Shown piece by piece: positions 1 through 50,091 of a DNA stretch of 50,091 nt (position 1 is its first letter; each line of letters begins with the position of its first letter). Below the pieces are notes generated by a model, which had not been told where the DNA came from, did no database searches, and was given only the letters and a program-made list of their open reading frames with translations. Made by a program: the position numbers and the translations under genes. The stretch spans positions 1-50,091 of the forward strand of contig JAZRFU010000071.1 in assembly GCA_045643865.1 (NCBI GenBank). Direction: 5' to 3'. This stretch comes from Eubacteriales bacterium (GTDB taxonomy: Bacteria > Bacillota > Clostridia > Oscillospirales > CAG-272).

Positions 1-528
1 GGTAAACTCGCCCTGCGAATAAAAGCTTATGGTTTCTCCCTCAGGGAGCTCCTCTATAAGCTGTACCTTATACGGCTCATTCTTTTCCGTCATAAGAGCT
101 ATTGCCTCGTCGCGAGGAAGCTCGAATCTCTCGATCTTATGGTTTTCCTTTACTATTTTCTTCATCTCATTCTCGATATTTTTCAAAATGTCGGGGGTAA
201 AGGAAATGTCGCTGTCAAAGTCGTAATAGAATCCCTCATCGATTGCGGGACCTATTGTTAATTTAGTTTCGGGATACAGTCTTTTTACCGCCTGCGCCAA
301 AATATGCGATGCGGTGTGTCTGAAAACATGTGCACCCTCTTTATCTCCAAAGGTAAGCAGCTTAACGTCGCTATCCTTGTCAATAAGATGGGTAAGTGCC
401 ACTACCTCGCCGTTAACGCTTGCCGCAATCACGGAGCGCTCTACCATGCCAAACGCCTCTTTAGCGGCGTCATAAACCGTAACGGGAGAACTGAATTCAA
501 AAGAATCAGAATTGAAATTGATCTTCAT
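1..528 (-). CDS. thrS: Threonyl-tRNA synthetase, N-terminal part (gene continues beyond the window start)
   Basis: Not in the ORF track because it runs off the edge. My minus-strand translation from the ATG at 528 (RBS AAAGGTG upstream) gives MKINFNSDSFEFSSPVTVYDAAKEAFG...FRHTASHILAQAVKRLYPETKLTIGPAIDEGFYYDFD...ISFYSQGEFT. This is the typical ThrRS TGS plus second additional domain. The frame is open to base 1. Confidence 0.9.
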   Translation of the reverse strand, partial: MKINFNSDSFEFSSPVTVYDAAKEAFGMVERSVIAASVNGEVVALTHLIDKDSDVKLLTFGDKEGAHVFRHTASHILAQAVKRLYPETKLTIGPAIDEGFYYDFDSDISFTPDILKNIENEMKKIVKENHKIERFELPRDEAIALMTEKNEPYKVQLIEELPEGETISFYSQGEFT

Positions 529-544
529 TTGTTACACCTTTTCC

Positions 545-745
545 TTTTACAATAATATGTTTTGATTTATTAAAATACTAAAAAAATTGCACCCCGACAC
601 TACAAACGTGTCGGGGTGCAAATAATGCACGGTTCCACCCGAGCTTTAACTCATTAATATTAAATTAGAGCGCAAAAGTGGTATTCTATACCTGGGCAAG
701 AAAAACTTTCACCGTTTGTTTTCTCTCTGTGCTTGTCCGTCAGTA
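545..745 (-). promoter_or_regulatory. T-box riboswitch leader of thrS (Thr specifier ACC proposed) with terminator/antiterminator
   Basis: On the minus strand there is a conserved T-box sequence AGCUCGGGUGGAACCGUGC (about 627-645). It overlaps the 5' side of a strong terminator hairpin, GCACCCCGACAC-N7-GUGUCGGGGUGC (589-619), followed by a U7 tract (580-586). An upstream stem-I-like AGAGA / GGUGAAAG segment is present, and AUACCAC could supply an ACC specifier codon. Confidence 0.75.
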
Positions 746-774
746 TAAAACGTGTCTTTTGTGTTTTGATTGGA

Positions 775-1206
775 TCACTTTCTGTTATATGCGGATCTGG
801 GATTTACAAGCTCTCTCCAATCGAGATCGCCTCTGTCGAGCGCCATAATAATGACCTCGGCAGTTGCAATGTTTGTTGCTACGGGAACATTGTATCTATC
901 GCACGCCAAAAGCAGCTCGCGCTCTATTTTGTCGTGCTCGGAATATTCACCGGATGTGGAGCGGGTATCACGGAAATAGAGCAATACGTCTATTTCATTA
1001 TAAGCCACTCTGGAAGCTATCTGCTCCTCACCGCCCTGCTCTCCGCTGAGCAGCTTTTCAATGTTCAAGCCGGTTGCTTCGGATATATATTTAGCCGTTA
1101 TTCCCGTCGCGCATATATTATGCTTACTGAGAATACCGCAATACGCAATACAAAACTGAGTTATAAGCTCTTTTTTCACATCATGCGCTATAATTGCTAT
1201 TTCCAT
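775..1206 (-). CDS. mgsA: Methylglyoxal synthase
   Basis: The 143-aa product MEIAIIAHDVKKELITQFCIAYCGILSKHNICATGITAKYISEATGLNIEKLLSGEQGGEEQI matches the MgsA signature (IALIAHDxKK ... ATGTTG ... SGPxGGDQQI). RBS is GGAGGG. Confidence 0.85.
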   Translation of the reverse strand: MEIAIIAHDVKKELITQFCIAYCGILSKHNICATGITAKYISEATGLNIEKLLSGEQGGEEQIASRVAYNEIDVLLYFRDTRSTSGEYSEHDKIERELLLACDRYNVPVATNIATAEVIIMALDRGDLDWRELVNPRSAYNRK

Positions 1207-1251
1207 TACTAATTATCCCTCCATTCAATGAATCCTTATAACTTTGACAAC

Positions 1252-1280
1252 ATTATATCATACTTTGTTTTTTTTGTCAA
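1252..1280 (-). promoter_or_regulatory. Sigma-A type promoter for mgsA
   Basis: Minus strand reads TTGACA (1275-1280), a 17-nt spacer ending in TGa, then TATAAT (1252-1257). Confidence 0.5.
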
Positions 1281-1344
1281 TGCTATCGGGGATATTTTTT
1301 GATATATTTTTCATTTTAAGACGATTATTTTTCACTGGATCAAA

Positions 1345-1851
1345 TCACTCTTTACCCGCTTTTTTATTACAGGTGGAGCAAACGTGTTCCTTGCCTGCTT
1401 CCTCCGCCTCATTCACCGTTCCAAACAAAACGTTCTGCGAATTTTTCAGATGTCCGCAATCGCGGTAAAGATGCCATACGCTGCCACTTTCAGTCCAGTA
1501 AACCGTATCTCCGATCTTTACCTCGGATTCCGTTTCACTATCCTTCTCAGACAATGAAGAACCGGAATCATTCTTCGAGTCAGACTCATTCTCCGTATCG
1601 GATTTTTCCTCCGACTCGCTTGTTTCTTCAGTTGGGCTGCTTTCAACGTGACTTGTCTCCTCATTGTCCGCCTCACTTGTCGTTTCCTCTGTTTTAAGCA
1701 CCTCATTCTTGATCTCTGATATACGTTCGGAATTCAAGAGATCTCCACCCTGCAAATTGCCCGCAGATTCATCGAATTCACAGGCACACAAGCCAAATAT
1801 CAGCAATGCGGTCAACGATATTACAATCAAGGATTTATATATAGCTTTCAT
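1345..1851 (-). CDS. Predicted lipoprotein with an acidic S/E/T-rich linker and a C-terminal His/Cys metal-binding-like motif
   Basis: Signal peptide plus lipobox MKAIYKSLIVISLTALLIFGLCAC. Low-complexity segment ETTSEADNEETSHVESSPTEETSESEEKSDTENESDS. C-terminal motif VYWTESGSVWHLYRDCGHLKNSQNVLFGTVNEAEEAGKEHVCSTC. Confidence 0.7.
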   Translation of the reverse strand: MKAIYKSLIVISLTALLIFGLCACEFDESAGNLQGGDLLNSERISEIKNEVLKTEETTSEADNEETSHVESSPTEETSESEEKSDTENESDSKNDSGSSLSEKDSETESEVKIGDTVYWTESGSVWHLYRDCGHLKNSQNVLFGTVNEAEEAGKEHVCSTCNKKAGKE

Positions 1852-1869
1852 TTTATTACCTCTCCGTGC

Positions 1870-2775
1870 TTATCTTTCAGCGAGCATGCGCTCAAGAATA
1901 TCCATTTTGTTTCCTGAAAACTCATACGCGCCCTTATAGTCATTGATGTATTTACAACACATTTCCATATCCATACATGCAAAATACAGCAATAATCTGG
2001 GCGGAACAGTCTCGCCGTCTATCAGCTCGTTAAGAATAGAGATGGCGTGCCTATAGTCACCCTGCATCATACATTTGCGCGCTTTGAGATGGGACACAAA
2101 AAGCTTATCGCAAGAGTTTTCACTTAAATCATCGACGGTAATATACGATATAATATCCGTATTTCTTTCCATATTGAGTAAAAGCGTTATATATTTACAA
2201 AATACGTCGTCAAAAAAGAACGGACTTGTCAGTCCATCGGGAATATCAGTATCTATCTCATTGGAGTCCAACGCTGGAGATATTTCCTTTAACAGCTTGA
2301 ACATAGCGAGTATTCTATTTCTTTGTATCAGCGTTGTATATACCGTTTTGTCCGAATGTATCAGCGCCTCATCCAAAAGCTCGCTTGCAACGTGAAGCTG
2401 ACCGTTTTTTATACATTCCTCCGCCTGCCCGATACAGCAATCAGTCAAAATAAGCTCAAGCTCGTCATCATATTCGTCAAACGATGATTCGCACATATCC
2501 CTGCAAAGCTCGAAGCTTTTATCAGCATACGCGCGCTTTATATTTCGCATAGCGGCGGTCTTGGTGTACAAGAATTCCTCATCGCCATCGCTCAAAAGAT
2601 ATCCCGCGGGCACACCGAGCTTTTTAGCAAGATACGACACTGTTGATATGGACGGATTAGCTCCTCCGTTCTCTATCTGGCTGAGCATATTTCTTGTAAT
2701 TGCCGTGCCTGCCAGTTCGCTTTGAGTCATCATTTTTTCTATTCGCAAGTTCTTTATTTTTTGTCCTATATTCAT
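1870..2775 (-). CDS. XRE-family helix-turn-helix transcriptional regulator with a long helical C-terminal domain
   Basis: N-terminus IGQKIKNLRIEKMMTQSELAGTAITRNMLSQIENGGANPSISTVSYLAKKLGVPAGYLL is a canonical Cro/C1-type HTH. About 230 further residues follow with no obvious enzymatic motif. The gene sits 18 nt upstream of the lipoprotein gene. Confidence 0.8.
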   Translation of the reverse strand: MNIGQKIKNLRIEKMMTQSELAGTAITRNMLSQIENGGANPSISTVSYLAKKLGVPAGYLLSDGDEEFLYTKTAAMRNIKRAYADKSFELCRDMCESSFDEYDDELELILTDCCIGQAEECIKNGQLHVASELLDEALIHSDKTVYTTLIQRNRILAMFKLLKEISPALDSNEIDTDIPDGLTSPFFFDDVFCKYITLLLNMERNTDIISYITVDDLSENSCDKLFVSHLKARKCMMQGDYRHAISILNELIDGETVPPRLLLYFACMDMEMCCKYINDYKGAYEFSGNKMDILERMLAER

Positions 2776-2894
2776 AAAAAAAGACCCTCACTTTTTTACC
2801 GTTGGTAAATATAATTTACTATCATTGAAATTATAACACAAATCTTGCACATTTTCAATACGTTGTCAAAATTTTTCAAAATATATTTTTTCAT

Positions 2895-2928
2895 GACAAA
2901 AGCGGCTCCGATTTCGGAGCCGCTTTTC
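2895..2928 (-). terminator. Rho-independent terminator downstream of the ABC ATPase gene
   Basis: AAAGCGGCUCCG-N4-CGGAGCCGCUUU hairpin, followed on the minus strand by UUUUG. Confidence 0.6.
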
Positions 2929-2944
2929 GTGATATTCTATTTTA

Positions 2945-4057
2945 TCAGTGAACGATGCACTTTTCAGTATCCTTATCAAAGATATGCATTCTTGCAGTAT
3001 CAAGCGCAACCTTGATGGTGTCTCCTGCGCGAGATGTAGATCTGGGAGATACGCGAGCGGTGAGCTTGGTTTCTCCTATAACGAGATAGAGATAAATCTC
3101 CGCGCCCATAAGCTCGGTCACCTCAACGTAAGCGTCAACGGTGCTGTTCTCAAGAGCAGCTATCTGTGCGGGCTGGTCGTGAATGCTTTCGGGACGAATA
3201 CCTACAACGACCTCCTGTCCAATATATTCCTGAAGCTCGGGAGCGCTTGCCTTGTCGGCAGGAACCTTTATGGAGTTACCTTCAAATTCAAAATAGAGAT
3301 CGTCGCCCTTCTTAACGAGGTTACCGTTAATGAAGTTCATCTGGGGTGTTCCGATAAATCCTGCAACGAACATATTTACAGGGTTATCATAAAGATGCTG
3401 AGGAGTATCTACCTGTTGGATAAGACCGTCCTTCATAACTACGATTCTCGTAGCCATCGTCATTGCCTCTACCTGGTCGTGAGTAACGTAAACGAACGTT
3501 GTTTCAACTCTCTGGTGAAGCTTTGTAAGCTCGGTTCTCATCGTTGCACGAAGCTTTGCATCAAGGTTAGAAAGCGGCTCGTCAAGAAGGAATACCTTGG
3601 GGTTACGAACTATTGCACGTCCAAGTGCAACACGCTGCTTCTGACCTCCGGAAAGCGCCTTGGGCTTTCTGTCAAGAAGGTGAGTTATATCAAGAATTCT
3701 TGCTGCTTCTTCAACGCGTCTCTTGATCTCCTCCTTCGGGGTCTTGTTGAGCTTAAGACCGAACGCCATGTTCTCGGAAACGGTCATGTGAGGATAGAGC
3801 GCGTAGTTCTGGAACACCATCGCGATCTTTCTGTCCTTAGGCGCAACGTCGTTAACGAGCTGGTCGCCGATAAAGAGTTCTCCCTCAGAGATCTCCTCGA
3901 GGCCTGCGATCATACGCAGGGTTGTAGATTTACCGCATCCGGAAGGACCAACGAGAACTATAAATTCCTTGTCCTTTATTTCAAGGTTAAAATCCGAAAC
4001 GGCGGTTACACCACCGGGGTACTTTTTATAAATGTGTCTGAGCGACAAGCTTGCCAT
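2945..4057 (-). CDS. Sugar ABC transporter ATP-binding protein (MsmK/MalK/UgpC type)
   Basis: Walker A GPSGCGKST, signature LSGGQKQRVALGRA, Walker B FLLDEPLSNLD, plus a C-terminal TOBE-like regulatory domain. I moved the start to M17 (ATG at 4057) because AGGAGG lies 8 nt upstream and the product then begins MASLSLRHIYKKY. Confidence 0.9.
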   Translation of the reverse strand: MASLSLRHIYKKYPGGVTAVSDFNLEIKDKEFIVLVGPSGCGKSTTLRMIAGLEEISEGELFIGDQLVNDVAPKDRKIAMVFQNYALYPHMTVSENMAFGLKLNKTPKEEIKRRVEEAARILDITHLLDRKPKALSGGQKQRVALGRAIVRNPKVFLLDEPLSNLDAKLRATMRTELTKLHQRVETTFVYVTHDQVEAMTMATRIVVMKDGLIQQVDTPQHLYDNPVNMFVAGFIGTPQMNFINGNLVKKGDDLYFEFEGNSIKVPADKASAPELQEYIGQEVVVGIRPESIHDQPAQIAALENSTVDAYVEVTELMGAEIYLYLVIGETKLTARVSPRSTSRAGDTIKVALDTARMHIFDKDTEKCIVH

Positions 4058-4249
4058 ACTGTTTATTCCTCCTGATCTGTGGCCGCGAGGACAAAGCCCC
4101 GCCATTATTTAACATTATAATTTTACCAAAAAAACGTCAAAATTAAAAGAGTATTATTAGCCAAAAATATCATAATTTTTTTGTACATTTTGCACAAAAA
4201 TGTCATATTCGACTAACTTTCATAAAATCCGACGCAATATGGCACGTTT

Positions 4250-6403
4250 TTACAGCTTCATAGTGAGAGATATTCTCTTCTTTTTAACGTCAACCGCCAA
4301 AACCTTTACCTTTACTATGTCGCCTACCGACAGCACCTCGCTGGGATGCTTGATATATTTGTCGCATATCTGCGATATATGAACAAGACCGTCCTGATGA
4401 ACACCGATGTCCACAAATGCGCCAAAATCTATTACGTTTCTTACCGTACCCGTAAGCTCCATATCGGGCTTAAGATCCTCAAGGTCAAGTATATCGTCGC
4501 GAAGAATGGGCGCGGGCAAGGAATCACGAACGTCACGTCCCGGCTTTTCAAGCTCTCCTATTATATCAACGAGAGTAGGTTCACCTATATTCAACGCCTC
4601 GCAAACCGCCTTTGTTCCCTTTTTCTGAACGTTTGCGCGAAGACCGCCAAGACGGTTGTTCTTGGCATCGTCAGCCGTGTATCCGAACATGCCCAAAAGC
4701 GCCTTTGCCGCATCGTAAGATTCGGGATGCACTCCCGTATTGTCGAGTATTTCCTTGGAGTTTGGTACGCGCAAAAATCCCGCGCACTGCTCAAACGCCT
4801 TATCTCCTATTCTCGGTACCTTTTTGATCTGCGCTCTGGATGTAAATTCGCCGTTTTCCTCACGGTATTTTACAATATTTTTAGCGCTCGTTATATTGAT
4901 ACCGGATATATAGGAAAGCAACGAATAGGAAGCAGTATTTACATCTACTCCAACGGAGTTTACACAATCCTCAACAACTCCCGTCAGCGCCGTGTCAAGT
5001 CTCGCGGGCTTCATATCGTGCTGATACTGACCTACTCCTATGGATTTGGGATCTATCTTTACAAGCTCAGCCAAGGGATCCTGCAATCTTCTCGCGATGG
5101 AGACCGCAGATCTCTGCATTACGTCGTAGTCGGGAAATTCCTCGGTTGCCAGCTTTGACGCCGAATAGATAGACGCGCCTGCCTCGCTGACAACGATATA
5201 TTTACAGTTTGCTTCGGGAATTTCCTTGAGCAGATTAGCAATAAATATTTCACTTTCCTTTGACGCGGTTCCGTTTCCTATGGCTATTACATCAATGCCG
5301 TGCTTGCGTATAAGCCCCTTGACTATTCTCGTCGCTTCCTCGATTCTCTGTCTGGGCTTTGTGGGATACACGACCGCCGTATCAAGCACCTTACCCGTTT
5401 TATCTACGACCGCCAGCTTACATCCGTTAACGTATCCGGGGTCAAATCCAAGCACGGTCTTTCCCTTTATGGGAGACTGCATAAGCAGATGTCCGAGATT
5501 GTCCGAAAACACCTTTATAGCGCCCTCTGATGCATTGTCGAACATATCGTTTCTTATTTCGCGCTCTATTGACGGTGCAATAAGGCGTTCATAACCGTCA
5601 ACCACTGCTGCGGAAACATGCTTATATGCAGGACTTGCCGGCTCGGTTACAACGCAATTAAGAAGATAATTGAGCACGATATCCGCAGATATTTCAACGC
5701 TTACCTTCAAAAATTCTTCCTTTTCACCTCTGTTGATAGCAAGTATTCTGTGACCGGGGATTTTCTTAAGCGGCTCGCTGTATTCATAGTATTGAGCATA
5801 CACCGAGTCCTCCTCCTTCGCCTTGACTACGTTGAGCACACCATACTCAAACGTCTGTGCACGCAAGGATTTTCGGTATTCGGCATTATCGGATACTTCC
5901 TCGGCAATAATGTCGCGCGCACCTGCAAGAGCGCTTTCAACATCGGGAACCTCCTTCTCTGCATCAACAAAAGCAAGCGCCGCCTCCTCAATAGAGGGAG
6001 AATACTCCATTCTCTGCTCCATGATAAGCTTAGCAAGGTCCTCCAGTCCTCTTTCCCTTGCAACCGACGCTCTCGTCTTTCTCTTGGGTCTGAATGGACG
6101 GTATATATCATCAACCTCCGTGATGGTCTTGGCATTGAGTATCGCCTGCTCTATTTCGGGAGTAAGCTTTCCTTGCGCCTCAATAAGATTTTTGACCTCT
6201 TCCTTGCGCTTTTCAATATTGCGGAGATATTCGAGTCGGTCGTTGAGATCGCGCAGAATAGCGTCATCAAGACTGCCCGTAACCTCTTTTCTGTAACGCG
6301 CAATAAACGGAATTGTATCTCCGTTATCTATCATTTCAACCGTTTTGGACACCTGATCCTCACGAAGCTTGAATTCCTGCGCCAATGCTTTGATAATATC
6401 CAT
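4250..6403 (-). CDS. tex: Tex-like transcription accessory protein with an S1 RNA-binding domain
   Basis: 717 aa. The N-terminus LAQEFKLREDQVSKTVEMIDNGDTIPFIARYRKEVTGSLDD is the Tex signature. YqgF-like and HhH regions are present, with a C-terminal S1 domain (GTVRNVIDFGAFVDIG). Confidence 0.9.
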   Translation of the reverse strand: MDIIKALAQEFKLREDQVSKTVEMIDNGDTIPFIARYRKEVTGSLDDAILRDLNDRLEYLRNIEKRKEEVKNLIEAQGKLTPEIEQAILNAKTITEVDDIYRPFRPKRKTRASVARERGLEDLAKLIMEQRMEYSPSIEEAALAFVDAEKEVPDVESALAGARDIIAEEVSDNAEYRKSLRAQTFEYGVLNVVKAKEEDSVYAQYYEYSEPLKKIPGHRILAINRGEKEEFLKVSVEISADIVLNYLLNCVVTEPASPAYKHVSAAVVDGYERLIAPSIEREIRNDMFDNASEGAIKVFSDNLGHLLMQSPIKGKTVLGFDPGYVNGCKLAVVDKTGKVLDTAVVYPTKPRQRIEEATRIVKGLIRKHGIDVIAIGNGTASKESEIFIANLLKEIPEANCKYIVVSEAGASIYSASKLATEEFPDYDVMQRSAVSIARRLQDPLAELVKIDPKSIGVGQYQHDMKPARLDTALTGVVEDCVNSVGVDVNTASYSLLSYISGINITSAKNIVKYREENGEFTSRAQIKKVPRIGDKAFEQCAGFLRVPNSKEILDNTGVHPESYDAAKALLGMFGYTADDAKNNRLGGLRANVQKKGTKAVCEALNIGEPTLVDIIGELEKPGRDVRDSLPAPILRDDILDLEDLKPDMELTGTVRNVIDFGAFVDIGVHQDGLVHISQICDKYIKHPSEVLSVGDIVKVKVLAVDVKKKRISLTMKL

Positions 6404-6429
6404 TTTTTCTCCTATCTTATATGTTCAAA

Positions 6430-7161
6430 TTAATCTACACTATTATTTTTAGTTGCCGCCACTCCGCGCGCCTCAAGAGCCGACTGCTCCTCTTGCGTCA
6501 AATGTCGCCACTCGCCGCGAGGCAGCTCTCTGTCAAGCAGTATCGGTCCAAACGACACCCTCTCAAGGAATGTGATCTGATTGTGCACCGCCTCTGCCAT
6601 GAGCTTGATCTGGTGGTATTTCCCCTCTGTCAAGGTGATATATCCGCTTCGCTCGTCGATCATTTCCACCTTGCACGGCGCGGTAATATATCCGTCGATA
6701 TCAACTCCGTGTTCCAGCTCGTAGACATCGTCATGACTTATGGGGAACTTCACGTTGAAATAGTATTTTTTATCAACGTGGTTCTTGGGAGATAAAAGCT
6801 TATGTGAAAGCGGACCGTTATTGGTCAAGATCATAAGACCGAGCGTGTTTTTATCCAGCCGTCCGCATGGAAAAAGCCCTATTTTCTGCAGTTCCTGCGG
6901 AAGAAGCTCCAACACCGTAGGACTTTTGTCGTCGCTTCTGGCACTGACATATCCGTCGGGCTTATTGAGCATTATATAAGTGAATTCGCGGTAAACAACC
7001 TGCTTCCCGCAATAAGTGACTATGTCACACACGGGGTCTATGTGTCCGCTGGCACGTCTGACGGTCTGCCCGTTAACTGTGACTGCACCTTGCTTTGCCG
7101 CTTTGGCGATCTCTGTTCGAGAGGCAAGCCCCGAATCGACGATAAATTTATCCAAACGCAT
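6430..7161 (-). CDS. rsuA: RsuA/RluB-family rRNA pseudouridine synthase
   Basis: An S4 domain begins at MRLDKFIVDSGLASRTEIAKAAKQGAVTVNG, and the catalytic motif is GRLDKNTLGLMILTNNG. The start is placed at internal M37 (ATG 7161) because the 36-aa extension in the ORF track has no family counterpart. The subfamily (RsuA versus RluB/F) is uncertain. Confidence 0.75.
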   Translation of the reverse strand: MRLDKFIVDSGLASRTEIAKAAKQGAVTVNGQTVRRASGHIDPVCDIVTYCGKQVVYREFTYIMLNKPDGYVSARSDDKSPTVLELLPQELQKIGLFPCGRLDKNTLGLMILTNNGPLSHKLLSPKNHVDKKYYFNVKFPISHDDVYELEHGVDIDGYITAPCKVEMIDERSGYITLTEGKYHQIKLMAEAVHNQITFLERVSFGPILLDRELPRGEWRHLTQEEQSALEARGVAATKNNSVD

Positions 7162-7333
7162 TTCTTTTTTCTTTCCGTACAATAAGTTTAGCATACATAT
7201 GCTATTTACTATTATACCATATTTTCGTCTCTTTGTAAATAGAATTATTTTCGCATTTTCGGTTTTCACGGGACAAAAGCGGCGCCACCGCGGCGTATAA
7301 TTGTAAACAATATGTTAACGAGATGTTGATTTG

Positions 7334-7362
7334 TTGACAATGCAAAATATATAAGTTATAAT
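7334..7362 (+). promoter_or_regulatory. Sigma-A consensus promoter for the acyl-CoA synthetase gene
   Basis: TTGACA (7334-7339), a 17-nt spacer, then TATAAT (7357-7362), about 60 nt upstream of the ATG. Confidence 0.55.
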
Positions 7363-7421
7363 TAATTAGTTTAGAATGAATAAATGCTTGCGCTGCAAAG
7401 CAACGAAAAGGAGAATCATTC

Positions 7422-9140
7422 ATGAGTAAAATTCCAAACAGAAAGCGCCTTATCCGCACACTCCCACACGTATGGGACGTTAATGATCTTCTCGAAAACA
7501 TAAGATCTCACGGTGACAAGACCGCTTACAAATATTTTGAAAACGGCAAGCTCAAAGAGATGACCTATGCCGAATTTTACAATATGGTAGAGCGTGTAAC
7601 AGCCGCATTTGATAAGATGGAGCTTTCCGGCAAACGTGTTGCCGTTATAGGCGATACGTCGCCCCAATGGATAGCTACCTATATCGGAGCATTGGCTGCG
7701 GGCACGGTAATTATCCCCATGGACAAGGAGCTTGCTCTCCCCGAAATAGAAAAGTTCCTTACCATAGTAGAGGCGGACGGTATAGTTTACTCCAAGTCCT
7801 TCAATGAAAAGTTTGTAACAACCATTGGATCTCACCCGACTCTCAAGTATTTCATTCCGATAAGCGCAGATTACGATTCGTCTTTCTCCCAAAAGGTGCT
7901 TCCCTATGCAGATTTTCTCAATATAGGTCAGGCGGCGCTTGATGACGGATATACTATAAAGGCGGTGGGGAACCGTGATGCTATGTGTGAGATGCTGTTC
8001 ACGTCGGGAACCACTGGAACCAGCAAGTGTGTTATGCTCTCGCAAAAAAATATTTTTGCGGCGGTAAGCGCAGCAATAGATACCGTTTGCTTTACCTCTG
8101 ATGACGTTATAGTGTCCGTATTGCCCGTGCATCACACCTACGAGCTTATGTGCCTGCTCGCAGAGCTTGTATTCGGTATGACCACCTGCATAAACGATTC
8201 GCTTCGTCACGTTATGAAGAACTTCAAGCTCTTCAAGCCCACGGGCCTTGTTCTTGTGCCCATGTTCCTTAACACTATGTATAAGAAAATATGGTCGGAA
8301 GCAGAAAGAACCGGACGCGACGGCGCGCTCAAGGCAGGACTCGTTGCATCGAGAAACCTTATGCGAGTCGGAATTGATGTGCGTAAAAAGGTCTTCAAGT
8401 CCGTGCGTGACGCATTTGGCGGAGAGCTTGACCACATTATATGTGGCGGTGCAAAGCTTAACCCTGAGCTTATAGTTGCCTTTGAGGAATTCGGAATTTC
8501 GGTATTTGAGGGCTTTGGCATCACAGAATGCTCCCCCTTGGTTTCCGTAACTCCTTATTATGCAAGAAAGCTCGGCGCTATAGGCCCCTCTGTTCCCTGC
8601 TGCCGTGTTCGCATAGATCCCAACGGCGAGCAGACCGATGATGGATATGATATTGGAGAGATACAGGTAAAGGGCGACAACGTAATGCTTGGATATTACA
8701 ACAACCCCGAAGCTAATGCAGAGGTATTCACAAATGACGGCTGGTTCAAAACAGGTGACGTTGGATACGTCGATTCCGACGGATACATATACGTCACCGG
8801 ACGTATAAAATTCGTCATCGTGCTTGAAAACGGTAAGAACGTATTCCCTGAGGAGATCGAAGAATATCTTGATACCATAGACACGATCAGTGAATGCTGT
8901 GTCGTAGGCAGAAAGAGCGACGACAGTGACGAGATAATCCTCACCGCAGTCGTATATCCCGATTTCTCCAAGTTCCCCGAGAACGCCGACGAGGACTCCG
9001 TAAAGGAAGTTATCCGCAAGGCGATCAACACCACCAACAAAAAGCTGCCGACGTATAAGCAGATAAAATCGGTCGAGATCAGAAAAACAGAATTCGAAAA
9101 AACCACTACCAAAAAGATCAAGCGTCAGCTTGTAAAATAA
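7422..9140 (+). CDS. AMP-dependent long-chain acyl-CoA synthetase / ligase
   Basis: AMP-binding motif LFTSGTTGTSKCVMLS, and later GWFKTGDVGYVDSDGYIYVTGRIK. The 572-aa length is typical of FadD-like enzymes. Confidence 0.85.
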   Translation: MSKIPNRKRLIRTLPHVWDVNDLLENIRSHGDKTAYKYFENGKLKEMTYAEFYNMVERVTAAFDKMELSGKRVAVIGDTSPQWIATYIGALAAGTVIIPMDKELALPEIEKFLTIVEADGIVYSKSFNEKFVTTIGSHPTLKYFIPISADYDSSFSQKVLPYADFLNIGQAALDDGYTIKAVGNRDAMCEMLFTSGTTGTSKCVMLSQKNIFAAVSAAIDTVCFTSDDVIVSVLPVHHTYELMCLLAELVFGMTTCINDSLRHVMKNFKLFKPTGLVLVPMFLNTMYKKIWSEAERTGRDGALKAGLVASRNLMRVGIDVRKKVFKSVRDAFGGELDHIICGGAKLNPELIVAFEEFGISVFEGFGITECSPLVSVTPYYARKLGAIGPSVPCCRVRIDPNGEQTDDGYDIGEIQVKGDNVMLGYYNNPEANAEVFTNDGWFKTGDVGYVDSDGYIYVTGRIKFVIVLENGKNVFPEEIEEYLDTIDTISECCVVGRKSDDSDEIILTAVVYPDFSKFPENADEDSVKEVIRKAINTTNKKLPTYKQIKSVEIRKTEFEKTTTKKIKRQLVK

Positions 9141-9142
9141 AC

Positions 9143-9176
9143 AAAAAATCCCGACGGATCACCGTCGGGATTTTTT
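9143..9176. terminator. Bidirectional rho-independent terminator between convergent genes
   Basis: AAAAAAUCCCGACGG-N5-CCGUCGGGAUUUUUU, with A/T tracts on both sides. Confidence 0.7.
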
Positions 9177-9182
9177 GTATTA

Positions 9183-9764
9183 TCAGTCGATATCCTCGGG
9201 CTTGTCTTCGAGAACGATATCAAAGTCACCAAGCTTATTTACCTTAAAGCCGTTCTTCTTGTACTCCTCGTAGTCAAATGCCTCAAGCTCGTCAATAGCA
9301 AGCTTGTGGAACTCGTAGAAGTTGTGCCACCATTCGTAGCCGCTTCCAAGCTCTGCATTGAGGTAAGCATCTGCGATATCGCAACCCATCTTGGGAGCTA
9401 CGTAGAACGCACCCATAGCAAGAACGTTAACGCCGTTACCCGTGATAGCGCGGAGTGCCGCGGGAACGCTTTCAACTACACCTGCATGTACGTGGGGGCA
9501 CTTGCTTGCCGCGATATGAATACCCATACCCGTGCCGCAGAAAAGGAGTGCTCTCTCGTATTCACCCTCAGAGATCATTGCGCCAACGCGAAGACCTACT
9601 CTGTGGAACATGAGATCGGTGTCATCGGGATCACTATCCACTCTTACACCAAGATCAAGGATTTTCCAACCCTTTTTGGTCAGGTGCTCTACTACCGCTT
9701 CCTTGAGAGGAAATCCTGCAAAGTCCGCACCTACTACTAAGTATTTGTCTTTTACTGTTTTCAT
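9183..9764 (-). CDS. RpiB/LacA/LacB-family sugar-phosphate isomerase
   Basis: LVVGADFAGFPLKEAVVEHLTKKGWKILDLG ... ALLFCGTGMGIHIAASKCPHVHAGVV resembles the RpiB/LacAB fold signature (CGTGxG). There is a C-terminal extension relative to classical RpiB. Confidence 0.7.
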   Translation of the reverse strand: MKTVKDKYLVVGADFAGFPLKEAVVEHLTKKGWKILDLGVRVDSDPDDTDLMFHRVGLRVGAMISEGEYERALLFCGTGMGIHIAASKCPHVHAGVVESVPAALRAITGNGVNVLAMGAFYVAPKMGCDIADAYLNAELGSGYEWWHNFYEFHKLAIDELEAFDYEEYKKNGFKVNKLGDFDIVLEDKPEDID

Positions 9765-9818
9765 GATATTTCTCCTTTATGTTTAATTTTTACGTTCAAG
9801 ATTAGTTTTTGCCAACAT

Positions 9819-10988
9819 TCAGGCAAACACAATTTTTGTGGATTGACGGAAAAGCTTATCGCCGGTTCCTTTTTTCTCATCCGATACGACCTCAAAGCAG
9901 TATGCGGTAACACCGTCGGGCAAATGATAAGAATACGCGCCGTTTTCTTTTGCCACCTGTACGCTTTCCCACTTCCAATCATGAGAATTTTTATCCCTGG
10001 AAAGAGTGTAAACGAAATTAACGCTCTCAAAAAGATCGTTTGACGAGGTCATTTTGGCAACTCCATCCTCAATGATTATATCACCGAGCTTCGTCAGTGT
10101 TGCTTCGCCGTAAATTATATGTCTGAAAAATGCATTTATCTCGGGAGTCAGATCCCAATAATGTCCGTGCTCCAGATCGCTTCTCTGCGAATAATATTTT
10201 TTGACAGGCGCAAGATCAGCACTTCTCATTCTGTTGACTGCCGAAAAACATCCGTCACCAATTCCCGAAACAAACATCATCGGTCTTGTTGCGTTGGGAA
10301 GATACGAGGAAGGGTCATAAAGCTTTATCCATTCATCATGACCGTCATGACCGCCAAATGCTTCGATGCACAATTCACTCTCCTCGGCATTTTTTAGCCA
10401 AAAGGCATCTTCATGGGCGTATCCGCAGCCGTAAACCGGAGCAAATGCGGCAATTCGATGATCAACGCCCGCAACTATATTTGTTATATATGCCCCCCAA
10501 GAAATACCCGTCATAACTATTTTGTCTGTATCAACGTCATTTCTTGCGCGGAGTATATTGTTGAGCATTATTATGTTGTAAACCGCGTGATACACCCAAG
10601 ACTGTCTGGGCGATTTGACACCCGAAAAAAGTGAACCGTGCGGCTCTCCGTTATGTGCGGCTTCGAGATTGAGTATCTTTTTCTGATCCTTGTCAAGCTT
10701 GTAACCGAACATGTCAACAGCGATTGCAACAAATCCTTTGTTATTCCAATATTTGATCCATTCGGGGAAAACCTGTCCCCCGCCACCGTGCGCCAATATG
10801 ACCGCAGGATATTTCTTTCCTTGTTCATAATTGAGCGGAACTCCTATTGCGGCAAAAGGCCACGTAGCATCAAGATGTCCGTACGGGGCGGATTTGAATT
10901 TGAGTGCCTCAATTCCCTCGCCCAAATTTATCTTCGGCATAGTATGTATTTCGGGCACTGTTGCAAACAACTTTTCAAGATTCCACAT
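9819..10988 (-). CDS. Alpha/beta hydrolase (acetyl-esterase / dienelactone-hydrolase-like)
   Basis: Oxyanion-type HGGGG (VILAHGGGGQ) and nucleophile elbow GISWGAY. No signal peptide. Confidence 0.6.
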   Translation of the reverse strand: MWNLEKLFATVPEIHTMPKINLGEGIEALKFKSAPYGHLDATWPFAAIGVPLNYEQGKKYPAVILAHGGGGQVFPEWIKYWNNKGFVAIAVDMFGYKLDKDQKKILNLEAAHNGEPHGSLFSGVKSPRQSWVYHAVYNIIMLNNILRARNDVDTDKIVMTGISWGAYITNIVAGVDHRIAAFAPVYGCGYAHEDAFWLKNAEESELCIEAFGGHDGHDEWIKLYDPSSYLPNATRPMMFVSGIGDGCFSAVNRMRSADLAPVKKYYSQRSDLEHGHYWDLTPEINAFFRHIIYGEATLTKLGDIIIEDGVAKMTSSNDLFESVNFVYTLSRDKNSHDWKWESVQVAKENGAYSYHLPDGVTAYCFEVVSDEKKGTGDKLFRQSTKIVFA

Positions 10989-11009
10989 AGAGAGTTCTCC
11001 TTTTTATTG

Positions 11010-12299
11010 TCATGTGTCGTCTGCGTCGGACAGTTCTTTTCTTTTAAGCTTTCCGACCACGGTATTGAGATAAATTATCAATCCGATCAAAAGAATTACG
11101 GAGATTACGGACACTACCTGCTGCGCGTAAACGTGCAGACCGAGGAACGTATTCTCATTGCTTTGTATGTGCGATACCAGAGGAGTTACCGCAAGCGTTG
11201 TGAAAAAGCCCGCAAAACCCGCAAGTGTACTGTTCAATGCCAGTGCACCGATTCGTTTCTCCTTATCTACATAATCATAAATAAGATTTATCGTTGCACT
11301 GTTGATGCCCGCCATTGCTATTGCGTAAAGCATATAATAAGCCGTATAGAGCACCTTACCGTTTGCAGGCACCGTAAATACATTGATCGTAAATCCTACG
11401 AGCATTATGACAAAACAAACATTAAGCATTTTAGCGAATGAATATTTATCTGCAAATTTGCCCATAGGTTTTGAAAATATCGTTCTGACAACGGCATAAG
11501 CCGCAGACAAAATCGACACGAAAGTCATTGTAAATCCAAGTTCTTTGATCTGATACGATCCGTAGAACGGAGTGGAAACATAATTCACTATGTTCCAAAG
11601 CACCGAAATGAGAATTACCTTAAACAAATTCTTATCTCTTATCAGTTCGCCCAAAAGCTTTTTCGGGGGAATCTTTTCATTCTCTTCCGCCGGCTTTTCA
11701 CAGGAGAAAATAAGCGTTGCGCTATGTAATATCATCAACACGAATACACTTATTCCGCACACGATAAATGCGCCATTAATATTGCCTATCGCTTCGAAAT
11801 GATCTATCACCGTTCCCATTGCAAACGAGAAAACCATTCCGCCTATAAGCGATACCATTTCCTTGTTCGCCGTGAAGCTGCCGCGTTTATGATCATCCAC
11901 AAGCGACATAAACCAGTTGATCTTAGGGGAGTTTACGACGTTGGTTATGATGTGTCCGAGCAACAAAAACCCGATAAACAAGACGGTTTTCAGCTCTCCG
12001 GACGAATCTATTACCGGCACTAGATAGATCAAAGCAAAGAATAGCTGATTTATCATATGCAAAACGGTAACCCAGCGCTTTACAGGTCGCTTATTCGCCA
12101 AAAATATTGCAATGACCTGAAAACCGAACCCGAGCGAAACAAAGGACGTTAAAAGTCCCGTTACTGTGTCCGATAAACCGATAGAGGTCGTTACTTTTGC
12201 AAGATACGCGCCTGTTACCAGCAAGGAAATGAAATATTCAAACGCTGCTTCCAAAATGTAAAGAAAGCGACTTAATTTATATTTATCTGTACTGTTCAT
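11010..12299 (-). CDS. MFS-type transporter (about 12 TM, possibly a sugar/oligosaccharide:cation symporter)
   Basis: Highly hydrophobic 429-436 aa product with repeated TM segments. The ORF-track start at 12320 is a TTG. I prefer the ATG at 12299 (MNSTDKYKL), but the start is uncertain. Confidence 0.65.
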   Translation of the reverse strand: MNSTDKYKLSRFLYILEAAFEYFISLLVTGAYLAKVTTSIGLSDTVTGLLTSFVSLGFGFQVIAIFLANKRPVKRWVTVLHMINQLFFALIYLVPVIDSSGELKTVLFIGFLLLGHIITNVVNSPKINWFMSLVDDHKRGSFTANKEMVSLIGGMVFSFAMGTVIDHFEAIGNINGAFIVCGISVFVLMILHSATLIFSCEKPAEENEKIPPKKLLGELIRDKNLFKVILISVLWNIVNYVSTPFYGSYQIKELGFTMTFVSILSAAYAVVRTIFSKPMGKFADKYSFAKMLNVCFVIMLVGFTINVFTVPANGKVLYTAYYMLYAIAMAGINSATINLIYDYVDKEKRIGALALNSTLAGFAGFFTTLAVTPLVSHIQSNENTFLGLHVYAQQVVSVISVILLIGLIIYLNTVVGKLKRKELSDADDT

Positions 12300-12344
12300 T
12301 GTTGTTCGCCTTCTTTCCAAAACCGTGTTGACTTAATCATCGGG

Positions 12345-12388
12345 AAATCTCGCAAAGTGACATCTTGTGATGTCACTTTGCGAGATTT
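12345..12388. repeat. Perfect 20-bp-stem inverted repeat abutting the tRNA 3' end
   Basis: AAATCTCGCAAAGTGACATC (12345-12364), TTGT loop, GATGTCACTTTGCGAGATTT (12369-12388). No U tract follows on the minus strand. Confidence 0.9.
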
Positions 12389-12462
12389 GGCACCCCCAGC
12401 GAGAATCGAACTCACAACTAACCCTTAGGAGGGGCTTATTATATCCATTTAACTATGGGGGC
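12388..12462 (-). tRNA. tRNA-Arg (anticodon CCT), CCA encoded
   Basis: Minus strand: GCCCCCA UA GUUA..UAAU A AGCCC CU-CCU-AA GGGUU AGUUG GUGAG UUCGAUU CUCGC UGGGGGU G CCA. A cloverleaf could be folded by hand, with a GTTCGATTC T-loop. Confidence 0.85.
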
Positions 12463-12500
12463 ATGATCGGGCGGGTTTCCCTGCCCGACGTTTATTAAAT

Positions 12501-14210
12501 TCAGATTATAACGTTATACTCAAACTCGGTTTCATGCTCATTTTTGCCGACGATATCAATAAGATACGCCGTGATATTTTGCTGATTGCCTCTTGAATGG
12601 CTTCTGTAACTATCTGTAGAATACGATGCCGAATATCTGTCCTTGTCGAAATAAACCTTAGCGCTTCCAAGGTCTATAACCCCATCGGATATCTCGGGTT
12701 TATTGCGCGAAACAATACGCTCGGTTGCCCTATCGTCAGATTTTGTAAACACAAATTTATCTTTAACTGTGATGCCCGTAGCACCGAACTCAAAGCGGCG
12801 GCGTATTTTTTCAACTCGTCCGTGCTCGTAGGCGTCCTCTATGTCCATTGAGAAATAATTATCCCCAAATTCCACGTTTTTGGATACAAAAGGAGGTCCG
12901 TACTGCTGGAACACATCGTTATTTATGAAGGGCACGCTATGTCCGTGAGATCCGCAATTCACGAGAGTATATCTGACATTTTCGTCAAAATAATCCTTAG
13001 TGTACTCAGCACTGCCGAGCTCGGCTAACGGTACTTCGTTTTCTCGGGTTACGATCATATAGCTTCCAACGTCATTGTGGTTATGCGATTCCCAGTTGCT
13101 TCCTGCCTTTGCGGCGATCGAATATGTATTACCGTGATATATGTACCACTGCGCATCCTTGAATGCATACGTACATCCGCACACGTCATCTTCTTTATAG
13201 TCAACGTCAAACCATATCAAATCCTTTGCTGACGGCATGGTCTGTGTCGCATTTGAGAGCTGGAACGCGGGATAAAGTATTTCTCTGCCATATTTTTTGC
13301 GCAACAAGCAGGTTGAGCCCGCACTGAAGAAATAATTATCTCCGTTATCGGAAAAGCTTGCACATTTTGTAGTTCCAAGTCTGATGCGCTGACCGAACAT
13401 AGCAATCTGCTTGATCTTTTCATTATCAAACCAGTTTATTCTGCCGCTTGTGTAATGATAAACACCCTCGGCATAAAACAGAAAACCGCCAAATCCAAAA
13501 TTCCAATATCCGTATCCTTCAACACAACAACCGTCATCGCGGAATCCACCCAAATAGTTCTCTATTGCACGGTTATACATAGGAATAAGGGGATCTATTT
13601 CCTCGCGGCTTGCAAATCTTGACACGGCGATAAAGGAATTGCCGGCGCATACTCCTGCCCAGTTGTTTCCTGTGTTCTGCCAGCCGTACGTCTTGCCCTC
13701 AACCAAAGGATTTATAATTCTTCTACGTATTTCGTAGGATATTCTATCTCTTACATACTCAGGCAAAACATCGCCAACCAGAATATCAACCTCTGCAAGC
13801 AACCGTCCCGTTTCCGCTTGGAAAAGATCGGTTTCTTCGATTATATCCTTTACCGTAGGGTCGGGCTTGGGCAAAAACGCATGTGCAGGCAAGCACCACG
13901 AAAACTCGTCACATATCGTATATACTATATCGATTAATGAATCAACGTATTTTTCGTCCTCAGTTAACCAATAGGCAAGAGCAAGGCATGAGCAATCGCT
14001 GCGACGTTCAAAATACTTATCCTCATATATCCTTCTATTTCCCGTTTTGGGAAAAAGCATATATTCGCTCATTTTAAGCGCCGGATAGGTTTTACCGATA
14101 AGCCCGTCCGCTTTGCTTATTGTAGCAGAAATATGCTCCTTAACAGCGTCACATGCCAGCAACTTTTCTCTTTGCGCCTTGACGTCAACTCCAAATCCAT
14201 TGAATAACAT
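12501..14210 (-). CDS. Heparinase II/III-like family protein (cytoplasmic polysaccharide/oligosaccharide lyase-like)
   Basis: The segment WESHNHNDVGSYMIV resembles the heparinase II/III HxHxDxxSF motif, and the N-terminal half is alpha-helical. The start is moved to M13 (ATG 14210) behind GGAGGA. No signal peptide. Confidence 0.6.
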   Translation of the reverse strand: MLFNGFGVDVKAQREKLLACDAVKEHISATISKADGLIGKTYPALKMSEYMLFPKTGNRRIYEDKYFERRSDCSCLALAYWLTEDEKYVDSLIDIVYTICDEFSWCLPAHAFLPKPDPTVKDIIEETDLFQAETGRLLAEVDILVGDVLPEYVRDRISYEIRRRIINPLVEGKTYGWQNTGNNWAGVCAGNSFIAVSRFASREEIDPLIPMYNRAIENYLGGFRDDGCCVEGYGYWNFGFGGFLFYAEGVYHYTSGRINWFDNEKIKQIAMFGQRIRLGTTKCASFSDNGDNYFFSAGSTCLLRKKYGREILYPAFQLSNATQTMPSAKDLIWFDVDYKEDDVCGCTYAFKDAQWYIYHGNTYSIAAKAGSNWESHNHNDVGSYMIVTRENEVPLAELGSAEYTKDYFDENVRYTLVNCGSHGHSVPFINNDVFQQYGPPFVSKNVEFGDNYFSMDIEDAYEHGRVEKIRRRFEFGATGITVKDKFVFTKSDDRATERIVSRNKPEISDGVIDLGSAKVYFDKDRYSASYSTDSYRSHSRGNQQNITAYLIDIVGKNEHETEFEYNVII

Positions 14211-14309
14211 ATCAGTTTTCCTCCGTATTTCGTCACATGAAGTCAATATTATATCGACACCCCAATTGTATCACATAATTAAATATTTTGCAAGTCAAAA
14301 AGAGATTTT

Positions 14310-14894
14310 TTAATATTTATTTTTTTCAAAATCACTTTTAATTAAAGCGCAAACGCCTATATCACGATATTGTCCTTTTACCAGCATACGCTGCCTCTGT
14401 ATTCCCTCAAAAGTCATGCCGTTTTTCTCCATAACTCTGCGCGATGCTTCGTTGCCGACCATATATTTGGCCTCTATACGATTCAGTTCCAAGCGGCAAA
14501 ATCCAAACTCAATGATTTTTGAAACGACCTCGGTTGCTATTCCCTGCCCGTGATATGCGGAATTCAACACATATCCTACTTCTCCGCAATCGTTGGGATA
14601 GTCAAACCGCGTAAATCCGCACGTGCCTATCATTTTGCCCGAATCCTTGCACACTACTGCCCAGTCAAAGAAATCTCCCACTCTGTATCTGCCCTTGATG
14701 TAATGCAAATATTCTTTGGTATATGCTTTGGTTTGGTGCGGTGACCACGTCAGATATTTAGTCACCTCTGTATCGTGCGCGTACTCATACATATCGTCCG
14801 CATCATCGGGATGCAAGCGGCGCAAAATAAATCTATCGGTTTCAAGCTCGGGGAGCTTGGAGAATACCTTATATATAAATTCTTTCTTCATCAC
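14310..14894 (-). CDS. GNAT-family N-acetyltransferase (RimJ/RimL-like)
   Basis: LRRLHPDDADDMYEYAHDTEVTKYLTW ... GYVLNSAYHGQGIATEVVSKIIEFGF...LNRIEAKYMVGNEASRRVMEKNGMTFEG is the typical acetyltransferase-3 pattern. Confidence 0.8.
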   Translation of the reverse strand: MMKKEFIYKVFSKLPELETDRFILRRLHPDDADDMYEYAHDTEVTKYLTWSPHQTKAYTKEYLHYIKGRYRVGDFFDWAVVCKDSGKMIGTCGFTRFDYPNDCGEVGYVLNSAYHGQGIATEVVSKIIEFGFCRLELNRIEAKYMVGNEASRRVMEKNGMTFEGIQRQRMLVKGQYRDIGVCALIKSDFEKNKY

Positions 14895-15005
14895 GATCTC
14901 CGTTACGTTATTGATACAATTCTGTTCTTAATATGGATTATATACTATCATATCCAAAAATTCAAGAGAAATTGATAATAAGATGGCATTTTTTCAATTT
15001 TAATG

Positions 15006-15033
15006 TTGAAAAAACGTCAGTATGTGGTATAAT
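15006..15033 (+). promoter_or_regulatory. Candidate sigma-A promoter for murE
   Basis: TTGAAA (15006-15011), 16-nt spacer, TGgTATAAT extended -10 (15025-15033). Confidence 0.45.
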
Positions 15034-15112
15034 TATTGTGTTGACATATACATGCGCACCGAAAATAGCAATTTCGTAATCAAAGCAATAAAAGTAAGGA
15101 GGGATAGCCGGC

Positions 15113-16624
15113 ATGAAAATAACAGATATTATCGAGATGATTCCCATAATATCCTCATACATTCCCGAGCCGATAACAAGGCGCTCGATCCTGTCCTTAT
15201 GTCACGATTCCCGACAAGCTACCCCAACCTGCGCTTTTTTCTGCAAAAAGGGCGCTCTCTCCGACGGACACGATTACGCTATACACGCATATTCAAACGG
15301 AGCGCGTATATTCATAGCGGAGCGAGAGCTTGACCTTCCAAACGATGCGGCGGTTATCATAACTTCCGACTCATCATCGGCGCTTGCACGTATGTCCGTA
15401 GCTTTTTACAACGATCCGTCCAAAGAGCTGAAGATCATCGGCATAACGGGCACAAAAGGAAAAACCACTGTTGCCCTGTCTGCATATTCAATCGCTTGCT
15501 CATACGGCATAAGATCCGGATATATCGGAACCAACGGAATACATTACGGCGGTAAGGTATATGAAACGGTAAATACCACTCCCGATGTGCTTGAACTTCA
15601 AAAATATTTACGGCAAATGCGTAACGACGGTGTTGAGGTCGTATTTCTTGAGGTGTCCTCGCAGGCCCTCTGGCAGCAGCGCACGTACGGACTTTGCTTC
15701 CACACGGTCGTATTCACCAATCTTTACAGGGATCATATTGGCGGATGTGAGCATCCAACGATGGAGCATTACAAAAATTGTAAAAAGCTGCTTTTCTCCG
15801 AATACAGCGCAGAAAATGCAGTAGTAAACTACGACTCTGCCGATGCGCAATATATGCTCGACGGGGCAAATTGCAAGAATATATTTACCGTATCCGCGGC
15901 AGGAAATGCAAGTTGCTCACTTTACGCACAATCCGTAATGAAAGTGTCAAGCAATATGATACCCGGAATATCCTTCAAATGCCACGGAAACGGAGATATT
16001 TCTCTGCCGGGAAGCGACATATTTATTCCAATCCCGGGTATATACAGCGCAGAAAACGGATTGCTTACTATGGCAATATGCTCACTTGTGGGCATAGATA
16101 CAGATTTCATAGCAAGCGCCATGGCAACTCTTTGTGTAAAAGGAAGATTTGAAACTGTACGTCTTGATTCTTTGCCAAATTCCCTATTTATTATTGACTA
16201 CGCGCACAACGGTGCGAGCTTGCGCTCGGTCATGAACGCGCTTAAGGAATATTCGCCTAAACGCATTATTTGTCTTTTCGGTAGCGTGGGCGGTCGAACC
16301 TTTGAGCGCAGACGCGAGCTTGGTGAGGTCGCCGCAGAGCTTGCCGACGTTATCATAGTAACATCCGACAACCCCAACAATGAAAATCCGCACAGTATAA
16401 TGAACGACATAAACGATGCGATCAAAAGCACGGACAAGCCCGTTTATCTGATAGCTGACCGTAAGGACGCCATTGGCAAGGCGGTCGAGATTGCAGAGGA
16501 CGGTGACTATATACTGCTGGCCGGCAAGGGTCACGAAACCTACCAGCTTATCCACGGTCAACGAGTACCGTTCTGCGAGCGCGAGATATTAAAGCTGTAC
16601 GATATTATTCATTCTAAATATTGA
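15113..16624 (+). CDS. murE: UDP-N-acetylmuramoyl-L-alanyl-D-glutamate ligase (MurE); the amino-acid specificity motif is atypical
   Basis: Mur ligase P-loop IGITGTKGKTT, DYAHNGASL, and TSDNPNNENP at the position of the DNPR motif. RBS AAGGAGGG. Confidence 0.9.
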   Translation: MKITDIIEMIPIISSYIPEPITRRSILSLCHDSRQATPTCAFFCKKGALSDGHDYAIHAYSNGARIFIAERELDLPNDAAVIITSDSSSALARMSVAFYNDPSKELKIIGITGTKGKTTVALSAYSIACSYGIRSGYIGTNGIHYGGKVYETVNTTPDVLELQKYLRQMRNDGVEVVFLEVSSQALWQQRTYGLCFHTVVFTNLYRDHIGGCEHPTMEHYKNCKKLLFSEYSAENAVVNYDSADAQYMLDGANCKNIFTVSAAGNASCSLYAQSVMKVSSNMIPGISFKCHGNGDISLPGSDIFIPIPGIYSAENGLLTMAICSLVGIDTDFIASAMATLCVKGRFETVRLDSLPNSLFIIDYAHNGASLRSVMNALKEYSPKRIICLFGSVGGRTFERRRELGEVAAELADVIIVTSDNPNNENPHSIMNDINDAIKSTDKPVYLIADRKDAIGKAVEIAEDGDYILLAGKGHETYQLIHGQRVPFCEREILKLYDIIHSKY

Positions 16625-16627
16625 CAA

Positions 16628-16659
16628 AAAGCTCCCGAAGCGATGGCTTCGGGAGCTTT
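16628..16659. terminator. Bidirectional terminator between murE and the dus gene
   Basis: AAAGCUCCCGAAG-N5-CUUCGGGAGCUUU. Confidence 0.7.
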
Positions 16660-16662
16660 CAT

Positions 16663-17706
16663 TTATGCGTTTGTTTTCAATATGTTTCTTATAATTTCCT
16701 CTATTTGTGCCGTTGAGGTAGTCTTCATTATGCTATCTCTTATTGCGGCAGCGGAACGAACTCCCTTGATATAGAGGGCGGCGTGCTTTTTCATTTCTGC
16801 CGCGCTTATATGCTCACCCTTGGCATCGCGTATAAGCGAAATATGCTGAATACAGACCTCAAGCCGTTCTGCAAGATCGGGAGCGGTATATTCCTTTCCG
16901 TTGAGTCGCGCCGCGATCTCCTCAAATATCCACGGATTGCCAAGAGCGCCTCTGCCTATCATTACGCCGTCGCAACCGGTTTTGTCTATCATATTTACCG
17001 CATCATCGGCACTGGCAATATCTCCGTTGCCGATAACGGGAACGCTGACCGAACGCTTCACTTGTTCAATAATCCCAAGGTCTATTCCGGGTGCATACAT
17101 TTGCTCGCGCGTTCTGGCGTGGACACATATAAGCGATGCTCCGCCTGCCTCTGCCGCACGGGCGACCTCAGGCGCATTCTTGCTTTGATCATCCCAGCCC
17201 GCGCGTATTTTAACGGTAACAGGGGTATCCTTGAGCGCCTTGACTGTGTTTCTGACTATTTCTTCGACGAGGCGCGGATTTTTCATCAGCGCACTGCCCT
17301 CACCGTTGCCAACTATTTTATGCATAGGACAACCCATATTGATGTCTATCGCCACGGGAACGTCCTCGGAAACACAGCTTTTATATGATCTCTCCTCGAT
17401 CAGCTTCGCCGCGCGCGCCACAAACTCCGGCTCGCTTCCGAAAAGCTGTATTGCCATCGGATTTTCGTCTGCTCTTACCGCCGCGAGCGGAGCGGTCTTG
17501 AACACAGACGTATCGTTTTTCTTAATGATCTGCTCGTAGCACAGTGCCTTGGCGGATACCATCTCGCTTATGGTGTATTCCGCGCCTCGCTCGCGGCATA
17601 TTTTACGGAATGAATAGTCCGTAAAGCCCGCCATAGGGGCAAGCATAAGTCCGTGCTTCAAGCTGACTTTTCCTATATTTATACTCACGTCGATCTCCAA
17701 TTTCAA
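16663..17706 (-). CDS. dusB: tRNA-dihydrouridine synthase
   Basis: LAPMAGFTDYSFRKICRERGA...DINMGCPMHKIV...VKIRAGWD...HARTREQMY are the Dus-family motifs. Confidence 0.85.
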   Translation of the reverse strand: MKLEIDVSINIGKVSLKHGLMLAPMAGFTDYSFRKICRERGAEYTISEMVSAKALCYEQIIKKNDTSVFKTAPLAAVRADENPMAIQLFGSEPEFVARAAKLIEERSYKSCVSEDVPVAIDINMGCPMHKIVGNGEGSALMKNPRLVEEIVRNTVKALKDTPVTVKIRAGWDDQSKNAPEVARAAEAGGASLICVHARTREQMYAPGIDLGIIEQVKRSVSVPVIGNGDIASADDAVNMIDKTGCDGVMIGRGALGNPWIFEEIAARLNGKEYTAPDLAERLEVCIQHISLIRDAKGEHISAAEMKKHAALYIKGVRSAAAIRDSIMKTTSTAQIEEIIRNILKTNA

Positions 17707-17819
17707 TATTTATCACCAACATTTTAACATTTTCAGCTCTCCGTGTCAATACACCAATGCCCAAAAGCAAATATTTTCAGCCGTACGGCAATATAATATA
17801 TCAAAAAAGGAGGTCATAC

Positions 17820-18668
17820 ATGAAAGATCTTGCATATTACAACGGAAAAATCGGCGCGATAGATGAGGTGAGCGTTCCCTTTTGCGATAGAGTGCATTTT
17901 TTCGGAGACGGGGTTTATGAGGTCACTCTGGCAAGAAATCATATCATCTACACGCTACATGAGCATATCGACCGCTTTTATCGAAGCGCATCTGCTATCG
18001 ACATACATATTCCATTAAAAAAAGAGGAACTGGCAGAGCTTTTGTACCAGCTCGTCCTCAAGGTTGACTCCCCCGATCAGCTTGTATATTGGCAGCTCAC
18101 GCGCGGGACTCACCCTCGTATGCACACCTATCCCGAAGGCATAATGGGAAACATGTGGGTAATGCTACGAGAGGAAAAGCCAAAGGACATATCAAAGCCG
18201 GTACGCGCAATAACCGCCAAGGATATGCGCGCTGAAATGTGTCACGTAAAATCATTAAATCTTATTCCCGCCGTGCTTTATTCTCAAAAAGCTATGCAAG
18301 CGGGTGTATATGAAACCGTACTGTACCGACAAAACGGGATCATAACCGAGTGCTCTCATTCAAACGTACATATTATCAACAGTCGCGGCGCATTCCAGAC
18401 CGCCCCCGAAAGCCATCACATTCTTGCGGGAATAGCGCGCGCCAATCTCATAGATGCTTGTCATCAGCTTGGCATAGAGGTTGAATTGTCGCCGTTCAAT
18501 ATAGATGAGCTTATGGGAGCGCAGGATGTAATAATATCGTCATCAACCGCGCCTTGCTTTTCCTGTACCGAAATAGACGGAATTTCTGTGGGCGGCAAAA
18601 ATCCCGATACGGTTAATGCCCTACGTGATTTTGTAATGTCTGATTTTATAACAAAAACGGGGGGCTGA
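17820..18668 (+). CDS. dat: D-amino-acid (D-alanine) aminotransferase, class IV PLP enzyme
   Basis: MKDLAYYNGKIGAIDEVSVPFCDRVHFFGDGVYEV plus the conserved K in CHVKSLNL and the LAGIAR motif. The start is moved to ATG 17820 behind AAAGGAGG. Confidence 0.8.
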   Translation: MKDLAYYNGKIGAIDEVSVPFCDRVHFFGDGVYEVTLARNHIIYTLHEHIDRFYRSASAIDIHIPLKKEELAELLYQLVLKVDSPDQLVYWQLTRGTHPRMHTYPEGIMGNMWVMLREEKPKDISKPVRAITAKDMRAEMCHVKSLNLIPAVLYSQKAMQAGVYETVLYRQNGIITECSHSNVHIINSRGAFQTAPESHHILAGIARANLIDACHQLGIEVELSPFNIDELMGAQDVIISSSTAPCFSCTEIDGISVGGKNPDTVNALRDFVMSDFITKTGG

Positions 18669-18688
18669 AAAGCCCCCTCTAAAACGCA

Positions 18689-19402
18689 TTATTTTATAAT
18701 ATCCTTTATTATTTCGCCCGCCATTATAAGTCCCATAACAGACGGAACAAACGGCAAGCTTCCGGGAACGCTCTTGCCCGACTCCTCGTCAACTATTCCG
18801 CTTTTGCGCGGTTCTTCCTTGGAATACACCACCTTAAGATGTGAAATATTCCTTGCTTTAAGCTCGCGACGGATAACTCTTGCCAGCGGACAGACCGAGG
18901 TCTTATTTATATCCGCAACCTCAAAAGCCAGAGGATCGATCTTGTTTCCCGCTCCCATAGCGGAGATCACGGGCACGCCCGACCTGTATGCACGCTCGAT
19001 TATTTCGATTTTCGCCGTAACCGTATCTACCGCGTCTGCAATATAATCGTAGTTTGAAAGATCATAATCATCCGCATTATCGGGCATATAAAAAACGTGA
19101 TGCGCGTTGACCTTACATTGCGGATTGATATCCAGAATTCTCTCTTTCATAACCTCAACCTTGGAGCGACCAACGGTAGAATGAAGAGCTATTATCTGAC
19201 GGTTTATATTGGAAACGGACACGGTATCTCTGTCGAAAATATCTATCTGTCCTACTCCCGCCCTTGCCAATGCCTCACACACGTATCCGCCGACTCCACC
19301 GACACCGAATACCGCAACGCGCGCATTATTCAATTTTTCTATGGCACTCTCGCCCCAAACGTAAGCCGTGCGCGAAAATTCTTCAGCTACAGGCACAGTC
19401 AT
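18689..19402 (-). CDS. tcdA: tRNA threonylcarbamoyladenosine dehydratase (ThiF/HesA/MoeB family)
   Basis: VAVFGVGGVGGYVCEALARAGVGQIDIFDRDTVSVSNINRQ is an E1-like Rossmann motif. The 237-aa length is typical of TcdA/CsdL. Confidence 0.75.
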   Translation of the reverse strand: MTVPVAEEFSRTAYVWGESAIEKLNNARVAVFGVGGVGGYVCEALARAGVGQIDIFDRDTVSVSNINRQIIALHSTVGRSKVEVMKERILDINPQCKVNAHHVFYMPDNADDYDLSNYDYIADAVDTVTAKIEIIERAYRSGVPVISAMGAGNKIDPLAFEVADINKTSVCPLARVIRRELKARNISHLKVVYSKEEPRKSGIVDEESGKSVPGSLPFVPSVMGLIMAGEIIKDIIK

Positions 19403-19524
19403 CGCCCCTTTCTCTATCGTGTTACCTTATTTTATCATATTTCTGTGAAATAATCAAGTTGCTATTTACAAAAAATCAAATTCGTTATATAATTTAATTA
19501 ACGAACTAAAACGGAGAGCTTTTA

Positions 19525-20079
19525 ATGAACGAAAATTTACTTATAGAAAAAGAAAAGGACAGCGAGCTGATTTTTGACGGCAAGGTTCTGCACCTTTACC
19601 GAGATACTGTGACCTTATCGGATGGCAGCGAATCGATACGTGAATATTGCAAGCATAACGGCGGTGTTTGTGTTCTTCCGCTCACCTGTGACAATGAGGT
19701 CATCTGCGTTCGCCAATACAGATACGCGCACCGAGAAATAACCTTGGAGATACCTGCGGGAAAGCTGGAATCAACTGATACCGACATACGCTCTGCCGCC
19801 TTGCGCGAGCTTCGCGAGGAGGTTGGGGTTGAGTGTGACGAGCTTGTCTATCTCGGTCCTATGTATCCCTCACCTGCGCTTATGGACGAAATAATACATA
19901 TTTTCTGGGCACGCAGTCTTAAATATGGAGAAGCCGATCTTGATGAGGGCGAATTTCTTGAGTGCGAACGCATTCCGCTTTCAAAAATGGTTGAAATGGC
20001 TCTCGCGGGAGAAGTTCCCGATGCAAAGACACAGCTTGCCGTGCTTAAAGTAAACGCGCTTATAAAAAACAAACAGTAA
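19525..20079 (+). CDS. nudF: NUDIX hydrolase (ADP-ribose pyrophosphatase-like)
   Basis: Nudix box GKLESTDTDIRSAALRELREEVG. The 184-aa size and N-terminal beta region are typical of NudF. Confidence 0.8.
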   Translation: MNENLLIEKEKDSELIFDGKVLHLYRDTVTLSDGSESIREYCKHNGGVCVLPLTCDNEVICVRQYRYAHREITLEIPAGKLESTDTDIRSAALRELREEVGVECDELVYLGPMYPSPALMDEIIHIFWARSLKYGEADLDEGEFLECERIPLSKMVEMALAGEVPDAKTQLAVLKVNALIKNKQ

Positions 20080-20083
20080 TAAA

Positions 20084-20121
20084 AAGATCACGCCCCTTCA
20101 ATCAGAGGGACGTGATTTTTT
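20084..20121. terminator. Bidirectional terminator between nudF and the membrane-protein gene
   Basis: AAAAAGAUCACGCCCC...GGGACGUGAUUUUUU imperfect hairpin with flanking A and T tracts. Confidence 0.6.
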
Positions 20122-20127
20122 ATTGCT

Positions 20128-20706
20128 TTATTTCAAAAATCTGAATTTTTTACGTAATCGGAACAGATATACGGATATAAGTCGCGTAAGTGCTATGTCG
20201 TACACGACAAACGCAACGTTGACAAACAGATACATTCCTATCGCGAACAACGAACCCATCGACGGATCACCGAAAATCGAGTAGAACGTATCTATGACGG
20301 TTTTACTCTGTTGAGGTCCTAAAAACAGAAAATATGCGACAGTCACACAGATCCATATAGCTCCGTTCAGTACAGCAAGCTTAATCAGCCAAGCAATCGG
20401 CTTTGCCATACGCTCAAACTTCTCTTTTATGATAGGATAGTAGCCGAAAAACAGCACGTAAAACCAGCCGCTCATTTTATATGGCATAAGTATGACCGCC
20501 AAAATACCCGTAACTGCATATATCATAAACGGATACGCTCCGCCAAGCTCTATAACCGCAAGCACGCACAAGAACGACGCCAGCGCCGCCATCGAAAGAT
20601 CAAGTGTTTCAAGCATAGATCCAAGGAACAGTATTGCGACTCCAAGGGCAGATAAAACTGCGCCAACGGTCATTTTTTTAGTTTTTTCGGAAATTCCGCG
20701 CGCCAT
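20128..20706 (-). CDS. Integral membrane protein of unknown function (about 6 TM)
   Basis: Hydrophobic 192-aa product. The start is placed at ATG 20706 (MARGISEK) behind AAGGAGGG. It is the last gene of the DUF5685-like / J-protein operon. Confidence 0.6.
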   Translation of the reverse strand: MARGISEKTKKMTVGAVLSALGVAILFLGSMLETLDLSMAALASFLCVLAVIELGGAYPFMIYAVTGILAVILMPYKMSGWFYVLFFGYYPIIKEKFERMAKPIAWLIKLAVLNGAIWICVTVAYFLFLGPQQSKTVIDTFYSIFGDPSMGSLFAIGMYLFVNVAFVVYDIALTRLISVYLFRLRKKFRFLK

Positions 20707-20780
20707 CTTACCCTCCTTAAATGACAATCATAAAGTGCTTAAAATTTAAGGGAACCCATAAAGTTCCCCTTAAATCGTGA

Positions 20781-21404
20781 TCAACAGCATCTGATAAGGT
20801 CGCCGCCCATACACTCGCAGCAACAGTCCGCGCAAAGCAAGGATGAACAAACGTCACATCCCGAGCAGCCGCCCGCGTTGTTGGTCTGGTATCCACCGCC
20901 GTATCCGCGCGCCTGCATATTAAGACGGTCACGTGTGGCTCTGTACTCGGAGTTTGAGGGATCCATCGTGCACGCGGTATTTATCATTCTCTGCGCATCA
21001 ACGTAATAGCCCTTCTTGATAAGAACACTACCCATAAGGAAATGCCACTCTGCCGCACGGTCACCCGGATCTATAGAGTTAAGCTCTGCCTCTGCCGCGC
21101 CTACGTTTCCCATGTTTATATTTCTGCGGATATTTGCATAATTATATCCGCCGCCACTATTGGCATTATTGTAAGAATTATATCCGCCTTGAGATCCCTT
21201 TGACGAGCGTATGCGCTGAATTTCCTCATACGCCATATTTACCTCTTTCATCTTTTCCTCAGCAAGCTCCTTGAGGTCGCCGTCAGCATATTTATCGGGA
21301 TGATATTTGCGCGCAAGCTTTCTGTACGCCTGCTTTACGTCATCGTCACTTGCCGTAGGATCAACCCCCAGCACCTTATATGGATCCTTATATGAATCAG
21401 CCAT
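20781..21404 (-). CDS. J-domain protein with G/Y/N-rich linkers, a TPR-like helical segment and a C-terminal cysteine string
   Basis: J domain [33 protein letters not shown] (HPD present). The tail [28 protein letters not shown] has 10 Cys in 28 residues. Confidence 0.8.
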
Positions 21405-21431
21405 TTCTCTTTCCTTTCAATACTCTCAAAG

Positions 21432-22304
21432 TTATCCGCCGCGCTTGCCCTTGCAGGTAAGTCCTAAGACCTGCTCTGCCACATTTGGCATTCCGCGGTA
21501 TATTATATTACTAACGATACCCTCAATATGAGGCAGGTCGCCATAATCCACCAGATCAAACGCCGGCTCTGCGCCAAGCAGCTCCAACTTGAGCGAATCA
21601 TATACGCTCTGTTTATCCGAAATCGGTATTTCTCCGCCGTACAGACATGCGAATGCATTGAAACGATCTTTTTTGATGTCCTCGTCAAGATCATCTGCCG
21701 CGTCCACTATATATATCCATCTGCCCACGTGCTTTCCGATATTTCGCATTATTCTGAACTTATCGCCCTCAAGTCCAAACGATAAAATGTCGGCAAGAAT
21801 ATCTCCAAACGCATCTGCGGGCGTGTCAACCGACGGCAATCGCTTTTTCTCAATGTCAGAAAGCCGCTTTAATCCCTCAAACACGCGAACATCAAGCTCG
21901 CTGTATTTTTTAAGAGCGCGTTTTCTCATGCCCTTGACGAACGGTTTTACAACAATTGCCTTAAATCGCTTGAATCCGCGCTCATCGTTTATATCGTCAA
22001 CCGTTTTTCCATAAGCAAGTATGGCAGCGGCGTAAGCACAATATGCAAGCGGCTCGCAATATGCCACGTACGCTCTTTTACGGAACGGGTGGGCAATACA
22101 TCTGCCACGTTTTATTTCGGTTTGCTTGCCATCTGCGGCAATACGCAAAAGCGCCAGAAACGCTATGTCGTAGCTGAGCGTCATGCGCGAGCACTGTCCC
22201 GTGCATTTTCCCTGCGCGCGACAAAGCCCGCAATATACGGCACGGTAATATTCATTTTCCCGAACACGAAGCTCCGGTGTATCGGTGCGAATATATCCGA
22301 ACAT
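21432..22304 (-). CDS. DUF5685-like protein with an N-terminal four-Cys cluster
   Basis: MFGYIRTDTPELRVRENEYYRAVYCGLCRAQGKCTGQCSR. The start is moved to M22 (ATG 22304) behind AGGAGAG. The family assignment is from memory of this N-terminal signature. Confidence 0.55.
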   Translation of the reverse strand: MFGYIRTDTPELRVRENEYYRAVYCGLCRAQGKCTGQCSRMTLSYDIAFLALLRIAADGKQTEIKRGRCIAHPFRKRAYVAYCEPLAYCAYAAAILAYGKTVDDINDERGFKRFKAIVVKPFVKGMRKRALKKYSELDVRVFEGLKRLSDIEKKRLPSVDTPADAFGDILADILSFGLEGDKFRIMRNIGKHVGRWIYIVDAADDLDEDIKKDRFNAFACLYGGEIPISDKQSVYDSLKLELLGAEPAFDLVDYGDLPHIEGIVSNIIYRGMPNVAEQVLGLTCKGKRGG

Positions 22305-22517
22305 ATAACGCTCTCTCCTTACATAACAATACATATTAATGATACTACAACTTGGCACATTTTGCAAGGGCTTTTTGTGAATTTTATTTGATTAAATAGG
22401 TATTTATATGTGATATATTAATATTTTCTTGATTTTTTTTGTTTTTCCACTTGAAATTACGTCAAAAATCAGTTATACTAATGAGTGGAAAATTTTTTTG
22501 GAGGATCAGTATAAAAA

Positions 22518-24182
22518 ATGGCATTTACACTTAACAAATCCGCAAAATTCAACGGAGTAAAAGGTCCTGTTCTCACCATCGTTATGGACGGCGTAGGTCT
22601 GGCTCCCGATACAATATCAAACGCGGTTGCAGGCGCATACACGCCCAATCTTGATATGCTTATGGCAAAGTATCCCATGGTGTCGCTCAAGGCACACGGT
22701 ACGGCGGTAGGTCTTCCCTCCGACGACGATATGGGTAACAGTGAGGTAGGTCATAACGCGCTTGGCGCAGGTCAGGTATTTGCTCAGGGCGCAAAGCTTG
22801 TAACGCAGTCCATCGAAAGCGGCAAAATGTTCGCGTCTGACACGTGGAAAGAGGTTATTTCCAACGTAAAGAGCAACAATTCCACCCTTCACTTCCTTGG
22901 TCTTTTCTCCGACGGAAACGTTCACTCTCATATAGATCACCTCAAGGCAATGATCGCAGAGGCGAAGACGGAGGGTGTCGCAAATATCCGTATCCATATA
23001 CTCATCGACGGTCGTGACGTTGGTGAAACGAGCGCGCTTGAATATATCGATCCCTTTGAGGAATATATCGCCTCCCTCTCCGACGCTGACTGCAATATTA
23101 AGATCGCAAGCGGCGGCGGCAGAATGAAGATCACGATGGACCGTTACGAAGCCGATTGGTCTATGGTAGAGCTTGGATGGAAAACTCACGTGCTTGGTAT
23201 CGGTCGTCAGTTTGCGAGCGCTCACGAGGCAGTTGAGACGTACAGAGCCGAGCTCCACGTTATCGACCAAGATCTTCCCCCCTTCGTTATCGCGGAAAAC
23301 GGCGCTCCTGTTGGTACGGTGAACGACGGCGATAGCGTGGTATTCTTCAACTTCCGCGGCGACCGTTCCATTGAGATCTCCAAGACCTTTGATGCGGCAG
23401 ACGGCGAGTTTGCAAAGTTCGACAGAGTGCGTGTGCCCTCCGTGGTCTACGCAGGTATGCTCGAATACGACGGCGACCTCCATATTCCTCACAAATATCT
23501 CGTAAATCCCCCCGAAATAACCGAAACTATGGGCGAATATCTCGCAAACACGGGAGTAAGCCAGTACGCTATATCCGAAACACAGAAATACGGTCACGTA
23601 ACTTATTTCTGGAACGGAAACAAGTCGGGCAAATTCTCCGAGGAGCTTGAAACATACGTTGAGGTCCCCTCCGACGTGGTTCCCTTTGAGCAGAGACCTT
23701 GGATGAAGTGCGCAGAGATCACCGACAAGCTCATCGAAGCGCTTGAATCGGGCAAATATACCTATCTGCGCGTAAACTTCCCCAACGGAGATATGGTAGG
23801 TCATACGGGCAGTCTTGCGGCAACACGTTGCTCTATGGAAGCGCTTGACCTCCAGCTCGGCAGAATTCTTCCCATAGTTGACAAGATGGGCGGAGTTGCT
23901 CTCATCACCGCTGACCACGGAAATGCCGACGAAATGTATGAAATGGACAAGAAGACAGGTCTTCCCAAGGTTTCCAAGGACGGTAAGATGAAGTCAAAGA
24001 CCAGCCACACGCTCAACCCCGTTCCTTGCATCATCTATGACAATACCGATGCAAAGGATCACTACACCGTAAAGGCAGACAACGGACAGTTCGGCCTTTC
24101 AAACGTTGCAGCTACTATGGTCAACCTTATGGGATACGAAGCTCCCGAGAAGTGGGACGAAAGCATTATCGAGCTTAAATAA
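22518..24182 (+). CDS. gpmI: 2,3-bisphosphoglycerate-independent phosphoglycerate mutase (long form)
   Basis: 554 aa with VLTIVMDGVGL...GNSEVGHNALGAG...ADHGNADEM, the metalloenzyme/iPGM motifs. Confidence 0.9.
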   Translation: MAFTLNKSAKFNGVKGPVLTIVMDGVGLAPDTISNAVAGAYTPNLDMLMAKYPMVSLKAHGTAVGLPSDDDMGNSEVGHNALGAGQVFAQGAKLVTQSIESGKMFASDTWKEVISNVKSNNSTLHFLGLFSDGNVHSHIDHLKAMIAEAKTEGVANIRIHILIDGRDVGETSALEYIDPFEEYIASLSDADCNIKIASGGGRMKITMDRYEADWSMVELGWKTHVLGIGRQFASAHEAVETYRAELHVIDQDLPPFVIAENGAPVGTVNDGDSVVFFNFRGDRSIEISKTFDAADGEFAKFDRVRVPSVVYAGMLEYDGDLHIPHKYLVNPPEITETMGEYLANTGVSQYAISETQKYGHVTYFWNGNKSGKFSEELETYVEVPSDVVPFEQRPWMKCAEITDKLIEALESGKYTYLRVNFPNGDMVGHTGSLAATRCSMEALDLQLGRILPIVDKMGGVALITADHGNADEMYEMDKKTGLPKVSKDGKMKSKTSHTLNPVPCIIYDNTDAKDHYTVKADNGQFGLSNVAATMVNLMGYEAPEKWDESIIELK

Positions 24183-24195
24183 TCCAATAAAATCA

Positions 24196-24229
24196 AAAAT
24201 AACCACCCGCCGTAACGGGTGGTTATTTT
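24196..24229. terminator. Bidirectional terminator after gpmI
   Basis: AAAAAUAACCACCCG-N6-CGGGUGGUUAUUUU. Confidence 0.7.
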
Positions 24230-24238
24230 AATTAGCTT

Positions 24239-24469
24239 TTATTCAACTGATTCGTCCGAAAACAAGACCTTTACAAGCTCGGACGCTTGTTCAAAATGCT
24301 CCTTGGGCACATAAACCTTGAGCCGCTCCTGCATACCTGCTCGAATAACAAGCCCTGCGCCATGTACTGATTTTGCGGCGCACGGAATACCGTTGTCCCT
24401 CAAAACCTCCATGAGCATTCTCGCCCACATTTCCTCTTTTTCGATCAACAGTTCATATCCATTACACAT
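24239..24469 (-). CDS. Small protein, DUF2007-like (putative signal-transducing fold), 76 aa
   Basis: MCNGYELLIEKEEMWARMLMEVLRDNGIPCAAKSVHGAGL... The ATG at 24469 lies 2 nt after the stop of the upstream small ORF (TAAttATG), with GGGGAG upstream. The longer ORF-track version would overlap the upstream gene. Confidence 0.45.
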   Translation of the reverse strand: MCNGYELLIEKEEMWARMLMEVLRDNGIPCAAKSVHGAGLVIRAGMQERLKVYVPKEHFEQASELVKVLFSDESVE

Positions 24470-24471
24470 AA

Positions 24472-24759
24472 TTATCCGTTTCTCCCCATACATGTCACGG
24501 TATTTACAAAGCGAGTTCTGCCAAAAAATACCGCAAATGTGTATTGTCTGCCATTTTGCATTTTCACAATAACCGTAGGCAAAATGAAAAGCCATCCCTT
24601 AGTCACTTCGCAAATATCCTTGTATTTCATTACTAAATGTCGGTATTCTTGAGGCACGGTTAGCTTGCCGGTTCGGTAAGTAATTGCTTCTGCATCAGCA
24701 ACGATACTCCCTCCGATAATTCCATTCTGAACTAAGCTGACAGTAAAATATTTCTTCAT
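24472..24759 (-). CDS. Small protein, bacterial PH/GRAM-like, 95 aa
   Basis: MKKYFTVSLVQNGIIGGSIVADAEAITYRTGKLTVPQEYRHLVMKYKDICEVTKGWLFILPTVIVKMQNGRQYTF. A promoter, TTTACT-17-TGgTATAAT, lies at about 24848-24876 on the minus strand. Confidence 0.45.
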   Translation of the reverse strand: MKKYFTVSLVQNGIIGGSIVADAEAITYRTGKLTVPQEYRHLVMKYKDICEVTKGWLFILPTVIVKMQNGRQYTFAVFFGRTRFVNTVTCMGRNG

Positions 24760-24889
24760 AATACAGACTCCCAAAAAATCAAATTAATTTTGCGATATAC
24801 ATAATTATCATCGCAGAAATTCCGCAAGTTTATCGATTAGTTGTATTATACCATAAAAACGGTGAAAAGTAAATAGGACGGCGGGAAAT

Positions 24890-25008
24890 GAGATTTGAGA
24901 TTTGAGATTTGAGATTTGAGATTTGAGATTTGAGATTTGAGATTTGAGATTAGAGTGTAGAGTTTAGAGATTAGAGTTTAGAGTTTAGAGTTTAGAGTTA
25001 TGAGTTTG
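24890..25008. repeat. Heptanucleotide tandem repeat: 8 perfect GAGATTT units followed by 9 degenerate GAGTTTA-type units
   Basis: Counted directly. Unit starts fall every 7 nt from 24890 to 25002. Units 1-8 are identical; units 9-17 read GAGATTA/GAGTGTA/GAGTTTA/GAGTTAT/GAGTTTG. Confidence 0.95.
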
Positions 25009-25048
25009 CTTTGCAAACGTTATGATACGCTTTGCAAACGTTATGATA
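25008..25048. repeat. Direct repeat, 2 x 20 bp at a 21-bp period, each containing the palindrome TTTGCAAA
   Basis: GCTTTGCAAACGTTATGATA occurs at 25008-25027 and 25029-25048. Confidence 0.9.
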
Positions 25049-25082
25049 TGATTGCCCGAGTCCCCTCAACGCGACATAGTCG

Positions 25083-25136
25083 CTCATAACTTGGTGTAGC
25101 CAATCATAACTCATAACTTGCCGCAAGGCAATCATA
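25083..25136. repeat. Direct repeat, 2 x 27 bp, each unit containing a small hairpin with compensatory changes
   Basis: CTCATAACTTGgtgtagCCAATCATA(A) at 25083-25109 and CTCATAACTTGCCgcaaGGCAATCATA at 25110-25136. The internal TTGG/CCAA stem becomes TTGCC/GGCAA. Confidence 0.85.
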
Positions 25137-25155
25137 GTTGTTCTCCAAGAGATAA

Positions 25156-25189
25156 CAAAAAATGCCGCGCTGATGCGGAGCATTTTTTG
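25156..25189 (-). terminator. rplM-rpsI operon terminator
   Basis: Minus strand: AAAAAAUGCUCCGC-AUCAGC-GCGGCAUUUUUU. It is preceded by a second UUCG/CGAA-loop hairpin (25194-25212) directly after the rpsI stop. Confidence 0.65.
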
Positions 25190-25212
25190 TAAGTTTCGAC
25201 CTTCGGTCGAAA

Positions 25213-25614
25213 TTATCTCTTGGAGAACTGAGGAGCACGACGAGCGCCCTTGAGTCCGTATTTCTTTCTTTCCTTCATACGAGGGTCTCTGGTGAGGAAT
25301 CCTGCTGCCTTGAGAGCGGGACGGTAGTTCTCGTCTGCGCTTACAAGAGCTCTTGCGATACCGTGACGGATCGCACCTGCCTGACCGGAGATACCGCCGC
25401 CGTTAACGTTTGCAACAATGTCAAACTTGCCAACAGTTCCGGTTACGCCAAAGGGCTGGTTGATGATGAGCTTGAGTGTTTCAAGACCGAAATACTCGTC
25501 AATATCCTTACCGTTGATGGTTATATTGCCGTTGCCGGGATATACTCTTACACGAGCAACGGATTTCTTTCTTCTACCAGTGCCGTAGAAGTAGGGCTTT
25601 GCACTTGTATACAT
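25213..25614 (-). CDS. rpsI: 30S ribosomal protein S9
   Basis: [27 protein letters not shown] ... [19 protein letters not shown] ... [27 protein letters not shown]. Confidence 0.95.
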
Positions 25615-25639
25615 AGGTTACTTCCTTCCTTTCTTCTAA

Positions 25640-26068
25640 TTAAAACTCGTAGGTCTCGGGCTTCTGTGCTGCATGGTTGTGCGCGTCACCTGCATAAACC
25701 TTGAGGCGAGTAGCAGCTGCTCTTCCGAGAGAGTTCTTAGGAAGCATTCCCTTAACTGCTGTTTCCATTGCAAACTCGGGCTTTTCAGCCATGATCTTCT
25801 TATACTGTACGCTCTTAAGACCACCGATGTATCCGGAGTGTCTCTGATAGTACTTCTGTTCAAGCTTCTTACCGGTAAGAACTGCCTTATCAGCGTTGAT
25901 TACGATAACGAAGTTTCCACAGTCAACGTGGGGTGTAAATTCAGGAGCATTCTTGCCGCGAAGAAGGTCTGCTGCAACAACAGCGGTTCTGCCGAGGGGC
26001 TTATTTGCTGCGTCGATAACGTACCACTTGCGGACAACTGCTTCTTTTTTCTGCATAAAAGTAGACAT
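25640..26068 (-). CDS. rplM: 50S ribosomal protein L13
   Basis: [47 protein letters not shown]...[19 protein letters not shown]. Confidence 0.95.
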
Positions 26069-26121
26069 TTTTTGTTATCCTCCAATTTAGTCTGAGATGT
26101 TCTCTTTTTTTAACCTTGCAT

Positions 26122-26150
26122 ATTATATCACAAGCGTTTTTGTTTGTCAA
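26122..26150 (-). promoter_or_regulatory. Sigma-A consensus promoter of rplM-rpsI
   Basis: Minus strand: TTGACA (26145-26150), 17-nt spacer, TATAAT (26122-26127). Phased A-tracts lie upstream (26201-26228). Confidence 0.6.
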
Positions 26151-26392
26151 TACCTTTTTTGAAATTTTTTTCGTTTTTTTAATTTAGCATTTACAAAGCT
26201 CTCGTTTTCTCGTTTTTTCTCGTTTTTTCATATTGTTTGCTTTGAAATAATGTGAAAAAAATTTTTTAATATTTTTTGATATTTGCCCACCTGACGCCTA
26301 TATTTTATCATTTTTCGGATTTTTGTTATATTTTCTCTGCCATACGTCATAAAATTAACCGTATATAAAAAACGGCGGAGGTAAAACTTGCA

Positions 26393-27355
26393 ATGATAAA
26401 TACATACAAACCCGAAGGACTTATTATAGGGACGGCGCAGAATCGCGAGCTGCTTGCCGCCGGTAAAATCGGACTTGAAAAAGCTATGTCTTTGGGAATC
26501 ATTATGGAGAGCACCGCAATTCTTTGCGACAGTGATATGAATCTTCACGTCGATCTGCACGGCATAACGGGTATAATTCCCAAGAGTGAGGTCTGTCTTT
26601 GCCGTGATGGAGAATGTCCAAAGGATATTGCAATAATCACACGAGTTGGCAAACCAATCTGCTTTAAGGTAACCTCAATAGACGAGGTGGGCGGTCGCAC
26701 AGTGGCATATCTTTCAAGGCGCGAGGCACAGCTTGAATGTAAGCGCAACTACATAGATGATCTCATTCCGGGGGATATCGTATGCTCAAAGGTTACGCAT
26801 CTTGAAAACTTTGGTGCATTCGTTGACATCGGCTGCGGCATAGTTTCACTTCTATCCGTGGACTGCATTTCCGTATCCCGCTTTGCCCATCCCAGAGACC
26901 GACTTTACTGCGGAATGGTCATCAACACGGTCGTAAAATTCATTGATCTTGAGCGCGACCGAATATTCGTATCAATGCGCGAGCTGCTCGGCACGTGGGA
27001 GGAAAACGCGGCACTTTTCACACCTGGTCAGACCGTTGCGGGCATTATACGAAGCGTTGAAAACTACGGAATATTCGTAGAGCTTACTCCAAACCTTGCA
27101 GGACTTGCCGAGGTACGCGACGATATTCCCTTTCTGCGCGAGGGGGATGCGAGCGGACGGCTTGCGGCGGTCTATATTAAAAGTATAATTCCTGAACGAA
27201 TGAAGATAAAGCTCGTTTTGGTGGACGCCTATAAGGGTGACAAGAGCGCGGCAAATATCCGCTATTTCATCGACGGCGAAAACGTAACACATATAGACAA
27301 GTGGCGCTATTCTCCGCCCCAGTGTCCGAAAATTATAGAAACCGTTTTTGAATAA
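26393..27355 (+). CDS. S1 RNA-binding domain-containing protein (multiple S1 repeats)
   Basis: GDIVCSKVTHLENFGAFVDIGCGIVSLL and GQTVAGIIRSVENYGIFVELTPNLAGLAE are S1/OB motifs. 320 aa. Confidence 0.7.
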   Translation: MINTYKPEGLIIGTAQNRELLAAGKIGLEKAMSLGIIMESTAILCDSDMNLHVDLHGITGIIPKSEVCLCRDGECPKDIAIITRVGKPICFKVTSIDEVGGRTVAYLSRREAQLECKRNYIDDLIPGDIVCSKVTHLENFGAFVDIGCGIVSLLSVDCISVSRFAHPRDRLYCGMVINTVVKFIDLERDRIFVSMRELLGTWEENAALFTPGQTVAGIIRSVENYGIFVELTPNLAGLAEVRDDIPFLREGDASGRLAAVYIKSIIPERMKIKLVLVDAYKGDKSAANIRYFIDGENVTHIDKWRYSPPQCPKIIETVFE

Positions 27356-27357
27356 AG

Positions 27358-27383
27358 AAAAGGGCTGAATTTCAGCCCTTTTT
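27358..27383. terminator. Bidirectional terminator
   Basis: AAAAGGGCUGAA-UU-UCAGCCCUUUU. Confidence 0.7.
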
Positions 27384-27386
27384 ACT

Positions 27387-28340
27387 TTACACTATTCTAT
27401 TGCGCTTATCGCCGCTTATATATGACTCGATATTCTTACATATCTCGCCGATACAACGCACTCTTGCCTCGTATGAGCCCCACGCCATGTGAGGTGTAAA
27501 ATACACGTTATCAAATCCCGCGATCTTATGATACGGGTGATCCTCGGGAATCGGGTCTTTGGTATATACGTCCACACCCAAGCCGCCTATTTGTCCTTTC
27601 AGTATGGCTTCGGTCAATGCCGCCTCGTCGGCAACCGCGCCTCTTGCCACGTTTATAAATATTGCATTTTTCTTCATAAGCGCAATTCGATCCGCGTTTA
27701 TAATATTGCGCGTTCCGTCATTGAGCGGAGTATGCACGGATATTATATCAGAGATACGGCAAAGCGTGTCCATATCAACACATTCCACGTTCTCGTCCGG
27801 CGTTCTTTTCACCGCTACAACACGGCAACCGAGCGCACGAGCAACGTTGGCAACCTGACGTCCGATATTACCGTAACCGACTATTCCCCACGTTTTGCCG
27901 TATATTTCATTATACACGGGTGTAAGGATATTCGCAACACCGCCGCGCGTATACGTGCCATCGGAAACGGAGCGGTCATACTCGCGCAAATGTGAGATGA
28001 GCGAGAGTGCCATAGCCAAAGTGATCTGCGCAACGTTCTGGGTTGAATACCCTACCACGTTGCAAACCGCAATTCCGCGCTCGCGGCAGTACTCGGTATC
28101 GATATTATCATATCCCGTTGCCGTTATGCATATAAGCTTGAGATTTTTGCAGGTCTTGAGATTGTGCGGACCAACCTTTATTTTGTTGATTATGAGAATA
28201 TCGCAGTCAGCCGTTCTCTGCTCAAATTCGTCCGCAGAGGTAGAACCATACACCGTCAACTCTCCGTATTTTTCAAGCACGGACAAGTCGAGATCTGCTC
28301 CAACGGTAGATGCGTCGAGAAATACTATTTTGATGGACAT
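27387..28340 (-). CDS. D-isomer-specific 2-hydroxyacid dehydrogenase (glycerate dehydrogenase / hydroxypyruvate reductase-like)
   Basis: NAD-binding GIVGYGNIGRQVANVARALGCRV, catalytic region FINVARGAVADEAAL...TPHMAW. Confidence 0.85.
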   Translation of the reverse strand: MSIKIVFLDASTVGADLDLSVLEKYGELTVYGSTSADEFEQRTADCDILIINKIKVGPHNLKTCKNLKLICITATGYDNIDTEYCRERGIAVCNVVGYSTQNVAQITLAMALSLISHLREYDRSVSDGTYTRGGVANILTPVYNEIYGKTWGIVGYGNIGRQVANVARALGCRVVAVKRTPDENVECVDMDTLCRISDIISVHTPLNDGTRNIINADRIALMKKNAIFINVARGAVADEAALTEAILKGQIGGLGVDVYTKDPIPEDHPYHKIAGFDNVYFTPHMAWGSYEARVRCIGEICKNIESYISGDKRNRIV

Positions 28341-28362
28341 AAAGCTCTCCGTTTCTTAAAAA

Positions 28363-29778
28363 TTAAACGTCAAATCCGAAATAATTGCGCGTGTTTTCGT
28401 AGGATATGCGCTTTACAATATCCGCCGCAGCATCAAAGTCGGGATAATATCCGTTCTCAACCCAGCCACCGATTATATTGCAAAGTATTCTGCGGAAATA
28501 TTCATGACGGGGATAGGACATAAAGCTGCGCGAGTCGGTAAGCATGCCGAGGAAGTTTCCAAGAGAGGCAAGATTTGCAAAGCTCTTCATCTGCGCTTCC
28601 ATACCGTCAATGTTGTCATTGAACCACCAGCCGCTTCCCTGTACTACGGTGGGAGTATTGCTGCCGTCACCTCTGCAGAAGCATCCGCACAGAGTTCCGA
28701 CTGCCGCATTATCCGTGGAATTTATGGGATATATTATCGTCTTGGGAAGCGCATCGTTCATCTGCATATAATCAAGCAGATATGCTATATCCGCAACACA
28801 GCTCTTCGCATGTATCATATCGTATCCCGAATCGGGACCGAGCTTTGCAAACATTGCTTTATTGGTGTTTCGCAATACACCGTAGTGAAGCTGGAGCACC
28901 CAATTTCTCTTAACATATTCAAGTCCGAAGAATCTCATAAGCTGAGTCTTCCAGAGCGCAAGCTCATCCTCGGTAATATCCGCGCCATCGCTTGCGAGTG
29001 CCTTTTTGAAGATCTCGTCTGCGTGGTACTTGTCGGGCTTAGCAAAAGAAATGTAGTTATCCATGCCGTGATCTGCGGTCTTGCAGCCAAGCTCCTCAAA
29101 TCTATCGAGCGATACGGTGTACGCTTGGCACAAGCTATCGTAATCAGTAATATTTACACCCGTGCTATTGCCGAGAGCTTTAATATAATCTACGATTCCG
29201 CGTCTTTCGATATTGAAGCCCTTGTCGGGACGGAATGCGGGCAATACCTTTACCTCAAAGCCCGATTCCTTTATCTGACGGTGATATTCGAGAGAATCTG
29301 CGGGGTCGTCGGTCGTGCAAAGCAAAACCACGCCCGAATTTCTTATATAATCCTGTGCGCCGTAGTTATCGCGGGCAAGCTTGTCTGCCGTAAGCTCCCA
29401 TATTTTCTCGCAGTTTGCGGAATTTATCGTGAGATCGCAATCAAAATATCTGCGAAGCTCAAGATGACTCCAATGGTAAACCGGATGCCCGATAAGAAGC
29501 GGCATAATACGGCAATATTCACGGAATTTTTCAAAATCCGAACCGTTGCCCGTTATATATTTTTCATCTACTCCGCAGCATCTCATAGCTCTCCACTTGT
29601 AGTGGTCAGCATACAGCCAAAGCTCTGTGATATTTGAGAATTTCTTGTTTTCCGCAATCTCACGAGGCGAGAGATGACAGTGATAGTCAATTATTGGAAG
29701 CTTTGAAGCATAATCCGTATAAAGTTTGACCGCCGACGGCGTTTCAAGCAAAAAATCATTTCCCATAAATTGTTTCAT
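28363..29778 (-). CDS. uxaC: Glucuronate isomerase
   Basis: FMGNDFLLETPSAVKLYTDYASKLPIIDYHCHLSPREIAENKKF is the UxaC N-terminal signature. 471 aa. Confidence 0.9.
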   Translation of the reverse strand: MKQFMGNDFLLETPSAVKLYTDYASKLPIIDYHCHLSPREIAENKKFSNITELWLYADHYKWRAMRCCGVDEKYITGNGSDFEKFREYCRIMPLLIGHPVYHWSHLELRRYFDCDLTINSANCEKIWELTADKLARDNYGAQDYIRNSGVVLLCTTDDPADSLEYHRQIKESGFEVKVLPAFRPDKGFNIERRGIVDYIKALGNSTGVNITDYDSLCQAYTVSLDRFEELGCKTADHGMDNYISFAKPDKYHADEIFKKALASDGADITEDELALWKTQLMRFFGLEYVKRNWVLQLHYGVLRNTNKAMFAKLGPDSGYDMIHAKSCVADIAYLLDYMQMNDALPKTIIYPINSTDNAAVGTLCGCFCRGDGSNTPTVVQGSGWWFNDNIDGMEAQMKSFANLASLGNFLGMLTDSRSFMSYPRHEYFRRILCNIIGGWVENGYYPDFDAAADIVKRISYENTRNYFGFDV

Positions 29779-29932
29779 TTTTCGGTCCTCCGCAAATCTG
29801 AATATACGACTATTTTACCATATATTCATTGTATTTTCAAGCATTACGCGAATTATTTTGCAAAATCTATATACAAAATTAAAAAAATGTGATAAAATGT
29901 ATGTGTATATTTGGAAATGGAGGCGAAAAAGC

Positions 29933-30754
29933 ATGATTCTGGCTGATTATCATACACATACGAATCTGTCGTTCGACGGCGACCGCGATTGCTCAACAGA
30001 CGCGCTTTGTGCCTCCGCCATAGAAAAAGGGATCACAGATCTTGCTATCACCGATCACTATGAATGTAATTGGCAAGAATTTGATGAGTACAAGCCGTTC
30101 AACACTCAAATCGCCTATGAGCGCATCATAGCGGCAAAGGAAAAATACGCAGGCCGTCTTAATCTGGCATACGGCATTGAGCTTGGACAGATAAATCAAG
30201 CGCCTGACGAAGCGATCAAGGTGCTTCGGGAGAATAAATTCGATTTTGTTCTCTGCTCCGTGCATAACATATCAAATCACCCCGATTTCTACTTTATGGA
30301 TTTCACCGATCCCGAAATACAGGAAAAGATCCCGTACATGTTTGATAAGTCCATCGACGAGCTTTGTGACTCTTTGGATATTATCGACGGAATCGATTCC
30401 GTAGCGCACATTACCTACATGCGTCGCTATGCCGAGATGGCAGGCGTGCGTTACGATTACACACGTCACTTTGATCACGTTAAAGCTCTTTTTGACAAAA
30501 TGATCTCCAAGGACATCGCGTTGGAGGTCAACGTGTCAACCTTATGGAAGGGGCTTGGATTTGCCATGCCCGACAAAAGCTTTCTGCAGTTATACAAGGA
30601 CTGCGGCGGTAAGTTCTTAACCGTCGGCACGGATACACATTCCACTCAAAACGTCGGAAGGTCGGTCAAAGACGGGCTTTCGATAATCAAATCTATCGGC
30701 TTTGACAGTATAATGACCGTCAGGGACGGCAAAAAAATTCTGAACAAAATATAA
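29933..30754 (+). CDS. PHP-domain histidinol-phosphatase-family phosphoesterase
   Basis: MILADYHTHTNLSFDGD ... ITDH ... CSVH ... GTDTHS are the PHP metal-binding motifs. The start is moved to ATG 29933 behind GGAGG; the ORF-track N-extension overlaps the uxaC promoter region. Confidence 0.75.
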   Translation: MILADYHTHTNLSFDGDRDCSTDALCASAIEKGITDLAITDHYECNWQEFDEYKPFNTQIAYERIIAAKEKYAGRLNLAYGIELGQINQAPDEAIKVLRENKFDFVLCSVHNISNHPDFYFMDFTDPEIQEKIPYMFDKSIDELCDSLDIIDGIDSVAHITYMRRYAEMAGVRYDYTRHFDHVKALFDKMISKDIALEVNVSTLWKGLGFAMPDKSFLQLYKDCGGKFLTVGTDTHSTQNVGRSVKDGLSIIKSIGFDSIMTVRDGKKILNKI

Positions 30755-30782
30755 TCCGCCCACGCGGAAAATGGAGATAAAA

Positions 30783-32393
30783 ATGAATCTTACAAATTTC
30801 AGTCTGCTTTTCCCCAACGAAAGCTCCAAGCAGGAATTCTTTGAGGGTAACGGCCGTGCAAATATCGATATGTACACGCTGGAGCAGCTCGGCATGCTTG
30901 AAATACTCGATCTTAGCGGATCAGAGCTGTCCGAATACTGCACCACCTCACAAGAGGTAATAGGATACCGCCAAGAGATCTTTGCGGATATGATGAGCTG
31001 CCCTGTCCTCTGTGACACATTCAACAAGCTTATACCGGTTCTGCACGATATAACCGAGCTTCGTCGTCTTGAGGCGGACTCCTCTGGTGGCGAGGACTAT
31101 CTTTCAAGCATCACCGAAATTGAGCTTTACATATCCTGCATTGAGATACTGTACGGCGGTCTTAAGACGGTTGAGGCAGATATCAAGAGTCGTGCTATAT
31201 CAATTCTTTGCGAAAAGGTGCGCGAGCTTGCAGAATCCGAATACTATAAGGAGCTTAACGAAAAGCTCTCTGAGCTTACAAGCCGCGTTCGTGAGATTAA
31301 GAGCATATCCGTAGGTGTCAACCTGGATGCACAGCTTCGCCCCTCTTATGCCGGGGTGCTCTCAATAAATGCCGAGCCGTTCAAATCGGGCGATACCATA
31401 GATAAGATACTCCGACTCAACTTCAAGGACGACGAATACACCTGCATCGCCAATCTTGTTCCATTTGGCAAATCGCAGTCCGACAATCAGAAAACGGCAC
31501 TTTCGAATGCATTCAACTCCGCTATCAACGACGTATATCGCTCATCGCTGAAATCGTGGAAGAAAATAGTCAACGAGTACGTTTTTGAAAACACGGATTT
31601 TTTGCTCGGTCTTATGCCTGAAATAGAATTCTTCGCAAAAGGAACTGCTATGCTCAACCGACTCCGTGAGCGCGGATATTCGCTTGTAAAGCCGCAAATA
31701 TGCGTTGGTGTCAATCCAATATTCAATGCAATTGGTCTTTACAATCCCGTAGTTGCGCTAAAGCTTAATGAGAACGAAGCTATCGTCGATAACGATATTC
31801 GCTTCAACCGCGCCGACGCGCTCATTTACGTTTTGACAGGTCCTAACCGCGGCGGTAAGTCCGTGATAACCTGCGCGATAGGTCTGGCAACTGTAATGAT
31901 GCAGCTTGGAATGTTCGTGCCTGCCACGAGTGCCGAGATAAGTCCTGCCGATGCTATATTCACCCACTTCCCTACGGGAGCTGACGATACCATTGACAAG
32001 GGACGTCTTGGAGAGGAATGCGCGCGACTTGGCGAGATATTTGATTGCGTCACTAAAGACAGTCTTGTCCTGCTTGACGAATCCTTCTCATCGACCGGCT
32101 CTTATGAGGGCTCTTATATCGCGTCCGAGGTGCTTGCGGGCATTTCGATGGTTGGATGCCGTTGCCTTTTCGCAACCCATCTTCACGAGCTTGCCGCAGA
32201 GATAGATAGAATAAACGGCGAGGTTATGACAACAGGTGGAGTAAAGATAGATACTCTTGTTGCAGGAATTGAGGAGGGCGAACGCTCCTTCAAAATATTC
32301 CGTGCCAAGCCCGACGGAAAGAGCTATGCAAGGGATATCGCCGAGAGATACGGACTTACGTACGAAAATATACTGCAAAAAATTCAAAAATAA
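30783..32393 (+). CDS. MutS-related ATPase with domain V only (no mismatch-binding or Smr domain)
   Basis: Walker A LTGPNRGGKSV, VLLDESFSSTGSYEG (Walker B region) and ATHLHEL. The N-terminal ~300 aa is helical with no recognisable MutS domain I. The start is either 30771 or 30783; the latter has GGAG 6 nt upstream. Confidence 0.7.
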   Translation: MNLTNFSLLFPNESSKQEFFEGNGRANIDMYTLEQLGMLEILDLSGSELSEYCTTSQEVIGYRQEIFADMMSCPVLCDTFNKLIPVLHDITELRRLEADSSGGEDYLSSITEIELYISCIEILYGGLKTVEADIKSRAISILCEKVRELAESEYYKELNEKLSELTSRVREIKSISVGVNLDAQLRPSYAGVLSINAEPFKSGDTIDKILRLNFKDDEYTCIANLVPFGKSQSDNQKTALSNAFNSAINDVYRSSLKSWKKIVNEYVFENTDFLLGLMPEIEFFAKGTAMLNRLRERGYSLVKPQICVGVNPIFNAIGLYNPVVALKLNENEAIVDNDIRFNRADALIYVLTGPNRGGKSVITCAIGLATVMMQLGMFVPATSAEISPADAIFTHFPTGADDTIDKGRLGEECARLGEIFDCVTKDSLVLLDESFSSTGSYEGSYIASEVLAGISMVGCRCLFATHLHELAAEIDRINGEVMTTGGVKIDTLVAGIEEGERSFKIFRAKPDGKSYARDIAERYGLTYENILQKIQK

Positions 32394-32396
32394 AGC

Positions 32397-32432
32397 AAAA
32401 TGCAACAGAGCCAAATGCTCTGTTGCATTTTT
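32397..32432. terminator. Bidirectional terminator
   Basis: AAAAUGCAACAGAGC-CAAAU-GCUCUGUUGCAUUUUU. Confidence 0.7.
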
Positions 32433-32441
32433 ATTCATCTA

Positions 32442-33803
32442 TCATTTACCCATGATCTGCATCGCCTTGTTGAGCAGCTTTGCCATGTATCCGCGCGTCA
32501 TAATCTCATTTGCTCCCACTGTCTTATCAGGAAGCTCCAATACACCGAGGGTATAAAGAGATTCTATTGCCTCGCTCGACCATGAGGGTATGGAATCCGC
32601 ATCAGCAAATACGGGGGCGACCTCTGCCTTGGCATATCCTATCATGTTGCTGACTATGACCGCCGCCTCGGATAACTTGATAGTTTCGTCGGGACGGAAA
32701 TAGATGTTGCCGTCAGCTTTAATGCCGCTTATGTACCCCTTTGAATATGCAAGCGCAATATATCCCTTCATTTCCTCGCTTATATCCGCATCGTCATAAA
32801 AACCCGTGCTTGTAGCTGTGGGAACATTTTTGATACCCAGCGCATTCATTGCCGTAACAACAAATTCTGAACGGCTCACTTCTCTGTCCGCCTCGAAATA
32901 GAAATAATCTCCGACACGTATTCCGTTCATCAGTCCCTTTTCCGTCATAGCAATAGCGTGACTGTAAGCGGGATCGTCCTGCATATCACTATATACCGTT
33001 GACGTACTTTGAGCTGAAACCGTGATACTTACCGTAGCAGACGCGCTATAATTGCCGTATTTGTCAAATACTACGTAATCAAAGCTGTCCGTACCCGTAT
33101 AAGATGTGGCAGGAATGTAGGTATATACACCCAATTTATTATCCTCAAGCACCACGCGACCATGCGAGGGATATTTGACGATCTCAAAGGTTATGGAATC
33201 CCCCTCGGGATCGTATGCCGAAAGCACTCCGTCTATTTTAACGTCACGGTACGTTTGATTGTTCAGTGATATATAAGATGCCATGCTCAACGTAGGGGAA
33301 TAATTCAATTCGTCTATCATAAAAATGTTGCATACAACATCATACGCGCTTCCGTTAACTCGGAATTCAAACGACGTGTTACCACCCGTTCCAACGCCCG
33401 TTTCCTCATAGGTCAGTAACGAAAGCTCGCCCGAGCTTATTTTTTGATTTACCGATACACTCTGGCTTCCGATATACAACGATCCGCACGTCGCATCGGG
33501 AAGCTTTGTTATAATTATATGATCCACCTGCGACAGATTCATAGCGCAAGCAAATCTGTCCGATGAAAAATTAAGAGCATTTCCCTTTATCCCTGCAACA
33601 GTCATCTGATTTTGATAAGCTATAACGTCAAGAGCATACGATACAACCGCCGTCTCATTGATCGCTACGTTTGAATTTCCCGACATCAAGGAATGAAGCG
33701 CAGATCCCTCACTCTGCTCCTCTGCACATACACAAACCGTCATAAACAGACATACGGCAATAACTATTGCTGACGTCAACAGTATTCTTTTTATCACCCT
33801 CAT
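32442..33803 (-). CDS. Secreted cell-surface protein: Ig/cadherin-like domain plus C-terminal SLH repeats
   Basis: Signal peptide MRVIKRILLTSAIVIAVCLFMTVCVCA. DPEGDSITFEIVKYPSHGRVVLEDNKLGVYTYIPATSYTGTDSFDYVVFDKYGNYSASATVSITV is a cadherin-like/VCBS-type repeat. SLH-like segments include SHAIAMTEKGLMNG...EVSRSEFVVTAMNALG. Confidence 0.65.
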   Translation of the reverse strand: MRVIKRILLTSAIVIAVCLFMTVCVCAEEQSEGSALHSLMSGNSNVAINETAVVSYALDVIAYQNQMTVAGIKGNALNFSSDRFACAMNLSQVDHIIITKLPDATCGSLYIGSQSVSVNQKISSGELSLLTYEETGVGTGGNTSFEFRVNGSAYDVVCNIFMIDELNYSPTLSMASYISLNNQTYRDVKIDGVLSAYDPEGDSITFEIVKYPSHGRVVLEDNKLGVYTYIPATSYTGTDSFDYVVFDKYGNYSASATVSITVSAQSTSTVYSDMQDDPAYSHAIAMTEKGLMNGIRVGDYFYFEADREVSRSEFVVTAMNALGIKNVPTATSTGFYDDADISEEMKGYIALAYSKGYISGIKADGNIYFRPDETIKLSEAAVIVSNMIGYAKAEVAPVFADADSIPSWSSEAIESLYTLGVLELPDKTVGANEIMTRGYMAKLLNKAMQIMGK

Positions 33804-34021
33804 AAGTTCCTCCCAGAATAGTTTTTATCTGTACAATTATATTTTTTCAAACGGGAAAATATTCCATATACTCAAAGACATATCTCGTCGCGAATTGCTT
33901 CGATCACTTAAAGTGAAATTTTTAATAAGTTTTTCTCCGCGTTACAAAAAATTCGCACTTTTGCGTTTTAAATATGGTATACTTAATGTTAAATAATACG
34001 AGAATAACATTGGAGGAAAAA

Positions 34022-34987
34022 ATGACGTTCATAATAGACGAGCAAAATTCGGGACGCGCAGTGCTGTCCTTTCTGAAATCATCACTTAAAATATCCTCTT
34101 CGGTTCTCGCTATGCTTAAACGCGATGAGAAAGGTATTCTCGTCAACGGGAATCATGTCACGGTAAGATATATACTCAAATCAGGCGACGTACTGTCTAT
34201 AAACGAAAAGGATTCGCCACAGGATGTCAATGAGTCAATTGAGCCACATGATCTGCCACTTGATATTATATTTGAGAACAACGATATAATGATAATAGAC
34301 AAGCCCGCCAATATGCCTACTCATCCCTCGCACGGCCACATTGACGATACGCTCGCAAATGCCGTGGCATACAGATACGCAGAGCGTGGAGAAATATTTG
34401 TGTTCAGACCGATCGGTCGCCTTGACAAAAACACCAGCGGTATTTCTCTGATCGCCAAGAATGCTATATCCGCCTCATATCTTTCTTTCGCGAGAAGACA
34501 CGGCACTATATGCAAAAAATACATAGCTATTCTCAACGGGGAGATCGAGAGCGACGGTTCCGTTCAAGTGATAGATTCGTATATGAAACGAATGGAAGAC
34601 AGTGTTATAGTACGTTGTATAGGTGATGCGACCGAGGAAGGTAGCTTCCGCGCTATAACGCATTGGCGTCTTATATGGTCAGGCAACGGAATAAGCGTGG
34701 TTGAAGCGATACCGAAGACGGGACGAACTCATCAGTTGAGAGTCCACTTCGCGCATATCGGTCATTTCATCATTGGCGATGATATGTACGGACTACCGCA
34801 CGAATTGATAGGACGTCACGCTTTACATGCGGCATCACTGTCAATTCCGATTCCGTATTCGGATATAAATTGCATATCAGAATTTTCATCAGCTCCTCCG
34901 CAAGACATGCAGAAGGCATTTAACAGCATCACCGGACTTGACCTGAACGAGATAATATTATTAAATCGGGACAAGGAACAAAAATGA
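34022..34987 (+). CDS. RluA-family pseudouridine synthase
   Basis: S4-like N-terminus. IIDKPANMPTHPS, catalytic RPIGRLDKNTSGISLIAKN, and GRTHQLRVHFAHIGHFIIGDDMYG. The start is moved to ATG 34022 behind GGAGGA. Confidence 0.85.
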   Translation: MTFIIDEQNSGRAVLSFLKSSLKISSSVLAMLKRDEKGILVNGNHVTVRYILKSGDVLSINEKDSPQDVNESIEPHDLPLDIIFENNDIMIIDKPANMPTHPSHGHIDDTLANAVAYRYAERGEIFVFRPIGRLDKNTSGISLIAKNAISASYLSFARRHGTICKKYIAILNGEIESDGSVQVIDSYMKRMEDSVIVRCIGDATEEGSFRAITHWRLIWSGNGISVVEAIPKTGRTHQLRVHFAHIGHFIIGDDMYGLPHELIGRHALHAASLSIPIPYSDINCISEFSSAPPQDMQKAFNSITGLDLNEIILLNRDKEQK

Positions 34988-36117
34988 TATTCAAAAAAGA
35001 TAAAAAAGCAATTCCAAAAGATAAATACGAGCGCGTGCCGCTTTGGTGCAAGATCGCGCTTATATGCAGTGCCATTTGCCTTGTTTTGTACGCTATTATT
35101 TGCGCAAGCCCAAGCTTCGCCGAAATATTCAATAGATACGTCGGTACATTTTTTCGATTTTTATTGGCACAAATAACAAACGTATTACCATTTTCTCTTG
35201 CGGAAACAGTGATTATACTAATGCCCGTAATACTGTTTTTGGTAATACGGTATTTAGTGAAGCGGCGCTGCGGATCTCCACGGGCGGTTGCAGTGTCTGT
35301 AATATGTATTCTGTCTGTAATCTGTATTTTATTCTCGACGTTCGTTCTGACCTTCGCGGCGGGCTACCGAGGTCTGCCTTTTGAAGACAAGCTTGAATTC
35401 AAATCAGAAAAATTGACTGCCCGAGATCTTTATAATAGCGCTGAATATCTCACCGAAAAAATAAACGGTCTGGCAGACAAAATATCGTATTCCGACGACG
35501 GATTTTCACAAATGCCTTACAAGCTTGATCAAATGAGCAACAAGCTGATCCAAGCATACGAGGAGTTCTGTCAAAAGCACACGTTTATTAAGAATTTCCG
35601 CAGTCGAGTCAAGCCCGTACTGTTAAGTGAGGCAATGTCCTATGCTCATATAACCGGTGTATATACATTCTTCACAGGCGAGTCAAATATCAACGTTGAC
35701 TTTCCCGATTATACGATTCCTTATACCGCCGCCCATGAGCTTGCGCATCAACGCGGCATAGCTCGCGAGGACGAGGCGAATATGATCGCATTCCTTGTGT
35801 CTATGCAATCAGAGGACGTATATATTCAATATAGCGCTTACGTTGGCATTTACGAATATGTCATGAGCGCATTGTACGGAGCTGACAAGGATCTGTATCG
35901 AGAGATATACTCCTCACTCGACGCAAAAGTAAAACGCGAGCAAGCTGCATACAGAGAATTTTTCAAAAAGTATCAGGACTCAATTACGTCAAGCGTAAGC
36001 AACACGGTTAACGATATATACCTCCAAGCCCAAGGAACCGTCGGAGCCAAGAGCTACGGAATGGTCGTTGATCTGACGGTAGCATACCTCAAAAATCAAA
36101 ACTTAATACCTCAATAA
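34984..36117 (+). CDS. DUF3810-like membrane protein with an HExxH metalloprotease-type motif
   Basis: N-terminal TM segments and AAHELAHQRGIAREDEANMIAF. The start overlaps the rluA-family stop (ATGA at 34984-34987). Confidence 0.6.
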   Translation: MIFKKDKKAIPKDKYERVPLWCKIALICSAICLVLYAIICASPSFAEIFNRYVGTFFRFLLAQITNVLPFSLAETVIILMPVILFLVIRYLVKRRCGSPRAVAVSVICILSVICILFSTFVLTFAAGYRGLPFEDKLEFKSEKLTARDLYNSAEYLTEKINGLADKISYSDDGFSQMPYKLDQMSNKLIQAYEEFCQKHTFIKNFRSRVKPVLLSEAMSYAHITGVYTFFTGESNINVDFPDYTIPYTAAHELAHQRGIAREDEANMIAFLVSMQSEDVYIQYSAYVGIYEYVMSALYGADKDLYREIYSSLDAKVKREQAAYREFFKKYQDSITSSVSNTVNDIYLQAQGTVGAKSYGMVVDLTVAYLKNQNLIPQ

Positions 36118-36136
36118 ACTCAAAATTTTGTCAAAA

Positions 36137-36178
36137 TATCGCCTCACGGAATATACTGTCTGTGGGGCGATATTTTTG
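36137..36178 (+). terminator. Terminator after the DUF3810-like gene
   Basis: AAUAUCGCCUCAC...GUGGGGCGAUAUUUUUG. Confidence 0.55.
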
Positions 36179-36430
36179 TAATTTTTATTCATTTTTATGT
36201 CGTAGTTATCAAAAATATGGATACAACGACATTATTTGTTAACTGTTTTAATTTTTTATTTGTTTTTTATTCATTTTTTAACGATTTTGCGGTGTTTTAT
36301 TCATAAAGTTGTCGGTTATAGCGTTTTTAGAACAAAAGTATCGTGTCGTATCTCGCGCAATATTTAATAATTGTCAACAGATATTTTGACAAAATTTGTA
36401 AATAAATTATAAACTTTACGCAAATGCTAT

Positions 36431-36459
36431 TTACATAGTTATGCATTTATGATATAATA
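36431..36459 (+). promoter_or_regulatory. Candidate sigma-A promoter for murA (implies a ~145-nt leader)
   Basis: TTTACA (36431-36436), 17 nt, TATAAT (36454-36459). Confidence 0.4.
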
Positions 36460-36610
36460 ATGTTACCGCACGCGAGAGCAAAAAACACATAATTCAACGT
36501 ATTTCGACAATAGCAAAAGCGTGAGCAAAAATATTAAAACAGCGAATTTGAAATTCAGATAAATTCTAAAAAATCACGGCGGTATGCCGTGAAAAAACTC
36601 GGAGGTAAGT

Positions 36611-37900
36611 ATGGAGCAAATCATCATCAACGGCGGTCGTCAACTTTACGGAAACGTATCTATTAACGGCATGAAGAATGCCGCACTCCCTGTTATCTGT
36701 GCATGTGTTCTTAACGAGGAGGCGTGTGTTATCGACAACATCCCCCCCGTAAGCGATATAGAAATTCTTCTCGACATTCTCGCTACTATGGGTGCCGAGG
36801 TTAACCGACTCACAAAAAATTCGGTAGAGATCAACTGCAAGAATCTCGTTCCCTGCTCATCTCCCAGAGAGCTGGCTGAAAAGCTTCGCGGTTCATCTTA
36901 TCTTCTCGGTGCAGAGTTCGGTCGTTTCGGCAAAGCAAGTGTTCCTCATCCGGGTGGATGCAGCATCGGTGCAAGACCTCTTGATCTTCACATGAAGGCG
37001 TTCGAGGCACTCGGTGCAGATTGCTGTCACAAGAGTGGACGTGTTGAGGTATCTTCTGAAAACGGTCCTATTGGAAGCTCTGTGTATTTCGATAAGGTAT
37101 CTGTTGGCGCAACTGTAAATGCCATCCTTGCATCTGTTCTTGCTGACGGTGTAACCACCATCGACAATGCAGCTCGCGAGCCCCATATCGTTGACCTCGC
37201 AGTATTCCTCAATGCTTGCGGCGCCAACATTATTGGTGCGGGAACATCTGTAATTAAGGTTAAGGGCGTAGCAAAGCTCCACGGTTGCCGTTATTCTATT
37301 ATTCCCGATATGATCGAGGCAGGAACCTACATGGCAGCAGTTGCAGCTACCGGAGGTAAGGTTACCGTAAGAAACGTTATCCCGAAGCACCTTGAGGCAA
37401 TTTCCTCTAAGCTCGAGGAGGCAGGCGCAAGTGTTACCGTTGGTGACAGCTACATAACCGTTGAAAGCACAGGTAAGCTCAAGGGTATCAGCATCGTAAC
37501 TCAGCCCTACCCCGGATTTGCAACCGATATGCAGCCACAGTTCGGCGCAATGCTCTGCTTTGCAGAGGGTACGTCCGACATATCCGAGAACATATTCAAC
37601 AGCAGATTCCAGTATATGGATGAGCTTTCTAAGATGGGCGCAGATATAAAGGTTGACGGTAATCATGCAGTCATTCGCGGCGGCGCTACTCTTTCCGGCG
37701 CTCCCCTCGTGTGCCATGACCTCCGTGCAGGAGCAGCTATGGTAATCGCGGCTCTTGCAACCAAGGATAGCTCAATTATTGAAGGTATCGACAAGATCGA
37801 GCGTGGATATTATAATATAGTAGGAAAGCTTCGCGAGCTTGGCGCTGACATTCAAAAAAAAGCAGGTGCTATGGACGAGCAAATTTCCGCTATAATGTAA
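36611..37900 (+). CDS. murA: UDP-N-acetylglucosamine 1-carboxyvinyltransferase
   Basis: INGGRQLYGNVSINGMKNAALPVICACVL, active-site loop HPGGCSIGARPLDLH (Cys retained), 429 aa. RBS GGAGG. Confidence 0.9.
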   Translation: MEQIIINGGRQLYGNVSINGMKNAALPVICACVLNEEACVIDNIPPVSDIEILLDILATMGAEVNRLTKNSVEINCKNLVPCSSPRELAEKLRGSSYLLGAEFGRFGKASVPHPGGCSIGARPLDLHMKAFEALGADCCHKSGRVEVSSENGPIGSSVYFDKVSVGATVNAILASVLADGVTTIDNAAREPHIVDLAVFLNACGANIIGAGTSVIKVKGVAKLHGCRYSIIPDMIEAGTYMAAVAATGGKVTVRNVIPKHLEAISSKLEEAGASVTVGDSYITVESTGKLKGISIVTQPYPGFATDMQPQFGAMLCFAEGTSDISENIFNSRFQYMDELSKMGADIKVDGNHAVIRGGATLSGAPLVCHDLRAGAAMVIAALATKDSSIIEGIDKIERGYYNIVGKLRELGADIQKKAGAMDEQISAIM

Positions 37901-37930
37901 GATAGTCACTGCATTATATAATAATAAAGC

Positions 37931-37951
37931 CCCGAGTCACTTCGACTCGGG
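37931..37951. terminator. Hairpin between convergent murA and spoIVA
   Basis: CCCGAGUC-ACUUC-GACUCGGG with T-rich flanks on both strands. Confidence 0.5.
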
Positions 37952-37972
37952 ACTTCTCTTTTATTCAGTTAA

Positions 37973-39451
37973 TTACAGTATAATGCAGATAAGACCGCCG
38001 CTACCCTCATTGATGATGCGCTCCAGAGTTTCGGAAAGCTTGGTGCGAGATGCTTCAGGCATATGCTCCAGCTTTGAGTGAAGTCCCTCGTTGACAAGCT
38101 CATACAAGCTCTTTCCGAACATATTTGACGCCCATATCTTCTGCGGATCCTCTTCAAATTCCTTAAGCATATATTTGACAAGGTCCTCGGATTGCTGTTC
38201 CGTTCCGACAATTGGGTTGATCTCGGTTTCGATATTAGCGCGTATCATATGTATAGACTGTGCCGACGCACGCAATCTCACGCCGTATCCACCCGCTTGC
38301 TTTACTATCTCGGGATCAGCCAGACGGAGTTCTCTGACATCGGGCATAACGATACCGTATCCCCTCTCCTCCGCCTCATCGAGTGCCGACTCTACTCGGT
38401 CGTATCTTTCTTTCATTTTGGCAAGCGATTGCAACAACGATATAAGCTCCTCCTCGCCGTTTATATCAAATCCCGTCAGCTCACTTATCACGCTATAATA
38501 AAGTCCGTCTCTCATCGACACAGAAATGCGAGCGCAGCCCGTTCCGAGATCTATTTCATTTATAACACAGCTTTTCACATACTCATTCTGCGCGAGGTCG
38601 GAAAATGCGTCCTGTATATCCCCTGCCTTGCTTATTTTATCGGCGCATTTTTTTATATCCGAAAGTACAGACGTCTTTATTTTATGGCTGTTATCCAGCG
38701 CGACCGTCCATTCGGGCATAGATATGCGAACCTCACTGACGGGAAATTCGTGTAATACAAGCTCCAGAATGTGCTTTATGTCCTCTGCATCAAGATCTAT
38801 ACATGACACAAGCGCCACAGGCACCTCATACTTTGCTTCAAGCTCATACGCCAACGAAATAGCATCGTCACTCTGGGGGCGTGCGGAGTTCAATATAACT
38901 GCAAACGGCTTCCCCAACGCCTTAAGCTCGCTGACTATTCTCTCCTCTGCCTCAACGTAGCTTTGTCTTGATATGTCTCCTATGCTTCCGTCGGTGGTTA
39001 CCAACATGCCTATGGTCGAATGTTCACTGATAACCTTATGAGTACCCATTTCCGCCGCCTCAACAAACGGCATCGGATCCTCTCTCCAAGGAGTTCTTAC
39101 CATTCGGGGATGTCCGTCCTCAATAGTTCCAAGTGCCTCAGGTACGATGTATCCAACACAGTCAACCATCTTTACTCGGAACGTTGAGCAATTATCTATA
39201 TTTATCTGTACCGCCTCATCGGGAATAAACTTCGGTTCAGTCGTCATAACAGTTTTTCCCGCCGCCGATTGAGGCATTTCGTCTCTCGCTCTTTCACGGG
39301 AATATCCCTCTGTTATATTGGGAAGCACCAACGCTTCCATAAATCTTTTAATAAACGTAGATTTGCCGGTTCGAACAGGACCAACTACACCGATATATAT
39401 ATCTCCACCCGTTCTCTGCGCTATGTCGCTGTAAATAGAATGCTCTGCCAT
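37973..39451 (-). CDS. spoIVA: Stage IV sporulation protein A (spore coat morphogenetic ATPase)
   Basis: IYSDIAQRTGGDIYIGVVGPVRTGKSTFIKRFME and the C-terminal LICIIL-type end. The 492-aa length matches SpoIVA. Confidence 0.9.
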   Translation of the reverse strand: MAEHSIYSDIAQRTGGDIYIGVVGPVRTGKSTFIKRFMEALVLPNITEGYSRERARDEMPQSAAGKTVMTTEPKFIPDEAVQINIDNCSTFRVKMVDCVGYIVPEALGTIEDGHPRMVRTPWREDPMPFVEAAEMGTHKVISEHSTIGMLVTTDGSIGDISRQSYVEAEERIVSELKALGKPFAVILNSARPQSDDAISLAYELEAKYEVPVALVSCIDLDAEDIKHILELVLHEFPVSEVRISMPEWTVALDNSHKIKTSVLSDIKKCADKISKAGDIQDAFSDLAQNEYVKSCVINEIDLGTGCARISVSMRDGLYYSVISELTGFDINGEEELISLLQSLAKMKERYDRVESALDEAEERGYGIVMPDVRELRLADPEIVKQAGGYGVRLRASAQSIHMIRANIETEINPIVGTEQQSEDLVKYMLKEFEEDPQKIWASNMFGKSLYELVNEGLHSKLEHMPEASRTKLSETLERIINEGSGGLICIIL

Positions 39452-39492
39452 AAAAATCCTCCCACATTTTTTAACGATAATGCTTTCGCTAA

Positions 39493-39521
39493 ATTATATG
39501 GGAGGATTTATTGTTTTATGA
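39493..39521 (-). promoter_or_regulatory. Candidate sigma-E-type promoter of spoIVA
   Basis: Minus strand: TCATAAA (39515-39521), 14 nt, CATATAAT (39493-39500). This resembles the mother-cell sigma-E pattern (ATA-rich -35, CATAcAnT -10). It was judged by eye only. Confidence 0.4.
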
Positions 39522-39544
39522 ATATTGTAAAATTTATTTTGCGC

Positions 39545-41797
39545 TTATATTTTGGACATTTCTCTTTGCGCCATAACAAGTCCGTAATATATACCCTGCT
39601 TTTGCAAAAGCTCGTCGTGAGTTCCAACCTCTGCAACTCTGCCCTCGTCAAGCACGATAAGCTTGGTCGCATTACGCAAGGTAGATAAACGGTGCGCTAT
39701 TGCAATCGTCGTGCGGTTTGCACTCAAATTTTTAAGCGCGTCCTGTATCTGCTTTTCGGTTTCGGTGTCAAGAGACGCCGTCGCCTCGTCAAGTATAAGT
39801 ATTTTGGGATCTCGGAGTAAGGCACGCGCTATTGCAATTCTCTGTCTTTCTCCGCCCGAGAGAGTATATCCCTTTTCTCCTACGCGAGTGTCGTAGCCGT
39901 CAGTCAGCTTTATAATAAAGTCGTGACAACCAGACAGCTTTGCAACCGCGATTATCTCCTCGCGACTTGCCGATGGCTTAGCGTAGGCAATATTCTGATA
40001 TATCGTTCCTGCAAAAAGAAACGTTTCCTGCAATACCACACCCATCTGTGTTCGAAGCGCCTCTTGAGATATATCCCTTATATCCGTTCCGTCAATGCAA
40101 ATACTTCCGTCCTCAACGTCATACATGCGCATAATGAGATTTATAAGCGTAGATTTACCCACGCCCGATTTTCCGACAAGTCCTACGAACTCGCCTGCCT
40201 TAATATGTATATCGATATTGGTGAGCACCTCTGTGCCGCTGTCATATCCAAATGAAATGTGATTAATATCTATATCTCCCTTGAATATGGGCGTCTGTGC
40301 GGTGTCGCTATCCCTTATCTCCTCGTCCTCATCTATTATTTCAAACACCTTCGCGGTAGATGTCATAAAGTTGATGATCTGTCTTGGCAGATTGGACAAC
40401 ATACGCAACGGACCGTATATCATGGTCACATACATGGAAAACTGCGACATTTCTCCCAGCGTCATATTGCCGCCGAGTATTTCATTTCCTACGTAAAACA
40501 GTATGATAAACTCACCAAAGCACATCAAGAACTGCATTACAGGCATTACCGAATACCATAGAGTATCGGACTTCATCTGGAGATCGCGCTCCTCTGATGC
40601 CGCCTCGTCGTATCTTTCGCTCTCCTTATGCTCCATTCCAAACGATTTTACCACGCGGATACCCGAAAAAATATCGTGAAGCACCGAATTGGATTTAGAG
40701 CCGCTTTGCCAGCACCTATGGAAAAGCTTATGTATCTTCTTCATAAAGAACATAAAGCCAAATACAACAAGCGGTACGGGTAGGAGAATGAGCAGGAACA
40801 GTACGCTCAAGTCGTTTATCACAAACACTATTCCAAGCGCGACAAACAGCAAAATTTGCTCTATAAGCGCAGGAAGATAATGAACGAGGAATTCCTGTAT
40901 CCTGTCAACGTCGTGCGACACGCGACGCATAAGCTCTCCTGCGGTGCGCTTTGATATTCTTGATATAGACAGCTTCTGTATCTTTCCAAAAAGCATATCT
41001 CGCAGATCCACAATAAGACCGTTACTCGCCTTGATCAGTATATGTGATCGGAACATAGTCAACAGCTTAAGGAGTATCTGCACAGCCAGCATCGACAGTA
41101 TGATCAGCACATAGTCTTTTACAACAAGAGTTTGTTGTGTCCGGCTATTTATATATTCGTCCGTTACGATACGGTTTATTTGCGGAAGCATAAGATTAAG
41201 ACCGCTGACACCGATAAACATAAGGACAGATACCGCGATAAACCACTTGTACGGCTTAACCATGTTCCACAGGCGCTTTATAAGATTGAGCTTATTAGCG
41301 CATCTTGGGCAGCTTTTAGCGCCCTTAGTAAGAGGTCTTCCGCATTTGGAGCATCTGATTGCGGTATCAAACGAAGCAGCTTCACCTTCATTTTTCACGT
41401 AGTTCTCTACTCCAACTGTTTCGGCTATACGGTTAAAGCGCTTGGATGCAGAGATCGCATTTTTGCTTGCTGACATATCCATACGGCAAAGCAAGCAATT
41501 GGAGCCGTCACTTTTCAGCTTGTACGACAAAAAGCACGTACCAACGCCCATATCAACGTTTATTCTGTCAACAAGCTTTACGTCAGCACTATGTACCTTT
41601 TCTCCATCAAGCCATACTGAAATTTCTTCATTATCCGCAGTTACTATGCCGTTACATCTTACATCGGGATTGGAGGGATGCAAATTATATGAAATTACAA
41701 ATATAAACTCGTCGCGACTTTTATTCGGATATAACTTTTTTAGCTGTGATGTCAGCTTATCCTCGACATTTCTTTTCTTTTTCTTGAAAAATCTCAT
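39545..41797 (-). CDS. ABC exporter half-transporter (TMD+NBD) with an extra N-terminal soluble domain and zinc ribbon
   Basis: Walker A GKSGVGKST, signature LSGGERQR, Walker B ILILDEAT, H-loop IAHRLST. The ~175-aa N-terminal extension ends in CSKCGRPLTKGAKSCPRC just before TM1. RBS AGGAGGG. Confidence 0.85.
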   Translation of the reverse strand: MRFFKKKKRNVEDKLTSQLKKLYPNKSRDEFIFVISYNLHPSNPDVRCNGIVTADNEEISVWLDGEKVHSADVKLVDRINVDMGVGTCFLSYKLKSDGSNCLLCRMDMSASKNAISASKRFNRIAETVGVENYVKNEGEAASFDTAIRCSKCGRPLTKGAKSCPRCANKLNLIKRLWNMVKPYKWFIAVSVLMFIGVSGLNLMLPQINRIVTDEYINSRTQQTLVVKDYVLIILSMLAVQILLKLLTMFRSHILIKASNGLIVDLRDMLFGKIQKLSISRISKRTAGELMRRVSHDVDRIQEFLVHYLPALIEQILLFVALGIVFVINDLSVLFLLILLPVPLVVFGFMFFMKKIHKLFHRCWQSGSKSNSVLHDIFSGIRVVKSFGMEHKESERYDEAASEERDLQMKSDTLWYSVMPVMQFLMCFGEFIILFYVGNEILGGNMTLGEMSQFSMYVTMIYGPLRMLSNLPRQIINFMTSTAKVFEIIDEDEEIRDSDTAQTPIFKGDIDINHISFGYDSGTEVLTNIDIHIKAGEFVGLVGKSGVGKSTLINLIMRMYDVEDGSICIDGTDIRDISQEALRTQMGVVLQETFLFAGTIYQNIAYAKPSASREEIIAVAKLSGCHDFIIKLTDGYDTRVGEKGYTLSGGERQRIAIARALLRDPKILILDEATASLDTETEKQIQDALKNLSANRTTIAIAHRLSTLRNATKLIVLDEGRVAEVGTHDELLQKQGIYYGLVMAQREMSKI

Positions 41798-41848
41798 TCG
41801 GATTTCCCTCCTTTCTCCATATTCAATGTCACAAATAAAGCTTACAAA

Positions 41849-42382
41849 TCAGAGATATATCTCAATTTTCCGATAGCTCTTGGCAGTAAGCTCGGATACA
41901 CTTTCTATCTTATAGCGATTTCCGTCAACATCTACAAGTACTATACTGTCATCGCCCGTGTGCAAAAGATTTTTGAACGTATCCTGCATTGTGAAGCTCG
42001 CGCTTTTTCCATTGGTAAAAATGACCTTCCAATATGAAAAGCCGTAGCGCTCCTTTACACTCTTGATATCCTTGATTGTAGGAGCATAGTATTTTCTGTC
42101 TATCTCGGTTTTAATGACCGACTTTACGCCGTCATCAAAATCCTCAATACTGTATATAAGACCAATCTCCTTGCCGTCATCTCCGACTACCGATATATAT
42201 TCGTATAAAAACTCGTGCGGAAAAGCTCTGTGCAAGAATATACGGTCATACTGCTTCTCTTCGCCATCATCGCAAAGAGTCATAAAAACAAACCCGTTTT
42301 TAGTACCAAAGCTTGCATTGTCCTTGTCAAGTCGCAATATGCGGGCGGACTTTTCAAGCATTATTTCATTTTTCTCTTTCAT
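41849..42382 (-). CDS. DUF1854-like protein encoded between the two ABC genes
   Basis: 177 aa, soluble. FLHRAFPHEFLYEYISVVGDDGKEIGLIYSIEDFDDGVKSVIKTEIDRKYYAPTIKDIKSVKERYGFSYWKV matches my recollection of the DUF1854 pattern. RBS GGGAGGA. Confidence 0.55.
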   Translation of the reverse strand: MKEKNEIMLEKSARILRLDKDNASFGTKNGFVFMTLCDDGEEKQYDRIFLHRAFPHEFLYEYISVVGDDGKEIGLIYSIEDFDDGVKSVIKTEIDRKYYAPTIKDIKSVKERYGFSYWKVIFTNGKSASFTMQDTFKNLLHTGDDSIVLVDVDGNRYKIESVSELTAKSYRKIEIYL

Positions 42383-42400
42383 AACGTCCTCCCTTTTACT

Positions 42401-44695
42401 TTACTCTGTTATTCCTGCGTTTTTCAACGCCTCTGCCTGCAAGGTATATAGCTTGTTGTAAACTCCGTCCTCAATGGACAAAAGCTCGAAGTGCGTTCCG
42501 CGCTCGGCAACCTTACCCTTTTCAATAACGACAAGCTCGTCCGCATCTCTCAAGGTTGACAGACGGTGCGCTATCATAATGGTAGTTTTGTCCTTGGTCA
42601 ATGCCGTAATGGCATTTTGTATCTTTTGCTCTGTTTCGGTATCCATAGCCGCAGTCGCCTCGTCAAGAATAAGTATCTTGGGATTGCGAAGTATGGCTCT
42701 GGCAATAGACAGACGCTGCTTTTCACCGCCCGAAAGGTCTTTGTATCCAAATCCTATTTTAGTGTCGTAGGCATCGGGTAATTTGATAATGAAATCATGC
42801 GCTCCCGAAAGCTTAGCCGCACTGATGACCTCATCGTACGTAGCATCGGGCTTTGCGTATCTGATATTGTCAAGTATAGAACCTATAAAGAAATACGTTT
42901 CCTGCGATACTATTGCAATGTTCTCGTAAAGCGTCTTGAAGGACAGCTCCTTGACATTTATGCCGTCTATAAGTATTTCGCCCTCGTCACAGTCGTAGAG
43001 TCGCATAAGCAGATTAACTATCGTGCTCTTGCCCGCTCCAGTATGACCGACTATTCCAAGCGTATTTCCCGCGGGTACGTCAAAGCTGACGTTATTGATT
43101 ATCTTGCGGTTACGGACGTATGAAAAGTCCACATTTTTGAATTCGACCCGACCGTCCACTTTATCGGGAGTAACGGCATTTTCACTCTCGGTTATATCGG
43201 GAGTGGTATCGTATATTTCAAACAGTCGCTGCAATGCATTGGTGCTTGCCGCAGACCAGTCTATCATATCTGCGAAGAAATACATAGGCGTATATATCAT
43301 ATTGACGTACGCCACAAATTTTATAAGCTGACCGTAAGAAAAGTCATTGTAGCCAACAATAACCATCCAGCCACCAAGACCGAGCGCGATTATATTTCCG
43401 AGATACAAAATAAGTCCAAGCGATGGGTACACGTATCGGTTAAAAAGCGCCTGCCTTTTTTGACTGTCTGCCGCATTTTTATTGGTTCTGCCAAATCGGT
43501 CTATTTCGTTTTTCTCATTGGAGAACGCCTTTACCACTCTCATTCCCTGCAACACGTCTGAAACCTGAGAATTCAGCTTGCGCGCGCCCGAATATGTTTT
43601 GGCGTGCAGCTTCATGCTCTTGCGATAGCTCTTTAGTATGAGCAAAAAGAACAGCGGCACTGTTATCAATGAGCAAAGGGCGAGAAGCGGGTTTTCGATA
43701 AACAATATCACACATATAACCACTACCTGTACAACGTTTACCAAAAAGTAAGGAACACCGTCGCAAAAAAAGTAATATATGGTATTGGAGTCGTTGTTGA
43801 CCTGCGTCATCAGTGCTCCCGTCTGTCTGCCGTTAAAAAATGACAGTGACAGCTTTTCTATGGAATTAAAAACCGTCATTTTAAGGTCATATACTATCCT
43901 TGCCGCAATCCGCGCGGAAACAACTCCGTTGATCAAGCTGAACAAATGCGATAGCAATCTTGTCGCGATGATTATTCCCACAACGAGCAGTATTTCGCCG
44001 AAAAAGCTTCCGTCCTCGCGCAGTACCTCATCATAGAAAAACTGATTGGAGAAATACGGCACAAGAATTCCCGTCGCCGTAAGCAACACAAGAGAAGCGA
44101 GTATGATTGCCAGATGCTTTTTATATTTGAGCAAAAACATACCAAATCGGCGGTACAGCTTGCCCTTCTCCATACACCTTGGGCATACTCTTCTGTTTTT
44201 ATCAGGATACCTCATCGAGCACTTGGGGCATCGGTGCGACGCAGGATCGTCCTCGGCATCAACCTCGAAATCCACACCCTCAAGCTCGCCCTTTTTCATT
44301 CTCTCGAAATACTTAATGAATAGTAATGCCGACGCTCTGCAGGTGTTCGTCATAGCGCAGATAAAAACATTATCTCCACTCTCGGTAACTGCCGTCAATC
44401 GTGCACCCGACAAAAGATCCTCGACCTTCATCTCTTTTATCGTGTCAATGTCATACGACACAAACGATTCCTCGTGCCACTGTACCTCAATGCGCGACTT
44501 TTTATTCGGCTTTTCTATCGCGGTATGTCCCGAGATGACATATATGCTCTTTTCGGTTGCCACAACGTAAGTATCGCAAAGCACGTGATCTGAATTCATA
44601 TCGCAATATGAAGCCAGCATAATATCGCTCTCATTTACGCCGTTATCCGAGAGCGACCGATATATATATTCAGGTATCTTATCGGTTATAAGCAT
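42401..44695 (-). CDS. ABC exporter half-transporter (TMD+NBD) with an extra N-terminal soluble domain and zinc ribbon
   Basis: Walker A GHTGAGKST, signature LSGGEKQR, Walker B ILILDEAT, H-loop IAHRLST. The N-terminal ~185 aa ends in CPKCSMRYPDKNRRVCPRC. The start is set at M10 (ATG 44695) behind AAGGAGGTG. Confidence 0.85.
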   Translation of the reverse strand: MLITDKIPEYIYRSLSDNGVNESDIMLASYCDMNSDHVLCDTYVVATEKSIYVISGHTAIEKPNKKSRIEVQWHEESFVSYDIDTIKEMKVEDLLSGARLTAVTESGDNVFICAMTNTCRASALLFIKYFERMKKGELEGVDFEVDAEDDPASHRCPKCSMRYPDKNRRVCPRCMEKGKLYRRFGMFLLKYKKHLAIILASLVLLTATGILVPYFSNQFFYDEVLREDGSFFGEILLVVGIIIATRLLSHLFSLINGVVSARIAARIVYDLKMTVFNSIEKLSLSFFNGRQTGALMTQVNNDSNTIYYFFCDGVPYFLVNVVQVVVICVILFIENPLLALCSLITVPLFFLLILKSYRKSMKLHAKTYSGARKLNSQVSDVLQGMRVVKAFSNEKNEIDRFGRTNKNAADSQKRQALFNRYVYPSLGLILYLGNIIALGLGGWMVIVGYNDFSYGQLIKFVAYVNMIYTPMYFFADMIDWSAASTNALQRLFEIYDTTPDITESENAVTPDKVDGRVEFKNVDFSYVRNRKIINNVSFDVPAGNTLGIVGHTGAGKSTIVNLLMRLYDCDEGEILIDGINVKELSFKTLYENIAIVSQETYFFIGSILDNIRYAKPDATYDEVISAAKLSGAHDFIIKLPDAYDTKIGFGYKDLSGGEKQRLSIARAILRNPKILILDEATAAMDTETEQKIQNAITALTKDKTTIMIAHRLSTLRDADELVVIEKGKVAERGTHFELLSIEDGVYNKLYTLQAEALKNAGITE

Positions 44696-44736
44696 ATATT
44701 TCACCTCCTTTGAAGCTTGCATAAAACCACAAATTA

Positions 44737-44765
44737 ATTATACCGCTTTTATTGTCTCTTGTCAA
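44737..44765 (-). promoter_or_regulatory. Sigma-A consensus promoter of the ABC-DUF1854-ABC operon
   Basis: Minus strand: TTGACA (44760-44765), 17 nt, TATAAT (44737-44742). Confidence 0.55.
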
Positions 44766-44887
44766 TAAACTATAAGTAGAATTAAAAATTTTATATATAT
44801 ACGTCGAGTTTTGAAAAACAACGGTTGAAATTTATGTTTTTTTGTGTTATACTCTATTTAAGAACTCTATAAAAAGGAGCAATTTAC

Positions 44888-46267
44888 ATGAAGGGTCTTA
44901 AAACCATATATATATGTTCAAATTGTAATTATAAATCTCCGAAATGGATGGGTAAATGTCCGTCCTGCAGCCAATGGAACACTCTTGTTGAAGACGTAAT
45001 AAGCACCGCGCCCGAGGACATCGCAGTAAGACGTAAAAGCATGTCGGGAACGGGCATAGACAACCGTGCTATATCTTACGCTGATCTCGAAATACCCGAA
45101 TATATACGCTCGGTAACAGGTCTTGATGAGCTTGACCGTGTGCTTGGCGGCGGTCTTGTTCACGGCTCTGTCGTTCTCATCTCGGGTGAGCCGGGAATAG
45201 GAAAATCAACTCTGCTGATGCAGATATCCGAGTGCTTGGGTAACAATAAGCGCGTTCTGTATATATCGGGAGAGGAATCGGGCGGACAGATAAAGCTTCG
45301 CGCAAAGCGACTTGGCGTTTCGGGCAAAAATCTCTTTATTCTTACCGAAACCAACCTTGACGGTATCCTCAAGGAAGCCGACAAGATAAAGCCCGATATA
45401 ATGATAGTGGACTCTATACAAACGATATACGACGACACGATAAAATCCGCGCCCGGTAGTGTAACGCAGGTGCGTGAGTCCGCGCTTACACTCATAAACC
45501 GCGCTAAATCACACGGAATATCAATGCTCCTTGTCGGTCACGTAAACAAGGAGGGCGGCATTGCGGGTCCTAAGGTGCTGGAGCATATGGTTGATGCCGT
45601 TCTCTGCTTTGAGGGCGAAAAGCTCCAATCATACAGAATAATACGCGCCAACAAAAACAGATTCGGCTCGACTAATGAAATAGGCGTTTTTGAGATGACA
45701 GACAAGGGACTTGTTGAAATCCCCAATCCGTCCGAAATGCTGCTTTCAGGAAGACCTAAAAACACTCCCGGAAACTGCGCCGTATGCACTATCGAAGGAA
45801 CGCGCCCGATAATCGCAGAGATACAGGCGCTTGTTTCTCCCACTGCCTTTCCCGCTCCGAGAAGAACGGCAAACGGAATTGACTATAACCGCCTTTGCTT
45901 GATAATTGCGGTACTTGAAAAGCGTCTTGGACTTAAATTCTATCAGAACGACGTTTATATGAATGTCATTGGTGGTCTGTATCTCGATGAACCGGCAAGT
46001 GATGCAGCTATCGCCTTGGCGCTCATATCCTCACTTACCGACAAGGCAGTTCCCGACGATCTTATCGCTATTGGAGAGCTTGGACTTTCGGGTGAGTGTC
46101 GCGCGGTTTCCAACCTTGAGCAGCGAGTAAAGGAAGCACAGCGTCTCGGATTCACTAAAGCCATCGTTCCATACAAAAATATTGAAAAGCGCAAATTTGA
46201 TACCTCGATGGAGCTTATTCCTATACACAGCATTTATGAGGCAATACGTGTGCTTGGCAATAATTGA
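44888..46267 (+). CDS. radA: DNA repair protein RadA/Sms
   Basis: N-terminal zinc finger YICSNCNYKSPKWMGKCPSCSQWNTL, Walker A GEPGIGKSTL, KNRFG motif, and a Lon-protease-like C-terminal domain. Confidence 0.92.
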   Translation: MKGLKTIYICSNCNYKSPKWMGKCPSCSQWNTLVEDVISTAPEDIAVRRKSMSGTGIDNRAISYADLEIPEYIRSVTGLDELDRVLGGGLVHGSVVLISGEPGIGKSTLLMQISECLGNNKRVLYISGEESGGQIKLRAKRLGVSGKNLFILTETNLDGILKEADKIKPDIMIVDSIQTIYDDTIKSAPGSVTQVRESALTLINRAKSHGISMLLVGHVNKEGGIAGPKVLEHMVDAVLCFEGEKLQSYRIIRANKNRFGSTNEIGVFEMTDKGLVEIPNPSEMLLSGRPKNTPGNCAVCTIEGTRPIIAEIQALVSPTAFPAPRRTANGIDYNRLCLIIAVLEKRLGLKFYQNDVYMNVIGGLYLDEPASDAAIALALISSLTDKAVPDDLIAIGELGLSGECRAVSNLEQRVKEAQRLGFTKAIVPYKNIEKRKFDTSMELIPIHSIYEAIRVLGNN

Positions 46268-46288
46268 TAACAACGCAGCAAAATAATC

Positions 46289-46317
46289 AACCACCCTTCA
46301 AAAAGGGTGGTTTTTTA
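46289..46317 (+). terminator. radA terminator
   Basis: AACCACCCUU-CAAAA-AGGGUGGUUUUUUAUUU. Confidence 0.7.
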
Positions 46318-46318
46318 T

Positions 46319-46347
46319 TTGACAACGTATATTTTTTGTGGTATAAT
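46319..46347 (+). promoter_or_regulatory. Sigma-A consensus promoter (extended -10) of the TerB/ATPase/helicase operon
   Basis: TTGACA (46319-46324), a 17-nt spacer ending in TGg, then TATAAT (46342-46347). Confidence 0.6.
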
Positions 46348-46397
46348 AATATATTACCAAGAATTACGAGATTTCACGAGGGGGGAGGTTTGATTTT

Positions 46398-48116
46398 ATG
46401 AGTATATATGAAAAGGGCGATGGCTTTTGGAATCTTGACGATTATGTAAGACCGTCTAAAAGCCAATCTTCAAAGAGCACATATAAAGCAAGCTTGAAAA
46501 GCGACAGTACAGTAGTAGAGATAGTCGCGCCGCAAGACCAAAAGCGCAGTTCTTCACAATTTAATGACTCCAAATTAACTCACAGTCAAGACAGTGTTAT
46601 AACTAAATTCATTCCCCCGAAAAGTGATGCTGTTTTCGCTCCCAAGCATGTGCTATTCGAATATTCTCCGCAAAATCCTTTTATAAAAAGCGTGAGAGTG
46701 CTTGCCGACAAGCCCGATAGCCGCATATTCGTAACGGATAATCTTTTTATGCGCGAGCGTCGCGCATTACTTGACAGAACGGTGAAGGAATCGCCGTTTA
46801 TTCCCTTTTATTCTTACGCTCCAAGATATTCACAGCTAACCAAGCCCCAGCTCAAATGGTATCTTTGGTGGCGAGAAAACGTACGCGCGGGAAACTTTAT
46901 GAAAACCGACCAGTCGTATATAATGCTTTATGCATACGAGCTGGCGGCAAGTGAGGACGGCGAGGATAAGCAAAAGGCGCTCGAATCATTGTGCGCTCTG
47001 CTCACTCACTATTCCGACCGCGAAATACCGCTCGTTTTCAAAATGATAATACGCGATATGATATGCGATTTCTGCCTCATTAACCGCCTGACTCCACCTA
47101 TGGATTCGTTAGGCGAGGCGGGGCGTCAGATACTTTACGGATCATTTCTTCCCGAGCTTTTCGTCGATCTTTCACACGATAACAACGGCGCGATAATCTC
47201 CTCGCTCTCTGTGTACGATTATCGCAGAAGTAAGTTTTTCAACGAACAGACCAAAACGGTATTTATGCGTGCAATACACGGAGCTTTGAGGACTGTTATG
47301 GACAATGCGGAAGCATTTGAGGCAATAACCTCATTTACCAAGGGAGTTTACGGATCTATAACGGCGGAGCGCCACCCGTTCGTGCGAATGACCAATATCG
47401 TAAATCGCAACGTAACTGTAGAAATAAGCTACTTTGAAATGTCGAATATGAGATCGGCAATAACGGACATTGTAAGATATTCCGAAAACAAGGTACGAGA
47501 GCATCTGGGAATAAAGAACAAGATCAACGTAATGTCTGTCAATCCGATTGCCAAAGGCGTAATAGACCGCTTTTTCGCCGAAAACCTTCCCGCGCAAGCG
47601 ATGGCGGATCGCCGCAGACGTGAAAATCGAATTACAGAAGCACTTGAAAACGAATATGACAAGCTATACGACGTTCCAAAAGCTGAAATATCTACCGAAA
47701 ACGCCATGCTCATAGAGCGCGAATCCTGGAACACCACCAAAATACTCGTCGAAGCGTTTTCCGACGGTATGGAAGGTGAGAGCGACAGCTATGCTATGCC
47801 GCAGGAACAAATAGCAGCACCCGACACAATAAATCCGATAGATATTCCATCACCCATGCAAGTGTATGCGGACACATCGGATACGTTCTTGCAGATCAAA
47901 TCAAAGCTTGGCGATATTTCCGAATTTATATCTCTGTGCCTAAACAAAGACGCGCGAGCGCAACGTACGTTTGCTCATACTCACGGTTATAGCACAGACG
48001 AGCTTGCAGACCGCATCAACGAGGCGGCACTGGAGGTCATTGGAGACATAATTCTTGAGGAAGAAGGACAAGCTTACTCTGTAATAGAAGATTATATTTC
48101 CCTTTTTAACACCTGA
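46398..48116 (+). CDS. TerB-N / TerB-C domain protein (SngA-like)
   Basis: PRYSQLTKPQLKWYLWWRENVRAGNFMKTDQSYIMLYAYELA is a TerB-N-type core. The C-terminal STDELADRINEAALEVIGDIILEEEGQAYSVIEDY is TerB-C-type. The N-terminal ~100 aa is S/K/Q-rich. RBS GGGGGAGG. Confidence 0.65.
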   Translation: MSIYEKGDGFWNLDDYVRPSKSQSSKSTYKASLKSDSTVVEIVAPQDQKRSSSQFNDSKLTHSQDSVITKFIPPKSDAVFAPKHVLFEYSPQNPFIKSVRVLADKPDSRIFVTDNLFMRERRALLDRTVKESPFIPFYSYAPRYSQLTKPQLKWYLWWRENVRAGNFMKTDQSYIMLYAYELAASEDGEDKQKALESLCALLTHYSDREIPLVFKMIIRDMICDFCLINRLTPPMDSLGEAGRQILYGSFLPELFVDLSHDNNGAIISSLSVYDYRRSKFFNEQTKTVFMRAIHGALRTVMDNAEAFEAITSFTKGVYGSITAERHPFVRMTNIVNRNVTVEISYFEMSNMRSAITDIVRYSENKVREHLGIKNKINVMSVNPIAKGVIDRFFAENLPAQAMADRRRRENRITEALENEYDKLYDVPKAEISTENAMLIERESWNTTKILVEAFSDGMEGESDSYAMPQEQIAAPDTINPIDIPSPMQVYADTSDTFLQIKSKLGDISEFISLCLNKDARAQRTFAHTHGYSTDELADRINEAALEVIGDIILEEEGQAYSVIEDYISLFNT

Positions 48117-48149
48117 TAAAAGTCAATATCAAAGGAGTATCAATTATAT

Positions 48150-49550
48150 ATGAACAGTTCCCTTAATACGACATCTTATCCTACAGTGCCCCGCAGAATA
48201 CTCTCCTCTCTGCTCTCCAGCGTATCTGCGGGCGTAGTTCCGAGAGTCGGAGCGCCTTATATCGCTATCGGAAGAAATGATGAAATAGGCGCATTTTTGT
48301 CCGACCTTGAGGAGATAAATGAGGGCGGCGGCGCTATGCGTTTCCTTATTGGACGATACGGAAGCGGAAAGAGCTTTCTTATGCAGCTTATCCGTGGGTA
48401 CGCCCTCGAACGCGATTTTCTGACTGCGGACTGCGATCTTTCCCCCGAAAGACGTCTTTGCGGTAGCGGTCACGGCGGAATATCGACCTATCGCGAGCTT
48501 ATGAAAAATCTCGCTTCAAAATCCTCACCCGACGGAGCTGCGCTCTCAAAGGTTATCTCGCGTTGGATCGGAAAGCTTCGCTCGGAGCTTGTCGGAAGCG
48601 ACATATCTCCCGACAGTCCCTCATTTGAACGCGAGCTTGCCAAAAAAATCAACGCCGAGCTTGCCGAGCTTGAATTTTTCGTTGGCGGATTTGATTTTTC
48701 CAGAGTCATATTTGAATATTACAAGGCGAGCATTTCGGACAGCGAGGACGCCAATGCAAAAATGAGCGCCTGCCTTTGCTGGATGCGCGGTGAATACTCA
48801 AACAAAACCGAAGCAAAGCGCGCTCTCGGATTTTCAGTATCAGTAATCATAGATGACGACAACTGGTACGATTTTCTTAAGCTCTGGGCGGTATTGTCCA
48901 AACGAATGGGCTATCGCGGTCTTGTCGTATTCATTGACGAATGTGTCAACCTTTACAAAATCCCCCATAGAATAAGCCGCGAGAACAACTACGAAAAGAT
49001 TCTCTCCATGTTCAACGACACCCTGCAAGGTCGCGCCCCCGGACTTGATATAATCTTTGGCGGTACACCCCAATTTCTCGAAGATACAAGACGCGGACTT
49101 TTCAGCTACGAGGCATTGCGCTCGCGTCTTTGCGATAGCAGATTTGCGCTTGACGGCTTCAAAAATCTCATAGGTCCCGTTATCCGCTTGCGCCGACTTA
49201 CAGACGACGAGCTTTTTGCGCTCATTCAAAGAGTAACAGTTCTCTATTCTCAATATTATAATTGGGAATGTACTGTTACCAATGAGGACCGCTTGAAATT
49301 CCTCAATATATGTCTTTCGCGCGCGGGCGCGGACAGTATGATAACTCCCCGTGAGATGCTGCGCGATTATATGACTGTCCTCAATATCCTTATGCAGAAT
49401 CCTACCGCTAAATTTGACGACGTGGTTGGAAGCTGCGTTACGTTGAAAACAGACAAGGTCAGCGAAGACGTATCAGATGAAACAACCGTGCCGACAACTA
49501 AAAATGACACTCAAGCCAAGCGCTATTCCGCGCAGGATATAGAGTTTTGA
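48150..49550 (+). CDS. DUF2791-family P-loop ATPase (BrxD-like / SngB-like)
   Basis: RRILSSLLSSVSAGVVPRVGAPYIAIGRNDEI..GGGAMRFLIGRYGSGKSFLMQLIRGYALERDFLTADCDLSPERRL. Walker A GSGKS, Walker B LVVFIDE. RBS AAAGGAG. Confidence 0.65.
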   Translation: MNSSLNTTSYPTVPRRILSSLLSSVSAGVVPRVGAPYIAIGRNDEIGAFLSDLEEINEGGGAMRFLIGRYGSGKSFLMQLIRGYALERDFLTADCDLSPERRLCGSGHGGISTYRELMKNLASKSSPDGAALSKVISRWIGKLRSELVGSDISPDSPSFERELAKKINAELAELEFFVGGFDFSRVIFEYYKASISDSEDANAKMSACLCWMRGEYSNKTEAKRALGFSVSVIIDDDNWYDFLKLWAVLSKRMGYRGLVVFIDECVNLYKIPHRISRENNYEKILSMFNDTLQGRAPGLDIIFGGTPQFLEDTRRGLFSYEALRSRLCDSRFALDGFKNLIGPVIRLRRLTDDELFALIQRVTVLYSQYYNWECTVTNEDRLKFLNICLSRAGADSMITPREMLRDYMTVLNILMQNPTAKFDDVVGSCVTLKTDKVSEDVSDETTVPTTKNDTQAKRYSAQDIEF

Positions 49551-49561
49551 GGTGCTATGAT

Positions 49562-50091
49562 ATGACACAGGCAGACCTTATATTTGAACGCTTTCCCGAT
49601 TTCATACGGGAATACATTTATTCTCATTCTTGGGAGTCCCTACGCGACGTACAGATAGCGGCGGCTAAAACTATATTTGAAACGGACAACAATCTGCTCT
49701 TAACCTCGTCCACCGCAAGCGGTAAGACCGAAGCCGCCTTTTTCCCTATACTTTCGCTTATGCACGACGACCCCCCGTCCAGCATTGGAGTTTTGTATAT
49801 AGCGCCCTTGAAAAGTCTTATAAACGATCAATTTGACCGACTTGAAGAGCTGCTTGATATGACGGGAGTGAAGGTAACGCATTGGCACGGTGACGTAGCA
49901 ATGTCACACAAAAAAAAGCTGCTTGAGCACCCGTCGGGTATATTACAAATAACACCCGAATCGCTTGAAGCAATGCTCATAAACCGTTCCAATGACATTC
50001 CGCGCCTGTTCGGTGATCTTCGTTTTATAGTCATTGACGAAATACACACCTTGACGGGCACTGATCGCGGAAATCAGATAATATGTCAGCT
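49562..50091 (+). CDS. Lhr-like DEAD/DEAH-box superfamily-2 helicase, N-terminal part (continues beyond the window; SngC/BrxHI-like)
   Basis: Not in the ORF track because it runs off the edge. My translation gives MTQADLIFERFPDFIREYIYSHSWESLRDVQIAAAKTIFETDNNLLLTSSTASGKTEAAFFPILS...YIAPLKSLINDQ...FIVIDEIHTL, with motifs Q, I, Ia and II. It starts 11 nt after the ATPase stop. Confidence 0.75.
   Translation, partial: MTQADLIFERFPDFIREYIYSHSWESLRDVQIAAAKTIFETDNNLLLTSSTASGKTEAAFFPILSLMHDDPPSSIGVLYIAPLKSLINDQFDRLEELLDMTGVKVTHWHGDVAMSHKKKLLEHPSGILQITPESLEAMLINRSNDIPRLFGDLRFIVIDEIHTLTGTDRGNQIICQ

Follow-up and report, generated by a model that had tools for sequence, protein, structure and literature searches.

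A conserved ABC–DUF1854–ABC cassette of gut Clostridia probably encodes a self-contained exporter with N-terminal heads and a soluble third subunit

Why should two ABC half-transporter genes enclose a gene for a DUF1854 protein, and what do the long cytosolic extensions ahead of their first transmembrane helices do? The question is raised by an operon in the 50,091-nt stretch of clostridial DNA analysed here (the window; contig JAZRFU010000071.1). An earlier note on this DNA had proposed that the two N-terminal heads and the DUF1854 protein form a cytosolic complex that gates or loads a heterodimeric exporter. The features on which our analysis rests, with the evidence that placed them, are as follows.

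44737–44765, minus strand: sigma-A type promoter, TTGACA-17-TATAAT (consensus score 12/12)
42401–44695, minus strand: ABC1 half-transporter (head, zinc ribbon, TMD, NBD), 764 aa (ORF, RBS, orthologue starts, Pfam)
44291–44695, minus strand: predicted ABC1 cytosolic head, residues 1–135, seven beta strands and a capping helix (AF2, Foldseek)
44174–44230, minus strand: ABC1 zinc ribbon CPKCSMRYPDKNRRVCPRC, residues 156–174 (sequence, orthologues)
44048–44173, minus strand: ABC1 basic elbow helix and TM1, directly past the ribbon (AF2 helices 172–190 and 192–216)
43283–44110, minus strand: ABC1 TMD, ABC_membrane at full length (Pfam)
42650–43096, minus strand: ABC1 NBD with canonical ATP site (Pfam, motif survey)
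41849–42382, minus strand: DUF1854 protein, 177 aa (ORF, Pfam PF08909)
39545–41797, minus strand: ABC2 half-transporter, 750 aa (ORF, Pfam, orthologues)
41423–41797, minus strand: predicted ABC2 cytosolic head, paralogue of the ABC1 head (hhalign, BLASTP)
41300–41353, minus strand: ABC2 zinc ribbon CSKCGRPLTKGAKSCPRC, residues 149–166 (sequence, orthologues)
40406–41236, minus strand: ABC2 TMD (Pfam)
39776–40225, minus strand: ABC2 NBD with canonical ATP site (Pfam, motif survey)

The operon is laid out as first described: three minus-strand genes, separated by gaps of 18 nt (ABC1/DUF1854) and 51 nt (DUF1854/ABC2), each with an RBS and together preceded by a consensus sigma-A promoter. The protein lengths of 764, 750, and 177 aa were upheld as well, that of ABC1 applying to the ATG at 44695. 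From its first ATG the ABC1 ORF would span 42401–44722 and encode 773 aa; we placed the start at 44695 because this second ATG is preceded by AAAGGAGGTG and the orthologues begin at the same codon. The RBSs given alongside the DUF1854 and ABC2 genes are AAAAGGGAGG and GGAGAAAGGAGGG. Five perfect TTGACA-17-TATAAT sites occur across the whole window against 0.04 expected, and the promoter is therefore of a genuine type in genome-wide use rather than specific to this operon. Among 71 related loci, the 200 nt upstream of ABC1 hold a perfect promoter in 21 and a site scoring 11/12 in seven more. An Rfam search of the operon 5′ region found no riboswitch or leader.

The order ABC1–DUF1854–ABC2 was found in every locus with enough flanking sequence, comprising 80 genome loci and seven loci selected by the head. 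In all seven of the latter, which were found via the head alone, DUF1854 is adjacent or fused; the survey of zinc-ribbon head and DUF1854 co-occurrence that the earlier note had called for thus returned a strict association. Beyond close relatives, no neighbouring family other than the trio itself recurs in the 80 loci. Many of the carriers are uncultured gut Oscillospiraceae and Acutalibacteraceae. The cassette is a real and strongly conserved three-gene unit of gut Clostridia.

Both ABC proteins match ABC_membrane and ABC_tran in Pfam. A type IV (ABCB-like) exporter half-transporter was defined by a full-length ABC_membrane followed by ABC_tran, with Walker A, Q-loop, signature, Walker B-Glu, and H-loop, and ABC1 and ABC2 each possess the complete set. 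Judged by their sequences, they are paralogous type IV (ABCB/MsbA-like) half-transporters that make up a predicted heterodimer. The NBD motifs quoted previously are present in both proteins. Walker B is kept in 72/72 ABC2 and 71/72 ABC1 orthologues and the H-loop in every orthologue of either half, and the survey of 72 orthologue pairs, in which the sites are canonical on both sides, revealed no degenerate ATP site with the Walker B Glu or the H-loop His replaced in one chain. Both ATP sites are predicted to be catalytically competent. Across families, TMD identity to orthologues is 64% for ABC1 and 55% for ABC2, which argues for a single specific substrate. Neither protein has a Pfam match to Peptidase_C39.

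The possibility had been raised that the N-terminal extensions are start-codon artefacts. Conservation in 80 related genomes begins at residue 1, and both extensions are real coding domains, with a mean head identity to orthologues of 43% for ABC1 and 29% for ABC2; conservation of the ABC2 head was demonstrated from the loci because a word-index homologue search with it gave no matches. The head family comprises 417 clusters at 50% identity. The two heads had been described as sharing architecture but little sequence; they are instead detectable homologues, by hhalign (99.3%, E 2.4e-20, 164 columns) and by BLASTP (E 9e-10). The AF2 model of the ABC1 head (pLDDT 84.4) has its strands within residues 27–115 and a helix at 117–134, and all of its best 50 Foldseek matches in the PDB are PH domains, although the scores are weak (best E 1.3e-3, none ≤1e-3; query TM ~0.3, target TM ≤0.64; rmsd 5–13 Å). 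The PH-like reading of the earlier note is thus weakly suggested for ABC1, at the level of the fold only, and the ABC2 head may be PH-like by virtue of its homology to the ABC1 head. Residues 1–135 of both proteins gave no Pfam match, bPH_x and GRAM-like families included, at E up to 1. Searches of the PDB with the heads and DUF1854, as single sequences and as profiles, returned nothing significant, only a generic zinc-ribbon likeness (e.g., to Nop10 and RNF4), and we found no solved structure there for the head or DUF1854.

Between head and membrane lies the zinc ribbon, tested for as two conserved CxxC knuckles 10–11 residues apart. The motif, CxxC-x10-11-CxxC, is present in both ABC1 and ABC2 immediately ahead of the elbow helix and TM1, just as had been noticed, and marks both segments as predicted zinc ribbons. 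In ABC1 the form CPxCG-YPD-CPxC is kept in 73/73 complete orthologues; at 72% identity, this ribbon is conserved as strongly as the NBD. It is also found in 27 of 28 full-length distant relatives, the exception being the ABC1-type protein P0249. The ABC2 ribbon, which scores 20.6 bits against Zn_Ribbon_1 in Pfam (below the cut-off of 25), is present in 72/79 orthologues and lost in seven (three lineages). No DUF1854 residue was found to co-vary with this loss, and ABC1 showed only scattered lineage noise.

The protein encoded in the middle does belong to DUF1854, as had been supposed: it matches PF08909 over profile positions 1–128 of 130 and scores 92.5 bits (cut-off 26.8; E 2.5e-26). It has about 980 homologues (clusters at 90% identity), at about 65% identity. 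Its AF2 model (pLDDT 86.5, pTM 0.56) predicts two beta-rich lobes, each of 6–7 strands and a C-terminal helix. Foldseek matches to this model were weak and not significant, including those to the double-PH structures of Rtt106 and SSRP1 (E 0.04–0.3, TM ~0.2). That DUF1854 might have arisen as a copy of the head finds no support at the sequence level, hhalign finding no relation between the two profiles. Four representative proteins of 935–1013 aa are head–TMD–NBD–DUF1854 fusions, in which DUF1854 lies at the C-terminus of an ABC1-type half, after the NBD and not by the heads; in both of the two fusion contexts that were read, an ABC2-type gene follows directly downstream. One fusion of this kind, WP_066712443.1, comes from a cultured carrier, Clostridium sp. 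Marseille-P299. These natural fusions argue that DUF1854 is a physical subunit on the NBD side of ABC1, and we infer that it is an obligate, cytosolic third subunit positioned at the C-terminal side of that protein.

The searchable literature is nearly silent on DUF1854, with a single mention, and a tblastn search of PLSDB plasmids for a proteobacterial example gave no match. The statement that the family has no published function is nevertheless contradicted, both by two curated NCBIfam families, NF052233 and NF052234, and by Price et al. (bioRxiv 10.1101/072470), who suggested that DUF1854 belongs, as a subunit, to an exporter of an amino-acid polymer. In their RB-TnSeq data from Acidovorax and Cupriavidus, DUF1854 mutants are cofit with an ABC transporter and with cphA/cphA′-like genes (bioRxiv 10.1101/072470). 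Since DUF1854 mutants of this sister clade share the phenotype of the transporter, DUF1854 is a positive factor there. The heads have so far remained undescribed, although the family itself is already catalogued.

We consider it probable that the three genes specify a single clostridial ABC export machine that is complete in itself, with DUF1854 as third subunit and the heads recruiting or sensing cargo. Each half would run from cytosolic head through Cys4 zinc ribbon and basic elbow helix to TM1, and ribbon and elbow would keep the heads at the membrane surface, where they may recruit a specific endogenous cargo or sense it. A peptide or amino-acid polymer made in the cytoplasm could be this cargo, or else a lipid-linked molecule, and the unusually conserved TMDs would then move it across the membrane. 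From the anatomy of the cassette and the sister-clade genetics, DUF1854 would be needed for transport rather than block it. Transcription would proceed from the consensus vegetative promoter, and the function would be independent of spoIVA. More tentatively, both heads and the two-lobed DUF1854 might form a dedicated platform that loads a fully active heterodimeric exporter from the cytosol, a distinct, accessory-subunit-dependent class widespread in gut Clostridia that handles an endogenous polymer or lipid-linked cargo; we regard this fuller picture as possible but doubtful.

The alternative that survives best makes the cassette a Gram-positive orthologue of the cyanophycin-associated exporter, with a CphA-type synthetase encoded elsewhere and with heads and DUF1854 that bind the polymer. 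The best NCBIfam match of all three proteins is indeed to the cyanophycin-metabolism-associated ABC transporter (NF052233) or DUF1854 protein (NF052234), NF052233 is also the top match of ten distant relatives, and the cofitness of DUF1854, ABC transporter, and cphA/cphA′ in Acidovorax and Cupriavidus (bioRxiv 10.1101/072470) points the same way. However, every score is well below the cut-off of these equivalog models: ABC1 and ABC2 score 483.6 and 522.0 bits against 880 for NF052233 (CphA_assoc_ABC), the ten distant relatives 453–548 bits, and DUF1854 58.6 bits against 150 for NF052234 (CphA_assoc_prot). The heads by themselves do not match NF052233 either, the isolated PH parts giving no match and the ABC2 ribbon plus elbow only 10.3 bits (E 0.15). 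The low scores and the unmatched heads together make function transfer from the proteobacterial clade weak. Moreover, a conserved synthetase neighbour is absent in 87 loci, no cphA- or cphA′-like gene lying close by in any of the 80 genome loci or showing up among the Pfam families listed for the seven head-selected ones (L081–L087), and descriptions of the proteobacterial system give it a single ABC gene, against two paralogues here. On this balance we hold orthology with the cyanophycin exporter to be unlikely. A paper on a cyanophycin dipeptidase contained nothing bearing on the cassette, and one on a Cupriavidus zinc-resistance ABC transporter proved to concern an unrelated glycerol importer.

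The next-best NCBIfam matches are to MsbA and MsbA-related models (377–442 bits), second to the CphA model, and raise the idea of an MsbA-like flippase for a lipid or lipid-linked precursor, in which the ribbon/elbow and PH-like heads engage the inner leaflet and DUF1854 serves as a cytosolic lipid-handling partner. PH-like folds are often lipid-binding, the ribbon and elbow segment, which lies at the membrane face, has a median net charge of +8, conservation of the TMDs is high, and Foldseek lists LolA and lipid-binding proteins among the matches of the DUF1854 model. The MsbA scores, however, are below the cut-offs of those models, the LolA matches reach a probability of only 0.41–0.44 with TM ~0.2, and the ABC1 head is acidic (median charge −7.5). 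A flippase of this kind seems to us improbable.

Similarly low credence goes to a regulated efflux pump for drugs or antimicrobial peptides, whose heads and DUF1854 would be purely regulatory, sensing a cytosolic signal and switching the ATPase as do the FHA domains of Rv1747 or the regulatory domains found on some ABC importers. Cytosolic domains added to ABC transporters often serve in regulation, the core of the cassette is generically ABCB-type, and a MarR-like gene lies upstream of it in seven loci, a TetR gene nearby in one head-selected locus (L081). Nevertheless, it is rare for a multidrug pump to keep its TMDs 55–64% identical and the order of three genes unchanged from family to family; the two ATP sites are canonical here, unlike those of most heterodimeric drug exporters; and the sister-clade DUF1854 mutants share the phenotype of the transporter, which makes DUF1854 a positive factor in that clade.

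A sporulation-linked function is very improbable: spoIVA does lie directly downstream in the window (93 nt, same strand) of an operon with a vegetative promoter, as the earlier note had it, but this neighbourhood recurs only in close relatives (17–18 of 80 loci), is absent in the other ~60, with spoIVA inverted or displaced in some, and spoIVA apparently has a promoter-like site of its own (TTCATA-18-TATAAT), which we take to resemble sigma-E promoters. Linkage to spoIVA/radA was accordingly rejected as a functional clue, being local synteny only.

The reading we prefer, a self-contained export machine with its own third subunit, can be set beside several known systems. For the two consecutive strand-plus-helix lobes predicted for DUF1854, the tandem PH domains of Rtt106 and the Pob3/SSRP1 middle domain offer a likeness, although they have no sequence relation to DUF1854, their biology is unrelated, and the matches are not significant. 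Two adjacent genes for paralogous half-transporters of the type IV fold are likewise found in TM287/288, BmrCD, TmrAB, PatAB, and EfrCD. In heterodimers of the TM287/288 type, one ATP site is typically degenerate and there is neither an N-terminal head nor a third subunit, whereas the cassette in the window has two sites predicted to be canonical, heads, and a putative third subunit. HlyB and the PCAT exporters also place a cytosolic N-terminal domain ahead of TM1 of an ABCB-type exporter, there a C39 or C39-like domain that recruits the substrate; the two ABC proteins here instead show no Peptidase_C39, but a predicted PH-like fold with a zinc ribbon and an extra soluble subunit. Few ABC exporters depend on a soluble subunit of their own and also have cytosolic heads on the substrate side, and those that do are mechanistically informative because they bear on the selection of cargo and its transfer to the TMDs. 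The beta-proteobacterial cyanophycin-associated system (NF052233/NF052234) likewise combines an ABCB-type exporter of ~766 aa, an N-terminal extension of ~180 residues, and a DUF1854 partner. Unlike it, the clostridial cassette places DUF1854 between two paralogous halves and has no cphA-like gene nearby, and homology of the clostridial heads to that family is not demonstrable by profile match. The cargo of the clostridial machine, once defined, would annotate a gene set of hundreds of gut Clostridia and would also illuminate the unexplained cphA-linked exporter of the beta-proteobacteria.

The three genes form a compact minus-strand cassette in which a 177-aa DUF1854 protein is encoded between two half-transporters, ABC1 and ABC2, and the positions of all three ORFs are exactly those of the earlier note. 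The cassette and its promoter comprise:

44765..44737, minus strand: TTGACA-17-TATAAT promoter of the ABC1 operon, scoring 12 of 12
42401-44722, minus strand: ABC1 ORF, 773 aa counted from the first ATG
41849-42382, minus strand: DUF1854 gene, 177 aa
39545-41797, minus strand: ABC2, 750 aa

Because AAAGGAGGTG precedes the ATG at 44695 and the ABC1 orthologues begin at the equivalent position (MLxTDKIP), the ABC1 protein is 764 aa in length. The genes are separated by gaps of 18 nt and 51 nt, with a strong RBS ahead of each downstream gene (DUF1854 and ABC2). Five perfect TTGACA-17-TATAAT sites, all starting with TTGACAA, were found in the 50-kb window (1252-1280 (-), 7334-7362 (+), 26122-26150 (-), 44737-44765 (-), and 46319-46347 (+)) versus 0.04 expected, and of 71 related loci, 21 have a perfect site ahead of ABC1 and a further 7 have an 11-of-12 site there. 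The operon promoter is therefore a genuine vegetative promoter, yet of a style common in these genomes; the source genome and its relatives appear to favour perfect consensus promoters.

Among the 80 genome loci, the order ABC1-DUF1854-ABC2 was invariant in all those with enough flanking sequence, and clustering of all neighbouring ORFs revealed no further gene family that regularly accompanies the three genes. Conservation of radA, spoIVA, murA, and the TerB_N/BrxCD-like pair nearby is confined to 9-18 close relatives. The surroundings in the window are:

12391-12462, minus strand: tRNA, the sole Rfam match within the window
32442-33803, minus strand: surface protein with Big_9/cadherin-like and SLH domains
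36611-37900, plus strand: MurA-like enolpyruvyl transferase (EPSP_synthase family, E 2e-86), convergent with spoIVA and syntenic in 8-12 relatives
37973-39451, minus strand: spoIVA, starting 93 nt after ABC2
39522..39493: TTCATA-18-TATAAT site between ABC2 and spoIVA
46398-48116, plus strand: TerB_N-domain protein, 572 aa, behind its own perfect promoter
48150-49550, plus strand: BrxC/BrxD-family ATPase, 466 aa (E 5e-148), downstream of the TerB_N gene

No terminator-like site was called between ABC2 and spoIVA (39452-39544). The TTCATA-18-TATAAT site, which we take to resemble a sigma-E type promoter (ATA ... CATAtAaT), suggests that spoIVA has transcription of its own. Synteny of the TerB_N and BrxC/BrxD pair extends to 9-11 related loci, and the two genes may form a module for defence or stress. 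The SLH surface protein suggests that the source organism has an S-layer-anchoring cell envelope.

Both ABC1 and ABC2 contain full-length ABC_membrane and ABC_tran domains (Pfam). Across 72 orthologue pairs the Q-loop, signature motif, and H-loop His are kept in both chains, and Walker A and the Walker B Glu are canonical except in one or two sequences; judged by these motifs, both ATP sites of the ABC1/ABC2 heterodimer are competent, which sets it apart from most heterodimeric bacterial exporters that have been studied.

The cytosolic N-terminal domains (heads) of the two chains are genuine coding sequence, as the earlier note had supposed: head-only queries retrieved orthologous ORFs aligned from residue 1-5 in essentially all 80 loci (E-values of 1e-23 to 1e-82 for ABC1 and 1e-5 to 1e-41 for ABC2). 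The heads are paralogues (BLASTP E 9e-10; hhalign 99.3%, E 2.4e-20, 164 columns), the ABC2 head being much looser (29% identity to orthologues). The AlphaFold2 model of ABC1 residues 1-224 (pLDDT 84.4) begins with a short helix and seven strands, capped by a long helix (117-134); beyond a linker come the zinc ribbon, the elbow helix (172-190), and TM1 (192-216). The guess that the heads are PH-like is supported only at the level of fold: the top 50 Foldseek matches of the ABC1 model in the PDB are all PH domains (including Rtt106, GRK2, TBC1D23, and BRAG2), but they score weakly (no match reaches an E of 1e-3, the best being 1.3e-3; the query TM is about 0.3 and the rmsd 5-13 Å), and Pfam and PDB searches gave the heads no sequence match.

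The ABC1 ribbon (CPxCG-x-RYPD-xx-R-xx-CPxC) is present in 73 of 73 complete orthologues and in 27 of the 28 full-length relatives that an exhaustive search retrieved. Its conservation (72% identity) is on a par with that of the NBD (77%). In contrast, 7 of 79 loci (L026, L027, L034, L046, L053, L078, and L080) have lost the ABC2 ribbon, and they appear to fall into three or more separate groups. Since the ABC1 ribbon is always kept in orthologues, the two heads are, on this pattern of conservation, not functionally equivalent. The ribbon and elbow segment is strongly basic (median net charge +8), which fits a position at the inner membrane surface. On a TARA ocean metagenome scaffold (L087), a marine ABC1-type relative (P0249) has a head without the CxxC...CxxC ribbon, and DUF1854 still follows directly.

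The middle protein, which the earlier note had likened to DUF1854, matches PF08909 at 92.5 bits (cut-off 26.8). The protein is under very strong constraint: its homologues form some 980 clusters at about 65% identity, with the invariant motifs KERYGFSYW, TMQDT, VDxDxNR, and SYRKxExYL. In the AF2 model (pLDDT 86.5, pTM 0.56) the chain folds into two lobes, residues 15-98 and residues 102-176, and in each of them 6-7 strands lead to a terminal helix, an arrangement that matches a tandem PH-like protein. The Foldseek matches of this model include the double-PH structures of Rtt106 and SSRP1; because none is significant, DUF1854 can be read only as a putative tandem PH-like protein. Profile comparison (hhalign) found no sequence relation between DUF1854 and the heads. 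An exhaustive head profile search gave 417 representative clusters, and in all seven head-selected contexts that were readable DUF1854 was present, adjoining in five and fused in two, with an ABC2-type gene next wherever the contig goes on. Four representative fusions (935-1013 aa) with the order head-TMD-NBD-DUF1854, from an Oscillospiraceae MAG, a Limnochordales MAG, the cultured Clostridium sp. Marseille-P299, and a metagenome contig, join DUF1854 to the C-terminal end of the ABC1 NBD. Of all the evidence, these fusions argue most strongly that DUF1854 is probably a physical subunit of the exporter, and they point to its placement at the NBD side. The putative head-head-DUF1854 complex of the earlier note is possible; loss of the ABC2 ribbon left no correlated trace in DUF1854.

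These findings support a self-contained exporter of three subunits, in which both ATP sites are active and the cytosolic heads lie close to the membrane. The heads would recruit or sense the cargo. DUF1854 would be needed for transport, by analogy only with the phenotype of a sister clade. Since the TMDs are 55-64% identical across families, the cargo would be a specific endogenous molecule. Export of a cyanophycin-like polymer, lipid flipping, and regulated drug efflux are rival readings; a sporulation role is the weakest of them.

In Acidovorax and Cupriavidus, DUF1854 shows cofitness with an ABC transporter and with two genes that resemble cyanophycin synthetase, and it has been proposed as a subunit of an amino-acid-polymer exporter, with fusions noted (Price et al., bioRxiv 10.1101/072470). 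That study and the NCBIfam equivalog models NF052233 (cyanophycin-metabolism-associated ABC transporter) and NF052234 (DUF1854 protein) contradict the earlier statement that the family has no published function. These models are the best NCBIfam matches for all three window proteins, with scores of 484 (ABC1) and 522 (ABC2) versus a cut-off of 880 for NF052233 and 58.6 versus 150 for NF052234; ten distant relatives likewise match them best and below the cut-offs. Given scores so far below the equivalog cut-offs, and isolated heads with no significant match to NF052233, the clostridial cassette is a sister clade of the proteobacterial cyanophycin-associated system rather than a member of it. 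The system is real, clearly delimited, and strongly conserved, and belongs to a known, essentially unstudied kind; its paralogous head/zinc-ribbon domains, predicted to be PH-like, and its heterodimeric organisation are previously undescribed.

Follow-up and report, generated by a model that had tools for sequence, protein, structure and literature searches.

The window analysed in this study is an entire contig of 50,091 nucleotides from the MAG of an uncultured gut Clostridia bacterium; SpoIVA, encoded upstream, fits the proposal that the host belongs to the spore-forming Clostridia. At the end of the contig, three co-directional genes follow radA (44888..46267) on the plus strand. radA is closed by an intrinsic terminator (46289..46320), in which a hairpin with a 10-bp stem and a 4-nt loop (46289..46312) is followed by a T-run. 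A sigma-70/SigA-type promoter (46319..46347) comes directly afterward, with the -35 element TTGACA at 46319-46324, a spacer of 17 nt, an extended -10 TGn at 46339-46341, and the -10 element TATAAT at 46342-46347. This promoter scores 12/12 against the consensus, with the TG in addition, and is the best plus-strand site in the scanned region. The ribosome-binding site GGAGG (46384..46388), found by direct reading of the sequence, lies 9 nt before the ATG of sngA (46398..48116, 572 aa). sngB (48150..49550, 466 aa) begins after a gap of 33 nt, and sngC (49562..50091) after a further 11 nt; because the contig ends inside sngC, only the first 176 codons of this 771-aa helicase gene are visible. The scan for terminators and promoters confirmed the arrangement described in the sequence-only reading, and the gap lengths, the sizes of the first two genes, and the truncation of the third were exact. 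The motifs quoted there (QLKWYLWWRENVRAG, SYIMLYAYELA, DELADRINEAALEVIGDIILEEE, GRYGSGKSF, VVFIDE, TASGKTEAAF, and VIDEIH) are all found in the translations.

A single promoter upstream of three adjacent same-strand genes is an operon arrangement, and no strong internal terminator was found within the triad by the terminator scan. The radA terminator insulates the triad from radA transcription. Of 72 related loci, 58 have this promoter pattern in the 300 nt before sngA, 42 of them in perfect form, against 0.6% of control windows, and it is kept also in loci with unrelated flanks; i.e., the promoter travels with the cassette.

SngA matches the PADLOC SngA model over model positions 81 to 521 of 528 (6.2e-38, 130 bits). 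The TerB-N assignment made from the sequence is supported by Pfam TerB_N (1.9e-15), and the TerB-C assignment falls 0.4 bits short (25.9 bits versus a cutoff of 26.3), with a precomputed TerB_C (PF15615) match in nearly all of the listed SngA homologues; the TerB domain proper (PF05099) was not detected in SngA by the Pfam search at E ≤ 0.1. In the AF2 model (pLDDT 75), the S/K/Q-rich head noted earlier corresponds to residues 1 to 76 and is disordered. It is followed by a folded core without a solved structural relative (residues 80 to 455), a disordered linker (residues 458 to 493), and a winged-helix-like TerB_C domain (residues 496 to 570). A Foldseek search with the model gave no match at E < 0.5, and no transmembrane segment-like helices are present in the model. 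Hypervariable segments are evident in the conservation map of SngA.

SngB is a member of the BrxC_BrxD family (PF10923, formerly DUF2791; 5e-148) with intact Walker A (GRYGSGKSF) and Walker B (VVFIDE) motifs, in agreement with the DUF2791 ATPase recognized from the sequence. The PADLOC SngB model (4.5e-156, 518 bits) matches far better than that of BrxD (4.4e-45, 153 bits), and the NCBIfam BrxD equivalog gives 151 bits against a cutoff of 350 bits. The AF2 model (pLDDT 87, pTM 0.84) shows an AAA+ fold that includes a helical insert and, at the C terminus, a helical bundle. HslU ranks first among its Foldseek matches, which also include BrxC (9zll and 9zdx), Cdc6/Orc1 (2qby), and ORC subunits, the latter three at E of about 1e-3 and TM-scores of 0.3 to 0.45; the matches as a whole reach TM-scores of only 0.3 to 0.46. 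SngB stands alone as an AAA+ ATPase, probably of the ORC/Cdc6-BrxC kind, and its C-terminal peptide is flexible; the assignment to the ORC/Cdc6 clade rests on the BrxD literature. Cdc6 carries a C-terminal winged-helix DNA-binding domain, whereas SngB ends in a disordered tail with a conserved peptide. This tail (residues 432 to 466, 49443..49547; pLDDT 31 to 40) is composed of a hypervariable, acidic linker and the terminal peptide KRYSAQDIEF-COOH (49518-49547), a putative docking peptide. The pattern [KR][KR][FY]xxxD[IL][ED]F-COOH recurs, with few exceptions, across 85 SngB sequences, and a hydrophobic-x-hydrophobic-COOH end is found in 38 of 81 distant representatives of the family, against a background of 9% (p = 2e-18).

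The visible 176 aa of SngC contain motif I (TASGKT) and motif II (DEIH) and match Pfam DEAD (1e-26) and the PADLOC SngC model (3.4e-79, versus 2e-53 for BrxHI and a much weaker 1.7e-17 for the HamB models). The locus was extended beyond position 50091 by means of contig L180, which shares 97.1% nucleotide identity and encodes a full-length SngC of 771 aa with an identical N-terminal 176 aa. This protein covers positions 5 to 715 of the 720 in the SngC model (4.9e-240, 797 bits) and gives a lower score with BrxHI (4e-128, 427 bits). Pfam assigns it DEAD and Helicase_C domains and detects no nuclease domain. The description "Lhr-type" holds in that the closest solved sequences are Lhr (5v9x, 1.6e-26; 7lhl) and YprA (6znp), with E-values of 1e-26 to 2e-25; among the specific models, WH_Lhr is weak (20 bits versus a cutoff of 27 bits), and the NCBIfam equivalogs for Lhr and for the ligase-associated helicase are far under threshold. 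The SF2 core is common to Lhr, YprA (MrfA), and SngC, and the likeness is mostly confined to it; the published phylogeny groups SngC, BrxHI, DruE, and DpdJ within one SF2 clade associated with defence. From its sequence, SngC is predicted to be an Lhr/BrxHI-like SF2 DNA helicase without a detectable nuclease domain.

The top defence-model match of each gene is the corresponding Shango component, in the order SngA, SngB, SngC and well above the BREX paralogues (PADLOC), and the gene order A-B-C is the same in all 80 related loci. The locus is a three-gene Shango (SngABC) system of known kind, as had been proposed from its composition. The complete locus, including the full-length helicase, shows no nuclease or toxin domain, in line with the earlier impression from the visible part, and the search for a fourth gene in the extended locus found none conserved with the triad. 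Shango consists of a TerB-like protein, an ATPase, and a DEAD/DEAH helicase and was validated in Pseudomonas aeruginosa and Escherichia coli (Johnson et al. 2023, NAR, PMC10250203; Millman et al. 2022); the demonstration of phage resistance comes from the systems of these two species, and the published protection against phages is modest (10- to 100-fold). The systems of P. aeruginosa PA14 and E. coli have the same components in the same order and likewise lack a nuclease. SngB and SngC cover the Shango models nearly to full length, whereas SngA is a much weaker match and carries a disordered N-terminal extension of approximately 100 aa. The parallel with BrxD/BrxHI also stands, since genes 2 and 3 match both models. 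In type 2 (Pgl) BREX, BrxD and BrxHI form a homologous dyad of an ORC/Cdc6-type ATPase and an SF2 helicase encoded by tightly linked genes; BrxD belongs to the ORC-Cdc6 class of AAA+ ATPases and has been proposed to load BrxHI, and BrxHI is an SF2 helicase with winged-helix and Lhr-CTD-like modules, as SngC probably is, too. The locus presented here differs from BREX in lacking PglZ, PglX, BrxC, and PglW, and thus a methylation-based self/non-self module; its partner is a TerB_N/TerB_C protein instead. With Hachiman (HamAB) and other helicase-sensor defences, the concept of an SF2 helicase that surveys DNA and triggers immunity is shared (PMC12278908), but the Hachiman helicase is paired with the nuclease effector HamA, and no nuclease is present in this locus.

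Published Shango systems reside in variable defence hotspots (cDHS1), in genomic islands inserted at tRNA genes, or on plasmids. In contrast, the triad of this gut Clostridia clade is syntenic, vertically inherited, and located between the housekeeping genes radA and rny. Among the GTDB species loci, radA is upstream in 15 and rny is downstream in 23. Five loci were picked by RadA alone (86 to 98% identity); the triad is present in four of them, and the fifth is uninformative. No interpretable genome of the genus-level clade lacks the triad, the divergence of which follows that of RadA (rho of about 0.8), a combination that is atypical for accessory immunity. In a species whose RadA is 84% identical, the triad is absent at the radA locus, which indicates that it is not essential at the family level. 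The GC content of the triad equals that of its flanks and is host-like. The identified neighbours are all housekeeping genes (radA, rny, tldD/pmbA, and tgt; elsewhere holB, nrdR, valS, and ribF), the scan of neighbours gave no domain of integrase, transposase, or defence type, and variation at the locus is limited to flanking intergenic slots. Between sngB and sngC, other lineages accommodate metabolic genes unrelated to the triad. The typical traits of a defence island are missing here; i.e., there is no patchiness within the clade and no linkage to mobile elements or defence genes. In this lineage, the triad is a long-term resident and not island-borne. The sequence-only reading had named an invariant, syntenic core operon without a mobile link as an outcome that would speak against a defence module, and this is largely what the genus-level clade shows. 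The finding weakens the assumption of a typical mobile defence island; it does not undo the identification as Shango. The wider SngB family is carried on 695 plasmids, 542 of which are conjugative, beside TerB_N proteins; taken as a whole, the family thus resembles a mobile cargo of defence genes.

The three genes do not evolve at the same rate. The median dN is 0.45 for SngA, 0.14 for SngB, 0.12 for SngC, and 0.085 for RadA, and the divergence of SngA is approximately 3 to 5 times that of SngB and SngC. Pairs of the closest genomes give an omega of 0.08 to 0.18 for SngA and of 0.03 to 0.07 for SngB and SngC. As the omega of SngA is well below 1, a loosening of constraint, rather than an arms race, could explain how fast this protein evolves.

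Several readings of this operon were weighed. It is possible, but in our view unlikely, that the triad is a domesticated genome-maintenance module, co-opted for or always devoted to DNA surveillance, repair, or replication restart, with defence absent or secondary; the ORC-like ATPase would then load the Lhr-like helicase at stalled or damaged DNA. The radA-rny synteny, the retention of the triad in the RadA-picked loci, the co-divergence with RadA, the strong purifying selection on SngB and SngC, and the host-like GC are consistent with such a role, as are the neighbouring holB, nrdR, valS, and ribF in other lineages and the metabolic genes tolerated inside the operon. Lhr and YprA/MrfA, the nearest solved relatives of SngC, are moreover DNA-repair helicases. 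Nevertheless, the HMMs that match best were built from defence systems, members of the family are found elsewhere on plasmids, and the triad is missing at the radA locus where RadA is 84% identical. A repair factor would not usually diverge as rapidly as SngA or have such hypervariable segments, inspection of the promoter by eye shows no LexA-type box, and the proximity to radA, holB, or nrdR may be coincidence. We hold with similar reserve the broader version in which the triad of a large clade of gut Oscillospirales/Clostridia would be, instead of accessory immunity, a domesticated core operon fixed beside replication and repair genes such as radA here and holB and nrdR elsewhere, with its own conserved promoter, serving as a housekeeping machine for DNA surveillance or helicase loading; the fast-evolving SngA would be an adaptor, and the SngB peptide would act as a docking element resembling an SSB tail. 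Less probable still is that plasmids and conjugative or transforming DNA, rather than phages, are the main targets, with the system acting on ssDNA entry or rolling-circle intermediates. A nuclease-free helicase/translocase with an ORC-like loader would suit the recognition of origins or entry intermediates, the operon directly adjoins radA, whose product is a recombination and transformation factor, and the modest phage protection by published Shango systems points the same way. However, no anti-plasmid activity of Shango was reported in the literature searched, the family is itself common on conjugative plasmids, and the locus has no feature that separates plasmid from phage targets.

The two remaining readings are far weaker. 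As their Pfam names show, TerB_N and TerB_C were originally described from proteins associated with TerB, and a sensing of membranes or ligands by TerB proteins is a matter of speculation in the literature, which would allow a Ter-type (tellurite/metal) stress module with SngA as a TerB-like metal or ligand sensor. We regard this as very improbable, given that SngA lacks both a detectable PF05099 domain and transmembrane segment-like helices, and no terZ/A/C/D/E genes were found near the triad. The homologous dyads and the matches of genes 2 and 3 to BrxD (4e-45) and BrxHI (2e-53 to 4e-128) also raise the idea of an orphan type 2/type 6 BREX remnant, in which the pair was left after the loss of pglZ, pglX, brxC, and pglW. 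This idea is effectively refuted by the much higher scores of the Shango models (518 versus 153 bits for gene 2 and 797 versus 427 bits for gene 3) and by the BrxD equivalog score far under its cutoff. A TerB_N/TerB_C gene always precedes the pair, and no PglZ, PglX, or BrxC genes occur in the flank on the contig or in the related loci inspected.

On balance, we favour as the probable reading a complete, chromosomally fixed Shango system whose constitutive defence depends on an Lhr/BrxHI-like helicase, loaded or activated by an ORC/Cdc6-like ATPase under the control of SngA. The operon would be expressed constitutively. SngA may be the specificity or sensor subunit, responding to a cue that comes from the phage, be it the entry of its DNA, an intermediate of replication, or one of its proteins, and thereby gating SngB and SngC. 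SngB would oligomerize and then load or activate SngC on foreign DNA in the style of a replicative helicase loader, with its C-terminal peptide probably serving as the tether; we infer these loader, tether, and sensor roles. Driven by ATP, SngC may then translocate along or unwind the DNA and so disrupt phage replication, either directly or by exposing DNA to host nucleases. The system of this clade is unusual only as a fixed, vertically inherited resident of the chromosome in which sngA evolves at several times the rate of sngB and sngC.

The operon downstream of radA is a Shango system, which bears out the interpretation of the sequence-only reading. On the forward strand, radA ends at position 46267 and is followed by a terminator with a 10-bp hairpin (46289 to 46312) and a T-run and by a promoter that agrees with the consensus at 12 of 12 positions and carries an extended -10 element: TTGACA at 46319 to 46324, a 17-nt spacer with TGn, and TATAAT at 46342 to 46347. 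Three genes follow on the same strand, namely, sngA (46398 to 48116, 572 amino acids), sngB (48150 to 49550, 466 amino acids), and sngC (from 49562 to the window end, 176 visible residues), with gaps of 33 nt and 11 nt between them. The window is the entire contig, and the truncation of sngC therefore reflects the end of the assembly and not biology. The gene layout and the signal scan agree with the earlier description of the terminator, the perfect promoter, and the two gaps, and every peptide motif quoted there was found in the translations.

Each of the three proteins has the cognate Shango component as its best PADLOC match: SngA at 6.2e-38, SngB at 4.5e-156 (only 4e-45 for BrxD), and the 176 visible residues of SngC at 3.4e-79 (2e-53 for BrxHI). 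The Shango of the literature is this same triad, and its anti-phage activity was confirmed experimentally both in P. aeruginosa PA14 and in E. coli (PMC10250203; Millman et al. 2022). In Pfam searches, SngA matches TerB_N significantly (1.9e-15), as the sequence-only reading had proposed, while its proposed TerB_C domain scores 25.9 bits, 0.4 bits under the 26.3-bit cutoff; both domains are present in nearly all of the SngA homologues listed. SngB matches BrxC_BrxD (PF10923, formerly DUF2791; 5e-148), which confirms the DUF2791 ATPase, and SngC matches DEAD. Residues K74 and E264 of SngB belong to its Walker A and Walker B motifs, respectively. A full-length SngC was recovered from L180, a JGI contig of the same species that is 97.1% identical to window positions 43080 to 50091 and shares both intergenic distances (33 nt and 11 nt). 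This protein has 771 amino acids, of which the first 176 are identical to those in the window, and matches PADLOC SngC at 4.9e-240 over model positions 5 to 715 of 720. It contains DEAD and Helicase_C domains and a subthreshold Lhr winged-helix match, and the nearest solved sequence relatives of SngC are Lhr (5v9x, 7lhl) and B. subtilis YprA (6znp), in agreement with an Lhr-like helicase. Pfam detected no nuclease domain in the full-length L180 protein, so that the earlier remark on the visible part extends to the complete helicase. PADLOC and DefenseFinder would annotate the operon as Shango, and the identification itself is thus ordinary. A prediction for this triad was reportedly made by Anantharaman et al. 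in 2012, as known through Millman and Johnson.

The AF2 model of SngA, built with 56 homologues (pLDDT 75), consists of a disordered S/K/Q-rich head (residues 1 to 76), a confidently predicted core that is largely helical and includes two small sheets (residues 80 to 455), a disordered linker (residues 458 to 493), and a confident C-terminal domain with a helix-helix-helix-strand-strand arrangement (residues 496 to 570). No match with an E value below 0.5 was found for SngA in a Foldseek search against the PDB; its TerB_C region matched winged-helix fragments of approximately 76 residues with low probability (LysR N-terminal domains and MotA). SngB is modeled as an AAA+ ATPase with a helical insert (pLDDT 87, pTM 0.84), and its structural neighbors in Foldseek are HslU, BrxC, Cdc6/Orc1, ORC subunits, RdrA, and TnsC; no solved sequence relative was found. 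These neighbors agree with a 2026 NAR analysis, in which BrxD is classed as a standalone ORC-Cdc6 AAA+ ATPase that is tightly linked to BrxHI and is proposed to be the loader or activator of this helicase.

Searched with SngB, the GTDB species representatives yielded 417 relatives, the best 80 of which (69 to 86% identity) are all from uncultured Clostridia, Eubacteriales, or Oscillospiraceae MAGs of animal and human guts and keep the gene order A-B-C throughout. In the closest group (SngB identity of at least 77%), radA is present in 15 loci and is 86 to 92% identical, the ABC-DUF1854-ABC block is visible upstream of radA in 12 of these 15, and a convergent rny-tldD-pmbA-HAD-tgt block lies downstream in 23 loci; the exceptions are L025, L026, and L021, the last with a short flank. 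A second set of loci was picked solely on RadA and is thus free of an ascertainment bias from Shango. Among these, the triad lies directly downstream at RadA identities of 98%, 90%, and 86% and after a 4-kb insert at 91%; at 89%, the visible flank is filled by two giant open reading frames (ORFs) of the kind that the triad follows in L015, and at 82%, the triad is not adjacent within the 0.7 kb visible. The species at 84% keeps the aroA-spoIVA-radA synteny and then has unrelated genes, with Shango absent within 10 kb. The RadA scan of metagenomes gave, among the matches listed, distant RadA only (51 to 68% identity). Pairwise divergences correlate with that of RadA (Spearman coefficients of 0.79 for SngA, 0.83 for SngB, and 0.78 for SngC), and the GC content of the triad equals that of the flanks. 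Because the divergences track RadA and the GC content does not depart from the surroundings, the triad is, as judged from sequence comparison, a vertically inherited resident within a genus-level clade. Downstream of radA, where the sequence-only reading proposed to look for presence/absence variability, the operon is largely syntenic and co-diverging inside this clade, and it is absent within 10 kb in the species at 84%.

The intergenic slot between radA and sngA is an insertion hotspot. Its length varies between 0.15 kb and over 8 kb, and it holds unknown ORFs or giant ORFs of 700 to 1450 amino acids (L015, 49 to 8079; L007, 7 to 8120; L021, 2501 to 8019; L178, 9532 to 17500; L179, 9431 to 13033). 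The sole domain matches of the giant ORFs in L021 are faint and of the surface-protein type (SpaA and BNR). Inserts of the second slot, between sngC and rny (0.15 to 5 kb), encode HTH and AraC regulators or TPR-like proteins or are unknown ORFs. In L180, a gene for a YitT-family membrane protein (8797 to 9540) follows sngC on the same strand where most relatives have rny, and represents another variable cargo of this slot. Elsewhere in the window, an ABC exporter-DUF1854-ABC exporter block is located on the reverse strand (39545 to 44722) between spoIVA and radA with its own perfect TTGACA-17-TATAAT promoter (minus strand, 44765 to 44737). All 12 radA-linked GTDB loci whose upstream sequence extends far enough have the block, as do five RadA-chosen relatives, and it is missing in the species at 84%, in which spoIVA abuts radA. 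A 540-amino-acid protein encoded at 30771 to 32393 (forward strand) matches MutS domain V only (MutS2-like or MutS-related) and occupies the same position in related species.

The operon promoter is widely retained. Of 72 loci, 58 have the pattern TTGAC[AT]-N14-TGn-TA[TAC]AAT within 300 nt 5' of sngA (42 of them in perfect form), compared with 0.6% of control windows of the same loci. It is kept even where loci have wholly different flanks and is therefore part of the cassette, and its sequence argues for strong constitutive expression; in the window, transcription is predicted to start near 46354. No LexA-type box was seen at the promoter by eye, and Rfam detected no element in or near the operon, including riboswitches or other known RNAs. 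The sole Rfam/ARAGORN match across the 50-kb contig is a tRNA-Arg(CCT) gene (12388 to 12462, reverse strand).

The three proteins evolve at different rates. In 20 syntenic genomes, the median amino acid identity and median dN are 88.6% and 0.085 for RadA, 84.6% and 0.117 for SngC, 82.3% and 0.139 for SngB, and 50.6% and 0.450 for SngA. The omega values of the closest pairs are 0.015 to 0.03 for RadA, 0.03 to 0.07 for SngB and SngC, and 0.08 to 0.18 for SngA. Among the SngA homologues listed, the allele of the sister species is 74% identical and all others are at most 56% identical; the variation peaks at residues 1 to 65 and 455 to 515 and is raised over the whole protein. A slow ATPase-helicase engine combined with a rapidly evolving SngA points to SngA as the candidate specificity subunit. 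The idea that another allele recently replaced sngA in the window or in its sister species (L162) was rejected, since sliding-window identity gave no sharp recombination block but uniformly lower identity and two hypervariable sngA segments. In the pair L014 and L018, dS is 0.12 for radA and 1.07, 0.93, and 0.54 for sngA, sngB, and sngC, respectively, which hints that the cassette was replaced by recombination with a diverged allele and that allelic exchange may occur occasionally.

In lineages with SngB identities of 69 to 76%, the triad is located beside holB-yaaT-methyltransferase, dacA-ribF, valS, aconitase, or sodium:solute symporter genes, all of which are housekeeping contexts. nrdR lies downstream of sngC in eight loci from at least four synteny groups (L052, L044, L046, L055, L060, L067, L079, and L080), as at L052 15444 to 15893, and holB (DNA polymerase III delta-prime) lies upstream in another synteny group (L052 7109 to 8122). 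Together with radA in the window, these form a recurrent DNA replication/repair neighborhood that may or may not be meaningful. In many distant loci, sngB and sngC are separated by unrelated same-strand genes (for GH39-like hydrolase, polysaccharide deacetylase, TMEM164-like, EutH, and CXXCG-family proteins), and a GDSL lipase gene is found between sngA and sngB; such interruptions (L037, 11414 to 12727; L047, 11420 to 12118; L021, 11384 to 12142; L073, 4240 to 5334; L039, 12030 to 12653; L048, 4490 to 5287) are odd for a tightly coupled defense cassette. No fourth gene conserved with the triad, for which the sequence-only reading left room, was found in the complete locus: the interrupting genes between sngB and sngC are a miscellany, and nrdR is a housekeeping neighbor. 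Two loci (L043, 3609 to 6412; L066, 3564 to 8736) have sngA and sngB, but the next 2.8 kb and 5.1 kb, respectively, contain no sngC, whose loss or displacement there is possible. The 740-amino-acid ORF that follows sngB in L043 bears no relation to SngC, looks like an antisense artifact, and was rejected as the helicase. In L084, a distant metagenome contig (RadA 68%), the triad (155 to 5589) is 4.4 kb upstream of radA (10001 to 11104) on the opposite strand. Its SngB and SngC are 70 to 71% identical, against approximately 59% by linear extrapolation from the close clade, and an older horizontal transfer among gut Clostridia is possible. No integrase, transposase, or other defense gene was seen among the related loci inspected. 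In PLSDB, 695 plasmids encode SngB homologues. Of these plasmids, 542 are conjugative; most come from Klebsiella and Salmonella, and others from Paenibacillus, Bacillus, and Clostridium estertheticum. The homologues are neighbored by genes for "TerB N-terminal domain-containing protein"; no SngB match was found in phage records. The Shango systems of E. coli and P. aeruginosa reside in genomic islands or defense hotspots (PMC10250203), whereas the triad of the window clade has syntenic housekeeping surroundings.

The C-terminal tail of SngB (residues 432 to 466; 49443 to 49547, forward strand) is a disordered acidic linker with a conserved terminal peptide. These last approximately 35 residues have pLDDT values of 31 to 40 and are hypervariable, acidic, and proline-rich, and the extreme C-terminus is conserved: it reads KRYSAQDIEF-COOH in the window, and almost all of 85 orthologues follow [KR][KR][FY]xxxD[IL][ED]F-COOH. 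A hydrophobic-x-hydrophobic-COOH end after an acidic stretch, such as DDLASFKL or FADFEL, occurs in 38 of 81 full-length distant representatives of the SngB/BrxD family (30 to 48% identity), compared with an internal background of 9% (p of approximately 2e-18). From the sequences and the model, the tail looks like a flexibly tethered docking peptide, which we propose couples SngB to SngC or SngA. SSB has an acidic C-terminal tip, and the resemblance of the SngB tail to it is a lead.

Other readings of the operon were weighed. A BREX remnant was rejected, as SngB scores 151 bits with the NCBIfam BrxD equivalog against a cutoff of 350 bits, and gene 2 is therefore not BrxD proper. A Ter-type stress operon was also rejected because the TerB domain proper was not detected by Pfam in the window triad. 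The main rival is a genome-maintenance role of the triad in this clade, for which its fixation, its housekeeping neighborhoods, and the repair-type relatives of the helicase speak; however, the triad is absent in a sister lineage, SngA diverges rapidly, and the wider family is associated with defense and plasmids, so that we regard such a role as unlikely. In the favored reading as an anti-phage Shango system, whose mechanism was still called unclear in the 2025 literature, SngA would sense or specify the target, and SngB would oligomerize and load or activate SngC, which would translocate on or unwind invading or replicating phage DNA. As no effector is visible, interference would be mediated by the helicase or by host nucleases.

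What lies slightly above routine here is a fixed, syntenic, and co-diverging "defense" operon, the asymmetry of rates, and the tail motif of SngB. Shango acts against phages and has neither a nuclease nor a toxin, and the SngB tail offers testable handles on its mechanism; the tail peptide, which is also present in distant members and possibly in BrxD, is a mutable handle on the coupling of the ATPase to its partners. With dozens of orthologous, syntenic Shango operons, the clade is a natural comparative set, and the long vertical retention in housekeeping neighborhoods bears on whether some helicase-based defenses also serve in genome maintenance or originated from machinery of that kind.
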